From an uncultured delta proteobacterium (lineage in GTDB: Bacteria > Myxococcota > Myxococcia > SLRQ01): a stretch of DNA of 64,000 bases. This document shows, piece after piece, positions 1-64,000 of this stretch. Position numbers and translations under genes: made by a program. Positions within the stretch are counted from its first letter, which is position 1. The number at the start of each line of letters is the position of its first letter. The notes under the pieces were generated by a model that had not been told where the DNA came from, did not search any database, and worked only from the letters and a program-made list of their open reading frames with translations. The stretch covers positions 1,188,213-1,252,212 of the forward strand of contig CAVSGM010000001.1 in NCBI GenBank assembly GCA_963727485.1, read 5' to 3'.

Positions 1-1
1 C

Positions 2-559
2 CTCCAGAAGGTGAGCCCCGCCTGGAAGACCAAGGTCGGCTTCGGCAAGGCCGTCAGCTGGCCGGTGGGCGTCGGCGGCAAGGGCAACGAGGGCGTCGCG
101 TCGTTCGTGAGCCGCATCAAGGGCTCCATCGGCTACGTGGAGTACGCCTACGCCCTGCAGAACAAGATGACCCACGTGAAGCTGCGCAACCAGGCCGGCG
201 AGTTCGTCGACCCCACCGCCGCCGCCTTCCAGGCCGCCGCCGCCAACGCCGACTGGGCCCACGCCCCGGGCTACTACCTGGTCCTCACCGACCAGCCCGG
301 GAAGACCACCTGGCCCATCAGCGGCGCCTCGTTCATCCTCATGCATGCCAAGCAGACCAAGCCCGAGGTGGCCAAGGCCGTCCTCGACTTCTTCGCCTGG
401 AGCTACGCCCACGGTGGCGACCTGGCCGAGAAGCTCGACTACGTGCCGATCCCCCAGAACGTGGTGAAGCTGGTGGAGACCACCTGGTCGGAGAAGCTCA
501 TGGGCCCCGACGGCAAGACCGTGTACCCGCAGGCCGCCGCCGCCCCCGCGCCCAGGTAG
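2..559 (+). CDS. pstS: phosphate ABC transporter substrate-binding protein, 5'-truncated by window edge
   Basis: GKGNEGVA..., GSIGYVEYAYA, WPISGASFIL and LDYVPIP motifs; lies directly upstream of pstC. Confidence 0.95.
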   Translation, partial: LQKVSPAWKTKVGFGKAVSWPVGVGGKGNEGVASFVSRIKGSIGYVEYAYALQNKMTHVKLRNQAGEFVDPTAAAFQAAAANADWAHAPGYYLVLTDQPGKTTWPISGASFILMHAKQTKPEVAKAVLDFFAWSYAHGGDLAEKLDYVPIPQNVVKLVETTWSEKLMGPDGKTVYPQAAAAPAPR

Positions 560-586
560 CCAGAATCCACCGGCCGGCACCCTGCC

Positions 587-1615
587 ATGGCCGGTGAAGC
601 CCGAACCGGAGACCCACCCGCGATGGAGCAGCCGCTTCCCTCCGACGCCAACGCCCGCCTCGACACCGGCGCGGCGGCGTTTCGGGCGCGTCGGGTGGCG
701 GACGTGGTCTTCGAGTGGGTGACCCGGCTCTTCGCGCTGCTGGTCCTGCTCCTGGTCTTCGGGATCCTCGCCGCCCTCATCCAGGGGGCGCTGCCGACCA
801 TCCGCAAGTTCGGCCTGGGCTTCCTCACCAGCACCGCCTGGGACCCGGTCACCGACACCTACGGCGGCGCCGTGGCGATCTACGGCACGCTGGTGACCTC
901 GGCCATCGCCATGGTCATCGCCATCCCCGCGAGCTTCGGGATCGCCCTGTTCATCACCCAGCTCGCCCCCGCCTGGCTCAAGCGCCCGGTGGGCATCGCC
1001 GTCGAGCTCCTCGCCGCCATCCCCAGCATCATCTACGGCATGTGGGGTCTGTTCGTCTTCGCCCCCCTCTTCGCCGACCACCTCCAGCCCTGGCTCACCG
1101 ACCACTTCGGGAAGGTCCCGGTCCTGGGGCACCTCTTCCAGGGCCCGCCCATGGGCATCGGGATGTTCACCGCCGGCCTGATCCTGGCGATCATGGTCAT
1201 CCCCTTCGTCGCCTCGGTCATGCGCGACGTCTTCGAGATCGTCCCCCCGGTCCTCAAGGAGTCGGCGTTTGGCCTCGGCGCCACCACCTGGGAGGTGGTG
1301 TGGAAGGTGGTGCTGCCCTACACCAAGACCGGGGTCATCGGCGGGATCATGCTCGGCCTCGGCCGGGCCCTGGGCGAGACCATGGCGGTGACCTTCGTCA
1401 TCGGCAACGCCCACCGCATCTCCACCAGCCTCTTCATGCCGGGGAACACCATCTCCTCGACCCTGGCCAACGAGTTCACCGAGGCGGTGGGCAAGATGTA
1501 CACCTCGGCCCTCATCGAGCTCGGCCTCATCCTCTTCCTCATCACCTTCGTGGTGCTCGGCCTCGCCAAGCTCCTCCTCCTGCGCCTCCGGGCCCAGGAG
1601 GGCGCCGCGTCCTGA
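587..1615 (+). CDS. pstC: phosphate ABC transporter permease PstC (alternative start ATG 623)
   Basis: [15 protein letters not shown] and [13 protein letters not shown] motifs; multiple TM segments. Confidence 0.95.
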
Positions 1616-1632
1616 AGCCAGCGAGCGAACCC

Positions 1633-2475
1633 GTGGACATCTACACCCGGCGACGCATCGTCAACTACTTCAACCTGACCATGTCGGCGCTGTGCACCGT
1701 GTTCGGGTTGACGTGGCTGGTGTGGCTGCTGTGGACCCTGGTGAGCAAGGGCCTCCCCTGGGTGAGCCTCTCGATCTTCACCCAGGTGACCCCGCCCCCG
1801 GGCAGCGCCGGCGGCCTCGCCAACGCCATCGTCGGCAGCCTCCTGCTCACCGCGGTGGGCGTCGCCGTGGGCACGCCCATCGCCGTCCTCGCCGGCACCT
1901 ACCTCTCCGAGTACGGCCGCGGCTCCCGCTTCGCGTCGGTGGTGCGCTTCGTCAACGACGTGCTCCTCTCGGCGCCGTCGATCCTCATGGGCGTGTTCAT
2001 CTACGGCCTGGTGGTCGTGCGCCTGGGGCACTTCTCGGGCTGGGCCGGCGGCCTGGCCCTGGCGATCATCGTCATCCCCCTGGTGGTCCGCACCACCGAG
2101 GACATGATGCGGCTGGTCCCCGACTCCCTGCGCGAGGCGGCGGCGGCCCTGGGCGCCCCGCGGTGGCGGGTCATCACCGCCATCGTCTACCGCTCGGCCC
2201 GCGGCGGGATCCTCACCGGGATCCTCCTCGCCGTGGCCCGCATCTCCGGCGAGACCGCGCCCCTGCTCTTCACCGCCCTGAACAACCAGTTCTGGAGCAC
2301 CGACATGAGCCACGCGATGGCCAACCTGCCGGTGGTCATCTTCCAGTTCGCGATGAGCCCCTACGAGGACTGGCACCACCTCGCCTGGGCCGGGGCGCTG
2401 CTCATCACCGTCTCCATCCTCGTCCTCAACATCGTCGCCCGGGTCGCCTTCCGGTCCGGCGGGACGGAGCACTAG
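1633..2475 (+). CDS. pstA: phosphate ABC transporter permease PstA
   Basis: GTG start at 1633; [10 protein letters not shown] and [13 protein letters not shown] motifs. Confidence 0.93.
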
Positions 2476-2479
2476 CACC

Positions 2480-3346
2480 ATGAGCCAGGAAGCCATCGAG
2501 ACCCAGGCCGACACCGCCTCGCCGGTCACCCCCGGGCCGCGGGCTCCCACCGTCGCCGACGCCGCCGCGGCCGCGGTCACCCTGGAGATCCCCGACGCCA
2601 AGGTGCAGATCAGCCACCTCGACTTCTTCTACGGGAAGTTCCAGGCGCTCCACGACATCTCCGTGGGCCTCGCCGAGAAGAAGGTCACCGCCTTCATCGG
2701 CCCCTCGGGCTGCGGCAAGTCCACCCTCCTGCGCACCCTCAACCGGATCTACGAGCTCTACCCGGACCAGCGCGCCTCGGGCGAGATCCGCCTCGACGGC
2801 GAGAACGTCCTCGACCGCAAGCAGGACCTCAACCGCCTCCGGGCCAAGGTGGGCATGGTGTTCCAGAAGCCCACGCCGTTCCCGATGTCGGTCTACGACA
2901 ACATCGCCTTCGGGGTGAAGCTCTACGAGAAGCTCTCCCGGGGCGAGATGGCCGACCGGGTGGAGTGGGCCCTGCGCAAGGCGGCGCTGTGGGAAGAGGT
3001 GAAGGACAAGCTCAAGCAGAGCGGCACCCGCCTCTCCGGCGGCCAGCAGCAGCGCCTCTGCATCGCCCGGGCGATCGCCATCCGCCCCGAGGTCCTCCTC
3101 CTCGACGAGCCCGCCTCGGCCCTGGACCCCATCTCCACCGCCCACATCGAGGGGCTCATCGACGAGCTGAAGAGCGACTACTCCATCGTCATCGTCACCC
3201 ACAGCATGCAGCAGGCGGCGCGGATCTCCGACTACACCGCGTTCCTCTACCTGGGGCGGCTGGTGGAGTTCGACGTGACCGAGAAGATCTTCACCAACCC
3301 GGCCCGGAAGGAGACCGAGGACTACATCACCGGCCGCTTCGGCTGA
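2480..3346 (+). CDS. pstB: phosphate ABC transporter ATPase PstB
   Basis: [42 protein letters not shown]. Confidence 0.97.
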
Positions 3347-3378
3347 GCGGCGGCGGGTGAGGTAGGATCCCGGCCACC

Positions 3379-4322
3379 ATGGGACGGTCCCAGCGCAGCC
3401 GCCTGGGCATTGCCCTGGGCGCCGGTGCCGCCCGGGGCTGGGCGCACATCGGGGTGCTCCGGGTCCTGGCGCGCGCCGGCCGGGAGCCGGCCTTCGTCGC
3501 CGGCACCTCCATCGGGGCCCTGGTGGGCGCCGCCTACGCCGCCGGTCGCCTCGACGCCCTGGAGGGGTGGGTTCGCGGCCTCCAGCGCCGGGACGTGGTC
3601 GCCCTCATGGACCTCGCCTTCTCCGGTGGGGTGATGAACGGCCACCGGCTCTTCGAGCTCTTCGCCGAGGAGGTCCCCGACCTCGACATCGCCGACCTCG
3701 AGCGCCCCTACGCCGCCGTGGCCACCGACCTCGAGACCGGCCGGGAGGTGTGGCTCACCCGAGGCTCCCTCCACGCGGCGGTCCGGGCGTCCATCGCCCT
3801 GCCGGGGCTGATCTCGCCCGTCCGCCACCAGGGGCGGTGGCTGGTGGACGGGGGGCTGGTGAACCCGGTGCCCGTGTCCGTGTGCCACGCCCTCGGCGCC
3901 GAGGAGGTCATCGCCGTGGACCTGCAGACGACCCTGCTGGGCCGGCGGCACGAGGACGCGCCCACCGGCAGCGAGGCCGAGGCCGACGCCGACGCCGACG
4001 CCGGCGCCGGCGCCGGCGCGAGCCCACCCTCTGGGACACGGTCCGCGAGAAGGCCCTCGAGCTCCGGGCCCGCCTCCAGAGCTCGGACGACGGCGACGAC
4101 GCCCCGTCCCTCTACGAGGTCATGGCCAGCAGCGTGAACATCATGCAGGTGCGCATCAGCCGCAGCCGCCTCGCCGGCGATCCCCCGGATCTCCTGGTCG
4201 CCCCCAAGCTCCCGGGCCTGGGCCTCATGGACTTCCACCTCGCCGCCGAGGCCATCGACGCCGGGGTGGCCGCCGCCGAGCGGGCGCTGGCCGCCGAGGC
4301 CGACGAGGCAGGCGGCGCGTAG
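3379..4322 (+). CDS. patatin-like phospholipase (RssA-like), one base missing near 3980-4020
   Basis: GAGAARG, GTSIG and DGG motifs in ORF 3379; C-terminal NIMQVRISRSRLAGDPPD lies in another frame ending at 4322; span = 3n+2. Confidence 0.85.
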
Positions 4323-4338
4323 CGCCCGGGCCCGCGCC

Positions 4339-5721
4339 TCACTTCACGCCGGGGTCCGGCTCCCGCACCCGCTCCAGGGCCACCACCGTCTCCACGTGGT
4401 AGGTCTGGGGGAAGAGGTCCACCGGCTGCACCGCGGTGATCTCGTACCCGTAGGGCGCCAGCTGCGCCAGGTCCGGCGCCAGGGTGGTGGGGTTGCACGA
4501 CACGTAGATCACCCGCTGGCTCCGGGACCGCCCGATGCGCCGCATCACCTTGCCGCCGGCGCCGGACCGGGGCGGGTCGAGGAGGAAGAGGTCCGGGGTG
4601 CCGATCTCGGGGAGCACCTTCGGCAGGGTGAGCCGGGCGTCGCCGGCGACGAAGGTGGCGTTTGCGATCCCGGCCCGGGCGGCGTTCTCCTTCGCCGCCT
4701 CGATGCTCGCCTCCACCGCCTCGATCCCCCAGACGTGGGCGACCTTCGGCGCCAGGAGCAGGGCGAAGGCCCCGACCCCGCAGTAGAGGTCCACCGCCCG
4801 GTCGCCGGCGGCCGGCCGGGCCAGGTCCAGGACCACCTCGGCGAGGCGGTCGGCCTGGTCGGTGTTGGTCTGGAAGAACGTGGGGAGGCGGATGGCGTAG
4901 GTGGTGCCGTGGAGCTGCTCGAAGATGTGGTCCCGGCCCTGGAGCACCTCGATCGACTCCACCATGACCGCGTCCGACTGCGCCGCGGTGCGGCCGTGGA
5001 CCACGCTGGCGATGCGCGGGTGGGCCGCGACGAGCTGCTCGGCCAGCGCCGCGAGCTCGGGGACCTCGCCGGGACCGGTGACCAGCCCCACCATCAGCTC
5101 CCCGGTGCGCTTCGCCTCGCGGAACACCAGGTGCCGCAGGAGCCCGGTGTGGGCCCGGGGATCCCACCGGGAGAGCCCGCGATCCAGGACGAAGGCCTTG
5201 ACCTCCCGGAGGATGGCGCTGGCCTCGGGATCGGGCAGGAGGCAGGCGTCGATCTCCACCACCCGGTCCCAGAACCCCCGGAGGTGGAGCCCGAGCACCG
5301 CCTCGGGGTGGAAGGCGAACTCCATCTTGTTGCGGTAGTGCAGGGTCTCGGCGGCGGGGACCAGGGGCCGGTAGGGCAGGGGGCCCAGCCCCCCGAGGCG
5401 CTCGAGGCTCTCCCGGACGATGGCCTCCTTGGCCCGGGCCTGCGCCGGGTAGGACAGGTGCTGCCAGGCGCAGCCCCCGCACCGCCCGAAGTAGGGGCAG
5501 GGCGGCTCGACCCGGTCGGGCCCCGCCTCGAGGAGCGTCTCGAGCTCGGCCTCGCAGAAGCGCCGGCGGGCCTTCTTCACCCGGGCCCGGACCCGGTCGC
5601 CGGGGGCGGTGAGGGGCACGAAGACCACGTAGCCGTCCACCCGGCCCACGCCCCGGCCGCCGTAGGCGAGGCGCTCGATGGTGACCTCGAGGATCTGGTC
5701 TCGCTGGGGTCGGTTTGCCAC
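4339..5721 (-). CDS. rlmD: 23S rRNA (uracil-5)-methyltransferase, TrmA/RlmD family
   Basis: TRAM N-terminus, CPYFGRCGGC Fe-S motif, FFQTN, DLYCGVG, DPPRSG, YVSCNP, DLFPQTYHVE; GTG start at 5721. Confidence 0.92.
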   Translation of the reverse strand: MANRPQRDQILEVTIERLAYGGRGVGRVDGYVVFVPLTAPGDRVRARVKKARRRFCEAELETLLEAGPDRVEPPCPYFGRCGGCAWQHLSYPAQARAKEAIVRESLERLGGLGPLPYRPLVPAAETLHYRNKMEFAFHPEAVLGLHLRGFWDRVVEIDACLLPDPEASAILREVKAFVLDRGLSRWDPRAHTGLLRHLVFREAKRTGELMVGLVTGPGEVPELAALAEQLVAAHPRIASVVHGRTAAQSDAVMVESIEVLQGRDHIFEQLHGTTYAIRLPTFFQTNTDQADRLAEVVLDLARPAAGDRAVDLYCGVGAFALLLAPKVAHVWGIEAVEASIEAAKENAARAGIANATFVAGDARLTLPKVLPEIGTPDLFLLDPPRSGAGGKVMRRIGRSRSQRVIYVSCNPTTLAPDLAQLAPYGYEITAVQPVDLFPQTYHVETVVALERVREPDPGVK

Positions 5722-5922
5722 GGGCCGTGGCGTTCTAGCACACCCGTCGCCTGCACACCCGCGACAGCCGTGACAGGGTGCGGCGAGGCGTTCACGTCCG
5801 GGTCGGCTCGTGACGGGGATCACCGGGCAGCCATCCAGGTTACTGTAATCACAGCCAAAAGACCTCATACCCTGACGTGGCCGTCGGGTCTTCCCCCGTG
5901 CGGTCCGTCACATTTGGGTGGC

Positions 5923-5938
5923 TGGCACCGCCCTCGCA
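5923..5938 (+). promoter_or_regulatory. putative sigma54 (-24/-12) promoter
   Basis: TGGCAC-CGCCC-TCGCA, one mismatch to TGGCAC-N5-TTGC, 55 nt upstream of a small ORF. Confidence 0.55.
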
Positions 5939-5992
5939 AGGTCTTCCAGGTGAAAGGCGCCCCGGCGCGCCCCCATCGCCAGGAGGTCCGAG

Positions 5993-6148
5993 ATGAAGAT
6001 GTACGTCGAGTGCGACCGCTGCCGTTACCGGTTCATCATGCGCTACGCCGCCCAGGGCGGCGGGCTGGTCCGGGTCCGCTGCCCCCAGTGCCGGGAGACC
6101 ATGGTCCTCCTGGTCCAAGATGAGGTGGCGGCGCGCGGTCGGTCGTGA
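5993..6148 (+). CDS. 51-aa zinc-ribbon protein (CxxC-x19-CxxC, MJ0042-finger-like)
   Basis: AGGAGG at 5981-5986; MKMYVECDRCRYRFIMRYAAQGGGLVRVRCPQCRETMVLLVQDEVAARGRS*; GC3-rich codons; absent from the ORF track. Confidence 0.8.
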   Translation: MKMYVECDRCRYRFIMRYAAQGGGLVRVRCPQCRETMVLLVQDEVAARGRS

Positions 6149-6236
6149 AATAACCCCCTCGGGCTCCCGCCCCCTACTCCCCGCGCCTGACCCGGCGCCC
6201 CGCCGGTCGAGCCTCGACCCCTCCCGGAGACCGCCC

Positions 6237-6917
6237 ATGCGACGCCCTCGCATCCCGTACCTGACCCTCGCCGCCACCGCCCTCCTCGGTGCCGCCGCCT
6301 GTGGCGGCAGCGACCCGGGCAGCGGCACCCAGACCCTCTACGTCCAGGCCCAGGCCGCCAGCGACGGCACCACCGGGGGCACCGTCCTCGGGGTCACCGT
6401 CCGCCAGGGCGACGCCAACGGCTCGGTCATCGACAACGCCACGGTCACCATCACCGCCGCCGACGGCACCCGCTACAGCCTGCCCTGGGTCGGCGCCTTC
6501 AAGATCGGCGGCTACACCAAGAGCAACCTCGCCTGGTCCCCGGCCTGGCACCTCCAGGTCGTCGACGGCGCCGATCAGCTCGAGGCCACCCTCAGCGCTC
6601 CGGGCGCCACGGTCATCACCAGCCCCAAGCCCGGGAGCACCTTCGACCGCAACGCCGGTAGGCCCCTCACCGTGGCCTGGCGCGACGACGCCGGGAAGGG
6701 CGCCATGGGCGTGGACATCCACCTCGCCAAGAGCGGCTACAGCCACAGCGTCACCGGCGACCCGGGGCACTACGACATCGATCCCGGCCGCCTCGACGCC
6801 CACGACAACGAGCAGCTCTCGGTGAGCCGCTGGACCCAGGTCCAGCTCGCCGGCGGGGCCGTGGGGTCGACCTTCAAGGCGACCACCACCGACCACATCT
6901 CCTTCACCATCCAGTAG
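6237..6917 (+). CDS. lipoprotein of unknown function (beta-rich)
   Basis: Signal peptide with lipobox LGAAAC; host-like codon usage; GGAG upstream. Confidence 0.8.
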   Translation: MRRPRIPYLTLAATALLGAAACGGSDPGSGTQTLYVQAQAASDGTTGGTVLGVTVRQGDANGSVIDNATVTITAADGTRYSLPWVGAFKIGGYTKSNLAWSPAWHLQVVDGADQLEATLSAPGATVITSPKPGSTFDRNAGRPLTVAWRDDAGKGAMGVDIHLAKSGYSHSVTGDPGHYDIDPGRLDAHDNEQLSVSRWTQVQLAGGAVGSTFKATTTDHISFTIQ

Positions 6918-6933
6918 GGCGCCGCTCGGCACC

Positions 6934-7509
6934 ATGCCCCTCCGCGGCCTCAACGCCCAGCCCTGGAAGCGCCGCGCCGGCGTCATCCTCGCCGTCCTGG
7001 TGGTCCTCACCGTCGCCGCCTGGGTCGGGGTGCGGCTCTGGCGCCCGCCGAGCCCCGCGGGCCCGGTCGCCCGGATCCGCGCCCTGGTCGACGCCGGGCA
7101 CACCGGCGCCGCCATCCCCGCCATCGAGACCTTCAGCCGGGCCCACCCCGAGCGCAAGGCGGACACCTTCTTCCTCGAGGGCTACACCGCCGCGGGCCAG
7201 GGCCACTGGACCCGGGCGGCGCGGCTCTACGAGCAGGCCATCGACGCCGACCCCAAGGCCTGGCGCGGGAACGCCACCATCCTCCGCCAGCTCCTGCCCC
7301 ACCTCGGGGACGACGACTGCATCACCCGCACCGCCGTCGCCGAGACCCTGGGCAAGCTCGGGGACGTGTCGGCCGCCGGACCGATGAGCGACGCCCTGGC
7401 CCGGGAGGCCGGCCGGCCGAAGGTGCCCCACGACGCCGAGCTGTGCCGCTTCAGCGAGGCGGCGAAGCGGGCCCTGAAGCGCCTGCATCCGGCGTCCCAC
7501 CGTCGGTAG
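6934..7509 (+). CDS. membrane-anchored TPR/HEAT-like helical protein
   Basis: N-terminal TM helix; AARLYEQAIDADP TPR-like and RTAVAETLGKLGD HEAT-like segments. Confidence 0.7.
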   Translation: MPLRGLNAQPWKRRAGVILAVLVVLTVAAWVGVRLWRPPSPAGPVARIRALVDAGHTGAAIPAIETFSRAHPERKADTFFLEGYTAAGQGHWTRAARLYEQAIDADPKAWRGNATILRQLLPHLGDDDCITRTAVAETLGKLGDVSAAGPMSDALAREAGRPKVPHDAELCRFSEAAKRALKRLHPASHRR

Positions 7510-8198
7510 CGGCCGGCGTCGGCGTCGGCGTCGGCGGGATCGGCGCCCCCTGGGCGACCACCACCGGCAGCCAGCTCCGGGCCCGCTTCTGGAGCTTCGT
7601 CCCCCGGCGGACCAGGTTCACCAGCTTGTCGGGGACCTGAAGCTTCTCCCGGTGCCCGTCGGGGCCGGCGACGACCATCACGGTCCGCTGGCGCCGCTCC
7701 CCGCTCATGGCGCCGCCGTGGGTCGGGAGCCGCCGGACCTTCACCTCGACCACCGTCCCGGTCCAGGTCGACATGTAGCGGTGGTACCAGGCGGGCAGGG
7801 CGTTGGCGGGCTGGCGCGCCGGATCCTCGATGTGCGCCTCGTCGATGAGCTGGGCCTGCGAGAATCTCCACCGGGTTCCAGGTCATCGAGCGCTTGCGCA
7901 GGTAGTCGCCGGGCTTCAGCTCGCCGGCGAGGTCCCCGGGCACCGGCCGGCGCACCACCTGGCTGTCGGCCATGAGCACCTGGACCTTGCCGCCCTCCGG
8001 CACCGCGACCACCACCGCCTGGTAGGCCTCGAGGTAGCGGTTGACCACCGGGGCCACCAGGATCCCGAAGACGGCCACGACCAGGAGCAGGAGGTAGAAG
8101 TGGCCGAGGTCGCGCTTGAAGCCCCGGGCCTCCCGGGCGATCTCGCGGTCCTCGTCGGCGCCGTCGGCGCGGGGGGTCTCGAGGTCGTCGGGAGCCAT
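7451..8198 (-). CDS. membrane-anchored hypothetical protein with internal duplication; one extra base at about 7863
   Basis: TM helix, then two similar modules ending LKPGDYLRKRSMTWNPV and VRRGTKLQKRARSWLPV; frames join if GAATC at 7862-7866 is read as GATC. Confidence 0.7.
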
Positions 8199-8254
8199 GG
8201 GCGGCCACCCTACACCATTGTGGCGCCCCGGACCTCGTGGGATACCCTGCCCCC

Positions 8255-9742
8255 ATGCGCCTCCGCGTCCTCGTCCTCTGGGCCCTGGTCCTCGCCGGCT
8301 GCGCCACCGCCCCGTCGCCCCCGGTCGGCACCGCGAAGGCCGCCGGTCCCGACCTGCGCATCGACGTCATGGACCAGCTCATGGCGGAGATCGCCGCGGC
8401 CAGGGCCGACGGCTCCCTGCCCCAGCTCCAGGCCGCCCTCGACGCCCGGGCCAAGAGCCTCGATCCCTGGGCGGTGGACCAGGCGGCCTTCGCCCAGGTC
8501 GAGACCGACCCCGAGACCGCCTGGAACCGCTTCCACCAGGTGGTCGTCGCCACCGCCGACCAGGGCGGCGCCGCCTTCTGGGCCCACCTGGGGACGGCGG
8601 CGGTCTACCTGAAGTGGGGCGTCCTCGACCAGGCCAAGGGCGCCATCGACGCGGCCCTGGCGGTGGCGCCAAAGGCGGCGCCGGCCCTCACCTGGGAGGG
8701 GCGCCTGGCCCTCCGGCGCAAGCAGCCGGACGCCGCCCGGAAGGCCTTCTCCGCCGCCGTCGACGCCGCCGGCGGCGCGGCCCACGCCCCGGAGGCGGCG
8801 GTGGCCCTCGCCCGCCTCGAGCTCGACGCCGGCCAGGTGGACGCCGCCGGGAAGCTCGCCGCCGAGGTGGTCGCCGCCCACCCCGACGACGCCGGGGCCC
8901 TGGCGGTGGAGGCCGAGGTCGCCGGCCGGGGCCAGGGCGGGGCCAAGGCCGCCGCGGCCCTCCTCACCAAGGCGGTGCAGGCGTCCCCCAAGAGCGTCGA
9001 CCTCAAGGTCCGCCTGGCCCGGGCCCAGGCCAAGGCCGGGGAGGAGCAGGCGGCCCTGGCCACCTGGCAGCAGGTCGCCGCCGCCCGCCCCGCGGACCTC
9101 GCCACCTGGCGCCAGGTCGCCACCACCGCCAAGACCGTGGGCGACGCCGGGGCCGAGACCGCCGCCCTCCAGAAGGTCACCGCGCTGGCGCCCAAGGACA
9201 CCGCCGCCCTCACGCGCCTCGCCGACCTCCAACGCGCCGCCGGTGACAACGCCGCCGCCGAGGCCGCCCTCACCCGGCTCCTCCAGGCCGACCCCAAGGA
9301 CGGCGCCGCCCGCCTCGAGCGGGGGCGGGTCCGGGAGGCCGAGGGGAACCTCCGGGAGGCCCTCGCCGACGACCGCCAGGCGAAGGCCGCCGGGATCGCG
9401 GGCGCCGCCGACGCCGTGACCGCCCTCGAGAAGCGCATCGGCCTGCCGGACCGGCCCCTCGCCGGCGGGAGCCCCAAGACCCTCTACCGGCGCATCGCCG
9501 GGATCCTCGCCGGCGCCTTCAAGACGCGCCTGGCGACCGTGCCCAGCCTCGGCGGCACCTACTCCCTGAAGATCTGGGTGGAGAAGGGCCGGGTGGTCGA
9601 GGAGGCGGTCGTCGAGAACACCCTCCACGACCCCGTCCTCGAGGCCCTGGCCTGGTGGATGGTCCAGGACGCCCACTTCCCGATCGCCAAGGGGAAGAGC
9701 GAGTACACGCTCCCCTTCACCTTCGCGGCCCCGAACCAGTGA
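8255..9742 (+). CDS. TPR-repeat lipoprotein with C-terminal TonB-C/AgmX-PglI-like domain
   Basis: Lipobox LAGC; many TPR-like repeats; C-terminus PSLGGTYSLKIWVEKGRVVEEAVVENTLHDPVLE...YTLPFTF. Confidence 0.75.
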   Translation: MRLRVLVLWALVLAGCATAPSPPVGTAKAAGPDLRIDVMDQLMAEIAAARADGSLPQLQAALDARAKSLDPWAVDQAAFAQVETDPETAWNRFHQVVVATADQGGAAFWAHLGTAAVYLKWGVLDQAKGAIDAALAVAPKAAPALTWEGRLALRRKQPDAARKAFSAAVDAAGGAAHAPEAAVALARLELDAGQVDAAGKLAAEVVAAHPDDAGALAVEAEVAGRGQGGAKAAAALLTKAVQASPKSVDLKVRLARAQAKAGEEQAALATWQQVAAARPADLATWRQVATTAKTVGDAGAETAALQKVTALAPKDTAALTRLADLQRAAGDNAAAEAALTRLLQADPKDGAARLERGRVREAEGNLREALADDRQAKAAGIAGAADAVTALEKRIGLPDRPLAGGSPKTLYRRIAGILAGAFKTRLATVPSLGGTYSLKIWVEKGRVVEEAVVENTLHDPVLEALAWWMVQDAHFPIAKGKSEYTLPFTFAAPNQ

Positions 9743-10941
9743 CCCCGTCCCGGGTCCAGACCGGCGCCGATCGCCTCGCCGCCGAGGGCTTCGCGCGCCT
9801 CCGGGGTCAGCGGGTGGGCCTGGTGTGCAACCACACCTCGGTGGCCGGCCCGGACCTGGTGCACCTCGCCGACCACCTCGCCGCCGCCGACGGCGTCACC
9901 CTCGCCACCCTCTTCGGCCCCGAGCACGGCATCCGCGGCGACGCCCAGGACATGATCGGCGTCGACGCCGCAATCGACGCGCGCACCGGGGTCCCGGTCG
10001 AGAGCCTCTACGGCCACGACGCCGACTCCCTCTCGCCCACCGCCGAGGGGCTCGCGGGCCTCGACGTCCTCGTCTTCGACCTCCAGGACGTGGGCAGCCG
10101 CTACTACACCTTCCAGGCGACCATGGCCCTGTGCCTGGCGGCCGCGGCGAAGGCCGGGGTCAAGGTGATGGTCCTCGATCGCCCCAACCCTCTCGGGGGC
10201 GTGGAGGTCGAGGGCGGCACCGTCGACCCCGGCTTCGAGAGCTTCGTGGGCCTCCACCCGATCCCCGTCCGCCACGGGATGACCGTCGGCGAGCTCGCGA
10301 GGTGGTACCAGGCCACCCTGAAGCTCGGGGGCGAGCTCGAGGTGGTGGAGATGACCGGCTGGCGCCGGGAGATGTCGTTCGCCGACACCGGCCTCGACTG
10401 GATCGCCCCCTCGCCCAACATGCCCACCGAGGACACCGCCTGGATCTACCCGGGGATGTGCCTGGTCGAGGGCACCGAGCTCTCCGAGGGCCGGGGCACC
10501 ACCCGGCCCTTCGAGCAGTGCGGCGCGCCCTTCGTCGACGGTCACGCCCTCGCCGCGCGCCTCGGCGAGCTCACCCGGGATCACCCGGTGGGCGAGGTGT
10601 GCCTTCGCCCCTGCACCTTCCTCCCGATGTTCCAGAAGCACGCCGGCCGCCCCTGCGGCGGGGTGTTCCTCCACGTCCGGGATCGCGCCGGCCTCAAGCC
10701 CTACCGCCTCGGCCTCCTCTTCCTGGCGGCGGTGCGCGAGCTGTGGCCCGCCGAGTTCGCCTGGCGGGCCAGGCCCTACGAGTTCGTGGGGGAGGTGCCC
10801 GCCATCGACCTGCTCACCGGCTCCGCCGACTTCCGCGCCGCCCTCGAGGGCGGGGGGGATCTGCCGGCGGTGATCGCCACCCAGGACGCCGCCGCCGCGC
10901 GCTTCGCCCGGGACCGGCGGCCCTGGCTCCTGTATCCTTGA
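9739..10941 (+). CDS. namZ: exo-beta-N-acetylmuramidase, DUF1343 family
   Basis: FGPEHG, FDLQDVGSRYYTF, DRPNPLGG, RHGMTVGELA, PSPNMPT, SEGRGTTRPFE; GTGA overlap with the upstream stop. Confidence 0.9.
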   Translation: MTPSRVQTGADRLAAEGFARLRGQRVGLVCNHTSVAGPDLVHLADHLAAADGVTLATLFGPEHGIRGDAQDMIGVDAAIDARTGVPVESLYGHDADSLSPTAEGLAGLDVLVFDLQDVGSRYYTFQATMALCLAAAAKAGVKVMVLDRPNPLGGVEVEGGTVDPGFESFVGLHPIPVRHGMTVGELARWYQATLKLGGELEVVEMTGWRREMSFADTGLDWIAPSPNMPTEDTAWIYPGMCLVEGTELSEGRGTTRPFEQCGAPFVDGHALAARLGELTRDHPVGEVCLRPCTFLPMFQKHAGRPCGGVFLHVRDRAGLKPYRLGLLFLAAVRELWPAEFAWRARPYEFVGEVPAIDLLTGSADFRAALEGGGDLPAVIATQDAAAARFARDRRPWLLYP

Positions 10942-10944
10942 GCC

Positions 10945-13512
10945 GTGGCCGGGCCGGGCGCCACCGACGAGGGACGGACCCGCGCGTCGAGGCCGGCGCC
11001 CCTGATGCTCGAGGGGTTGCCGGCGTTGGCGGCGCTCGCCGCCGACGTGTCCCGCAGCCTCGGTGAGGGGCCGGCGGAGGTGCTCCTCTACCGCCACGGG
11101 CATCGCCTCGGCCGGGCCATGGCCGTGACCCGGCCCGACGCCGCCGAGCCCCCCTCCATCCCCGGCGTGGCCGAGATCGACGCCGGCGGCCCCGAGGACG
11201 CGGCCGGGCGCGCCACCGGGCACTTCTCCCTGACCCCCGACGCCCTGCCGGCCATCGGGGGCCTGGTGGCCGGGTTCGTCGCGGGCTTCGCCACCGAGCG
11301 CGCCGGGGCCCCCCGGGTCTGCGTCGCCTCGCAGTCGGTCGCCGGCGCCTGGGGCTACCGCTGCGGTCCCCCCGAGGGGCTCGGCCCCGAGGGCGAGGCC
11401 CGGGCCGCCTGGCACCATCCCGAGGCGGTCCCCGTCGCCGCCGGGGGCGAGGTGCTCCAGGCCCGCAACGCCACCCTCGCCCGGCAGAACGCCGACCTCC
11501 GGGCCGCCTTCCTCGATCGCACCGAGTTCCTCGCCGACGTCTGCCACGAGCTGCGCACCCCCACCACCCTGATCCTCGGACCCCTCGACGAGCTCCTCGA
11601 GACCCCGGGGGCCATGGCTCCCGAGGCCCTCCGGGAGCGCCTCGGGGAGATGCGGCGGAGCGTGCTCCGGGTGATGCGCCTCGCCGACTCCATCCTCGAC
11701 CTCTCCCGTCTCGACGGGGGCCACCGGGGCCTCGCCCTGCGCCCGGTGTCGCTGGCCGCCTTCCTCGGCGACCTGGCCCAGGTCTTTCGCCGGGGCTTCG
11801 AACGCCGCCAGCTCACCCTGGAGGCCATCCTCCCCGAGGGGCTGCCGCCGGTCCCGGCGGATCCCGACGCCCTGGAGAAGATCGCCGGGAACCTCCTCTC
11901 CAACGCCATGCGCTTCACCCCGCCCGGGGGCCGGGTGACCCTGCGGCTCCGGCGCTACGGGGGTGCCCAGGTCATCGAGGTCGCCGACACCGGCCCGGGG
12001 ATCGACGACGCCGACCTGCCCCACCTCTTCGAGCGCTACCAGCGGGCGTCCGCCGTCGACGACGACGGAGGCCTGGGCATCGGCCTGGCCCTGGTCCGGG
12101 AGCTGGTGGCCCGCCTCGGCGGCGAGGTGCAGGTCCACAGCGTCGTCGGCGAGGGCACCACCTTCCGGGTCTTCCTCGGGGAGTCCCGGGCCGCGGAGAC
12201 CGGCGACCCGGTGGTCCGCGCCGCCCCCGGTGCCCACGCGGCGCTCCTCGCCGAGGCCGAGCCGACCGGTGCCGGCGCCGGCGCCGGCGCCGAGGCCCCG
12301 AGCCCGAGTCCGAGCCCGACCCCAGGCCCCGAGCCCCCGGCGAGCCGCCAGCGCATCCTCGTGGTCGAGGACAACCCCGAGGTCCGCCGCTTCCTGGTCC
12401 GCCTCCTCGGCGACACCTGGGACCTGGTCCTCGCCCGCGACGGCGTCGAGGCCCTGGCGAAGGCCGAGTCCACGCCCCCGGACCTGATCCTCGCCGACGT
12501 GATGATGCCCCGGATGGACGGGCTCACCCTCACCAGCCGCCTCCGGGCCCGCCCCGGGACCCGGGACGTCCCGGTGGTCCTCCTCACCGCCCGGGGGGAG
12601 CTGGAGCACCGTCTCCGGGGCTTCGACGCCGGGGCCGACGACTACGTGATCAAGCCCTTCGCGGGCCGGGAGCTGGTGGCACGCCTCCGGGTCCACCTGG
12701 CCCTGCGCGCCGCCCAGGCCGAGCTCCGGGACTACGCCGGCCGCCTCGAGCGCCTGGTGGACGAGCAGGTCGGGCGCATCCGCGACCAGAACCGGCGCCT
12801 CGCCCGGGCCAACCGCGAGCTCGAGGACTTCCTCACCATCGCCAGCCACGATCTCAAGTCGCCCCTGGTGTCCATCGCCGGGTTCACCGCCATCCTCGAG
12901 GAGAGCCTGGGGGCGAGCTCGGCGCCGCCGGTGCGCCTCGCCCTCGACCGCATCGCCTTCAACATCGACTGGATGCAGCGCCTCATCGGCGGGCTGCTCT
13001 CCCTGGCCTCGGTGCGGGCCGGCGACGCGGCGGTGGCGCAGGTGGCGATCCCGGATCTCCTGGAGCGGGTGCGGCGGCGGATGCAGCCGGCGGTGGAGGC
13101 GGTGGGCGGGCTCCTCGAGGTCCACCCGGTGGCGGGCCGGTGCCAGGCGGACCCGGCGCGCCTCGAGGAGGCGCTGGCGAACCTGGTGGAGAACTCGGTG
13201 AAGTACCGGGATCCCAAGCGGCCCCTGCGGGTCACCCTCCTCGCCCGGCGCGCCGGCGACCGGCTCCACCTCGAGGTCGCCGACAACGGCCTGGGCATCG
13301 ACGCCGCCCACCACGAGCGGGTGTTCCAGCCCCTCTTCCGCCTCGGGGGCGGGGTGGGGCAGGGGTCGGGGCTGGGGCTCTACATCGTTCGCCGGGTGAT
13401 GGAGGAGGCCGGGGGCCGGGCGTGGGTCACCAGCACCCCCGGCGCCGGCGCCACCCTGCACCTGGAGCTGCCCGAGACCGGCGGCGAGGAGGCCCCCGAT
13501 GCCCGGCCGTGA
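10945..13512 (+). CDS. hybrid histidine kinase: degenerate V4R-like sensor, HisKA-HATPase, REC, second HisKA-HATPase
   Basis: CHELRTP and SHDLKSP H-boxes, two N/G-box sets, receiver VVEDN/DVMMP/KPF; start uncertain. Confidence 0.88.
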   Translation: MAGPGATDEGRTRASRPAPLMLEGLPALAALAADVSRSLGEGPAEVLLYRHGHRLGRAMAVTRPDAAEPPSIPGVAEIDAGGPEDAAGRATGHFSLTPDALPAIGGLVAGFVAGFATERAGAPRVCVASQSVAGAWGYRCGPPEGLGPEGEARAAWHHPEAVPVAAGGEVLQARNATLARQNADLRAAFLDRTEFLADVCHELRTPTTLILGPLDELLETPGAMAPEALRERLGEMRRSVLRVMRLADSILDLSRLDGGHRGLALRPVSLAAFLGDLAQVFRRGFERRQLTLEAILPEGLPPVPADPDALEKIAGNLLSNAMRFTPPGGRVTLRLRRYGGAQVIEVADTGPGIDDADLPHLFERYQRASAVDDDGGLGIGLALVRELVARLGGEVQVHSVVGEGTTFRVFLGESRAAETGDPVVRAAPGAHAALLAEAEPTGAGAGAGAEAPSPSPSPTPGPEPPASRQRILVVEDNPEVRRFLVRLLGDTWDLVLARDGVEALAKAESTPPDLILADVMMPRMDGLTLTSRLRARPGTRDVPVVLLTARGELEHRLRGFDAGADDYVIKPFAGRELVARLRVHLALRAAQAELRDYAGRLERLVDEQVGRIRDQNRRLARANRELEDFLTIASHDLKSPLVSIAGFTAILEESLGASSAPPVRLALDRIAFNIDWMQRLIGGLLSLASVRAGDAAVAQVAIPDLLERVRRRMQPAVEAVGGLLEVHPVAGRCQADPARLEEALANLVENSVKYRDPKRPLRVTLLARRAGDRLHLEVADNGLGIDAAHHERVFQPLFRLGGGVGQGSGLGLYIVRRVMEEAGGRAWVTSTPGAGATLHLELPETGGEEAPDARP

Positions 13513-14059
13513 GATCGCCCTCTTCGGCGGGTCCTTCAACCCGCCCCACCTCGGCCACCTCTTCGTCCTCACCCAGGTGCTGGCCACCGAGCCGGTGGAC
13601 GAGGTGTGGCTGGTGCCCACCCACACCCACGCCTTCGGCAAGGACCTGGCGCCGTTTCCCCTGCGGCTGGCCATGTGCCGGGCGGTGGCCGAGCTCTTCG
13701 GCGACCGGGTGCGCGCCTGCTCGGTGGAGGGGGACCTCGCCCGGCAGGGGCGGGAGAACCGCACCGTCGACACCCTGGAGCACCTCGCCTCGGCGCACCC
13801 CGACAGCCGCTTCGCCCTGGTCCTGGGCACCGACCTCCTCGACGAGGTCGACCGCTGGAAGCGCCCCGACCGCCTCCGGGACCTGGCGCGGTTCATCGTG
13901 GTCAACCGCGCCGGCTTCGAGCGCGCCGACGCCGGTCCGGTGATCCCCGATGTGTCCTCCACCTGGATCCGCGCCGAGCTCGCCCGGGGCGGCGACGTCT
14001 CCCGCTTCGTCCCCCGGGCGGCCCTGGAGCTCATCGCCCGGGAGGGGCTCTACGGGTAG
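13499..14059 (+). CDS. nadD: nicotinate-nucleotide adenylyltransferase
   Basis: GGSFNPPHLGH, VSSTWIR, IAREGLY. Confidence 0.92.
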   Translation: MPGREIALFGGSFNPPHLGHLFVLTQVLATEPVDEVWLVPTHTHAFGKDLAPFPLRLAMCRAVAELFGDRVRACSVEGDLARQGRENRTVDTLEHLASAHPDSRFALVLGTDLLDEVDRWKRPDRLRDLARFIVVNRAGFERADAGPVIPDVSSTWIRAELARGGDVSRFVPRAALELIAREGLYG

Positions 14060-14164
14060 GCCGGGCGGCGCCCGGCGGCGCGGCCCCGGCGACGATCCCC
14101 GCCCCCGTCGCCACCGTCTTGTTGGTTGCATCCGGGCGGCGTTCTGGGGATCCTCCGCGCCGGC

Positions 14165-15002
14165 ATGACCCCCCTCGTCTTCACCCTCCTCGTCGCCGTC
14201 GGAATCCTTCGGGGCCGGGTTCCTGGGGAGCCTGGTGGGCATGGGCGGGGGCGTGGTCATCGTGCCCATGCTGGTGGTGCTCATGGGCATCGACGTCCAC
14301 TACGCCATGGGCGCGGCCCTGGTCTCGGTGATCGCCACCTCGTCGGGGGCCGCCTCGGCCTACGTGAAGGAGGGCTTCACCAACCTGCGCATCGGGATGT
14401 TCCTGGAGGTGGCCACCACCCTCGGCGCCCTGGTCGGGGCCACGTTGGTGCAGTACCTCCCAGCAAGGATCATCGCCCTCATCTTCGGGCTCTTCCTCGC
14501 CTACACCACCTGGTCGAGCCTCCACCCGCCGCCCGACGGGGCCATCACCGAGCCGGTCGATCCCCTCGCCGAGCGCCTCAAGCTGCGGGGCCACTACCCG
14601 ACCGCCGAGGGGCCGCAGGCCTACCACGGCCGGCGGGTGCTCGGCGGCTTCGGGGTGATGTTCATCGCCGGCAACCTCTCGGGGCTGCTGGGCGCCGGCG
14701 CCGGGGCCTTCAAGGTCATCGCCATGGACCAGGTGATGCGCCTGCCCTTCAAGGTCTCGACGACCACCAGCAACTTCATGATCGGCGTCACCGCCGCGGC
14801 GAGCGCCGGCATCTACCTCTCCCACGGCTACATCGACGCGGCGCTCGCGGCGCCGGTGACCCTGGGGGTCCTCGGGGGGAGCTTCCTCGGGGCGCGGATC
14901 CTCCCCGGCGCCAAGAGCCACCGCCTGCGCCTCCTCTTCGCCGCGGTCACCGCCGTCCTCGCGGTGGAGATGATCCTCCGGGGCGTGCGAGGTGGCCTGT
15001 GA
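14165..15002 (+). CDS. sulfite exporter TauE/SafE family; one extra base at about 14203
   Basis: GSLVGMGGGVVIVP and LPFKVSTTTSNFMIGVTAAASA; ATG 14165 joins the main frame if GAATC (14202-14206) is GATC. Confidence 0.87.
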
Positions 15003-15397
15003 GCGCTCGCCCGGCCCTCGAGGAGGAGGCGGAGCTCCACCGGACCGAGGTCCTGGTCTCCACGGTGCTGCGCATCGGGGTGCTGGTCTCGGCGGCCCTG
15101 GTGGCGGTGGGCCTGGGGATCCACCTCGCCCGGGGCGGCACCGATCCGAAGATCTTCGATCACTTCTCCCGCGTCCCCTTCGACCTCGAGCACCTCGGGG
15201 GGATGGCGAGGGGCATCGCCCACCTCCGGGGGCGATCAATCATCCAGCTGGGGCTCCTGGTGCTCATCGCCACCCCGGTGGTGCGGGTGGCGATGTCCGT
15301 GGGCGTGTTCCTCCGGGAGCGGGACGGGACCTACATCGTGATCACGCTCATCGTCCTCGGGGCGCTCCTCTTCAGCCTCACCGCCAGCCTGAGGTAG
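14999..15397 (+). CDS. DUF1634 family membrane protein
   Basis: LRIGVLVS and GLLVLIATPVVRV motifs; usual partner of TauE; GTGA overlap. Confidence 0.85.
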   Translation: MSARPALEEEAELHRTEVLVSTVLRIGVLVSAALVAVGLGIHLARGGTDPKIFDHFSRVPFDLEHLGGMARGIAHLRGRSIIQLGLLVLIATPVVRVAMSVGVFLRERDGTYIVITLIVLGALLFSLTASLR

Positions 15398-15594
15398 GCG
15401 GGCGCCACCCGACCCGGGACCGGGCGGGATCCGCCTGCCGGGGTGGCCACCGCCCCGGGCTTGACCGCCCCGGTGGTGCAAGGGCTGCAGCGTTTGGGCG
15501 GTGCGGCTGCGCCGCCAGGGCGACAAGGTCCCCAGGACCGGGCCGGCCGGGACCCCACCGGCCCCGAAACCGCCCCCGCGCGGGCCCCCGCGGA

Positions 15595-15609
15595 TGGCAC
15601 CGCCCTTGC
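15595..15609 (+). promoter_or_regulatory. sigma54 (-24/-12) promoter
   Basis: Exact TGGCAC-N5-TTGC, 37 nt upstream of ATG 15647, with GAGGAGG RBS between. Confidence 0.75.
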
Positions 15610-15646
15610 GTCCGGTAGGGGCAATTGCGCCACCGAGGAGGCGACC

Positions 15647-16966
15647 ATGAAGCGCCCAGGCGTCGAGACGCCAAGCCACAACGGCGGCCCGCCCCCAGCC
15701 GGTCCGGAGGGGGTCCCGGCCGGGAGGATCCCGCGACCGGCGTTCGAGGCGCCGGGCCCGGACGCCCAGGTCCTCACCGCCCTCGACCTCGACACCCCCC
15801 GGGCTCGCGGGCGCCGGCGCCGCCGGTGGCTCATCGCCGCGGCGGTGGTCGTCGCCCTCGCCGGGGGCACCATCGCCGTCGTCCGCCTCACCCGCCCCAA
15901 GCCGCCGTCGTACCAGACCGAGGCCGTGCGCCGGGGGGCGCTGACGGTCACCGTCTCCGCCACCGGCACGGTGCAGCCGCGCAACGTGGTGCAGGTGGGC
16001 GCCGAGATCAACGGTCGCGTGGACCGGGTCCTGGTGGACTTCAACGACCGGGTGAAGAAGGGCCAGGTCCTCGCCCGCATCGACACCGACCAGCTCCAGG
16101 CGCGCCTCCAGCAGGCCCGCGCCCACCTCGTCGCCGCCCGGGCCGCGGTGGTCCAAGCCCGGGCCACCGCCGCCGAGGCCGACACCGTCCTCGCCCGGGC
16201 GAAGGCCCTGGTGACCAGCGGCAGCGCCGCCACCCAGCAGCAGGACACCGCCACCGCCGCCGCCGCCCGGGCCCGGGCCGCGGTGGCCACCGCCCGGGCC
16301 AACGTCACCGTCGCCCGGGCCGAGGTCGACGCCGCCCAGACCGCCCGCGCCAAGGCCACCATCCGGGCCCCCATCGACGGCATCGTCCTCACCCGGACCG
16401 TGGAGCCCGGCCAGACGGTCATCGCCGCCCTCCAGGCGCCGGTGCTCTTCGTCCTCGCCGAGGACCTCGACCACATGGAGCTCGACGTGCAGGTGGACGA
16501 GGCCGACGTGGGCAAGGTGGCCCCCGGGCAGCACGCCACCTTCACCGTGGACGCCTGGCCCGGCACCACCTTCGACGCCACGGTGGAGGCAGTGCACAAC
16601 GCCCCCACCACGGTGCAGGGGGTGGTGACCTACGAGGCGGTGCTGGCGGTGGCCAACGACAAGCGCCTCCTGCGGCCGGGGATGACCGCCACCGCCACCA
16701 TCGTCACCGACACCCGGGAGAACGCCCTCCTGGTCCAAAGCGCCGCCCTGCGCTTCGTGCCCCCGGGGGTCACCGAGGATCTCGAGGCGCGCCGGGAGGA
16801 CCGGGTCTACGTGCTCCGGGACGGGGCGCCGGCGCGGGTCCCGGTGAAGGTCGGGCCGAGCGACGGCGAGCGCACCGCCCTCGAGGGGGACGCCCTGAAG
16901 CCCGGGGACGAGGTGGTCCTCGACGTGGTCCGCGCGGCCCGGAAGCCGGCGAGGACGCCCCCGTGA
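15647..16966 (+). CDS. efflux periplasmic adaptor (MacA-like membrane fusion protein)
   Basis: TM anchor, VSATGTVQP, VKKGQVLARID, IRAPIDGIV, VDEADVG, LRPGMTA. Confidence 0.92.
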   Translation: MKRPGVETPSHNGGPPPAGPEGVPAGRIPRPAFEAPGPDAQVLTALDLDTPRARGRRRRRWLIAAAVVVALAGGTIAVVRLTRPKPPSYQTEAVRRGALTVTVSATGTVQPRNVVQVGAEINGRVDRVLVDFNDRVKKGQVLARIDTDQLQARLQQARAHLVAARAAVVQARATAAEADTVLARAKALVTSGSAATQQQDTATAAAARARAAVATARANVTVARAEVDAAQTARAKATIRAPIDGIVLTRTVEPGQTVIAALQAPVLFVLAEDLDHMELDVQVDEADVGKVAPGQHATFTVDAWPGTTFDATVEAVHNAPTTVQGVVTYEAVLAVANDKRLLRPGMTATATIVTDTRENALLVQSAALRFVPPGVTEDLEARREDRVYVLRDGAPARVPVKVGPSDGERTALEGDALKPGDEVVLDVVRAARKPARTPP

Positions 16967-17729
16967 CCGGCGCGCCCCTCATCCGCCTCGAGGGCGTGTG
17001 GAAGACCTACGGCGAAGGCGACATCGCCGTCCACGCCCTCGCCGGCATCGATCTCGCCGTGGACGACGGGGAGTTCCTGTCGATCATGGGCCCGAGCGGC
17101 TCCGGGAAGTCGACCTGCATGAACATCCTCGGCTGCCTCGACGTGCCGACCAGCGGCCACTACCGGTTCCGGGGGGTGGAGGTGGGTGAGCTCGACCGGG
17201 ACCGCCTGGCGCTGCTCCGCCGTCACTACCTGGGCTTCGTGTTCCAGGGCTACAACCTCCTGCCGCGGACCAGCGCCCTGGAGAACGTGGAGATGCCGCT
17301 GCTCTACCGGGGCTTCTCCGCCGGCGAGCGCCACCGCCTCGCCCGGGCCGCCCTGGAGGCGGTGGGCCTCCTCGACCGGGCCCGGCACACCCCCGGCGAG
17401 CTCTCCGGGGGCCAGCAGCAGCGGGTCGCCATCGCCCGGGCCATCGTCACCGAGCCGGCGGTCCTCCTCGCCGACGAGCCCACCGGGAACCTCGACACGG
17501 CCAAGAGCCTGGAGCTCCTCGGGCTCCTGGGCCGCCTCAACCGCGACCGGGGGATCACCATCGTCATGGTCACCCACGAGCCCGAGCTCGCGGCGCTCAC
17601 CCACCGGATCGTCGGCTTCCGGGACGGGCAGGTGATCGCCGACGGGGCGCCTCCGCCGCCGACCCCGGGGCTGCCGGCCACCGGGGGGCCGCCGACGCCG
17701 GGCCCGTCGTCCCCCGAGGAGGCCCGCTG

Positions 17730-17730
<1 letters not shown>
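16963..17730 (+). CDS. ABC transporter ATP-binding protein (MacB/LolD-type)
   Basis: [37 protein letters not shown]. Confidence 0.93.
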
Positions 17731-18935
<1,205 letters not shown>

Positions 18936-19039
18936 ACGCCCGGTGGCCGTGCCGCCGGAACCTCCGGTAGACCGTTCTGCGTCTCCAACACCTGGGCTTG
19001 ACCCGGTTTCGCGGACTCCCTCAGGCCATCATCGCCTGA

Positions 19040-19368
19040 TCTCGGGTGTCCACCAAACCGGGGCAGGCCCACGCGTGAAGGTCGTCTTGGTGTGGGACTC
19101 TACCTCCACGTGTTCCGCTACGGGCACGAACCCGGACACTGGGGGGTCGATTTGCACTGCTTGGTCCTCCGATACGCTCGACGCAGACATGGATCTCCAG
19201 GTCTATGATGCGAACAATAACTTGGTCGCCCAGTCGGACTCGTACGACAACAACTACGAAACCGTTGATGTGCCCGTGACGCAGGGGGAGAGCCTGTACT
19301 TCCGCATCCACCTGTACCAAGCAAATGCGACGTGGACCTACCTTTCGTTGGCGTTTTATCGCTACTAG
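19040..19368 (+). pseudogene. orphan C-terminal fragment resembling the beta-sandwich tail of secreted subtilase-type proteases
   Basis: RVKVVLVWDS...DMDLQVYD...VAQSDSYDNNYETV; no credible start or signal peptide; atypical codon usage; 5' boundary approximate. Confidence 0.5.
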
Positions 19369-19383
19369 CCGGTGAGGTGCACC

Positions 19384-20274
19384 ATGTTGAAGAATGGCAT
19401 GCAGTTCGCACTCATTCTCTTGTTTGGAGTGGCCGCAGCGTGTGGCTCGGCGGCGGCGGCGGATCCGGCGTACGTCACAGCCGTCCAGGCGGCCGTGACC
19501 GAGGCCACCGGGCCCTGTAGCCGGGGAATCGTCGTGAGCGGCCAGATCTCCTTCGATCTCTCGAAGATGGCGGAGGCGGGGCACACCATCGTGTGGTCGA
19601 CCGACGCTGGGAGCTTCAGCGATCCTGGCGCTTGGCGTACGACGTGGACTGCTCCGGCCGCGGCCGGCACCGCTACGCTGAAGGTCACCGTCCTCCAAGG
19701 CGACCAGACGCTCTACACCCATCACTGGGGCGTTTCCGTCCTGGCGACCCAGGCGGATCTCGACGCCTACGTGGCGAGCTGCAAGCCCCCGCCGACGTCC
19801 CTGCCGCCGCTGACAACCGTCGCCACCACCAGCAATCCGGCGACGGGGCTCACGGTCACCCTGCAGGCCAGCGCCACCCACGTCGCCGTCGGCGGCTGGT
19901 TGACGACCAGCCTCACCGCCACCAACGACGGCAGCAGCGACGTGACCGTCCTCGACTGCTACCGCGACACCTACCACGTGTACCTGCGCCAACCGGATGG
20001 CACGGAGCTCGGCCAGGCGAACTGCGACGCGCCCGCGGTCTACTGCGCCGGCAATACCCTAACGCTGCACCCGGGGGACAGCATCGAGGCGCAGGTGCCC
20101 CACGAGCTGCGCTTCGGCGCGAGCGCCACCGGCTGCGGCAACGTCGGTCCCTCCATGGGCCTCTCGGTCACCGCCGACGCCGGGACCTACGACCTCGTGG
20201 CGGCGGTGGACCTGCCGCCGTCGGGCTCGGGCAAGGACGTCGAGGTCAAGGCGACACTCCAGGTCGGGCCGTAG
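19384..20274 (+). CDS. lipoprotein with Ig-like domains (C-terminal BsuPI-like)
   Basis: GAGG RBS; lipobox VAAAC; WTAPAAAGT Ig-like motif; LTATNDG...LTLHPGDS...AGTYDL. Confidence 0.7.
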   Translation: MLKNGMQFALILLFGVAAACGSAAAADPAYVTAVQAAVTEATGPCSRGIVVSGQISFDLSKMAEAGHTIVWSTDAGSFSDPGAWRTTWTAPAAAGTATLKVTVLQGDQTLYTHHWGVSVLATQADLDAYVASCKPPPTSLPPLTTVATTSNPATGLTVTLQASATHVAVGGWLTTSLTATNDGSSDVTVLDCYRDTYHVYLRQPDGTELGQANCDAPAVYCAGNTLTLHPGDSIEAQVPHELRFGASATGCGNVGPSMGLSVTADAGTYDLVAAVDLPPSGSGKDVEVKATLQVGP

Positions 20275-20521
20275 GCAGCGCGCGGCGCTCGGGCCATTGG
20301 CAAACTGCTCTGCGTCCTTTGCGCCACCACGGGCCACTTGGCCGTCGGGCGGGAGCGTTGCGGGAGGCCTTCTCGCACGAAGCTCGCCACGCTTTCGCAA
20401 TTCCAGCTCCCACCCCATGCCAGCAGTCCGAAGGACAGCCCGCCGCGCGCCACCTGTTGGACGCGGTCCCACATCACATCAAACGGCACAGGTGGGCCTG
20501 CGCCGGTTTGGTGGGTAGCCC

Positions 20522-21425
20522 CTACCGGTGCCGCTTGAGGACCCGGCGCACCGCCCGGCTGTCGCCGCCGCGCCGGTCCACCAGGTCGGCGGAGCGCTCC
20601 ACCAGGGCCCGGTAGAGGTCCCGGGCGGTTGCCGGGAGGCCGGCGAGGGCCTCGAGGTGGGCCTCGATCACCTTGGCGTCGCCCCGGGCCACCGGGCCGG
20701 TGAGGGCCGCCGCCGGGTCGCCGGTGCGGGCGAGGTTCGCCAGGCTCCCCCGGGCCAGGGCCGCCAGCCCGTCCACCGCGTCGGCGGGGTCGAGGCCCGC
20801 GGCGGCGGCGATCTCCAGGGACAGATCCATGAGGGCCACCAGGTGCCCGGCGGCGGTGACCGCCGCGGCGTGGTACCGGGCCCGGACGTGGGGGCCCGCC
20901 GGGAGGGTCACCGGGCGCATCTTCAGGCCCCGGGCGATCCGGGTGAGGGCGGCGCGCACCCCGTCGTCCCCGTCGACCACCGCCAGCGAGCCGGGGAAGG
21001 CCTCGGCGGCCTTCCGGGGATCGGAGAACGCCTGGAGGGGGTGCAGCGAGCCGGTGCGGGCGCCAGCGGCGGCGGCGGGCGCGAGCGGCGAGAGGTCGAG
21101 GCTCCCGGAGCAGTGGGCCACCACCTGCCCCTCGGTGAAGCGGCCCTCGCCGGCGAGGCGGTCGCGAGATCTCGGCCACCGCGTCGTCGGGGACGGTGAG
21201 GAGGACGAGGTCGGCGGTGGCGATGGACTTGGGGAAGCGCGCCGAGGCCGCGGGGGCGCCGGTCCGGCGGCGGGCGCGGCGGGCGGCGGTGGGGGTGCGG
21301 CTCCAGGTGCCCAGCACCCGGATGCCCAGGCGGGGCAGGGCGACGGCCAGCCCGGTTCCCACCCGGCCGGCGCCGATCACGAAGGCGCTGCGCACCCTCG
21401 GTGCGGCCGGTGCCGAACGGGCCAT
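20522..21425 (-). CDS. Rossmann-like/DUF2520 oxidoreductase (PanG-like); one extra base at about 21167
   Basis: IGAGRVG, VPDDAV, HCSGS, SLHPLQAF, YHAAAV, ALTGPVARGD; two frames join next to GATC 21168-21171. Confidence 0.87.
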
Positions 21426-21433
21426 GGCGGTGC

Positions 21434-24022
21434 TCAGGCCCCGCGGGCGCCGCGGCCCCGGCGGGCGCGCTCGAAGCGCAGGGCCTCGCCGTCGACGGTG
21501 ACCGACACGTCGTCGCCGGTGGCGAAGTCGCCGGCGAGGATCCGCTCGGCCAGCGGCGCCTCCACCAGGCGCTGGATGGTCCGGCGCATGGGCCGCGCGC
21601 CCATGGCGGCGTCGTAGCCCCCGGCCTCGATGAGGAAGTCGACGACCTCCGGCGCGACGCCGTAGGTGATCTGCTTCTCGGCGGCGAGGCGCTTGCTGGA
21701 GTCGGCGAGGAGCCGGCCGGCGATGGCGCCCACCTCGTCGCGGGAGAGCGGCAGGAACACCAGGCGCTCGTCGATGCGGTTCCACAGCTCCGGGGCCATG
21801 GCGCCTCGGGCGACGCCCAGGGCCCGGTCGCCCCGGTCCCGGTCCTCGGCGGCGGTATCGGCGGTGGCGTTGAAGCCCATGCGGCCGCCCACCTGCCGGT
21901 CGAAGGACTCGGAGCCGAGGTTGGAGGTGAGGATGACCAGCGTCCCGGAGAAGCCCACCTGGCGGCCGCGGCCGTCGGTGAGGTGGCCCTCGTCGAGGAG
22001 CTGGAGGAGGAGCTGGAGCACGTCGCGGTGGGCCTTCTCGATCTCGTCGAGGAGGACCACCGAGAACGGCCGCCGGCGCACCGGCTCGGTGAGCTGGCCG
22101 CCCTCGCCGTAGCCCACGTACCCCGGAGGCGCCCCGATGAGGCGGGCCACGGTGTTGGGCTCGCTGAACTCGCTCATGTCGCAGCGGACCAGGGCGTCGG
22201 CCGAGCCGAAGAGGAAGTCGGCGAGCGCCTTGGCGAGCTCGGTCTTGCCCACGCCCGTCGGCCCGAGGAACAGGAAGCTGCCCATGGGCCGGTGGCTGTT
22301 GAAGCCGGCGTAGTTCCGGCGCACCACCTGGGAGACCCGGGCGAGGATGTCCCGGTGGCCCACGATGCGGTCGGCCAGCGCCCCCTCCATCTTGAGGAAG
22401 CGCTCGCGGTCGGTCATCAGGAGCCGCTCCTCGGGGACCTTGGCGATCTTGGAGACCACCCTCGCCACCTCGGTGGCGCCGATGCGCGAGGTGCCCTGGC
22501 GCCTTGCCCGGGAGCCGGCGAGGTCGAGGATGCCGATGGCCTTGTCCGGGAGGCAGCGGTCGGTGACGTAGCGCGCCGAGAGGGCCACCGAGGCTTCGAG
22601 GGCCTCGCGGTCGTAGCCGACGCCGTGGTGGTCGGCGTAGCGGTCGACGAGCCCCTCGAGGATCTTCACCGCGTCGGGCTCGGAGGGCTCGCGGACCAGC
22701 ACCGGCACGAAGCGGCGCTCGAGGGCCGCGTCGGACTCGATGAACTTGCGGTACTCGTCGTGGGTGGTGGCGCCGACGCAGGGGAACTCGCCCCGGGCCA
22801 GCGCCGCCTTGAGCTCGTTGGCGGCGTCCTGGGGCCCGTCGCCGGTGGCCCCGGCGCCCACCAGGGTGTGGATCTCGTCGATGAAGACGATGACCCGGCC
22901 CCCGGCCTTGCGGACCTCGTCCTTGATGCCCCCGAGCTTCTCGGAGAACGACCCGCGCAGGTGGGTGCCCGAGAGGATCGACGCCATGTCGAGCTCGATG
23001 ACCACCTTCTCGAAGAGGGGCCCGGCGCGCTCCCCGAGCTTGAGGAGCTCGGTGGCCAGGCCCTCGACGATGGCGGTCTTGCCGACGCCCGGCTCGCCCA
23101 CCAGGATGGGGTTGTTGGTGCGCCGCTTGCCGAGGATGTCGATGACCTCCTCGACCTCGCGCTCCCGGCCGATGACCGGATCGATGGCGCCCTCGAAGGA
23201 GATCTGGGTGAGGTTCCGGCCGAGGCCCGAGAGCCAGGGGAACTCCGAGGGGTCGAGGTCGTAGCGGCCCGGCGCCGGCGGCCGGGTGCCGGGGTCGCCC
23301 GAGCCGCCGCCCCCGGACGCCGCCGGGCGCTTGGGGGGCGACGCGTCCCGACGGCGGGTCGGGGGCGGGGCCTTGGGGGCGTCGCCGTCGCCGCCGCGAT
23401 CGAGGGGGAGCTCGGGCTGGCCGGTGCCGGGGCCGACGGGGTGCTGGCGGGCCTCGGGGGGCGGCATGCGCCCGCGGCCCTCGAGGCCGGGGACGCGGCC
23501 CCGGGCCTCGGGGCCGGTGGTGGTGCCCCGGGCGGCGAGGCGCCCGCGCTCGCGGACGGCCTCCTCGGCGGCGGACTTCAGGCTCCTTGGCGGGGGCATG
23601 GCGGCGCGCAGGCGCCTGGGCATGTGCCCGGTGAGGTAGCTCATCGCCTGGTTGCGGGTGCCCACCACGTCGAGGCCTGCCTGGGCCAGCAGCCGGTGGG
23701 CGGCGACGTCACGCGCCCGGAGGATGGAGATGAGCAGGTAGAGGCAGTCGACGTCCCGGGCGCCCGAGCGGCCGGCGAGGGTGTGGGCCCGCTCCACCAG
23801 GGCGTCGACGGTGCCCGGGGGATCGTGCTCCATCTGGGCCATGACCCCGAGGATGGCGTCCTCGTCGACGCGCTTGTCCCGGAGGACCACCTCGGCCCGG
23901 TTCGGCGTGGTGAACAGCGCCAGCAGGACATGGGTCGAAGAGACGGGGTGACCCACGTTCTTCGCGATGTCCTGGGCTTCGGCGAGTACCTGGGCGAGGT
24001 CGGACGAGTTCCGCGTGCGCAT
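21434..24022 (-). CDS. ATP-dependent Clp protease ATP-binding subunit (ClpA/ClpC type, two AAA+ modules)
   Basis: Clp N-domain, GEPGVGKT, FIDEIH, LPDKAI, GPTGVGKT, GAPPGYVGY, LDEIEKAH, MGF loop, GARPMRR. Confidence 0.93.
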   Translation of the reverse strand: MRTRNSSDLAQVLAEAQDIAKNVGHPVSSTHVLLALFTTPNRAEVVLRDKRVDEDAILGVMAQMEHDPPGTVDALVERAHTLAGRSGARDVDCLYLLISILRARDVAAHRLLAQAGLDVVGTRNQAMSYLTGHMPRRLRAAMPPPRSLKSAAEEAVRERGRLAARGTTTGPEARGRVPGLEGRGRMPPPEARQHPVGPGTGQPELPLDRGGDGDAPKAPPPTRRRDASPPKRPAASGGGGSGDPGTRPPAPGRYDLDPSEFPWLSGLGRNLTQISFEGAIDPVIGREREVEEVIDILGKRRTNNPILVGEPGVGKTAIVEGLATELLKLGERAGPLFEKVVIELDMASILSGTHLRGSFSEKLGGIKDEVRKAGGRVIVFIDEIHTLVGAGATGDGPQDAANELKAALARGEFPCVGATTHDEYRKFIESDAALERRFVPVLVREPSEPDAVKILEGLVDRYADHHGVGYDREALEASVALSARYVTDRCLPDKAIGILDLAGSRARRQGTSRIGATEVARVVSKIAKVPEERLLMTDRERFLKMEGALADRIVGHRDILARVSQVVRRNYAGFNSHRPMGSFLFLGPTGVGKTELAKALADFLFGSADALVRCDMSEFSEPNTVARLIGAPPGYVGYGEGGQLTEPVRRRPFSVVLLDEIEKAHRDVLQLLLQLLDEGHLTDGRGRQVGFSGTLVILTSNLGSESFDRQVGGRMGFNATADTAAEDRDRGDRALGVARGAMAPELWNRIDERLVFLPLSRDEVGAIAGRLLADSSKRLAAEKQITYGVAPEVVDFLIEAGGYDAAMGARPMRRTIQRLVEAPLAERILAGDFATGDDVSVTVDGEALRFERARRGRGARGA

Positions 24023-24084
24023 GGACCGGGACGAGCAGCAGCAGGGGAGCGAGGATCGGGCCGTGACGACCGGCAGGCGCGCGT

Positions 24085-24113
24085 ACTATGACACACGGGA
24101 TCCCGCGGTTCAA
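24085..24113 (-). promoter_or_regulatory. putative sigma70-type promoter for the Clp ATPase
   Basis: Minus-strand TTGAAC-N17-CATAGT. Confidence 0.4.
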
Positions 24114-24155
24114 CGAGGATGGACCCGGGACGCCCCCACACCCGAGAGAGACCCC

Positions 24156-24776
24156 ATGGACCCCCTGATGATCGGCATCGCCGGCGGCACCGCCTCCGGC
24201 AAGACCACCGTCGCCCGGCGCATCGCCGAGCAGCTCGCCGGCCACCCCGTCGCCTTCCTCGACCAGGACGCCTACTACAAGGACCTGACGCACCTGGAAC
24301 CGGCGCAGCGCCGGCAGGTGAACTTCGACCACCCGGACGCCTTCGACATCGAGCTGCTGGTCGAGCACCTCGGGCGCCTCAAGGGCCGGGAGCCGGTGGA
24401 GAAGCCCACCTACTCCTTCGTGGAGCACACCCGCCGGGCCGAGACGCTGACCATCGCCCCGGCGCCGGTGGTGGTCCTCGAGGGGATCCTGGTCCTGGCC
24501 CTGGCGCCGGTCCGCGATCTCCTCGACCTGCGCATCTACGTGGACGCCGACGACGACGTGCGGGTGGCCCGGCGCATCCAGCGCGACGTAAGCGAGCGGG
24601 GTCGGGATCTCGAGAGCGTCCTCGGCCAGTACTTCGACACGGTGCGGCCCATGCACTGGAGCTTCGTGGAGCCGTCCAAGCGCTACGCCGACGTGATCAT
24701 CCCCCACGGGGGACACTCGGACGCGGCGGTGGACATGGTGGTGAGCACCATCCGCGCCCGCCTCAACCACTTCTGA
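24156..24776 (+). CDS. udk: uridine kinase
   Basis: GIAGGTASGKTT, NFDHPDAFD, RPMHWSFVEPSKRYADVIIP. Confidence 0.95.
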   Translation: MDPLMIGIAGGTASGKTTVARRIAEQLAGHPVAFLDQDAYYKDLTHLEPAQRRQVNFDHPDAFDIELLVEHLGRLKGREPVEKPTYSFVEHTRRAETLTIAPAPVVVLEGILVLALAPVRDLLDLRIYVDADDDVRVARRIQRDVSERGRDLESVLGQYFDTVRPMHWSFVEPSKRYADVIIPHGGHSDAAVDMVVSTIRARLNHF

Positions 24777-24807
24777 CCGGCGCGGGGGGCCGGGGGACGC
24801 GCCGGCG

Positions 24808-25857
24808 TCAGTGGAGCCCGAGCTTGTCGAGCTCGTCCTCGTCGAGACCGAGGAAGTGGCCGACCTCGTGGAGGACGGTGATCTCGATCTGCTCCACCAG
24901 CTCCGCCCGCGCGGCGCAGGCCCGCTCCAGGTTCCGCTGGTACAGCACGATGGACGAGGGGAAGCTGTCCCAGGGGTTCCCGCTGGCCTTGTCCTTCAGG
25001 GGCGCGCCCCGGAACACCCCGAGGAGGGTCGGCGAGAGCGGCGGGTCCTCGCCGTCGAGGTCGTCGTCGGTGGGCACGTCCTCCACCAGGACGGCCACGT
25101 TCTCCATCCACCGGCGCACGGCGTCGGGGAGGCGCCCCAGCGCCTCTTCCACGGCCTGGTCGAAGGCCTCGTGGCTCAAGGTCACCGGCGAGGGGAAGGC
25201 GTCGGGGTCGAGGCGCCGGGCGGTCTCGAGGTGCTTGACCGAGGCGTCGAGGTCGCCGGCGCGCTCGGCGACCAGCCCCAGGTACCAGTGGCCCAGCGCC
25301 TCCTCGGGCACCGCGTCCACCACGGCCCGGAGCGCGGCCCGGGCCTCGTCGAGGCGCCGGACCTCGAAGAAGGCGATGCCCCGCTGGAGGGACACCTCGG
25401 GATCGTCGCCCAGGAGGCGCGCGGCGTCGTCGAGGCGGTGCAGCGCGGTGCGGGCCCGGCCCAGCGCGATGAAGGCCCGGGCCTCGAGGAGCACCAGCTC
25501 GCCGGCCAGCGGCGCGTCGTCGTCCTCCCGGGCGATGGCGGCGCCCCGGGCGGCGAGCTCGATGGCCTCGTGGAGGGCGTCGGGATCGTCGTCGAAGTCC
25601 TGGACCAGGAGGTCGGTGGCCCCGAGGAGGAGCTCGGGGTCGTCGGGGGCGAGGGTCAGCGCCTCGTGGTAGGCCCGGTCGGCCTGGTCCATCTCGCCCA
25701 GCGCCGCCAGCGCCGCGGCGAGGAAGTGGAGCCCCTCCACCGACTCGGGGTCCAGGGAGACGGCCACCGACGCGGCGTCGCGGCAGGCGGCGAAGTCACC
25801 GGCGTCGTAGGCGCGGGCGGCCCGGTCGAGGGCCTCTTCGAGGGTGGGGGCGGCCAT
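24808..25857 (-). CDS. TPR protein with C-terminal zincin-1 (DUF1025) metallopeptidase domain
   Basis: TPR repeats, then IVLYQRNLE...ITVLHEVGHFLGLDEDEL. Confidence 0.88.
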   Translation of the reverse strand: MAAPTLEEALDRAARAYDAGDFAACRDAASVAVSLDPESVEGLHFLAAALAALGEMDQADRAYHEALTLAPDDPELLLGATDLLVQDFDDDPDALHEAIELAARGAAIAREDDDAPLAGELVLLEARAFIALGRARTALHRLDDAARLLGDDPEVSLQRGIAFFEVRRLDEARAALRAVVDAVPEEALGHWYLGLVAERAGDLDASVKHLETARRLDPDAFPSPVTLSHEAFDQAVEEALGRLPDAVRRWMENVAVLVEDVPTDDDLDGEDPPLSPTLLGVFRGAPLKDKASGNPWDSFPSSIVLYQRNLERACAARAELVEQIEITVLHEVGHFLGLDEDELDKLGLH

Positions 25858-25930
25858 GTGGGCGCGGAGTCTACACGAGAGACCCGCGCGAGTGGACAAC
25901 GGCGAGGGGCCGACTAACCTCGCCTCACCG

Positions 25931-26290
25931 ATGCGCGTGCTCCTCGCCGACGACGACCCGGACATCCTCCGGCTCCTCACCCGCTTCCTCGAGCGGGAGG
26001 GGGTCACGGTGGTCTCCGTCCAGGATGGCCTCCAGGCGGTGGACGCCCTGGGCCGCGAGCGCTTCGACATGGTGATCACCGACTACCAGATGCCGTACCT
26101 CACCGGCGGCGAGCTGCTGAAGGCGCTCAAGGAGACGCCCGGGGGCGGCGAGGTGCCGGTGGTGGTGATGACGGCGTACCCCTCGGAGGAGCTCGCCGAT
26201 CGGCTCCTGCGCGAGGGGGCGGCGTTCTTCCTGGAGAAGCCGCTGGACTTCGGGCAGCTGTTGGCGCTGGTGCGCTTCGCCGGGGGGTGA
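25931..26290 (+). CDS. single-domain response regulator (CheY-like)
   Basis: LLADDD, TDYQMP, MTA, KP. Confidence 0.92.
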   Translation: MRVLLADDDPDILRLLTRFLEREGVTVVSVQDGLQAVDALGRERFDMVITDYQMPYLTGGELLKALKETPGGGEVPVVVMTAYPSEELADRLLREGAAFFLEKPLDFGQLLALVRFAGG

Positions 26291-26382
26291 CCATGGCCCG
26301 GTCGCTCGCCGTGGGGGCGCCGATGTGGGTCAAAGCAGGACACGTGTCCGAGGCAAGGCGTTGGTGCCACGCCGTGGTGCGG

Positions 26383-26414
26383 TTGACACCTACATACCCC
26401 CCCCCAGGTAGCGT
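26383..26414 (+). promoter_or_regulatory. putative sigma70 promoter with a C9 tract in a 20-nt spacer
   Basis: TTGACA (26383-26388), C9 (26397-26405), TAGCGT (26409-26414). Confidence 0.45.
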
Positions 26415-26465
26415 CGCTCCTACGGGCCACACCCTCCTGTGGCCCAGCACCTGGGAGGATGGCGG

Positions 26466-29400
26466 ATGGGGACGTGGAAGCGGATCCTGATGGGTCCCAC
26501 CACCCTTGCCTGCGAGGACCTCCCAGTCGATGCGTTCCTCGATGACGCCTACCGGGCTCTCCTGGGGCAGGACCCGGCCGGCGTCTCGATCGCGGAGCGG
26601 AACGAGGCGATCTTCGAAGCCGAGGGGCTCGGCACCACGTCTCCGGGGGTCGCTCAGCTCGACGCCGCCGTGCGTGGTGGATCCGTCGATCCCCAGACCT
26701 GGCCGTCCCTGGCGAAGCTCTCGCCCGCCGACGCCGAGCTGACGATCACGGTTGGCCTCGTCCAGGTGGACCCGGACTTCCCGGTGCGCTGCGACTACCT
26801 CCGGGCGTTCACCGAGGGCCCAGGGCGAAGCATCGTGGCGCTCGCCCTTCTCGTGAACGCGAGCCATGGGCGTCCGATCCCGGATGGCGACCTTCTCGCC
26901 CAGCCTTTCGTGCGCAAGGGGCTGATGTGGGAGATCGCGTCGGCGCGGGACAAGGTGCTGGGCCTCACCCCTCCTGGTGGAGAGGACGGGGTGAACGCGA
27001 CGCCGTCCACGACGATCAACTCGCCGCTCATCCAACTGCTGGCTGCCTTCCGCGGGGCGCACCGTGCATTCGCGGACATCTATGACGCCGGGTCGTGCGA
27101 CGACGGAAGCGAGAACGGCGGCAGCGGGCACGGGAAGAGCGGCGAAGGTAGCGCTGGCAAGGGCGGAAGGGGCGGCGACGGACGGTGCACCGGTGGGGAT
27201 GAGAACCGTCCGTGGGCATACCGCCCCTTCGGACACCCCGAGGCGCCATTTGACCTCTTGCTGGCACTGCTGGGTCGGCCGCCCAAGGGCTACGGGTTGA
27301 TTGGACCTGCCGGGGGTACCGTTACCGCCTTAGGCAGCCTCGGCGGTGCCTCGCTCACGATCCCGTCCGGCGACCTCACCGTTCCCACCGCGATCGTCCT
27401 CGAGACGAGCGCAAGCGAGCCTCCGCAGACGGGGACCTTGCCCGGCGTCGGACCGGTTGCGAGGGTCCTGCCGTCGGGGTTGGCATTTCCCAAGCCAGCG
27501 ACCCTCGAGCTTCCATTCTGGCCCGACCTCACGAGGAGGTTCCTGGCCCCGGTCAAGCTCGTGAAGATGACGACGTTTGACGAGACGGCCGACGCGTGGA
27601 AGCCGTTGCCGTCGGCGCTTGACGGGGCCGACAAGGTGCGCGCGCTGATTGGCCACCTGTCGTGGTACCACGCCTCCCTCGAGCTGGACCAAGGCGCGAA
27701 CACAGGCCTCTCCACGCAGCAGATAGCCGCCGAGCCGGCCGTCGATACCGTGTACTCGATGATGCTCCACGAAACCCTCTGGATACGTCACACCTCGAGC
27801 TCCGACCCGGGTGCGATCCGAACCATGGACGAATTGGGGAACATCGCCACCCTTGATCTGCCTGACCCCAGTGGGATCAGCCTGCAGGGTTGGAACCTTG
27901 ATGCAATTGCCACCCCAGACCTGCTGGGCGATGCGACCCCAGTCCTGCTGGTCGCGGAGACACCCCCCTGCGGTAGCGGGAGCTGCGGCGCGGAGATCCT
28001 GCGCTATGTCATGAGCGGGCCTGACCCAAAGACCTGGCCGGATCCTGAGGTCATCGCAGGCGGCGGCACGGACGCCGTGGGCGAGGATATCGACGCATCC
28101 ACCGCCGAGCTGGGTGACGTGGTAGGCCTCACGATGGACGCTCTGGGCAACGTCTACGTGGCAGAGATCCTCGGCGTATGGCCGAATGGTGGTCCGTCAA
28201 TCGCCTATCCAGGACGCATTCGCCGGGTGTCGCCCCCCGATGGCTCGGGAGCGCGGACTATTTCGACCATCGCCGGCGCGCCGCAGGAGCCGCCCGGTGG
28301 GGTGCTGGAGCCTGCGCTCGGAACGTCGGAGACGCTTCAGTGGACCCAGGAGATTGGATTGGGTCCGCCGCTCACCGTGGCCGGGAGCCTCCTGTTCATT
28401 GCGGACACTGGCGGACGGGTTGTGAAGGCCCTGAACATCGGTCCGGAGCCGGTCAGCCTGGGCGCCTTGGGCCCGATCCGCCCAGGCGAGATTGCGACCG
28501 TCATGGGCAAAGGTGGCTACTTCCAGGCCGACCTCATGACACCGCCGTTCTTCACCTGCGCGCCGGACGAACCGGAGCAGGGCAGCAGCGGCGACAACTC
28601 CCTGAGCGTCGACCTCAAGCTCCCGACGAGCGTCGCCGTCAGCCAGGACGACCTCTTCGTGGCCGACGGCTGCGACTCCCGCATCCTGGTCATGCCGCTG
28701 TCGACTCCGTTGGGAAGCGCGATCTCGGGGCCGGCACCCGGTCTGCCGGTCGCGGTCCTCGGGGGGACGGCAGGTGCCAACCAGGCCCCGTATCTCGGCA
28801 GCTTCCCCTATCCCGCGAACCTGGCGTTCGACCCGGATGGGAACCGGTTGTTCGTGTCGCTCAACATGTCTCCCTTCTTGGGGGGGCTCGCCGGAAGCGG
28901 TCCGATGGTGGCGATTGCCTTCCAGGACCGCGATTGGGACGGCGTCGGAGACTCGGTAGACAACTGTCCGACCGTGCCCAACCCAACACAGGCAGACTCC
29001 GATGGCGACGGGGTGGGCGACGCGTGCTCCTTCGGGGTGGACAGCAACGGCGACGGGCTGTCGGATGGGGCCGACGTCGGGCTGGGTATCAACCCGACCG
29101 AAAAGCCCCCTGGGAAGCCGGACTTCACGCCGGCTCAGCGCGTTGCCTACGGACTTGACCCGCGGTCACCCACCGCCAACACCGACGGTCAGGGGCTCTC
29201 GGACGAGGCCGACATCGCCACAGCCTGCGGTCCGACTTGGACGCCCGATCAGCCTCCCTGCCCGAAAGGCCTCCGCGCGGCGACGAGAGGGCTCCGCCAG
29301 ACCACGGCGCTCTGGAACGTCCACTACGTCCTCAACTTCGTCCGCTCCAATCCTGGTCCGCCAGACGTGACGATGTCGGGCAGTATCTCCGGTGACTGGG

Positions 29401-29555
29401 GTCTGTTTCGGGACCTGCCGAACCTGTACAAGCCGGACCCCTCGTCCCCGACACCGGCCTACGTGCCTACCTCCGACGTCGGAGGCTGCTACGGCAAGGA
29501 TGCTCCGTCCTCCGGCCCGCCGGATGCGAGGGTGAGCTGCTATCAGGGAACCTGA
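26466..29555 (+). CDS. large multidomain protein, N-terminal part (ZU5-like, NHL/beta-propeller-like, TSP3 Ca-binding repeats); ends at an in-frame TGA
   Basis: GGAGG RBS at 26454; IGPAGGTV...LTIPSG...PSGLAFPKPATLELP...IGHLSWY; MDALGNVYVAE, LFIADTG, LFVADG; DRDWDGVGDSVDNCPTVPNPTQADSDGDGVGDAC. Confidence 0.75.
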   Translation: MGTWKRILMGPTTLACEDLPVDAFLDDAYRALLGQDPAGVSIAERNEAIFEAEGLGTTSPGVAQLDAAVRGGSVDPQTWPSLAKLSPADAELTITVGLVQVDPDFPVRCDYLRAFTEGPGRSIVALALLVNASHGRPIPDGDLLAQPFVRKGLMWEIASARDKVLGLTPPGGEDGVNATPSTTINSPLIQLLAAFRGAHRAFADIYDAGSCDDGSENGGSGHGKSGEGSAGKGGRGGDGRCTGGDENRPWAYRPFGHPEAPFDLLLALLGRPPKGYGLIGPAGGTVTALGSLGGASLTIPSGDLTVPTAIVLETSASEPPQTGTLPGVGPVARVLPSGLAFPKPATLELPFWPDLTRRFLAPVKLVKMTTFDETADAWKPLPSALDGADKVRALIGHLSWYHASLELDQGANTGLSTQQIAAEPAVDTVYSMMLHETLWIRHTSSSDPGAIRTMDELGNIATLDLPDPSGISLQGWNLDAIATPDLLGDATPVLLVAETPPCGSGSCGAEILRYVMSGPDPKTWPDPEVIAGGGTDAVGEDIDASTAELGDVVGLTMDALGNVYVAEILGVWPNGGPSIAYPGRIRRVSPPDGSGARTISTIAGAPQEPPGGVLEPALGTSETLQWTQEIGLGPPLTVAGSLLFIADTGGRVVKALNIGPEPVSLGALGPIRPGEIATVMGKGGYFQADLMTPPFFTCAPDEPEQGSSGDNSLSVDLKLPTSVAVSQDDLFVADGCDSRILVMPLSTPLGSAISGPAPGLPVAVLGGTAGANQAPYLGSFPYPANLAFDPDGNRLFVSLNMSPFLGGLAGSGPMVAIAFQDRDWDGVGDSVDNCPTVPNPTQADSDGDGVGDACSFGVDSNGDGLSDGADVGLGINPTEKPPGKPDFTPAQRVAYGLDPRSPTANTDGQGLSDEADIATACGPTWTPDQPPCPKGLRAATRGLRQTTALWNVHYVLNFVRSNPGPPDVTMSGSISGDWGLFRDLPNLYKPDPSSPTPAYVPTSDVGGCYGKDAPSSGPPDARVSCYQGT

Positions 29556-31217
29556 GCAGAGACCGTGAAGCCGAACCCGTGCGAGGCGCAGAACGCGACA
29601 CCAATGCGGACGCACCGAGATGACGTGGTCGCCAGGTTCTCTTCCTTGAATGGTGAGAGCTGTCAGCAAAGCACTAGCGACACGACGCCATGCACGATCC
29701 TCTTCGCATCGAGGGAAACGCACCAGACCGCGGGAACAAGCGGTCTGGCCGGGGCCGAGCCGTTTCTTGCGCACTACGACCCCGCGACGGACAGCTACTA
29801 CCTCACGCTGATTCTCGCCAACGCCACTGCCACGCTCCGCTACAAGTCGAAGTCCGGCATGGATATTTCAGACGACTGGAGCAAATGGTTCTTGCTTGCG
29901 CATGGGAAGAACGGCTTCGTCCCTCTCCAGAACTCGAAGATGCTCAAGTGCGTCGACGGGTTCCCACCCATTGCCCAGATTCCGCGGTCGCTGCTTGATC
30001 AGCCAGTCTCAACCGGTCCGGCGGCCCTTCGGCCGTTCACCATCAACATCTGGGCCCCAAGTCCGTACACCGACTGCAACGGAAACAACACGCAGCCAGG
30101 CGTCACCATGCTTATCTACGGCCAGCTCACATTCACGCCGGTTCGTATTGACACGCCGGAGGACGTGAGAGGCGGCTTGTTCAGGAACAGCGTCAACCAA
30201 CTCGTCTACGACAACGGGCACCCCGGGAGCTTGTCGGTCAGCTACCTGGCCGATGCGCCGGGAGCGCCAGAGGACGTTCAGACCTACCTTGCAGGTATGC
30301 TGCAGTGGACGACACCGCAGATCGGGGTCACAGTGCCCGCCGCGGCCGCGGCCAACCCGCCTCCTGGCCAGGTCTGGCTTTCGTGGTCCGGCAGCTACAC
30401 CGGGGCTGGGGACACGTTTCTGCAGCGACGTGGCCTGGCCGCGACTGCCACGTACACGGGCCTACCTTCGGGCCTCACGGACTTTGGGTGCCACTCGGCC
30501 GCGGTGCAGCTGCACAGCTACGTGAACAATGACGATCCGCTAGTCGGTACCGTCGGGTACGAGGTCTTCTTCCGCAAGGACGCCACGAATCACCCGGCGG
30601 TGAAGTGCTGCACAAACGATACGACTTCCCAGCCCTCGGCCGAGCCAAACTGGTTCTTCTACTACGCTCAGGCAAACGCCCCGGCCATCCAGTTCAGCTA
30701 CGTTGCCGATCCGAAGGAGACCTTCGGGGGCGCGTGGATCCCGAGCAGCACGGCTGGGCCGTTCACCGAGCGCATCGAGTTCTATCTCCCCGCAGCCGGA
30801 ACCGTGAACTGCCCCACTCAACTCCTCAGCTTCGCGGCTCTTGAGGCACACGAAGAGGAACACAGCACGTACTTCCACAAGACGATCTGGCACGCGGCCG
30901 CTGACGCGTACGAAGCGAGTTTGGATGTGAAGCCCCCGAATTTGGCGAACGACGATTGGGAGAATGCCCAGCGTACCACGGCGAGTCCGCCTGGGCTGTG
31001 CGACGCACAGACTCACCCGATCGGGCCTTTTGTCCCGGGGAGCTACAAACCATGTTGGCAGTGGCTCTCCGAGATCGACGCACGCGCGACGCAGAATGCC
31101 TACCTCGCTGCGGCACCGCAGGATCTCGTGCTTCCCCACGAAGACTTCGCCGCACCTGGGATCCACTTTGGGCCGAACCCGCTGTCATGCGTTGAGCCGG
31201 TGCCGCCCGTTCCCTGA
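29556..31217 (+). CDS. in-frame continuation of the preceding ORF; C-terminal putative HExxH metallopeptidase region
   Basis: Same frame as 26466 directly after TGA 29553-29555; no evident RBS before GTG 29565; PNWFFYY and EAHEEEH motifs. Confidence 0.6.
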   Translation, partial: AETVKPNPCEAQNATPMRTHRDDVVARFSSLNGESCQQSTSDTTPCTILFASRETHQTAGTSGLAGAEPFLAHYDPATDSYYLTLILANATATLRYKSKSGMDISDDWSKWFLLAHGKNGFVPLQNSKMLKCVDGFPPIAQIPRSLLDQPVSTGPAALRPFTINIWAPSPYTDCNGNNTQPGVTMLIYGQLTFTPVRIDTPEDVRGGLFRNSVNQLVYDNGHPGSLSVSYLADAPGAPEDVQTYLAGMLQWTTPQIGVTVPAAAAANPPPGQVWLSWSGSYTGAGDTFLQRRGLAATATYTGLPSGLTDFGCHSAAVQLHSYVNNDDPLVGTVGYEVFFRKDATNHPAVKCCTNDTTSQPSAEPNWFFYYAQANAPAIQFSYVADPKETFGGAWIPSSTAGPFTERIEFYLPAAGTVNCPTQLLSFAALEAHEEEHSTYFHKTIWHAAADAYEASLDVKPPNLANDDWENAQRTTASPPGLCDAQTHPIGPFVPGSYKPCWQWLSEIDARATQNAYLAAAPQDLVLPHEDFAAPGIHFGPNPLSCVEPVPPVP

Positions 31218-31250
31218 TTAGACCCCTTGGCCGAGGCACAGGAGGCACGC

Positions 31251-32292
31251 ATGCGATGCGCTCATTTCCTTGCGGCAGTCAGCCGGAACTGCCTCCGTCT
31301 CTTGGCTATCCTCGCGGCGATGGCGGGTAGTTGGCCGGTGTTGGCAGCAAGTGGCGATGGACCTACTCCTGGCGCTGCGGAGCACTGTGATGCCCCCTGC
31401 TACTGGCGCTATCCACAAGGGCTCGACGCCGCGGTGACGGCGGCGAAGGCGGACATGCTTCGCCTGTCGTCGGCGGGCATTCGCGCGCTTCCTGTTGCGG
31501 AGCAGGCCTCCCTCGGGATACGGCCAGACCGTCGAGCTGCCTGACGGACGTAGGGTGCAGCCGTCATTGGATGGCGATCCCAGGGTGATCGCCGCGATCG
31601 AGGTGCTGCGGCAGCGTCGCGCCAGCCGGTGGGCGCACGCGATCGAGCACGCCTTCAAGGCGTGGGTGGTCGGCCTTGGCGGAAGCAAGTACAACGCGGA
31701 GCTCAACCGCCGGGCCGTGGAGGCCTGGCTCGAGCTCACCAAGGAGAAGCTTCCACTGAAGAGCGTGCTGCCTTGGCTGCGGCGGAGGTCGAGCTCGTCG
31801 GTGCAAATGGCGAGGTCCCTCCAGGGGCAGGCGGCCTATCTTTGGTTGGAGCACTGGATCCAGTCAGGCAGGGCGACCCCCGGGCAGATCGTGAGCCTGC
31901 TCCATGACCCATCACCGGACCTCCGAATCACCATGCTCTATGTCGCCCCGAGCGCAGGGAAGGTACCGGACGCGGTGAGGGATGCGCGGGTGGCGCTCAT
32001 GGCGGATCCCGACCCCTGGGTCAGCGGGAAGGCGCGAGCGTTCTACACACAGGTGCCCGCACCCGCCTCGGGCCGGCCGCGCGCATCGGAGACAGTTCGA
32101 GCGCGTCCTGCGCCCGGCGCCATGGCGTCGTTCGTTCGCCTACTGAATCGAAATGACATCTCCGCAGACGCCAGGGCTGCCGCGGAGACGGCGGTTCGGC
32201 GCCGCGGCTACCGTGTCGTGGGACACCCGGGCACTTGGTCGGTTGAACCGATTCGCGGCTGGACAGGCGCGAAGCGGGAACCGCAGCCGTGA
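31251..32292 (+). CDS. exported helical (HEAT-like) hypothetical protein; one extra base near 31516
   Basis: GGAGG RBS, signal-peptide-like N-terminus, LLHDPSPDLR and LMADPDPWVS HEAT-like repeats; span = 3n+1. Confidence 0.55.
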
Positions 32293-32398
32293 GCTCCGGG
32301 GCGTCCCTCTCTTCAGGTGCCAATACCCAGCAACGCGCCGACGATACCCTGACTCGGAGCGAGGGCCGGCGGCCCCGTGTTCCGGCATCCGATGGCCC

Positions 32399-33755
32399 TC
32401 AGACCGTCGCCAGGTACACCGAGTTCCGGGTCCCGCGCTTCCCCCGGTACATCGCCCGGTCGGCCAGATTCGAGCAGCGCGTCCTTCTCGGTGGCGTGCT
32501 CGGGGAAGCAGGCGACGCCCACCGAGGCGGTGATCCGCAGGCTCTGGGCCTCGCGCGCCAGGAACACGTGCTCGCTGATGCGCCGGCGGATGCGCTCGGC
32601 GACGTGCATCGCCGCCTCGGGGCCGGTCTCCGGGAGCACCACCACGTACTCGTCGCCGCCGTAGCGCACCGGGACGTCGGACTCGCGGATGGCGGCGCGC
32701 AGGACCCTCCCCACCTCGGCCAGGAGCCCCGAGCCCACCACGTGGCCGTGGGTGTCGTTGACGTCCTTGAACCGGTCGAGGTCGATGAAGAGCACGGCGA
32801 AGGGCGCCGGCTGGCCGAGGCCGTCGCCGGCGAGGTGCCGGTCGAGGACCCGGGAGAGGTAGCGGGCGTTGAACAGCTGGGTGAGGTCGTCGACGAAGGC
32901 GAGGCGCTCGGCGCGGTGCACCCGCTCCAGGGCTCCGAGGGCCGAGGCGGCGTGGCCGAGGACGAAGGTGGCCGAGGCCGCGTCGATGCCGTCCGCGCCG
33001 GCGTCGGTGGACGGATAGAGCAGGGCGGCCAGGGTCCGGCCCGAGCCGCGCTTCAGCGGCAGCGCCACGCCCGGGCCCAGGGCGCCGCCGGGGGTGTCCA
33101 GGCCCGGGAGGGCGACCTCGGTCTCGCCGCCCTCGAGGCGGTCGAGGGCCTCGGCGACCAGGGTCTCGAAGGCCCAGGGGTCCGGGAGCTCGGCGCCCGC
33201 GGCCCGGAGGAGCACCGGCGCCGCCGGGGGCCGCCGCTCCACCACCACCGCCAGGTGCGCCCCGGCCGCCTCCACCAAGCTCTCGGCGGTGAGGCGCCAG
33301 AGGTGTCGGGCCTCGGAGGCGGCGCCGACCCGGGCGGCGGTCTGGGTCAGGGCCAGGTGCCGCCGGAGGTCGGCGTTGTGGCGCAGCAGCCCGCGCCAGT
33401 CGAGGCAGCGCTGCACCGAGATGTTCAGGGCCTCGGCGGTCACCGGCTTGACCAGGTAGTCGAAGGCCCCGCCCTTGATGGCCCGCACCGCCGGGGCGAC
33501 CATGTCCAGGGCGGTGATCACCACCACCCCGGCGTCGGGATTGCGGTGCCGGACCTCGGCGAGGACCCCCAGCCCGTCCATCCCCGGGAGCAGCAGGTCG
33601 GTGACCACCACGTCGAAGCGGCCGGGGATGACCCGGGCGACCGCCTCCTCGCCGGTGGCCGCCAGCTCCACGTCGAAGCCGCCGGCGGCGAGGAAGTCGC
33701 CGTAGAGCCGCCGGGCAAAGCGGTCATCGTCGATGAGGAGGATGCGGCCGTTCAT
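32399..33755 (-). CDS. response-regulator diguanylate cyclase (REC-GGDEF); one extra base at about 32469
   Basis: IDDD/TDLLLP/KP receiver; DDLTQLFNARY, DLDRFKDVNDTHGHVVGS, RYGGDEY; the normal tail LADRAMYRGKRGTRNSVY appears after removing one base from GATTC 32467-32471. Confidence 0.9.
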
Positions 33756-33876
33756 CGTCGGCGTCCCCAGAAACGCAGGAGGAACCCGGACGCTAGCAGC
33801 GCCGGCGGGCCGGGGCAATTGCGTGAGGCTCCCCGTTGCCGTGCCGCCGCGGGCCCGCCGTGGTACCCATGGCTCC

Positions 33877-34326
33877 ATGGACAGTCGGGCGTTCGACGTC
33901 GAGGAGGCGTCCCTCTCGGTGGTCCTCCGGGCCCGGGGGTTCCGCTGCGCCCTCGAGGCCCGGCGCGTCGAGCGCCTCGAGCCCCTGGCGCGCCTGACCG
34001 GCGCCGACGCCGATCGTCCCCGGGTCTCCCTGGGTGAGGCCCTGGGGCTTCCCCCGGTGGATACCGCCGACGCCCCCGAGATCGTGGGGGTGGTGCTCCG
34101 GGGCCGGGCGGAGCTCCTGGTCGCCGAGCTGGTGGAGGCGGTGCGGGACCTCGGCGGGGCGCGGTTCGTGGCCCTGCCGGCGCTGACCCGCCTGACCCGG
34201 CCGGCCTTCCGCGGGGTCTACGACCTCGAGGGGGGGCTGCTCCCGGTCCTCGACGTCGACGGCCTCCTCGACGTGCCCGGGGAGGACGCCGGCGACGGAG
34301 CCGGGGAGGGCGCCGATGGCCGGTGA
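33877..34326 (+). CDS. CheW-like protein (degenerate)
   Basis: FRGVYDLEGGLLPVLDVDGLL; lies upstream of romR. Confidence 0.7.
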   Translation: MDSRAFDVEEASLSVVLRARGFRCALEARRVERLEPLARLTGADADRPRVSLGEALGLPPVDTADAPEIVGVVLRGRAELLVAELVEAVRDLGGARFVALPALTRLTRPAFRGVYDLEGGLLPVLDVDGLLDVPGEDAGDGAGEGADGR

Positions 34327-34747
34327 GCGGCACCTGGTGTTCCAGGCGGGCGGGCGGCGCATCACCGTGCCCCTCTCGGATCTGGTGGGCATCGCGGCGG
34401 CGGCGGTCACGCCCCTGCCCCTGGCCTGGGAGGCCCACCTCGGCCTCATGCCCCACCAGGGCACCGTCTACCCGGTCCTCGATCCGCTGGTCCTCCTGGG
34501 CCTCGGGCGCATGCGCACCGAGGCGGCGCTGGTGGTCCTCCTCGAGGTGGAGGGGCGCAGCGTGGCCCTGGCCTGCCAGCGGGTGGAGGGGGCGGCGCCC
34601 CTCGACGACCGGCCGGGGTTCGCCTCGGGGAAGGGCCACGAGGAGGTGGTCGTCGCCGGGTGGCCGGCGGTCCGCCCGGACCTCCGCGCCATCCTCGGGG
34701 CGGCCGTCGCCGGGGTGGGGGATCCCCGGGCCCCCGCGGGCGCCTGA
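34316..34747 (+). CDS. CheW-like protein
   Basis: LVFQAGG, VTPLP, LGLMPHQGTVYPVLD. Confidence 0.78.
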   Translation: MAGERHLVFQAGGRRITVPLSDLVGIAAAAVTPLPLAWEAHLGLMPHQGTVYPVLDPLVLLGLGRMRTEAALVVLLEVEGRSVALACQRVEGAAPLDDRPGFASGKGHEEVVVAGWPAVRPDLRAILGAAVAGVGDPRAPAGA

Positions 34748-34830
34748 CGGCCCGCGCCGCGCCGCCGTGGCCCCGGAAATTTCCTTGGAACGACGCGGAT
34801 CTAGGGGCGGGCCGGCGGGGGGTCGTCATG

Positions 34831-34860
34831 TTGACACCCCCAAGAGACGCGGGTTACAAG
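34831..34860 (+). promoter_or_regulatory. putative sigma70 promoter of romR
   Basis: TTGACA-N18-TACAAG. Confidence 0.4.
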
Positions 34861-34933
34861 GGGCACACGTTGCCTGCGTGTTGCAGGTCCGGCGCAGCCC
34901 CCTGGTGTGGCGCGCGATCCGAGGAGATCCGGG

Positions 34934-37020
34934 ATGCCCAAGACCCTCCTGTTGGCCGACGACAGCAAGACGATGCAGAAGGTCGTCCAGATCACCTTCG
35001 CGCACGAGGACTACGAGATCCACGTGGTCGGCGACGGCGACGGGTGCCTCGCCCAGGCCAAGGCCCTCACCCCCGACATCATCCTCCTCGACGTGGTCCT
35101 CCCGGGGAAGAGCGGCTACGACATCTGCCAGGCCCTCAAGCAGGATCCGGGCACCGCGGGCTCCAAGGTGCTCCTCCTCGCCGGCTCCTTCGAGCCCTTC
35201 GACGAGGGGCGGGCCCAGGCCGCCGGCGCCGACGGGAACATCACCAAGCCCTTCGAGAGCCAGGCCCTCATCGACAAGGTCAACCTCCTGGTGACCGGGC
35301 ACAAGGGCGCGCCGATGCCCAGCGCCATCCCCGGGCGCCCCGCCGGCGCCGCCGCGCCCCGGCCGGCCGCCCCGCAGACCCCGGCCGCCCCGGCGACCAT
35401 GGTGGGGATCCCCGCCTTCGGCCAGCCCCAGGCGCCCGCGGCGCCGACCCCCGCCGCCCGGCCGCCCCAGCCCGCGGCCCCGGCCGCGCCGACTCCGGCA
35501 CCCGCCCCGGCGGCCCCGACCCCCGCGGCCCAGCCTCCGCGACCGGCGGCGCCGGTCCCCGCGGCGGCCCCGCCGGCCATGGCCCCGACCCCGGCCCCGG
35601 CGGCCCCCCGCCCGGCGCCCATCCCGGCGCCCCAGGCGCCCCCGCCGACCCCGGCCCCGTCCTTCGCCGCGCCCCGGCCGCCGGCGCCCCAGGCGCCCCC
35701 GCCGACCCCGGCCCCGGGCTTCGGCGCCCCGACCCCCGCGGCCCCCGCCGCCGGCGCGCCCACCCCGGCCCCCAGCTTCGGCGCCCCGGCCCCCGCGGCC
35801 CCGGCCGCCCGTGCGCCCACGCCCCCCCCGGGCTTCGGCGCCCCGGCCCCGACGCCCGCCGCGCCTCCGATGCCCGCCGCGCCCCCGCCGGCCGCCGCCG
35901 CGCCCCAGCCGCCGGCCCCGGTCGCGCCGCCGCCCGCGCCGACCCCGGCACCCATCCCCTCGCCGAGCCCGAGCTTCGCTGCGCCGGCCGCGCCTCCGGC
36001 GCCTGCGGCCCCGACCCCGGTCGCGGCGGCGCCGACGCCCCGGGCGCCGACCCCGGCCCCGACCCCTGCCGCCCCGCCGCCGCCGGCCGCCCCGGCGACC
36101 GGTGGCGAGGACGAGTGGGACCTCTCCGACTTCGACGATCCGAGCATCGCCGACTCCGGGACGGAGGCCCCCGCGGCCCCGCCCCCGGCCGCGCCCACCC
36201 CCGCCGCCCCGATGCCGGCGCCCACCCCCGCGGCGCCGCCCGCGATGTCGGTGGAGGCGGACGCCGACGTGGAGGTCGACCTCGAGGAGCCCGCCGAGGC
36301 CAAGGTCGAGGTCGATCTGGCCCAGGCCGCCCGGGCGGTCACCGACGAGCTGGAGGTCGCCGGGAGCGAGCCCGTGGAAGAGGTCGAGGCCCTCAGCCTC
36401 GAGGACGAGGTCAGCGACACCGAGGACGTCGAGGTCGATTTCGCCGACGACTCCGAGGGCGACACCGAGCCCGAGCCCCTCGACGCCAGCACCTTCGCCG
36501 CCCCGGAGCCCGAGCCGGTCGACCTCTCGGCCTTCGGCAGCGCCCCGTCGGACTGGAGCGCCGAGCCGGAGCCGGCCCCGGTGATCGCGAGGCCCGAGCC
36601 GGCGGCCTCCGAGCCGGTGACCCTCGAGCCCGAGCCCATCGAGGCCGCCGAGCCCGAGCCCATCGAGGCGGTCGAGCTCGAGACCGCCGAGCCCGAGCTC
36701 GAGCCCCTCGAGGCCGCCGAGCCCGAGCCCCTCGAGGCGGTCGAGCCCGAGGCCGCCGAGCCCGAGCCGAGCCCATCGAGGCCGCCGAGCCCGAACCGGC
36801 CCCGGCGCCCAGCACCGCGGCCACCGACGGCGCCCTCACCGCCGCCGCCGCCCGCGCCGACGCCGACGGGGGCGAGGCCCTCCTCCGGGAGGCCCTCGGC
36901 CGCGCCAGCCGCGAGGTCATCGAGCGCATCGCCTGGGAGGTGGTCCCGGAGCTCGCCGAGACCATCATCCGCGAGGAGCTCGAGCGGTTGATCCAGGCCC
37001 GGGAGCAGTCCGGCTCCTGA
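34934..37020 (+). CDS. romR: RomR-like polarity response regulator (REC, Pro/Ala and acidic linker, conserved C-terminal helix); one base missing at about 36768
   Basis: LLLADDSKTMQKVVQITFA receiver; C-terminus ADGGEALLREALGRASREVIERIAWEVVPELAETIIREELERLI in the shifted frame; between cheW and valS. Confidence 0.88.
35330..36800 (+). repeat. low-complexity coding repeats inside romR (PTPAP/APAAP, then EPEP(I/L)EA)
   Basis: For example GCGCCCCAGGCGCCCCCGCCGACCCCGGCCCC at about 35626 and 35683; GAGCCCGAGCCC units at 36620-36800. Confidence 0.85.
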
Positions 37021-37103
37021 CGCCCCGGCGCCGTTCGGGTTCGCCCCAGGGCCCCGGCCTCGCGACGCCGGCCGCCGCCGCGTCCGCGGTGGGATCGCAA
37101 CCT

Positions 37104-37132
37104 TTGATCCCGCCCGTGCGGGACGGTACATT
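37104..37132 (+). promoter_or_regulatory. putative sigma70 promoter of valS
   Basis: TTGATC-N17-TACATT. Confidence 0.55.
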
Positions 37133-37164
37133 CGGGCGCCCTTGAACCGGACCGGAAAGGCGTC

Positions 37165-39840
<2,676 letters not shown>

Positions 39841-39849
39841 GGGGACGAG

Positions 39850-40536
39850 ATGAAGAGCCACCAGTCCATGGTCGACGCGCTGGCGCGCGAGGCGAAGCGT
39901 GCCCCGGCGGCGGCGGACGCCCCGGGGATCACCGAGGCGGTCAAGCGGATCCGCGCCGGCGCGCCCGAGCCCGACGAGGACGCCAGCGTCGACACCCGCT
40001 ATGCCTACGGCCTCGCGTTGGCGGGCCTCGGCGAGGTCGACGTCGGCGTCGAGGTCATCGCCGACGCCCTCGAGGCGCCCAAGGTCAAGGCCAGGCGACG
40101 CAAGGCCGCCAAGGCGGCGGCCGAGTCCCTGGACCGCGGGGGCACCCGACGGGAGGTGCCGGCCCTGCGCAAGTCCGGGGATGACGGCGAGTCGAAGAAG
40201 GCGCCCCGGGCGAAGCCCCTGGTTTCGCCCATGAGCAAGGCGGCGCGAAAGAAGGCCCCGGCCCCCGAGGGGGCCGGGAAGGCGGCGGAGAAGCAGGCGC
40301 CGGTGAAGAAGCCGGCCGCCGAGAGGAAGACCGCCGGCAAGAAGAAGACCGCCAAGAAGAAGACCGCCAAGAAGAAGACGGCGGCGAAGAAGACGGCCAC
40401 CAAGAAGCCCGCGCCCAAGAAGAAGGCCGCCAAGAAGGCTGCGTCCAAGAAGCCGGCCGCCAAGAAGGCCACCGGCAAGAAGACCACGTCCAAGAAGACC
40501 ACCACGAACTCGAACCGGAAGGGACACCGGTCGTGA
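39850..40536 (+). CDS. protein with histone-H1-like Lys/Ala-rich C-terminal tail
   Basis: KKTAKKKTAKKKTAAKKTATKKPAPKKKAAKK repeats; overlaps the nadC start. Confidence 0.75.
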   Translation: MKSHQSMVDALAREAKRAPAAADAPGITEAVKRIRAGAPEPDEDASVDTRYAYGLALAGLGEVDVGVEVIADALEAPKVKARRRKAAKAAAESLDRGGTRREVPALRKSGDDGESKKAPRAKPLVSPMSKAARKKAPAPEGAGKAAEKQAPVKKPAAERKTAGKKKTAKKKTAKKKTAAKKTATKKPAPKKKAAKKAASKKPAAKKATGKKTTSKKTTTNSNRKGHRS

Positions 40537-41372
40537 CCGCGCCCCTCGATCCCCACGTTCGCCGCCTCGTGGAGCTCGCCCTCGCCGAGGACATCGGCGT
40601 CGGCGACGTGACCACCGAGGCCCTCGTCGACGCCGACGCCATGGGCCTTGGCCGCATCGTCGCCCGGGAGCCCCTGGTGGTCTCGGGCATCGGCCCCGCG
40701 GTGGCGGTCTTCCACGCGGTGGAGCCGGCCCTGGAGATCCGGGTGCACCACGAGGACGGCAGCAACACCGCCCCCGGCGACACGGTGATGGAGATCGAGG
40801 GCCCGCTCCGGGGCATCCTCACCGCCGAGCGCACGGCCCTGAACTTCCTCCAGCGCCTCTCGGGGATCGCGAGCTTCACCCGGGTCCACGCCGAGGCCCT
40901 CGCCGGCTCGCGCACGCGACTCCTCGACACCCGCAAGACCACCCCCGGGTGGCGCGTCCTGGAGAAGGCGGCGGTGCGCCACGGCGGCGGCTCCAACCAC
41001 CGGGTGGCCCTCTTCGACGGCGTCCTCATCAAGGACAACCACCTCAAGGTCACCGGTGGCGTCGCCGCGGCGGTGGCCCGGGCCCGGGAGAACGCCCACC
41101 CCCTCCTCAAGATCGAGGTCGAGGTGGAGTCCCTCGAGGCCCTCGCCGAGGCGGTGGAGGCCGGGGCGGACATGATCCTCCTCGACAACATGGACGACGC
41201 CATGGTGGAGCGGGCGGTGGCGAAGTTCGGGGGCCGGGTGCCCCTGGAGGCCTCCGGCGGCATCACGCTGCCCAGGCTCTCGCGCCTGGCGGGCATCGGC
41301 GTCGACTTCGTCTCCTGTGGCGTCATCACCCAGGGGGCCCGGGCGGTGGACCTGGCCCTCGACCTCGACTGA
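40533..41372 (+). CDS. nadC: nicotinate-nucleotide pyrophosphorylase (carboxylating)
   Basis: ERTALNFLQRLSGIA, DTRKTTPG, LIKDNH, ILLDNM, EASGGI. Confidence 0.97.
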   Translation: MTAPLDPHVRRLVELALAEDIGVGDVTTEALVDADAMGLGRIVAREPLVVSGIGPAVAVFHAVEPALEIRVHHEDGSNTAPGDTVMEIEGPLRGILTAERTALNFLQRLSGIASFTRVHAEALAGSRTRLLDTRKTTPGWRVLEKAAVRHGGGSNHRVALFDGVLIKDNHLKVTGGVAAAVARARENAHPLLKIEVEVESLEALAEAVEAGADMILLDNMDDAMVERAVAKFGGRVPLEASGGITLPRLSRLAGIGVDFVSCGVITQGARAVDLALDLD

Positions 41373-41439
41373 GGCGCGGCGCGCCACCGGTGGCTGGCGA
41401 GTGGCGAGGCCCCGGCCGCTGGGCTAGTCTTCCCGCGTG

Positions 41440-42432
41440 ATGGACGCGTCGACCTCGGAGGAGATGGTGCTGGGCATGCTCGCCGACGCCGGCGACGCGT
41501 GCGTGCCCGGAGACATCCTCGCCGGGAAGCTCGGCCTCGCCCCGTCCCAGGTCTTCCGCCACGTGGAGGATCTGCGGCGCAAGGGCTACCGCATCGACAC
41601 CCTGGGCACCCGCGGCTACCGCCTGGTCGCCATCCCCGATCGCCTCACGCCGCTGGAGATCGGCCCGTTCCTCACCACCCACGACCTCGGCCGGGGAATC
41701 CATCACCGGGAGTCGGTGACCTCCACCAACGAGATCGCCTACCGCCTCGCCGAGGAGGGCGCCTTCCACGGCGAGGTGGTCATCGCCGAGCACCAGAGCC
41801 GGGGCAAGGGTCGCCGGGGGCGCACCTGGGAGAGCCCGGCCCGGCGCAACCTCTACCTCTCGGTGATCCTCCGCCCCGACCTCCCCGCCACCCGCGCCCC
41901 GGAGCTGACCCTGGTGGCGGCGGTGGCCCTGGCCCAGACCCTGCGCGAGGCCTTCGACCTCGAGGTGGGCATCAAGTGGCCCAACGACGTGGAGCTCGAG
42001 GACCGGAAGCTCGCCGGGATCCTCACCGAGCTCGCCACCGACGGTGACCGGATCGACTTCGTGATCCTGGGCATCGGCCTCAACGTGAACATGCGCCGCT
42101 CCGAGCTCCCCGCCGAGGTCGCCGCGCGCGCGACCTCCGTCGGCGAGGCCTTCGGCGAGAACGTCGACCGGCCCATCCTCACCGCGGCGATCCTCGCCCG
42201 CCTCGAGCACTGGTACGACCGCTGGCTCGAGGAGGGTCTGGCGCCGGTGCGCGAGGCCTGGAAGGCCTACGCCACCACCCTGGGCCGGAACGTCCGGGTG
42301 CAGCAGGGCAGCAGCGTCGTCGAGGGCGTCGCCGAGGACCTCGACACCGACGGGGCCCTCCTGGTCCGGGTGGCCGGCGGCAAGCGGGTCCGGGTGGTCG
42401 CCGGCGACGTCGAGCACCTCCGGCTGGCCTGA
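41440..42432 (+). CDS. birA: biotin--[acetyl-CoA-carboxylase] ligase with N-terminal wHTH
   Basis: STN, QSRGKGRRGRTW, KWPND, KLAGIL, GIGLNVN. Confidence 0.95.
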   Translation: MDASTSEEMVLGMLADAGDACVPGDILAGKLGLAPSQVFRHVEDLRRKGYRIDTLGTRGYRLVAIPDRLTPLEIGPFLTTHDLGRGIHHRESVTSTNEIAYRLAEEGAFHGEVVIAEHQSRGKGRRGRTWESPARRNLYLSVILRPDLPATRAPELTLVAAVALAQTLREAFDLEVGIKWPNDVELEDRKLAGILTELATDGDRIDFVILGIGLNVNMRRSELPAEVAARATSVGEAFGENVDRPILTAAILARLEHWYDRWLEEGLAPVREAWKAYATTLGRNVRVQQGSSVVEGVAEDLDTDGALLVRVAGGKRVRVVAGDVEHLRLA

Positions 42433-42451
42433 GGCCCGGCGGGGCGTCGCT

Positions 42452-43147
42452 TCAGAGCACCAGCCGCGCCAGGGGGAAGAGCGCCAGCGCCACCCGCCAC
42501 CGGCGCTCCTGCTTCTTCGCGAACGCCGGCAGCCGGCCCTCCCGGGCGTCGGCGAGGAGCGCCTGGGCGTCAGCCCGCTCGCCCTTGTCGAGGAGCAGGG
42601 CGGCGAGGCGCACCCGCGGCTCGAGGAGCGAGCGGTTCCGGTCGACCGACTGGCGGTACCAGTGCTCGGCGGCCTCGAGGTCCCCGAGCTTCTGCTGGCA
42701 CACGGCGATGCCGTTCTCGCTCTCGCCCCGGCCGCTCTCCGGCGCCTCCTCGAGGCCCGCCTCGTAGGCGACGATGGCCTCCCGGCAGTGGCGCAGGCGC
42801 CGCAGGGTGTGGCCCAGGTACTGGTAGAGCTTGGGGTCCACCTCGCTCCCGTGGGCCTCGCTGATGCGCACCGCCTCCTGGAAGTAGCGCAGGGCCCGGC
42901 GCTTCTGCCGCCCCTCGTAGTGGATCACGCCGAGCTGGAACCGGGCGTCGGCGTTGTGGGGGTTGGCGAGCTCGGCGTGGCGGGCGGCGCGGAACCGGCG
43001 GCGCCGGGACCCGGTGCGCAGGAGCCGGCCGAGGAGGGGCACGAACACCAGCAGCAGGATCGCCCAGCCCCAGATGGTGAAGAAGAGGAACGAGAAGATC
43101 CACCAGGCGATGAACTCGATCCACTGCACGATGCCGGGTCCCTGCAT
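42452..43147 (-). CDS. membrane-anchored TPR protein
   Basis: N-terminal TM region; NPHNADARFQLG and further TPR repeats. Confidence 0.75.
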   Translation of the reverse strand: MQGPGIVQWIEFIAWWIFSFLFFTIWGWAILLLVFVPLLGRLLRTGSRRRRFRAARHAELANPHNADARFQLGVIHYEGRQKRRALRYFQEAVRISEAHGSEVDPKLYQYLGHTLRRLRHCREAIVAYEAGLEEAPESGRGESENGIAVCQQKLGDLEAAEHWYRQSVDRNRSLLEPRVRLAALLLDKGERADAQALLADAREGRLPAFAKKQERRWRVALALFPLARLVL

Positions 43148-43210
43148 GGTAGGCGACCTACCATCCCTGGGCGGGACTGGCCAGCGTGAGGCCCCCGGAG
43201 CCGGGGCGCC

Positions 43211-43239
43211 TTGACCCGCCCGGCGCGAGGGCGTAGCCT
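43211..43239 (+). promoter_or_regulatory. putative sigma70 promoter of the coaX operon
   Basis: TTGACC-N17-TAGCCT. Confidence 0.6.
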
Positions 43240-43280
43240 CTTGAAGCTTTTCCCTTGTGACGACGGGGGTTTATCGGTCC

Positions 43281-44084
43281 ATGCTCCTCGCCATCGACGT
43301 GGGCAACACCCACATCGTCCTCGGCGTGTACGAGGGCGAGCAGCTGCGCGATCACTGGCGCATCGAGACGCGGCGCGAGCGGCCCGGGGACGAGTACGGC
43401 GTGCTGGTGCAGCAGCTCCTCGGGGGGGCCGACCTCGACCCCGAGGCCATCGACGCCATCGTGGTCTCCACCGTGGTGCCGCCGCTCCATGACACCCTCG
43501 GCCGCATGGGCGAGCGGTTCTTCCACCTCCGGCCCCTCTTCGTGGGCCCGGGGATCCGCACCGGCATGCCCGTCCTCTACGACAACCCCCGGGAGGTCGG
43601 CGCCGACCGCATCGTCAACGCCATCGCCGCCTACGAGGCGCACCACACCGGCCTCATCGTCGTCGACTTCGGCACCGCCACCACCCTGGACTGCGTGACC
43701 CCCAAGGGCGAGTACCTCGGCGGCGCCATCTGCCCCGGGGTGGGCATCTCCCTCGACGCCCTCTTCCACCACGCCTCCAAGCTCCCGCGCATCGAGGTCG
43801 CCCGCCCCGAGAAGGTGGTCGGGCGCAACACCGTCGCCTCCATGCAGTCCGGCATCCTCTATGGCTACGTGGGCATGGTCGACGGGCTGGTGACCCGGAT
43901 GCGCGAGGAGATCGGCTTTCCGGTGAGGGTGGTCGCCACCGGCGGGCTCGCGGCCCTCGTCGCCGGTGAGTCCACCACCGTCGACGAGGTCGACGAGCTG
44001 CTCACCCTCCGGGGCCTGCGCATCGTCCACGAGCGCAACCCGAGGCACCGGGACGACTCGGCGACGGCGAGGAGCCTCGGGTGA
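43281..44084 (+). CDS. coaX: type III pantothenate kinase
   Basis: [31 protein letters not shown]. Confidence 0.96.
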
Positions 44085-44566
44085 CCGGCGTCTCGACCCT
44101 GCCCCCGGCGGCGCGCCGGGCCTTCGACCGGGGCCTCGAGGCCCTCGATCGCGACGACCCCCAGGCGGCGGTGGACGACCTGGGCGAGGCGTTCCAGGCG
44201 GCCACCGGCGACCCCCAGGTGATGAGCGCCTACGGCCTCGCCCTGGCGCTGGCCGGCTCCGACCGGCTCCGGGGGGTCGCCCTCTGCGAGACCGCCATCC
44301 GCCGACTCCGGGATGCCTCCCCGGCCGACCTCCACCTGCGCCTCGCCCGGGCCTACCTCTCGGTGCACTACCGGGCCCAGGCGGTCCAGGCGCTCCGCGC
44401 CGGCGCCCAGGTCGACCCCGACCACCCGGGCATCCACGACGCCTTCGTCGTCCTGGGCATCCGCCGTGCCCCGGTGTTGCCCTTCCTGCGCCGCAGCCAC
44501 CCCCTGAACAAGTACCTGGGCCTCCTGCGGCACCGACTCTTTTCCCAGACCACGGAGGTCAAGTGA
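44081..44566 (+). CDS. small TPR-like hypothetical protein
   Basis: TPR-like helices; [22 protein letters not shown] tail; translationally coupled to both neighbours. Confidence 0.78.
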
Positions 44567-45654
44567 TGAGCGCCGCCGAGTTCGGCCTCGACGACGTGGC
44601 TCCCCAGTTCCGCAAGCACGTCGCCCCCGACGCACCCGAGAAGCTCAAGCGGATGGCGGCCAAGGGCGTCATCCCCATGCCGCCCGCCGAGCAGATCAAG
44701 GTGCTCTACCTCCTGGCCCAGGACCCCATCGAGGAGATCGCCGCCACCGCCAAGGAGACCACCGCCGGGCTCCCCGACCGGATCCTCAGCGCCACCCTCC
44801 GGGGCGATCTGCCCCCGGCGATCCTCGACTTCCTCGCCGAGAGCCTCGCCGGGAAGGCCCAGTACCAGGAGCTCATCCTCCTCAACGCCGCCACCAGCGA
44901 CGCCACCTTCGTGCGCCTCGCCGAGCAGGTGGACGAGAAGCTCCTGGAGATCGTCGCCGACAACCAGCTGCGCCTCCTCCGGGAGCCGGACATCATCCGG
45001 GCCCTTCACCGCAACCCGAACGTCTCCCAGGGCACCCTCGACCGGGTCGTCGACTTCGCCGTCCGCTCGGGCCTCAACCTCAAGGACCTCGACAGCTTCG
45101 CCGAGGCGAGGCGGCGCATCCTCGGCGAGAAGGCCGACGTGGAGCCCGAGGTCGAGGAGACCGCCGAGGGGCTCATGGAGGCCCACCACCAGGAGCTCGG
45201 CGAGGAGCACGAAGAGGAGCTCGGCGACGAACGCCGGATGAGCCTCACCCAGCAGATCCTCAACATGACCATCGCCGAGAAGATCAAGCTGGCGTCGATG
45301 GGCAACAAGGAGGCGCGGACCATCCTCCTGCGCGACGCCAACAAGCTGGTGCAGGAGGCGGCGGTCACCAGCCCACGGATCACCGAGGGCGAGGTCGTGG
45401 GCCTGTCGAACTCCCGGACGCTCCCGGACAACGTCCTCCGGCTCATCCTCAACAACCGCGACTGGATGAAGAACTACCAGGTGAAGTCGAACCTGGTGCA
45501 GAACCCCAAGACCCCGCTGCCCACGGCGATGCGCCTCCTGCCCTACATGCGCGTCACCGAGCTCAAGAGCCTGGCGCGCAACCGCAACGTGCCCCAGGCC
45601 CTGGCCACCCAGGCCAAGAACTTCCTGGAGAAGAAGACCTCCGGGCGCGGGTAG
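44566..45654 (+). CDS. conserved all-helical hypothetical protein
   Basis: GGAGG RBS; EKIKLASMGNKEARTILLRDANKLV...LVQNPKTP; strong host codon usage. Confidence 0.85.
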   Translation: MSAAEFGLDDVAPQFRKHVAPDAPEKLKRMAAKGVIPMPPAEQIKVLYLLAQDPIEEIAATAKETTAGLPDRILSATLRGDLPPAILDFLAESLAGKAQYQELILLNAATSDATFVRLAEQVDEKLLEIVADNQLRLLREPDIIRALHRNPNVSQGTLDRVVDFAVRSGLNLKDLDSFAEARRRILGEKADVEPEVEETAEGLMEAHHQELGEEHEEELGDERRMSLTQQILNMTIAEKIKLASMGNKEARTILLRDANKLVQEAAVTSPRITEGEVVGLSNSRTLPDNVLRLILNNRDWMKNYQVKSNLVQNPKTPLPTAMRLLPYMRVTELKSLARNRNVPQALATQAKNFLEKKTSGRG

Positions 45655-45684
45655 TCACGCCGGGCGGGTGGGGCCCGGGGCGCC

Positions 45685-47292
45685 TCAGGCGGACTCGATC
45701 TGGATGGGGCCGAGGTCCTCTTCGTCGACGGTCTCCGCGGGCGGGACCTCGTCGAGGAGCTCGAGGGCGACCTGCAGGGCCTTGCGGGTCTTCTCCCGGA
45801 GCTTCTCGTCGCCCTTGAGCTTCTGATAGGCCTTGAGGACCCGCTCCTCGTTGCGGCCGTTCTCGCGCTCCAGCTCATCGATGCGCTCCTGGAGCTGGGC
45901 GACCTCCTCCTGGGCGCTCTGGCTCTGCTCGAGCTCGGCCTGGAGGCTGTCGATCTGGCCCTGGAGCTCCTGGACCTTGCCGTCCGCGGTGGAGAGCCGC
46001 CCGCCGAGCTCGGCGACCTGGCCCTCGAGGCGCTGCTGCTCCCCGGCGGCGGCCTCGAGCTCGGCCTGCATCTCGCCCACCCGGCGGGCCTCGCCGTGGG
46101 CAGCCTCGAGCTCGGCCTGGACCTTGTCGAGGCGCTCGGCCTGGGAGGCGATCTTCTCGCCCAGGGTCTTGACCTGGGCCTCGCCGGTGAGCGCCGACTC
46201 CTCGAGCTCGGCGGCCTTGAGCTCCAGCTCGTTCTCCCGCTCCTGCCACTCGAGGGCAGCCTTCTCCTTCTCGTGGAGGGTCTCCTTGAGCGAGAGGATC
46301 TCCTTGTCGCGCTGGGTCAGCTCGCCCTTGAGCTTGAGGACCTCCTTGGCGCCGCCCCCGCCGCCGCCACCGGCGCGGAAGGCCTCGAGCTCGTTGCTCT
46401 TGGCGCGCAGCTCGTCCTCGATCTCCGAGACCCGCTTCTCCAGGTCGCCGCGCTCGCGGCGGAGCTTCTCGTTCTCCTCCTCGAGGCTCTGGATCCGGGC
46501 GGCGGCACCGGCACCTCCGGCGCTCCGGGCCGGGGCCGCGACCTCCACCGGTGCGGCCACGTCCTCGTCGCCGAGGAGCTCGAGGCCCTCGACGAGGTCG
46601 TCGTCCTCCTCGACCTCCACCGCCTCGAGGGCGGGCTCGTCCTCGCCGGCGGCCTCGACCTCCAGGGGCTCGTCGTCGCCGAGGGAGCCGAGGGAGTCGA
46701 TGGCGAGGTCGGCGGTGTCGACCTCCTCGACCTGGCTGTCGCTGACCTCGAGGGCGTCGAGGGCCACGTCCTCGAGCTCGTCGTCGCCGAGGCCGTTGAC
46801 CGCGGCGGCGTCGATGATTTGGGTGCCCTCGCTGCTGCCCCCGTCCTCGTCGAGCTCCAGGGCGTCGAAGGCGTCCTCGAGGAGATCGATGTCCTCGTCG
46901 AGCTCGGCGGTGTCGTCCTCACCGAGGTCGACCAGGGCGGCGACCTTCTCCACCACGTCCGCGGGCTCGCAGGGCTTGATGACGTAGTCCTCGGCGCGGG
47001 TCTTGAGCTTCTTGTGCTGCTCGAAGGTCTTGGGCGTGGCCTCGCTCGAGGTGATGATGAGGGGGATCTGCTTGAGCTCGTCGTTCTTCTTGAGCTTGTT
47101 GCAGACCGCGTAGCCGCTCATCTTGGGCAGCTCGACGCAGAGCACGATGGCGTCCACGCCGTCCTCGGCGATCCGGATCCCCTCCTTGCCGTCCGCGGTC
47201 TGCTTCACCTCGGCGCCCCGCTCGGCGAAGGCGCCCTCGAGGGCGCTGGCAAAGGCTTCGTCCGCCTCGATGAGGAGGATGGTCTTGGACAT
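45685..47292 (-). CDS. frzS: FrzS-like atypical receiver domain with acidic linker and long coiled coil
   Basis: MSKTILLIEAD..., VLCVELP (no phospho-Asp), CNKLKKNDELKQIP, FEQHKKLKTRAEDYVIKP; downstream of the ECF/anti-sigma pair. Confidence 0.78.
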   Translation of the reverse strand: MSKTILLIEADEAFASALEGAFAERGAEVKQTADGKEGIRIAEDGVDAIVLCVELPKMSGYAVCNKLKKNDELKQIPLIITSSEATPKTFEQHKKLKTRAEDYVIKPCEPADVVEKVAALVDLGEDDTAELDEDIDLLEDAFDALELDEDGGSSEGTQIIDAAAVNGLGDDELEDVALDALEVSDSQVEEVDTADLAIDSLGSLGDDEPLEVEAAGEDEPALEAVEVEEDDDLVEGLELLGDEDVAAPVEVAAPARSAGGAGAAARIQSLEEENEKLRRERGDLEKRVSEIEDELRAKSNELEAFRAGGGGGGGAKEVLKLKGELTQRDKEILSLKETLHEKEKAALEWQERENELELKAAELEESALTGEAQVKTLGEKIASQAERLDKVQAELEAAHGEARRVGEMQAELEAAAGEQQRLEGQVAELGGRLSTADGKVQELQGQIDSLQAELEQSQSAQEEVAQLQERIDELERENGRNEERVLKAYQKLKGDEKLREKTRKALQVALELLDEVPPAETVDEEDLGPIQIESA

Positions 47293-47440
47293 CGAAAGCA
47301 GTCCTTCTCTCCCGGGGCCCCGCCCGGGTGGTGCTGGGAGAAATCGCGCGGAAGTCCGGGGACTTTGCCGCAAAGACGATGTTATCTCCCAGCCTGGGAG
47401 AGGGTCAATGAAACGGCCGGGGCACGGGCCCCCGGCGCGC

Positions 47441-48285
47441 TCACTGGTTCCGCGCCGACTCGAGGACCCGGGCCAGCGACGCCTCGTCCATGTCGCTGAC
47501 CAGCGAGTAGACGATTCCGTGGTCCTTCCACATGACCACGTTGTAGCCCTTGCGGGTGGCGATGCGGACCTCGTGGGCGCCCAGGCGCCGGTGGGCGCCG
47601 GGCTCCTCGTCGAGGTTCAGGGCCGGGTCGGCGAAGACGAAGAGGCTGGCCCGGCGCCCGCCGTCGGGCTCGCCGTAGACCAGGTACACCGCCGGGCGGT
47701 CGAGGATGTGGGAGAGCCGGGCGCCGATGGGCTCGAGGCCCTGGCGGAACACCGGCAGCCGGGGGTTGAAGTCGACCTTGCCCCGGGCCCAGCCCTGGAG
47801 GCTCTGGACGTTGGGGCCGGCGACCTCGATGGGGAGGTTCCGGGCGTGCTTGCTCACCGCGTCGCCGACCACGTCCTCCTGGGAGAACCCACCGCTGGTC
47901 ATCCACACGAAGGCGCAGAGGACGCCCACCGAGGCCAATAGCGGCGCCGACCGCCACATCCGGGCGCCGACGCTGGGGACCGGGGCCGGCGGGGGCGGGG
48001 GCTCGGGGTCGCCGAAGAGGGCCCGGTCCTCGGGGGCGGGCAGGGGCGCGCCGGGGTCGGCGTCGGCGTCGTCGAGGCGGGCCAGGATCCGGTCCTTGAG
48101 CCCCGGCGGCGGTCGCACCGTCTCGCAGCGGTGGCGCAGCAGCGCCCGGAGGTGGCTCCGGGACGCCGTGGTCCGCTTGCACGCCGGGCACTCGGCGAGG
48201 TGGTCCTCGACCTCCCGCGCCTCCACGGCGTCGAACTCGCCGTCGAGGTAGGCGTCGATGAACCCTAGAGCTCCCGGCACTCCAT
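47441..48285 (-). CDS. zinc-binding (ZAS) transmembrane anti-sigma factor; one base missing at about 48266
   Basis: MECREL / FIDAYLDGEF...HLAECPAC (HxxxCxxC), TM helix, extracytoplasmic domain ending YSLVSD. Confidence 0.85.
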
Positions 48286-48304
48286 GGCGTCTTCCTGGTG
48301 CCCC

Positions 48305-48958
48305 TTACGCCTTCCGCGCCTTGCGGTAGGTGTCGAGGTCGGCGACCTCGGCCCCGGCCTCGTCCGACGCCGGGGCGGGGAGGATCCCCTGCTCCATGGC
48401 GTAGGTGGCGAGCTGCTTCTGGAGCAGGCGGCGACCGCGGAAGAGCCGGCTCATCACCGTGCCCACCGGGCACCCGACGATCTCGGCGATCTCCTTGTAG
48501 GAGAACTCCTGGATGTCGGCGAGGATGACCGCCATGCGGAAGTCGACCGGCAGCTCGTCGATCGCCCGGAGGACGTCGTCGGAGAGGAGCCGGTCGAAGA
48601 TGTAGGTCTCGGGGTCGTCCGAGAGATCGGTCATGTCCCGACTGAAGAACCGCTCGGTCACCGTCTGCTGCTCCGCGCCTTCGATCACCGACCGCTCCTT
48701 GGCCTTGCGGCGGTAGCGGTTGATGAAGGTGTTCGTCAGGATCTTGAACAGCCAGGCCTTGATGTTCGTGCCCCGCTCGAACTTGTCGAAGAAGCGGTAG
48801 GCACGGACCAGGGCGTCCTGGACGAGATCCTCGGCGTCCCGCTCGTTGCGGGTGAGGCGCAGGGCGGCCGAGTAGAGCGGGTCCACGTGCGGCATCGCCA
48901 GCTGCTCGAACTCCAGCCGGGTCCGATTGCTGTGTCGTTCTGGGGTTTTCTTGGCCAA
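48305..48958 (-). CDS. ECF sigma factor, SigR/SigH-like (RpoE1-like position)
   Basis: [62 protein letters not shown] start with AGGAGG. Confidence 0.92.
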
Positions 48959-49043
48959 GAGTGGGCTTCCTCCTGCTGCGTTTCCCACAACGTAGCGCAC
49001 CTGGGCGGTTCCACAACCGGGCCCACCTGCGTCCGTTGAGCCG

Positions 49044-49069
49044 AACAGGGGCCAGATTACGCCTATTCC
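49044..49069 (-). promoter_or_regulatory. putative autoregulatory ECF promoter
   Basis: Minus-strand GGAAT-N18-GTT, the SigR/SigH consensus, upstream of the sigma gene. Confidence 0.65.
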
Positions 49070-49080
49070 CTACCCGGCTG

Positions 49081-49107
49081 GGGCCGGATCCCCAGGGGAT
49101 CCGGCCC
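49081..49107. terminator. perfect inverted repeat immediately after the ald stop
   Basis: GGGCCGGATCCCC-A-GGGGATCCGGCCC; no U-tract. Confidence 0.55.
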
Positions 49108-49110
49108 GGA

Positions 49111-50232
49111 TCACGCAGCCGTAAGGACCGCGTCCACCGCCTGGTAGGGGAGGTCCAGGCTCTTGGCCACCGCCTCGTGGGTCACCTTGCCGCCGTAGGT
49201 GTTCAGCCCCAGGGCCAGGGCCGGATCCGCCGTGAGGGCCGCCTTGAGGCCCCGGCCGGCGAGCGCCCGGGCGTAGGGGATGGTGGCGTTGGTCAGCGCC
49301 AGGGTCGAGGTGTGGGCCACCGCCCCGGGCATGTTGGCCACGCAGTAGTGGACCACGCCGTCGACGATGTAGGTGGGATCGTCGTGGGTGGTGGGGTGGC
49401 AGGTCTCGATGCACCCGCCCTGGTCCACGGCGACGTCGACCACCACCGAGCCCGTGGGCATGGCCTCGATGAGGCTGCGGGTGACCAGGTGCGGCGCCTT
49501 GGCCCCGGGGACCAGGACCGCGCCGACCACCAGGTCGCTCTCCAGGACCGCCTTCTCGATGTTGTGGGGGTCCGAGTAGAGGGTCTGGACCCGGCCCATG
49601 AACACGTCGTCGAGGTAGGCGAGGCGGTCGAGGGAGACGTCGAGCATGGTCACCGCGGCACCCATGCCCACCGCGACCTTCGCCGCGTTGGTGCCCACCA
49701 CGCCGCCACCGATGATGGCGACCCGGCCGCGCCGGACGCCGGGGACGCCGCCGAGGAGGACGCCCCGGCCGCCGTGCTCCTTCTCCAGGCACATGGCGCC
49801 GACCTGGATCGACATCTTGCCGGCGACCTCGCTCATGGGCTTGAGCAGCGGCAGGCCGCCGTCGTCGAGCTGGATGGTCTCGTAGGCGACCGCGGCGACC
49901 TCCTTCTCCAGGAGGGCCTTGGCCAGGGCCGGCACCGCGGCGAGGTGGAAGTAGGTGAACACCAGCTGGCCGTGCTGCATCCGGTCGTACTCGGGCTCGA
50001 TGGGCTCCTTGACCTTGATGATCATCTCGGAGCCCTTCCACACCTCCTCCGCGGTGGAGACGATGCGCGCCCCCGCCTCGACGTAGGCCGCGTCGCCGAT
50101 GCCGCTGCCCTCACCGGCGCCGGCCTCGACGAGCACCTCGTGGCCGTCGGCGACGAGCTGGTGGACGCCGGCGGGTACGACGCCGACGCGATACTCCCGG
50201 ACCTTGATCTCCTTGGGGACGCCGATGATCAC
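49111..50232 (-). CDS. ald: alanine dehydrogenase
   Basis: [52 protein letters not shown]. Confidence 0.97.
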
Positions 50233-50339
50233 CTTCGAGCTCCTTTCGGGTCGATGCGTGCGCGGGTTCTAGCAGACCCGTCGTCCCCGCGCCACGAAGG
50301 CGATTGACGCGCCGCGCCGTCCAGCGGAGAACCGGGAGC

Positions 50340-51155
50340 GTGATCGATCGCCCCCTGCCGCTCGCCCGCGCCGCCGACGCCGAGCTCTCGCAGGTCGCCG
50401 CCCTCTGCTTCGACCTCGACGACACCTTCACCACCGGCGGGCGCGTCCGTCCCGAGGCCTTCCGGGCCCTGTGGCAGGCCGCCGACGCCGGGCTGCCCAC
50501 GGTGGTGGTCACCGGGCGACCGGCGGGGTGGTGCGACCACCTGTGCCGGATGTGGCCGGTGGCCGGGGTGGTCGGGGAGAACGGCGCCTTCTACTTCGCC
50601 TACGACGCCGGGCGCCGGCGGGTGGTGCGGCGCTGGGCCCGGCCGGCGGCGAAGCGCCACGGCGACCGGGCCCGCCTCGACGCGGTCGCGGAGGCCGTGC
50701 GCCGGGCCGTCCCCCGGGCCCGCGTCGCCGCCGACCAGGCCTTCCGGGCCACCAATCTCGCCATCGACTTCGCCGAGGACGTGGGCCCCCTGCCGCCCGG
50801 GGACGTGGACCGGATCGTGTCGATCTTCCGGGACCACGGGGCCACCGCCAAGGTCAGCTCCATCCACGTCAACGGCTGGTTCGGCCGCTACGACAAGCGG
50901 GGGATGCTGGTCCGGTTCGCCGGGGAGCGCCTCGGCCTCGACGCCGCCGGGGCCAGCGCCCGCCTCGCCTACGTCGGCGACTCGCCCAACGACGCGCCCC
51001 TCTTCGCGGCCTTCGAGCTGACCTTCGGGGTGGCGAACCTCCGGCGCTTCCTCGACCGGCTGGAGACGCCGCCCCGGTGGATCGCCCGGGGCGAGGGCGG
51101 GGCGGGCTTCGCCGAGGTGACCCGGCGGATCCTCCAGGCCCGGCGCGACCGCTGA
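50340..51155 (+). CDS. HAD-IIB family hydrolase
   Basis: FDLDDT, VTGRPAGW, ENGA, SSIHVNGW, GDSPND. Confidence 0.9.
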   Translation: MIDRPLPLARAADAELSQVAALCFDLDDTFTTGGRVRPEAFRALWQAADAGLPTVVVTGRPAGWCDHLCRMWPVAGVVGENGAFYFAYDAGRRRVVRRWARPAAKRHGDRARLDAVAEAVRRAVPRARVAADQAFRATNLAIDFAEDVGPLPPGDVDRIVSIFRDHGATAKVSSIHVNGWFGRYDKRGMLVRFAGERLGLDAAGASARLAYVGDSPNDAPLFAAFELTFGVANLRRFLDRLETPPRWIARGEGGAGFAEVTRRILQARRDR

Positions 51156-51180
51156 CCGGGCGACCGCCGCGCCACGGACC

Positions 51181-52125
51181 TCAGGTGGCCGGGTCGGCCG
51201 CCGGCGCCCGGTAGAGCGCCCCGCCGCCCTCGACCCCGGCCCGCGCCAGGGCGCCGGCGGCGGACATCCGGTCGAGGAGATCGGCGGCGTCGCCCCGGTC
51301 GAGGCCGAGGAGCTCGGCGATCTCCGGAGCGGTCACCGAGCCCCGGGCCTCCGTGAGGGCCCGGACGTAGGCCTGGCGATCGGGGAGCCCCTGGGGATCG
51401 GCGTCGAGGGAGAGGGCCCCGCCGGCGACCTGCGCCAGCGCCGCCTCCAGGTCCTCGAAGCTCCGCGCCCCGCGGACCTCGGCGACACCCCCGGGGCCGA
51501 AGAAGAAGAACGCCGGAGTGGACACCGCCCCGATCTCGGCGGCGAGCACCAGGTCCTCGTTGAAGGCCTCCCCAGCGGCCCCGGACTCGAGGTCCCCGTC
51601 GAAGCGGGCCACGTCGAGGCCCACCGCCGAGGCGAGGCGCGAGAGGACCTCGGGATCGGCCACGTCGGCGCGCTCGCAGAGGGCGGCCTCCCGGAGGCGC
51701 CGGAGGAAGACCAGGGCCATCGCCGGATCCTGGGCCTCGGCGGCCTTCACCGCGGCGCAGGCGGGCCAGCTCGACGCCGGCGGCGCCTTCAGCCACACCT
51801 CGCTGTCCAGGGGCATCCCCGTGAGGTGGGCGACCTCCTCCCACTGCATCGCGATCTGGTCCGGCCGGTGGAAGGCGCTGGCCGAGGCCGTCACCTCCTC
51901 CAGGCTCTGGTAGAGGCCGGCCATTCGCAGCTCCAGGGCGAACTGGGGTCCGTAGAGCTCCACCAGGTGGAGCCACGCCGGCTCCGTGCCCCAGCACCAG
52001 GCCGAGAGGGGGTCGGTGAAGTAGCGGACGTGGATCGCCGGCGGCTCGGCCGGGGCGACGCCGGCGAGGACCGAGGCGACGGAGAGCAGGGGACGGGGCG
52101 GGGGCGGATCGGGTTGGATTTCCAC
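51181..52125 (-). CDS. DsbA/YjbH(SpxH)-like thioredoxin-fold protein with C-terminal wHTH-like segment
   Basis: YFTDPLSAWCWGTEP, SSWPACAAVKAA, FLRRLREA, STP; start uncertain. Confidence 0.78.
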   Translation of the reverse strand: MEIQPDPPPPRPLLSVASVLAGVAPAEPPAIHVRYFTDPLSAWCWGTEPAWLHLVELYGPQFALELRMAGLYQSLEEVTASASAFHRPDQIAMQWEEVAHLTGMPLDSEVWLKAPPASSWPACAAVKAAEAQDPAMALVFLRRLREAALCERADVADPEVLSRLASAVGLDVARFDGDLESGAAGEAFNEDLVLAAEIGAVSTPAFFFFGPGGVAEVRGARSFEDLEAALAQVAGGALSLDADPQGLPDRQAYVRALTEARGSVTAPEIAELLGLDRGDAADLLDRMSAAGALARAGVEGGGALYRAPAADPAT

Positions 52126-52265
52126 GGGGCCTCGACAAAAGCGTAGCACAGCAGGCTTCCCGCCTCCCCGGATCGGGGGAGGGGAACTCGGGGCCCCCTG
52201 TCCCAAGATGTCGCCCGGCCTAGTGTATCCTGACGCCCTGGAGCCCTGCTTCCGGGGGGGAGCCA

Positions 52266-52910
52266 ATGACCGAGAGACGACGCGTCGAGGTGGTGGTGCC
52301 GCGCAGGACCTTCAACGAGGTCCTGGCGCGGTCGACGGCGGAGGGCGGCAGCCTCTTCGTTCCCGGGGCCGGCCTGCGCGCCGGCGAGCGGGTCGAGGTG
52401 AGCCTCCAGTTCGAGGGCTTCCCCCAGGAGTTCACCGTCCCCGGGGTGGTCACCGCGGTCCGCAGCCGGGGCCGGGGGACGACCCTCCCGAGCGGCGCCA
52501 CCCTCCAGGTCGACCCGGTCCACGCCGGCCGCCTGGAGAAGATCCTCGCCTTCGCCCGGGGCGAGAAGGTCCCCTGGAAGCGCCGGGAGACTCCGCGCTT
52601 CCTCGTCGATCTCGCCGTGGAGCTGCGCTGCGCCGCCGGGACGGTCGCCTGCCGCACCCGGGACCTGTCCCTGGGCGGCGTGGGCCTCTCAGCCGCCGGC
52701 GCCCTCCCGGCCATCGGCGAGGAGGTCGAGGTCCGCATCCCCCTCGATGGCAGCCTCCTGCCCCTCCGCCTCACCGGCAAGGTGATGTGGCTCGACTTCT
52801 TCTCCAAGAGCCGGGGGCTGGGCCTGCGCTTCGTGGGTGGGGGCTTCGCCTGGAAGCGGCGCCTGGAGAAGCTGGTGGCCGAGGCGTCGGACAATCCCGA
52901 CGACCTCTGA
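52266..52910 (+). CDS. PilZ domain protein (myxobacterial two-barrel type)
   Basis: KRRETPR (RxxxR) and DLSLGG (DxSxxG). Confidence 0.85.
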   Translation: MTERRRVEVVVPRRTFNEVLARSTAEGGSLFVPGAGLRAGERVEVSLQFEGFPQEFTVPGVVTAVRSRGRGTTLPSGATLQVDPVHAGRLEKILAFARGEKVPWKRRETPRFLVDLAVELRCAAGTVACRTRDLSLGGVGLSAAGALPAIGEEVEVRIPLDGSLLPLRLTGKVMWLDFFSKSRGLGLRFVGGGFAWKRRLEKLVAEASDNPDDL

Positions 52911-52915
52911 GGCCC

Positions 52916-53557
52916 ATGGTTCAGCGCGGCCAGTTCCTGGAGCGGATGGCGGTCATCGCCGCCGGCGGCGAGACCCTCGAGGGCCTCTATCACCGGGGCG
53001 AGGCGATGCCGCCGGTGGTCCTCGTCCCCCCGCACCCCCGGGACGGCGGCTCCATGGACAGCGCCATGGTCGCCGAGGTCGCCTGGGCGGTGACCCGGGC
53101 GGGCCACGCCACCCTGCGCTTCAACTTCCGCGGGGTGGGGGCGTCCTCGGGGACCCCCGGCGGGCCCGAGGACGACCTCGCCGACCTCGCCGCCGCCCTG
53201 GTCCACCACGCCGAGACCACCGGGGCCGCTCGCCTCGGCCTCTGCGCCTTCGCCGGGTCCGCCGGGGTGGCCCTCCGGGCGGTCGCGACCCGGGCGGACG
53301 TGGGCCAGGTGGTGCTGGTGGCCCCGGCCGGCGACGATCTCGCCGCGGTGGTGGCCGCCGTCGCCGCGGCCCCGCCCAGGCGCTTCCCGGTCCGGGTCCT
53401 GGCCCTGCCCGGCGCCGACCGGTCGCCCTTCGCGCCCCTCGGCGAAGGCGCCCGGGTCGAGGTCCTGGACCACGTGGATCTCGCCCGGGGCCGGGGCCTC
53501 CCCGCCCTGGGGCACCGGGTCGCCGAGGCCTTCAGCCCCCGATCGCGAGGCGGGTGA
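52916..53557 (+). CDS. alpha/beta hydrolase-fold protein, probably lacking the catalytic Ser
   Basis: PPHPRDGGSMD, TLRFNFRGVGASSG; nucleophile elbow reads AFAGSA instead of GxSxG. Confidence 0.8.
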   Translation: MVQRGQFLERMAVIAAGGETLEGLYHRGEAMPPVVLVPPHPRDGGSMDSAMVAEVAWAVTRAGHATLRFNFRGVGASSGTPGGPEDDLADLAAALVHHAETTGAARLGLCAFAGSAGVALRAVATRADVGQVVLVAPAGDDLAAVVAAVAAAPPRRFPVRVLALPGADRSPFAPLGEGARVEVLDHVDLARGRGLPALGHRVAEAFSPRSRGG

Positions 53558-56500
53558 TGAGCCGGCCCGGGTCCTCCCGGGCCTCCTCGACCCACCCCTG
53601 GAGGTGGTGCCGGAGGAGGGCCTGGCCGAAGGCCCGGTCGAGGGGCAGGAGCTCGTAGACCCCGGTGGCACCCTTGAGCTCGAAGCCCCGGAACTGCACC
53701 TCGCCGGCCCGGCGGAAGACCAGGGCACCGGCCACCGCGTCGGCGATCCGGGCGGTCGCCGGGACGCTGATGACCAGGGACAGGACCTCGTCCCGGAAGA
53801 GGAAGCCGGCGGTCACCTCCGGCGCCAGGCTGGCGACCGGGACGGTGCGGGTGAAGTGGTGGTGGCTGGCGAGGGTCTCGCCGAGGAAGGCGTCGAGGGC
53901 CGCCTCGGAGAGGGCGACCCCGAGGTTGTGGATGTCGCTGAAGGCCTGGAGCACCGTGCCCCCGGCGCCCGACCCGCCGGCGAGGCGCCTCGAGGTCCTC
54001 GAAGGTGAGCTCGCCCAGGCGCCGGCTCACCGCCTCGGCGGCCTCGAGGTCCGTGTCCCGCAGCGCGCGCTCGAGGCCCGCCGAGAGGTCGTGGGGGAGC
54101 ACCAGGCCGTACGCCGACTCCACGTAGACGGCGAACGGCCAGGCGAGCTGTGGCGCCCCCCGGGCGGTTCGCGCCGCCTCGAGCTCGGCGTCGAGGCGGG
54201 CCTTGATCTGGGCGCTCCGGGCGGTGCCCCGGGCCGCCTCGTTGATCTTCTCGCTGATGGCCACCCGGAGGCTCCCGAAGACGTCGTCCTCGAGGGTGAT
54301 GACCTCGGCGCTGGCGCCGTAGGAGATGTAGGTCCCGGTCTCCAGGCCGAAGCCCGTCGCCGCCCGCCGGTGCTCCTCCACGCTGCGGCGGCGGGTGGCC
54401 CGGGCCTCCCGGAGTCGGGCCAGCTCCTCCTCCAGGGCCCGGACCCGGGCGGTCTCCTGGCGGCCGAGGAGCTCGGCGAGGCGGGCGTCGCGCTCGGCGG
54501 GATCGAGGCGCCCGAGGGCCTCGCGGGTCCGGCGCGCCTGCTCCCGGACCTCGAGCTCCCAGGCGTCGAGGCGCTCGAGGTACGCGCCGAGGGCCTCGGG
54601 GTCGTCCCCGGCCTCGAGGCGGGCCCGGGTCTCGCTCCGCCGCCGGACCAGCTCCTCGAAGCGCCCCTCGAAGACCCTCTCCAGGCGCTGCAGCTTCGCC
54701 GCCGGGTCCAGGGCCGAGAGCTCGTCCACCGCCGCCCGCGCCGCGTCCAGCTCGCCCCGGAGGGCCTCGAGGCGCGCGGCGGTCTCGGCCTCCGACGCCG
54801 CCAGGGCCACCTCCAGCTCCCCGAGGGTGGACTCGTCGGTGACGCTGGGGGCGGCGCGGCGCAGGCGGTCCTCGTAGGCGCGGCCCACCGCCTGGAGGTC
54901 CCGGGCCAGGGCCAGGAGGTCGGTGACCGAGCCGGCGAAGGCGGCGGCGTCGCCGAGGAGGTTGTGGAGCTCCACCGGCCGGTCGCTCGCGCCGCCGAAG
55001 GCCAGCGACGCGTCCCGGCGCCGGGCCGCGGCGAGGATGGGGCCGTAGAACTGCTCGCGCATGAAGTCCGCCATCACCACCTCCTTGGCCCGGTAGGTGC
55101 GGCGGGTGAAGCCCTTGAGGTCCACGAAGAGCTGCCCCTGGGTGGGGCGGCGCAGGGCCTTGAGGAGCGGCCGGCCGTCGGGGGCGAGGCGGTAGAGGCG
55201 CCCGGCCTCCCAGGCGGTGACCAGGGGCTCGGGATCGGCCCCCGGGATCCGCTCCGAGCGCAGGTGGCCGCGGGTCTCCTCGAGGCGCGCGGCGGCGAAG
55301 GCGTCGAAGGCGTAGGCGAGGTGGGCCACCGTCCCCTGGTGGGCGAGGGCCTCGGGCGGGGGGAGACCGGGGCAGGGGCGCGCGGCCGGGTCGCCGGCGC
55401 CGAAGGCGTCGAGGAGGCCCACCAGGTCCTCGACCACGCGATTGCCCGAGGGGTCGGAGCGGGGGCGGCCCATGCGGGTGAGGCGCCGGCGCAGGGCCTC
55501 CCGGGCCTTGGCCCCGCGGAGCAGGGCGTCGAGGTCGGCGTCCTTGCGGAGCACCGAGGCGAGCAGGCGCATCCAGTCGGTGCGCCCGTCGTCGAAGTGG
55601 GCGAGGAAGGCGAAGATCCGCTGGCGCGCCTCCCCGCGCAGGCCGGCGCGGGCGGCGGCCGCGAAGCCCTCGGGGCTCCGGTCCACCGCCTGGTGCATCC
55701 GCGCCTCGAGGCTCGCCGGGTTGCTGTCCCGCTGGAGCACCTCGCCGTAGACGGAGTCGAGGACCGGGAGCGCCTCCGGGGAGAGGGACCAGGGGTTGAG
55801 GTCGTTCTGGAGGGCCCGGCTCTTGATGGACACGTAGAGGATCGGCGAGAGGGCGCTGTCCACCCGCAGCCAGGTGCCGGTGAGGTCGAAGGGCAGGGCC
55901 CGGCGCCGGTAGGGGGCCAGCGCCGCGTGGCACGCCGCCTCCACCGCGGCGAAGCACGCGAGCCCCACCGCCTTCTCCAGCCGCTCCCAGGTCATCCCCC
56001 GGATGCTCACCGCCTTGGCGAGCTCCTTCTTCTGCTCCACCAGGTCCGCCAACGCCAGGACCATCAGGTAGGTGTAGGGGACCTCGCCGCGGGTGCCGAG
56101 CTCCGCCTCCAGGGCCCGGGTCACCAGGCCCTGCACCGCCGCCAGGAGCTTGGAGCCCGGTCCGCCCCGGGCGGTCCAGGTGTCGAGGAGGCCGCAGTCG
56201 AGGTAGGGGTCGAGGTGGGCCGCCCGCAGGGACACCCGAAGCTCGAGGCTCCCCGGGGGGTTGAACCTCGGGCTGTAGGTCTCGTCCCGCAGGGGGCGGC
56301 GGCTGTCGAGGGTGGACAGCTCCAGGCTCTCGGTGGGCGCGAATCGCCGGCGCAGCAGCTCCACCAGCTCCGCCATGGCCTGACCGGCGAGGCGGTCGGT
56401 GGCGTCGTCGAAGGCGTAGGGGATCTTGGCCTCGGCCAGGGACTCCCCGAGGCGGAAGGGCAGGCCGGCGAGGGGATCGAGCCAGAAGCGCAGGAGATCG

Positions 56501-56595
56501 TCGCCCCGGGCGCTCACGTGGGCGAAGAGGGCCCGGTGGTGGGCCAGCCGGTCCTCGATGGGGTTGCCGGCGACGCCACGGACGACCTCGGTCAC
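53532..56595 (-). CDS. approximately 1,020-aa protein with split class III nucleotide-cyclase-like domain and coiled-coil insertions; one extra base at about 53990
   Basis: LFVDLKGFT, HNLLGDA, ETGTYISYG, INEAARG, GVALSE, FRGFELKG..VYEL in canonical order; GTG start overlaps the upstream stop. Confidence 0.7.
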
Positions 56596-58148
56596 GGGCC
56601 GTCTCCGTGGGCGGCGCAGACCGCGACGATCCACAGGCGCTCGCCGCCGAAGCGCCGGGAGGCGTGGGCCAGGACCGCGAGGCCGAGGCGATCGCAGCCC
56701 GGGTCGAGGACCGCCGGGGCCCGCACCACCGCCTCGGGGCGGCCGGCGACCACCGCGGCGACGGAGACCCCGGTGACGCGGGGGTCGGCGGCGCGGAGCC
56801 GCCGGCGGAGGGCGGTGGTGGCCCGCGGGTCGTCGCCCCGGTCGCCGGTGGCGAGGTGGCGGGCGAGGGCGGTCGCGGCGTCGTCGAGGGCCGGATCGCG
56901 GACGGCGGCCTGGAGGTGGCGCGCCGCCCGGGCGTCGTCCACCGCGGTCTCGGCCCGGAAGGCGAGGCGGTCGGCGCGCAGCGCCCGGGCCCCGGCGGTG
57001 TCCACCACCGGGTGGCCGTGGAGGGGCCGGGCGAGGACCACCGCCAGCCAGGTCCGGCCGCCCTGGCGGTGGAGCGCCAGGCCGAAGCGGGTCGCCCGGG
57101 GGTCGAGGAGGGCGGCGCGGTGGGCGGGGCTGTCGAGGAGGCCCTGCCAGGCGGCCAGGGGCGTGGGGCCGGCGGCGAGGTCCTCCCCGGCCCAGGCGAA
57201 GGCGTAGCCGGTGGCGGCGAGGGCGTGGGGGAGGTCGGCGCCGGGGCGGGGGCGGTGCACCGGGCGGCCCACCCCGGCGCAGAGGCGGGCCCGGTGGCGG
57301 GCCACCCGGTCCAGGGCCGAGTCGGCGACCGGGGCCTCGAGGTGGTGCCGGCGGCGCAGGCGCCCGAGGGCGTCGGCGACGGCGGCGGCGGCGTCTCCCC
57401 GGGGGGGCGGGGCGACCGGCGCCGGGGCCAGGGGCGGCGGGACGCCGGCGGCGACGGGGGCGAGGAGGGCCGCCTCGGGGCCCATCCCGGCGTCGGCGAG
57501 GAGCTCCACCGTCCATCGGCCCGCCGTGGCCACCGGGAAGACGCAGCGGAAGCGCCGGCCCCGGAGCGACACCGGGACGGTGATCACCGTTCCGTCGGGG
57601 CGGGTGGCGAAGGCCCGGGGCCGGGTGACCCCGGCGGCGAGGATCCCGGCGACGACCAGGGGGCGGCCGGTGGCGAGGACCCGGGGGAAGGGCGCCGGGG
57701 TGGCGAGGCGCCGGGCCACCAGGAGGACCCCGACCGAGCCCCCGCGATCCGGGGTGACCGCGGCGCCGAGGACGGCGGAGCCCGGGGCGTCGCCGGCGGC
57801 GGCGCGGAGGCGGGCGAGGACGGCCGCGGGGCCGTGGCCCCGGGCCACCGTCGGCGAGACCTGGGCGTCGGCGGCGCCGGCCTGGTGGAGGAGGAAGGCC
57901 ACCTGCCGGGCGCGGATCGCCGGGTCGACGTGGGCGTCGGGGGCGCCGGAGAAGGCGAGGGCGAGGCGCCGGGCGGCGTCGCAGAGGGTCCCGTCGAGGG
58001 CCCGGGGCCAGGGGCCCGCCGGGCAGAGGCCCGCAGGGGGCCGGGGCCCGTAGACCGCCCGGGCGCCGGCGTGGGCGGGGGTGGCGGCGAGGAGGCAGCC
58101 ACCGGCGGCGAGGAGGCGGAGGACGCGGGCGGCGCGGCGGTCAGCCAT
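56592..58148 (-). CDS. exported CAP/SCP-domain protein
   Basis: Signal peptide (PAHA); AGEDLAAG, LLDSPAHRAALLDP..TRFGL; degenerate extra CAP-like repeats. Confidence 0.8.
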   Translation of the reverse strand: MADRRAARVLRLLAAGGCLLAATPAHAGARAVYGPRPPAGLCPAGPWPRALDGTLCDAARRLALAFSGAPDAHVDPAIRARQVAFLLHQAGAADAQVSPTVARGHGPAAVLARLRAAAGDAPGSAVLGAAVTPDRGGSVGVLLVARRLATPAPFPRVLATGRPLVVAGILAAGVTRPRAFATRPDGTVITVPVSLRGRRFRCVFPVATAGRWTVELLADAGMGPEAALLAPVAAGVPPPLAPAPVAPPPRGDAAAAVADALGRLRRRHHLEAPVADSALDRVARHRARLCAGVGRPVHRPRPGADLPHALAATGYAFAWAGEDLAAGPTPLAAWQGLLDSPAHRAALLDPRATRFGLALHRQGGRTWLAVVLARPLHGHPVVDTAGARALRADRLAFRAETAVDDARAARHLQAAVRDPALDDAATALARHLATGDRGDDPRATTALRRRLRAADPRVTGVSVAAVVAGRPEAVVRAPAVLDPGCDRLGLAVLAHASRRFGGERLWIVAVCAAHGDGP

Positions 58149-58863
58149 GTCTCTTCGGGGGGGTGGTCTGGACGCCCGCGGCGTGGAGGGCCTCGGCGAG
58201 GGCCTTCGGATCGAAGCCCACGATGAGGTGACCATGCACGTCCAGGACGGGAACCCCCCCGAATCGGATTCCGGCTGCCTTCAGCTTGGCCTTCATGTTG
58301 GCCGCCGCCTTGGGGTCGGCCTCGATGTCCTTGTCGGCGAAGGCCACGTGGCGGGCCTCGAGCCACGCCCGGGCCAGCTTGCAGAAGTGGCACCAGGAGG
58401 TGCCGTAGATGACCACGTCGTGGTCGTTGGCCAGTAGCGCCTTGCCGTCGGGCGCCGCGGCGCCGGCGCCGAGGTGGGCGAGGTCGACGCGGCTGTAGCT
58501 GGGCTTCGACCCGGAGACGTCGGCGACGGTGACCTGGTCGGCGAGGGCGTCGGCGGCGTCGCCGTGGAGCCGCGAGACCACCACCCGGCCCCGGAACGGC
58601 GGCGGGATGTCGCCGATGCGGGTGGCGGTGTGGGGCAGGCCGCGGCCGTCGTACCAGGTGTAGACGGTGTCGCCGCCCGCGGCGGGGGCGTGGGGGGCCG
58701 CGGCGGCGGGGGTCGGGGCCCCGGCGGCGGGTGCGGCGCCGGCGGCGCGCGCGATGCGGGCGGCGCGCGCGACGCGGGTCCCGGCGCCCCGGCGGTCGCC
58801 GTGGCAGCCGGCGGCGAGGCCCAAGGCGACGAGGAGGATCACGATGAGGGTGGGGCGGCGCAT
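58141..58863 (-). CDS. lipoprotein with C-terminal glutaredoxin/NrdH-like domain
   Basis: Lipobox LAAGC; YTWYDGRG..H...IP (DUF4124-like); YGTSWCHFC, GVPVLDV, GFDP. Confidence 0.85.
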   Translation of the reverse strand: MRRPTLIVILLVALGLAAGCHGDRRGAGTRVARAARIARAAGAAPAAGAPTPAAAAPHAPAAGGDTVYTWYDGRGLPHTATRIGDIPPPFRGRVVVSRLHGDAADALADQVTVADVSGSKPSYSRVDLAHLGAGAAAPDGKALLANDHDVVIYGTSWCHFCKLARAWLEARHVAFADKDIEADPKAAANMKAKLKAAGIRFGGVPVLDVHGHLIVGFDPKALAEALHAAGVQTTPPKRHG

Positions 58864-58922
58864 CGGCGGGGCTCCGGACCCCCAATGGTAGCACGGCCCC
58901 GGCGACCGCCGCCCCCGCGCGG

Positions 58923-59630
58923 TCAGGTGTTGGTGAGCACCCGATCCGGGGGCACGCCCCGGGACCGGAGCACCGCCGCCACGTCCCGGACCATCCCCGG
59001 GTGGCCGCAGAGGAGGGCGACCGCCTCGTCGAGGTCCGGGGCCAGGGCGTCGAGGGCGTCCTGGACGTGGCCGGTGGGCCCGGGCCACCGGGTCCCGGCG
59101 CCCGGGCGGGAGACGACGCGCACCACCTCGATGGCCCGGCGCTCCCAGGTGGGGAGCTCGTCGAGGTAGGCGAAGCCGTCGGGGGTCCGGGCGCCGAAGA
59201 AGAGGACCACCCGGCCGAAGCGGTCCCGGTGGCGCACGAGGTGGTGGACCACCGGGCGGATGCCGCTGATCCCCGAGCCGGTGGCGAAGAGGAGGACGTC
59301 CCGGCCCCGGAAGCCGTCGACGTCGAAGCCCCGGCCCCGGGGGGCGCTCACCTCGAGCTCGGTCCCCCGCCCGGCGTCGGCGAGGGCGTCGGCGAGGGGG
59401 CTGCCCCGCTTGACCAGCAGCTCCAGGGCGGTGTCCTCCGGGGACGGCGCCGAGGCGATGGCGAACGGCGCGCTCCCCAGCCCCGGGAGCCGGGCCTCGA
59501 GGAACTGCCCGGGGCGGGTGTGGCCCTCGAGGACCTCGGCGGCGTCCACGTCGAGGACCAGCTCCACCAGGTCGCCGGAGACGGCGTGGGTCGCCCGGAC
59601 CCGGGCCCGGTGGAACTGCGGGGCGTCCAT
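58923..59630 (-). CDS. FAD/NAD(P)H-binding oxidoreductase (ferredoxin-reductase-like)
   Basis: PGQFL, FAIAS, ATGSGISG, FFGAR, GHVQ, LCGHPGM. Confidence 0.9.
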   Translation of the reverse strand: MDAPQFHRARVRATHAVSGDLVELVLDVDAAEVLEGHTRPGQFLEARLPGLGSAPFAIASAPSPEDTALELLVKRGSPLADALADAGRGTELEVSAPRGRGFDVDGFRGRDVLLFATGSGISGIRPVVHHLVRHRDRFGRVVLFFGARTPDGFAYLDELPTWERRAIEVVRVVSRPGAGTRWPGPTGHVQDALDALAPDLDEAVALLCGHPGMVRDVAAVLRSRGVPPDRVLTNT

Positions 59631-59703
59631 GTCGTGTGCTAGCGTGCTGCGGCGGGTGCCCATGACCAATCGGGAAGCGGGAGCGACGGTGCCCCGGCAA
59701 GCA

Positions 59704-60279
59704 ATGCCACGAAACCGGGGGTGGTGGCGAGGGGGCGTGGTCCTCCTGGCCTGCATGGTGGGCCTGCCCGCGGCAGCGTCCACCGTCCTCGGCCTCTCCA
59801 TCGAGGCGTTGGCCCGGCACTCGGACCGGGTGGTCCTGGCGGAGGTGATCTCGGTGGAGACGCGGCGCGATCCCGCCGGCCCCGGGCGCCACACCTTCGT
59901 CACCCTCGGGGTCGAGCGGACCCTCCTCGGCCGGGGCCCGGACCGGGTGGTGGTGCGCCAGCTCGGGGGGCGGGTGGGGCACCGGGTCTCCCGGGTGCTC
60001 GGGGACGCCCGGTTCCGCCCCAGCGAGGAGGTCGTGGTCTTCCTCCGCCGGGACCCGGACGACCCGGCCCTCTGGCACCTCGCGGCGCTGGCCGAGTCGA
60101 AGTTCACGGTGGTCCGCGACGGGGGCTCGGCGACGGCGGTCCGGGACCTCTCGGAGCTCTCGGTGGTGGGCCCCGATGGCGGTCCGGCGGCCATCCCCCG
60201 GCGCCTGTCCCTGGCCGCCCTCGAGGCGGCGGTGGCGCGGGCCCGCGGTGCGGGTTCCGGGCGCCCCGCGGTGCCCTGA
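59704..60279 (+). CDS. exported hypothetical protein (OB-fold/propeptide-like)
   Basis: Signal peptide; STVLGLSIEALARHSDRVV, RQLGGRVG, ARF..SEEVVVFL; start uncertain (59662 or 59704). Confidence 0.75.
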   Translation: MPRNRGWWRGGVVLLACMVGLPAAASTVLGLSIEALARHSDRVVLAEVISVETRRDPAGPGRHTFVTLGVERTLLGRGPDRVVVRQLGGRVGHRVSRVLGDARFRPSEEVVVFLRRDPDDPALWHLAALAESKFTVVRDGGSATAVRDLSELSVVGPDGGPAAIPRRLSLAALEAAVARARGAGSGRPAVP

Positions 60280-60297
60280 CCGGCGCCGCGCCGCGCC

Positions 60298-60327
60298 TTG
60301 ACGGTTGCCGCTTGCGGCCCGTAGGCT
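60298..60327 (+). promoter_or_regulatory. putative sigma70 promoter
   Basis: TTGACG-N18-TAGGCT. Confidence 0.5.
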
Positions 60328-60366
60328 CGACCGGTTTCCCCCACCCCGTCCCGGAGCTGGATTCCC

Positions 60367-61011
60367 ATGGCTTTTCCCACGACCCGCCTGCGAGGCGCCG
60401 CCCTGGTGCTGGCCGTCGTCCTCGCCGCCGCGCCCCTCTCGGCCCGGGCCTCGTCCCACGCCACGGCGCTGGTCGACCTCTTGTCCCTGATCCACCATGA
60501 CCCGACCCCGGCGGAGCTCTCCGCCTTCGGGCCAGACCTCGAGGCCAGGCTCATCGCCATCGCCGAGGATCCCGCGGTGCGGAGCCTCGCCCGGGTGCGG
60601 GCGGTGGCCTGCGCGGCCCGGTACGGGGACGCCGCCGCCTTCCAGCTCGCCGCCGACCTCGCCGCCTCGACCGCGGCGCCCCGGCGCCTCCGCCTCGCGG
60701 GGGTGTGGAGCCTCCAGCACCACTTCGTCGCCCGGCCGGCCACCGTCGGCGTCCTCGCCAGGGTCCTGGTGGACCGGGACCCGGGGCTCCGGGCCGCGGC
60801 GGTGCGGGCCCTCTCGGCGGTGGGCACCCCCAAGGCCCAGGCCCTCCTCGACCAGCACCGGATCGCCGAGCGCAACTCGGTGGTGCGCCTGGCCCTCCGG
60901 CGGGCCCTGGCCCGGCGGCTGCCCGCCGGCGCCACCCTGCCCCGGGACGGACGGGTGCGGCGGCCGGTGCTCCAGATGAGCCCGCAGGCCCGGCCTGGAG
61001 GTGTCCGATGA
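60367..61011 (+). CDS. exported HEAT-repeat protein
   Basis: Signal peptide; LVDRDPGLRAAAVRALSAVG. Confidence 0.78.
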   Translation: MAFPTTRLRGAALVLAVVLAAAPLSARASSHATALVDLLSLIHHDPTPAELSAFGPDLEARLIAIAEDPAVRSLARVRAVACAARYGDAAAFQLAADLAASTAAPRRLRLAGVWSLQHHFVARPATVGVLARVLVDRDPGLRAAAVRALSAVGTPKAQALLDQHRIAERNSVVRLALRRALARRLPAGATLPRDGRVRRPVLQMSPQARPGGVR

Positions 61012-63011
61012 AGGCGCTGCGCCTGACCCTCGCCCTCGGGGCCCTGGCCCTGGTGAGCGCCGGCTGCTTCGGCACCAACGACGCCAAGAGCCAGCCCGGC
61101 AGCATCGGCGACGCCTGCACCGTGGGCACCGACTGCCAGAGCGGCTTCGCCTGCGACAAGGCGCTGCCCGGTGGCTACTGCGTCGCCCAGTGTGCCGGCG
61201 GCTGCCCCCAGGACAGCCAGTGTGCCACCGTCGGCGGCCAGCAGCTCTGCCTGCTCTCCTGCCAGGACGACACCGGCTGCCGCCAGGGCTACGCCTGCAA
61301 GGGCGGGGTGTGCATGCCGCCCTGCAGCTCCGACAGCGACTGCACCACCGGCGAGTCGTGCCAGGGCGGGGTGTGCACCGCCAACGGCATCGGCGCCACC
61401 TGCACCGCGCCCTCGGACTGCAGCTCGGGGCTCTGCGCCAAGAGCCTCCCCGGCGGCTACTGCACCCAGAGCTGCGACAACGGCAAGACCTGCCCCACCG
61501 GCACCCAGTGCGTGACCTACGGCGGCAAGAGCTACTGCTTCGATGGCTGCGCCAAGAACGCCGACTGCCGCACCGGCTACGTGTGCAGCAACGGGGTGTG
61601 CGACGCGGCGTGCAGCGGCGACGCCGACTGCGGCGGTGGCGAGGTCTGCCAGAACCAGGCCTGCGTCGGCGCCGGCGTCGGCGAGACCTGCGCCAGCGGC
61701 AGCGACTGTCCCTCGGGGCTCACCTGCGACACCTCGGTGAGCGGGGGCTACTGCACCCAGACCTGCACCGCCGCCGCCGACTGCCCGGTGGGCGCCATCT
61801 GCGGGGTCATGAAGGGCACCCGCACCTGCCTGGCCGACTGCCGGACCAGCGCCGACTGCGCCAGCGGCCAGTCGTGCATCCTCGGGGTGTGCAACGTCCC
61901 CTGCGGGAGCGACAGCGACTGCGGCTCGGGGATGTACTGCGACACCACCAGCGGCCAGTGCCACCAGAAGGCGGTGGGCGGCGGGGGCGTGACCACCGTC
62001 GATCTGGGCACCGTGCCCCTGGGCACGCCCACGTCCTTCCAGGTGGACAGCAAGACCTTTGGCGTGGAGATCGTCGCCGTCGGCGACCAGGGCGCCAACT
62101 ACGAGATCTCCTCGGTCACCAACCCCAGCGGCACCGAGCTGGTGAACCAGTCGAACCCCTACGGTGGGCCGCTGCGGGTGGTGCCCGACACCGAGGTCGC
62201 CACCGCCCAGATCCCCAACAGCGACAGCTCGGCGGTGGCGCTCACCCCCGGCGTCTGGCACTTCCAGGTGATCACCGATAGCGGCTCGGCGCCCCACGTG
62301 ACCATCCTCATGCGCACCTCGCCCACTGGTGCCGAGGTGGGCGGCACCGTGCCCCTGAACGTCTTCCTGGCCCCGAACGCCTACCCGGGGACCACCGCCG
62401 CCAACGCCGCCAGCGACCAGTCCCTCCAGGCGATCCTCGGCCGCTGGGACGTGTTCTACAGCAACCAGTACGGCAACCCCGCCGACATCCCGCTGGGCAC
62501 GATCCACTACTACGACATCTCCAGCCAGTACTCGGACATCACCACCACCCCCCAGTACGAGTCGATGTTCGCCCAGTACGGGCGCGGCGACGGGCTGAAC
62601 CTCTTCTTCGTCCGGAGCCTCTCCATCGGCGGGCAGTCGGCGGTGGCGGGCGTCGCCGGGGGGATCCCCGGGCCGGCGCGGATCTCCGGGACCCTCCACT
62701 CGGGGGTGGTCATCGAGGTGCAGCCGAGCCAGAGCGGCTCGGGGATCGACACCCGGATCACCGGCGACGACATGTCCCACGAGTGCGGGCACTTCCAGGG
62801 GCTCTTCCACACCACCGAGCTCGACGCGGCCCACACCCAGGACCTCATCAGCGACACCCCCGAGTGCACCAACATGCCCACCCAGAACAGCATGGGCAGC
62901 TGCTCCCAGGACGCCTACAAGAACCTCATGTTCCCCATGCTCACCGGGGAGCAGAGCATCCTGACCGCGGGGCAGGCCAAGGTCGTCCAGGCCAACCCGG
63001 GGATCCACTGA
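61008..63011 (+). CDS. Cys-rich repeat lipoprotein with C-terminal metzincin metallopeptidase
   Basis: Lipobox SAGC; three Cys-rich modules; HECGHFQGLFH (HExxHxxGxxH) and NLMFP Met-turn. Confidence 0.88.
   Translation: MKALRLTLALGALALVSAGCFGTNDAKSQPGSIGDACTVGTDCQSGFACDKALPGGYCVAQCAGGCPQDSQCATVGGQQLCLLSCQDDTGCRQGYACKGGVCMPPCSSDSDCTTGESCQGGVCTANGIGATCTAPSDCSSGLCAKSLPGGYCTQSCDNGKTCPTGTQCVTYGGKSYCFDGCAKNADCRTGYVCSNGVCDAACSGDADCGGGEVCQNQACVGAGVGETCASGSDCPSGLTCDTSVSGGYCTQTCTAAADCPVGAICGVMKGTRTCLADCRTSADCASGQSCILGVCNVPCGSDSDCGSGMYCDTTSGQCHQKAVGGGGVTTVDLGTVPLGTPTSFQVDSKTFGVEIVAVGDQGANYEISSVTNPSGTELVNQSNPYGGPLRVVPDTEVATAQIPNSDSSAVALTPGVWHFQVITDSGSAPHVTILMRTSPTGAEVGGTVPLNVFLAPNAYPGTTAANAASDQSLQAILGRWDVFYSNQYGNPADIPLGTIHYYDISSQYSDITTTPQYESMFAQYGRGDGLNLFFVRSLSIGGQSAVAGVAGGIPGPARISGTLHSGVVIEVQPSQSGSGIDTRITGDDMSHECGHFQGLFHTTELDAAHTQDLISDTPECTNMPTQNSMGSCSQDAYKNLMFPMLTGEQSILTAGQAKVVQANPGIH
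61105..61965 (+). repeat. three tandem Cys-rich modules of about 95 aa
   Basis: G..C....DC.SG..C....(P/S)GGYC...C at about 61105, 61390 and 61678. Confidence 0.85.
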
Positions 63012-63036
63012 CCCGGGTCCCCGGGCGTCCCTCGCC

Positions 63037-63477
63037 ATGCCGACCCTCTCCCCCTACCTCGCCGGGTGGGTCGGGCTCCTGCTCTTCGCCGCGGTGATGC
63101 CCGGCCTGTGGCGGGGCGTCTTCGGCGCCCTCGCCGCCCTGGGCTGGGGCTCGGTCGGGGACCCGCGGCCCCGGGCGCTCCTCGCCGACGGGCTGTTCTC
63201 GGTGATCCTGGGGCTGGTGGTCTTCGGGGTCTACCTGGTCTTCTTCCGGGTGAACCCGAGCCTGCTGCTGGTGCTGGCGGCGCCGGCGCTCTCGGTGGCC
63301 GGCGGGGCGGTGTGCCTGGCGGCCGCGGTGCGCCGGTGGGGGGAGCGGGCGCGGCGGCCGCCGGAGCCCGAGGCCGACGCGACGCCGCCGGAGCCGGCAA
63401 GGGGGGATGACCCGGACGACGATCCGCCGCCGAGAAGCGGTGAGGATCTGCCGTCGAACCGCGCGCGGAGGCCGTGA
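63037..63477 (+). CDS. small integral membrane protein
   Basis: Three to four hydrophobic segments and an acidic Pro-rich tail. Confidence 0.7.
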   Translation: MPTLSPYLAGWVGLLLFAAVMPGLWRGVFGALAALGWGSVGDPRPRALLADGLFSVILGLVVFGVYLVFFRVNPSLLLVLAAPALSVAGGAVCLAAAVRRWGERARRPPEPEADATPPEPARGDDPDDDPPPRSGEDLPSNRARRP

Positions 63478-63557
63478 GCGAGAGGGGCGTCAATTTGTAC
63501 CTCGCGACGGGGCGGCCGAAGCACGGTGAGAAACCGGCCTTTGGGCACATCAAGGGG

Positions 63558-64000
63558 TGTGGGATCCCAAGAGGTCGTTCAGTGACTTGGTGAGTTGTTC
63601 ACCCGGACCCCCCGAGGGAAGTTGGTGAGTGGCAAAACAAACCACTCCCACGAAGGGAAACCGGGTGAACGTCCACAGTCATGGACGAACGACTCCCATC
63701 AGTCGAGGTCTGATCATCCAGCGGGTCCAGCTCGAGGGCTGGACCGTGGGCGACGCTGCCGATGCAGCGGGCGTCAGCGAGCGGACCGCCTACAAGTGGC
63801 TGCGGCGGCATCGGGAAGAAGGCCACTCGGGCCTGCTGGACCGTACCTCGCGGCCGCGTCGGATGCCGCAGCAGCTGGGGGAAGAGTGGCGGCAGCTGGT
63901 GCTGGAGCTCCGGCGCGAGCACCGGATGACCGGCAAGGCGATCGCCCAACGACTACGGCTGGGCAGGTCCACAGTGTCACGGCTCCTGAGGCGCCACCGG
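63558..64000 (+). mobile_element. IS481-family insertion sequence, left end, truncated by window edge
   Basis: Begins TGTGGGATCCCAAGAGGTCGTTCA with a second GAGTTGTTCA repeat; composition shift; transposase follows. Confidence 0.82.
63665..64000 (+). CDS. IS481-family transposase, N-terminal part
   Basis: MNVHSHGRTTPISR...AAGVSERTAYKWLRRHREEG..GLLDRTSRP...IAQRLRLGRSTVSRLLRR. Confidence 0.92.
   Translation, partial: MNVHSHGRTTPISRGLIIQRVQLEGWTVGDAADAAGVSERTAYKWLRRHREEGHSGLLDRTSRPRRMPQQLGEEWRQLVLELRREHRMTGKAIAQRLRLGRSTVSRLLRRHR

Follow-up and report, generated by a model that had tools for sequence, protein, structure and literature searches.

The window, a stretch of 64,000 nucleotides, carries on its minus strand a gene for a predicted class III nucleotide cyclase, soluble and with its catalytic fold split by insertions (Table 1). 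An earlier note on this DNA had proposed that all class III motifs stand in order once a frameshift at about 53990 is repaired, and we found the motifs where it had placed them. LFVDLKGFT (55131-55105), HNLLGDA (54966-54946), ETGTYISYG (54342-54316) and INEAARG (54246-54226) are read on the minus strand in the frame that opens at GTG 56595, and GVALSE (53921-53904), FRGFELKG (53693-53670) and VYEL (53660-53649) in a second minus-strand frame that ends at TGA 53532. The switch between the two, at ~53990, is tracked by high GC3 and corresponds to one extra base at ~53991, while the frame is intact in P0025, encoded on an 8.3-kb contig in ENA as a single open frame of 1,020 aa. No residue of P0025 differs from the window protein, either across residues 2-868 or across the final 152. 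Because the same protein occurs uninterrupted on a separate contig, the extra base is most likely an assembly error. A true pseudogene in the source organism seems extremely improbable: the frameshift is present in the assembly, and no contig spanning the junction was found among public contigs and sequencing runs, but elsewhere an otherwise identical protein is intact, and neither half carries a mutation when compared with it. No RNA data set was listed among the sequencing runs, and a promoter and terminator scan gave nothing above chance.

The CAP-domain gene directly upstream has a homologue at the same place in 12 of 70 related loci. Housekeeping genes flank the locus and keep synteny within families, and on the basis of this neighbourhood and synteny a defence-island origin was rejected. 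Pfam found no CNBD, TIR or Pycsar-type effector among the gene's neighbours in the window or 51 selected neighbour proteins of related loci. In this setting the gene resembles a signalling gene passed on by vertical descent rather than a component of a defence cassette.

Table 1. Features of the cyclase locus (positions in the window; residues of the bridged protein)
Feature	Position	Strand	Details
Upstream CAP (PF00188) domain gene	56592..58148	-	Signal-peptide-like N-terminus; stop overlaps cyclase start (GTGA)
Whole cyclase gene	53532..56595	-	1,020 aa once the one-base break is bridged; GTG start
N-terminal all-helical domain, residues 1-482	55150..56595	-	Model; pLDDT 92.8, pTM 0.92
Strand beta1, LFVDLKGFT	55105..55131	-	First metal Asp D492 (55122-55120); conserved K494
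Insertion 1, ~13-aa loop between the two Asp	54976..55020	-	Asp spacing 57 vs 44-45; low model confidence
HNLLGDA	54946..54966	-	Base-selecting position, Lys/Glu in canonical cyclases, is N545 (54963-54961); D549 (54951-54949) is the second metal Asp
Insertion 2, helical coiled-coil hairpin	54355..54855	-	Residues ~581-747; model
Strand beta4, ETGTYISYG	54316..54342	-	Gly754 at the canonical triphosphate-binding Arg position, by the PMC2576301 register
V778, second base-selecting site	54262..54264	-	N-7 register; adenylyl cyclases have Asp/Thr here, guanylyl cyclases Cys/Gly
Helix alpha4, INEAARGTAR	54217..54246	-	N785, R789; family-specific invariant R793
Insertion 3, ~86-90-aa alpha/beta insert	53955..54213	-	Model
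One extra base shifting the frame	53990..53992 (~53991)	-	GC3 switch and comparison with P0025; probable assembly error
HNLGVALSE	53904..53930	-	Family-specific invariant N890, G892; then strand beta5
Insertion 4, ~45-50-aa beta-hairpin/helix before the KG loop	53730..53864	-	Model and sequence spacing
F-R-G	53685..53693	-	R969, corresponding to the VKGK Lys that binds phosphate

Predicted fold, insertions and database searches

The full-length AlphaFold model used here is that of P0001, a relative 91% identical to the window protein, and not of the window's own sequence. In this model the scattered motifs assemble into a class III cyclase fold, as the earlier note had anticipated in proposing a soluble cyclase split by insertions and a structural check of it. 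VIA-align of the model against 48,161 chains returned class III cyclases at ranks 1-25, aligned over residues 481-987, the best match being CyaB (3r5g; Z 16.0, rmsd 2.8, 179/196 residues aligned). Foldseek ranks 1-7 were all CyaC, with E-values of 0.026 or weaker. The class III matches (Z 10-16) compare with Z 9.6 for GTP cyclohydrolase III, 9.2 for GGDEF and 9.1 for Cmr2. Profile-profile alignment placed NLLGD on KFIGD (prob 82%, E 1e-5); against the 15 canonical class III domains that the source genome carries besides, it gave prob 82% for the N-half and 89% for a compact member, and the C-terminal motifs alone had no significant profile-profile score (prob <1%). The model alignment over 481-987, together with the placement of NLLGD on KFIGD, argues that the cyclase resemblance is beyond chance.

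Compared with PF00211 cyclases (CyaB of P. aeruginosa, 3r5g; Cya2, 2w01; CyaC, 1wc1), the predicted fold is alike (Z 15-16, rmsd <3 A, ~180 residues), with the two metal Asp, N-x3-R and the basic KG loop in the same order. The protein differs in having four insertions, a domain spread over ~500 residues, a 480-aa N-terminal domain and no PF00211 match. Only two insertions had been recognised at first; both are present, but ~13 aa between the Asps and ~50 aa separating the GVALSE Ser from F-R-G have to be added, and the insert described as helical and ~95 aa long does exist (~86-90 aa) but is mixed alpha/beta in the model. The inserts total ~300 residues and vary across the family, the R789-N890 span ranging over 42-109 aa and the D549-G754 span from 40 to 207 aa. 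Since the latter drops to 40 aa, with several members at 40-56 aa, some members have no coiled coil, which is therefore not part of the conserved core. Compact members occur, an example being P0119 with 766 aa. The trypanosomal receptor adenylyl cyclases GRESAG 4.1/4.3 (1fx2, 1fx4; class III match, Z 13.9) also carry a short inserted subdomain inside the catalytic domain, but those are membrane receptors, whereas this protein has four inserts and no clear TM helix.

The unrecognised region of ~480 aa ahead of the cyclase still has no fold match in structure searches: Foldseek found nothing in the PDB or the viral library, no usable Atlas match appeared among named clusters, and the best VIA-align matches were small helical bundles (Z 6.9). 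This absence is no proof of a new fold. The domain is likely regulatory. Its helices also contain the most hydrophobic 19-residue stretch (hydropathy 1.73), and among the relatives 7/90 reach 1.9 and none 2.0, in line with the expectation that no TM helix would be evident.

At 50% identity and with E up to 0.001 the family comprises 314 representatives, of which many are fragments, and it is widespread in Myxococcota, with Anaeromyxobacter among its cultured carriers, and also present in other 'deltaproteobacteria'. Weak matches in two f2 genomes (E ~1e-4) were rejected, as a deeper profile did not reproduce them. The suspicion that profile searches could miss the protein proved correct: neither the protein nor its relatives received a cyclase match or any meaningful family assignment from Pfam, NCBIfam or PADLOC, PADLOC had no match for six family members, and the family profile, run against PDB sequences, returned only two chance matches to coiled coils. 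The PF00211 profile matched 0/10 and 0/17 members. Fragmentation had been offered as the cause, but members without the coiled coil escape PF00211 as well (0/17), so fragmentation alone is not the whole explanation. The PF00211 miss marks the reach of the Pfam model, and the class III claim rests on predicted structure.

Catalytic residues across the family

Residue counts were taken from a pattern-free set of 90 relatives of at least 700 aa, and the full D/D/N/R count from 89 rows, P0147, whose C-terminal half fails to align, having been dropped beforehand. NLLGDA is invariant in the GTDB set of 70 loci, but this was set aside as evidence because the set had been retrieved with two patterns, one being that motif. 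The register of class III positions follows PMC2576301.

Results showed that D492 (89/90), D549 (85/90), N785 (80/90) and R789 (83/90) are widely kept; all four are intact in 78/89 full-length relatives spread over a deep tree, so that the conservation proposed as a check does hold. K494 is found in 77/90. The last motif had been taken as ELKG, but its K occurs in just 5/57 rows with a residue there, and the conserved basic residue is R969 in F-[RK]-G, with K or R in 84/90 by a register that relies on the order of the motifs and on weak profile alignment to vKGk. The protein thus has the two metal Asp, the N-x3-R on helix alpha4 and the basic residue of the beta7-beta8 loop expected of class III.

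Other positions are specific to the family. R793 and N890, each in 88/90 relatives, are invariant in the 78 intact members, as are G790 and G754, the last at the site where class III cyclases have the beta4 triphosphate Arg (by sequence register); E786 is kept in 75/78. These five surround the catalytic elements outside the canonical set of PMC2576301, and large inserts flank the catalytic helix, which would suit a class III scaffold with another chemistry, where metal-NTP is bound and the nucleotide transferred or hydrolysed rather than cyclised. Nucleotidyl transfer to a partner, a linear or cyclic dinucleotide, and NTP pyrophosphatase activity are the options named. We regard such chemistry as unlikely, considering that class III structures match better than GGDEF, Cmr2 and GTP cyclohydrolase III, and that the N-x3-R pair and KG loop, specific to cyclisation, are retained.

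At least one catalytic residue is missing in 11/89 relatives, belonging to several separate clades, and since these keep the whole protein otherwise, the scaffold can also serve a function other than catalysis. A pseudo-cyclase, or a near-inactive scaffold for NTP binding, that uses the coiled coil and N-terminal domain to contact other proteins would account for this, as well as for the absence of the beta4 Arg and of both canonical base selectors; but the four catalytic residues persist in the other 78 across very long branches and several members have no coiled coil, making this reading improbable.

Base pocket and likely product

The base-selecting Asn of the earlier note is real and conserved: N545 is found in 74/90 relatives, and the 78 intact members have N in 71, S in 5, G in 1 and C in 1, with no Glu among them. 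Residue 778 is V in 76 and I in 10 of 90. At D-4, canonical adenylyl cyclases have Lys and guanylyl cyclases Glu; at N-7 the former have Asp/Thr/Ser and the latter Cys/Gly. The family has instead Asn/Val (or Ile at 778), in addition to Gly rather than the beta4 Arg.

Rv1900c (LipJ) of Mycobacterium tuberculosis has a minor guanylyl side activity and likewise an Asn at the base-selecting site, which is dispensable there. In its structure, titled adenylyl cyclase (PDB 1ybt; Z 15.2, rmsd 2.4, 165/167 aligned), this Asn precedes the second metal Asp by four residues (REVNTAGD), as N545 does here. The enzyme differs from the family in its compact 167-residue domain and alpha/beta-hydrolase partner domain, and, in a passage of PMC4886424, His is given in place of the catalytic Asn. 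Given this precedent, the Asn is not as remarkable as the earlier note supposed.

It had also been taken as a hint at a Pycsar-like pyrimidine cyclase, and that hint found no support, as an adenylyl cyclase has the same residue, the PycC base-selecting positions are unmatched and no effector gene is found among the neighbours scanned. Pycsar PycC and Pucsar PucC (7r65, 8jsz, 8jsf) are likewise class III scaffolds with altered base-selecting residues, but the family protein is 3-4 times longer, lies among housekeeping genes with no adjacent TM/TIR effector found, and has other selectors. The PycC selectors are R142/Q144 in EaPycC and K104/F109 in AnPycC (PMC11224242). The corresponding D-4, D-2 and D+3 positions here are N545, L547 and A552, and in the 78 intact members 547 is L in 59, P in 9 and V in 7, and 552 is S in 33 and A in 17. 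A cUMP or cCMP cyclase like PycC, possibly in defence signalling, could draw on the two non-canonical base-selecting sites, on the PycC structures among the matches (7r65, Z 12.9; 8jsz, 12.5; 8jsf, 12.4) and on the Lys at D+2, which resembles AnPycC K64. It is nonetheless highly unlikely: those structures come below purine cyclases (ranks 1-16, Z 16.0-13.0), Leu and Ser/Ala occupy the sites of Q144, K104 and F109, and neither PADLOC on six family members nor the Pfam scan of the gene's own neighbours and 51 selected ones from related loci revealed Pycsar components.

From the modelled fold and the retained residues, the protein is probably an active soluble cyclase making a purine cyclic nucleotide, with ATP a somewhat more likely substrate than GTP. 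Within this reading, a cAMP-led product is our tentative choice, and a cGMP-led one is only somewhat less likely. Speaking against a purine cyclase are the Gly in place of the beta4 Arg in 78/78 intact members, the absence of a canonical residue at either base selector, the 11/89 degenerate relatives and the 15 canonical class III domains already in the genome. A bolder and rather unlikely view makes the protein the first recognised member of an old, unannotated 'deltaproteobacterial' class III family with a rebuilt site (Asn/Val, Gly for the beta4 Arg, R793/N890), which would make a non-standard product, e.g., a non-defence cyclic pyrimidine, or transfer nucleotidyl groups under the control of a helical domain of new fold.

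Proposed mechanism and significance

The best explanation, in our judgement and on the basis of the model, would be a two-metal, soluble class III cyclase fused to a 480-residue helical domain and probably converting a purine NTP to a 3',5'-cyclic nucleotide. By analogy with other class III enzymes, a head-to-tail pair of copies would be expected: D492 and D549 of one copy could bind the metals and N785 and R789 of the other hold the ribose and the transition state. The triphosphate would be bound by R969, possibly with K494 or R793 replacing the absent beta4 Arg, and the base may sit in a relaxed pocket made by N545 and V778, as in Rv1900c. Dimer closure on a cytoplasmic input would presumably be controlled by the N-terminal domain together with the variable inserts.

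Counts of bacterial signalling enzymes lean on profile matches, and a predicted cyclase family with 314 representatives escapes those of Pfam, NCBIfam and PADLOC. The class III domain tolerates ~300 inserted residues at four sites with its catalytic residues kept, and the natural compact members make this tolerance directly testable. Moreover, the family offers a large helical domain for which no structural match was found, together with a predicted base pocket in which Asn and Val are conserved.

Reading frame of the predicted cyclase gene

The cyclase gene, of about 75% GC, lies on the minus strand. Results showed that the seven cyclase motifs lie where the earlier note had placed them, four in the frame opening with GTG at 56595 and three in the frame ending with TGA at 53532, and the frameshift it proposed near 53990 is borne out by the codon GC3 signal, which changes frame there. 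A relative with 91% identity (P0001) is encoded by one open frame of 1,020 aa, and it aligns with the window's first frame as far as TFEDL and with the second frame from RRLAGG on. Moreover, P0025, a member of the same cluster found on an 8.3-kb ENA contig, is intact, and both its residues 2-868 and its final 152 residues are identical to those of the window protein; because of this identity on both sides, the break is one extra base, most likely arising from an assembly error. No contig bridging the junction was found among public contigs. The gene is single-copy in its genome, where 15 ordinary PF00211 domains are also found.

Predicted fold and insertions

Pfam, NCBIfam and PADLOC scans matched no family for the protein or the relatives scanned, and the family profile found nothing among PDB sequences. 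We modelled P0001 with AlphaFold2, using a 72-row alignment with P0001 as first row (mean pLDDT 90.5, pTM 0.73). Foldseek with this model returned weak E-values, its first seven rows being the soluble cyclase CyaC. Using VIA-align against 48,161 chains, ranks 1 to 25 were class III cyclases (24 of 25 by title, rank 24 being an untitled hypothetical protein); the best, CyaB, reached Z 16.0 (rmsd 2.8, 179/196 residues) across model residues 481-987, against values near 9 for the palms of GGDEF and Cmr2. As had been anticipated, the scattered motifs come together in a class III cyclase fold in the predicted model. Independently of the model, profile-profile comparison of 78 family members with the genome's own cyclases set LFVDLKGFT on LFsDIxGFT and NLLGD on KFIGD (probability 82%, E 1e-5). 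When a compact member led the profile the probability was 89%, and the C-terminal motifs taken by themselves stayed below 1%. The protein is well supported as a new variant of class III cyclases, with a putative cyclase activity.

The two insertions described earlier, a coiled coil and an insert following the catalytic helix, are both present, but spacings give four (table), and the one following the catalytic helix is not purely helical in the model. Residues 1-482 modelled alone form a helical domain (pTM 0.92) with no structural match in PDB or viral libraries, in keeping with the claim of an unrecognised N-terminal region of about 480 aa, and no clear TM helix is seen in the window protein.

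Features of the cyclase protein, its surroundings and related loci
Feature	Position	Strand	Description
Insertion 1	between the two Asp residues		~13 aa; from spacing
Insertion 2			~160 aa coiled coil; from spacing and model
Insertion 3	after catalytic helix		~90 aa, mixed alpha/beta; from spacing and model
Insertion 4	before KG loop		~50 aa; from spacing and model
CAP-domain gene	56592-58148	-	signal-peptide-like start; stop overlaps cyclase start
Convergent ORF	52840-53557	+	overlaps cyclase 3' end by ~26 nt
PilZ protein	52266-52910	+	two PilZ stretches; two genes downstream of cyclase
Lipoprotein-like protein	61008-63011	+	cysteine-rich repeat; weak C-terminal Peptidase_M43 match (E 0.0014)
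Receiver protein	45685-47373	-	response-regulator receiver, acidic linker, long coiled coil
Transposase-like ORF	63629-64000	+	runs off contig end
Related locus L074 (G281)	723-12662		family gene beside FHIPEP/FHA/TPR/RDD cluster
Related locus L076 (G268)	238-2718		compact 827-aa copy

Conservation and distribution of the family

Scanning GTDB genomes with a motif pattern recovered 70 loci, and all but one (69) carry Myxococcota or Deltaproteobacteria in their titles. A HMMER search free of the pattern reached 314 representatives with E no higher than 0.001, of which the best 150 were used. For the conservation alignment, 156 proteins were considered, 143 newly contributed by HMMER and 13 selected from earlier searches, and the 90 with at least 700 aa were aligned. 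The guanylate cyclase catalytic set given in PMC2576301 (D482, D527, N599, R603, R571, K640) has D492, D549, N785, R789 and R969 as equivalents in the window protein, with Gly754 at the position of R571. The metal Asp residues are kept in 89/90 (D492) and 85/90 (D549), the alpha4 pair in 80/90 (N785) and 83/90 (R789), Lys or Arg at 969 in 84/90, and K494 in 77/90. Once a broken row is left out, all four D/D/N/R residues are present in 78 of the 89 sequences, the conservation that the earlier note had required of homologues, and R793, N890, G754 and G790 are invariant across these 78. The other 11 have lost catalytic residues, are scattered over several clades of the FastTree tree and may be pseudo-cyclase paralogues; the full-length members concerned are P0015, P0023, P0098, P0100, P0120, P0124, P0135, P0148, P0170, P0171 and P0173.

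The distance from D549 to G754 varies between 40 and 207 residues, so that some members are without the coiled coil. None of 17 mostly compact members matches PF00211, so that fragmentation, which had been proposed to hide the domain from profiles, contributes but is not the sole cause, divergence hiding the family as well. One genome (G268, same family) has two intact-looking copies, one long and one compact without the coiled-coil insert.

Matches were found in 88 of 301 genomes of the phylum (two candidates scored per genome; a few matches weak), in all 4 other genomes of the window's own family and in 13 of 121 of one large family (f2). Genome sizes suggest that f2 may include the myxobacteria kept in laboratories, which would account for the lack of studies on this cyclase family. 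Source names assign members to Thermodesulfobacteriota and 'Deltaproteobacteria GWC2_42_11'. Among Atlas clusters, unnamed ones from Myxococcota and from Acidobacteriota resemble the family, as does a PF00211 one at 0.88; these are leads only.

Neighbourhood and predicted substrate

Neighbours vary between families and are syntenic inside each, including glutamine synthetase, trp genes, a purQ-like gene, alanine dehydrogenase, HAD and DsbA. In 12 of the 70 loci, from two distant groups, the gene immediately upstream is a homologue of the CAP-domain gene; 59 of the 70 have more than 1,500 nt upstream. By eye, from its motif, the convergent ORF resembles an alpha/beta hydrolase, but Pfam gives no match for it up to an E of 1, and its nucleophile-elbow region is unusual. 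The PilZ protein is possibly a c-di-GMP receptor. The receiver protein has an architecture known from myxobacterial motility regulators, and we take the transposase-like ORF to be IS481-type. In G281, a 13-Mb genome, a canonical Cache-HAMP-PF00211 cyclase gene lies 870 nt from the family gene, on the side away from the FHIPEP cluster. No CNBD, TIR or Pycsar-type effector was found among 51 neighbour proteins scanned; immune cyclases are tied to effector neighbours in the Pucsar preprint (10.64898/2026.08.12.744502).

A literature search on myxobacterial insertion-split cyclases gave no mention of the family, and covered few subscription papers, so this result is weak; PMC4886424 concerns a different hidden family, DUF2652. 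The guanylate cyclase selectors E523 (D-4, relative to the second metal Asp) and C592 (N-7, relative to the catalytic Asn), again from PMC2576301, correspond to N545 and V778. The non-canonical base-selecting Asn noticed earlier is indeed conserved (N545 in 74/90, Ser in 9/90), as is V778 (76/90, Ile in 10/90). Rv1900c/LipJ of M. tuberculosis (1ybt, titled adenylyl cyclase) reads REVNTAGD with the same Asn, hence this residue is not unique to the family. PycC selectors, as given in PMC11224242, are R142/Q144 at D-4/D-2 and K104/F109 at D-2/D+3, whereas the family has Asn at D-4, Leu at D-2 and Ser/Ala at D+3. Because selector swaps in Ma1120 shift substrate with no clean switch (PMC4215837), the product is not readable from two selector residues. 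We commit to a purine as the predicted product, with ATP slightly favoured because of the Rv1900c precedent.
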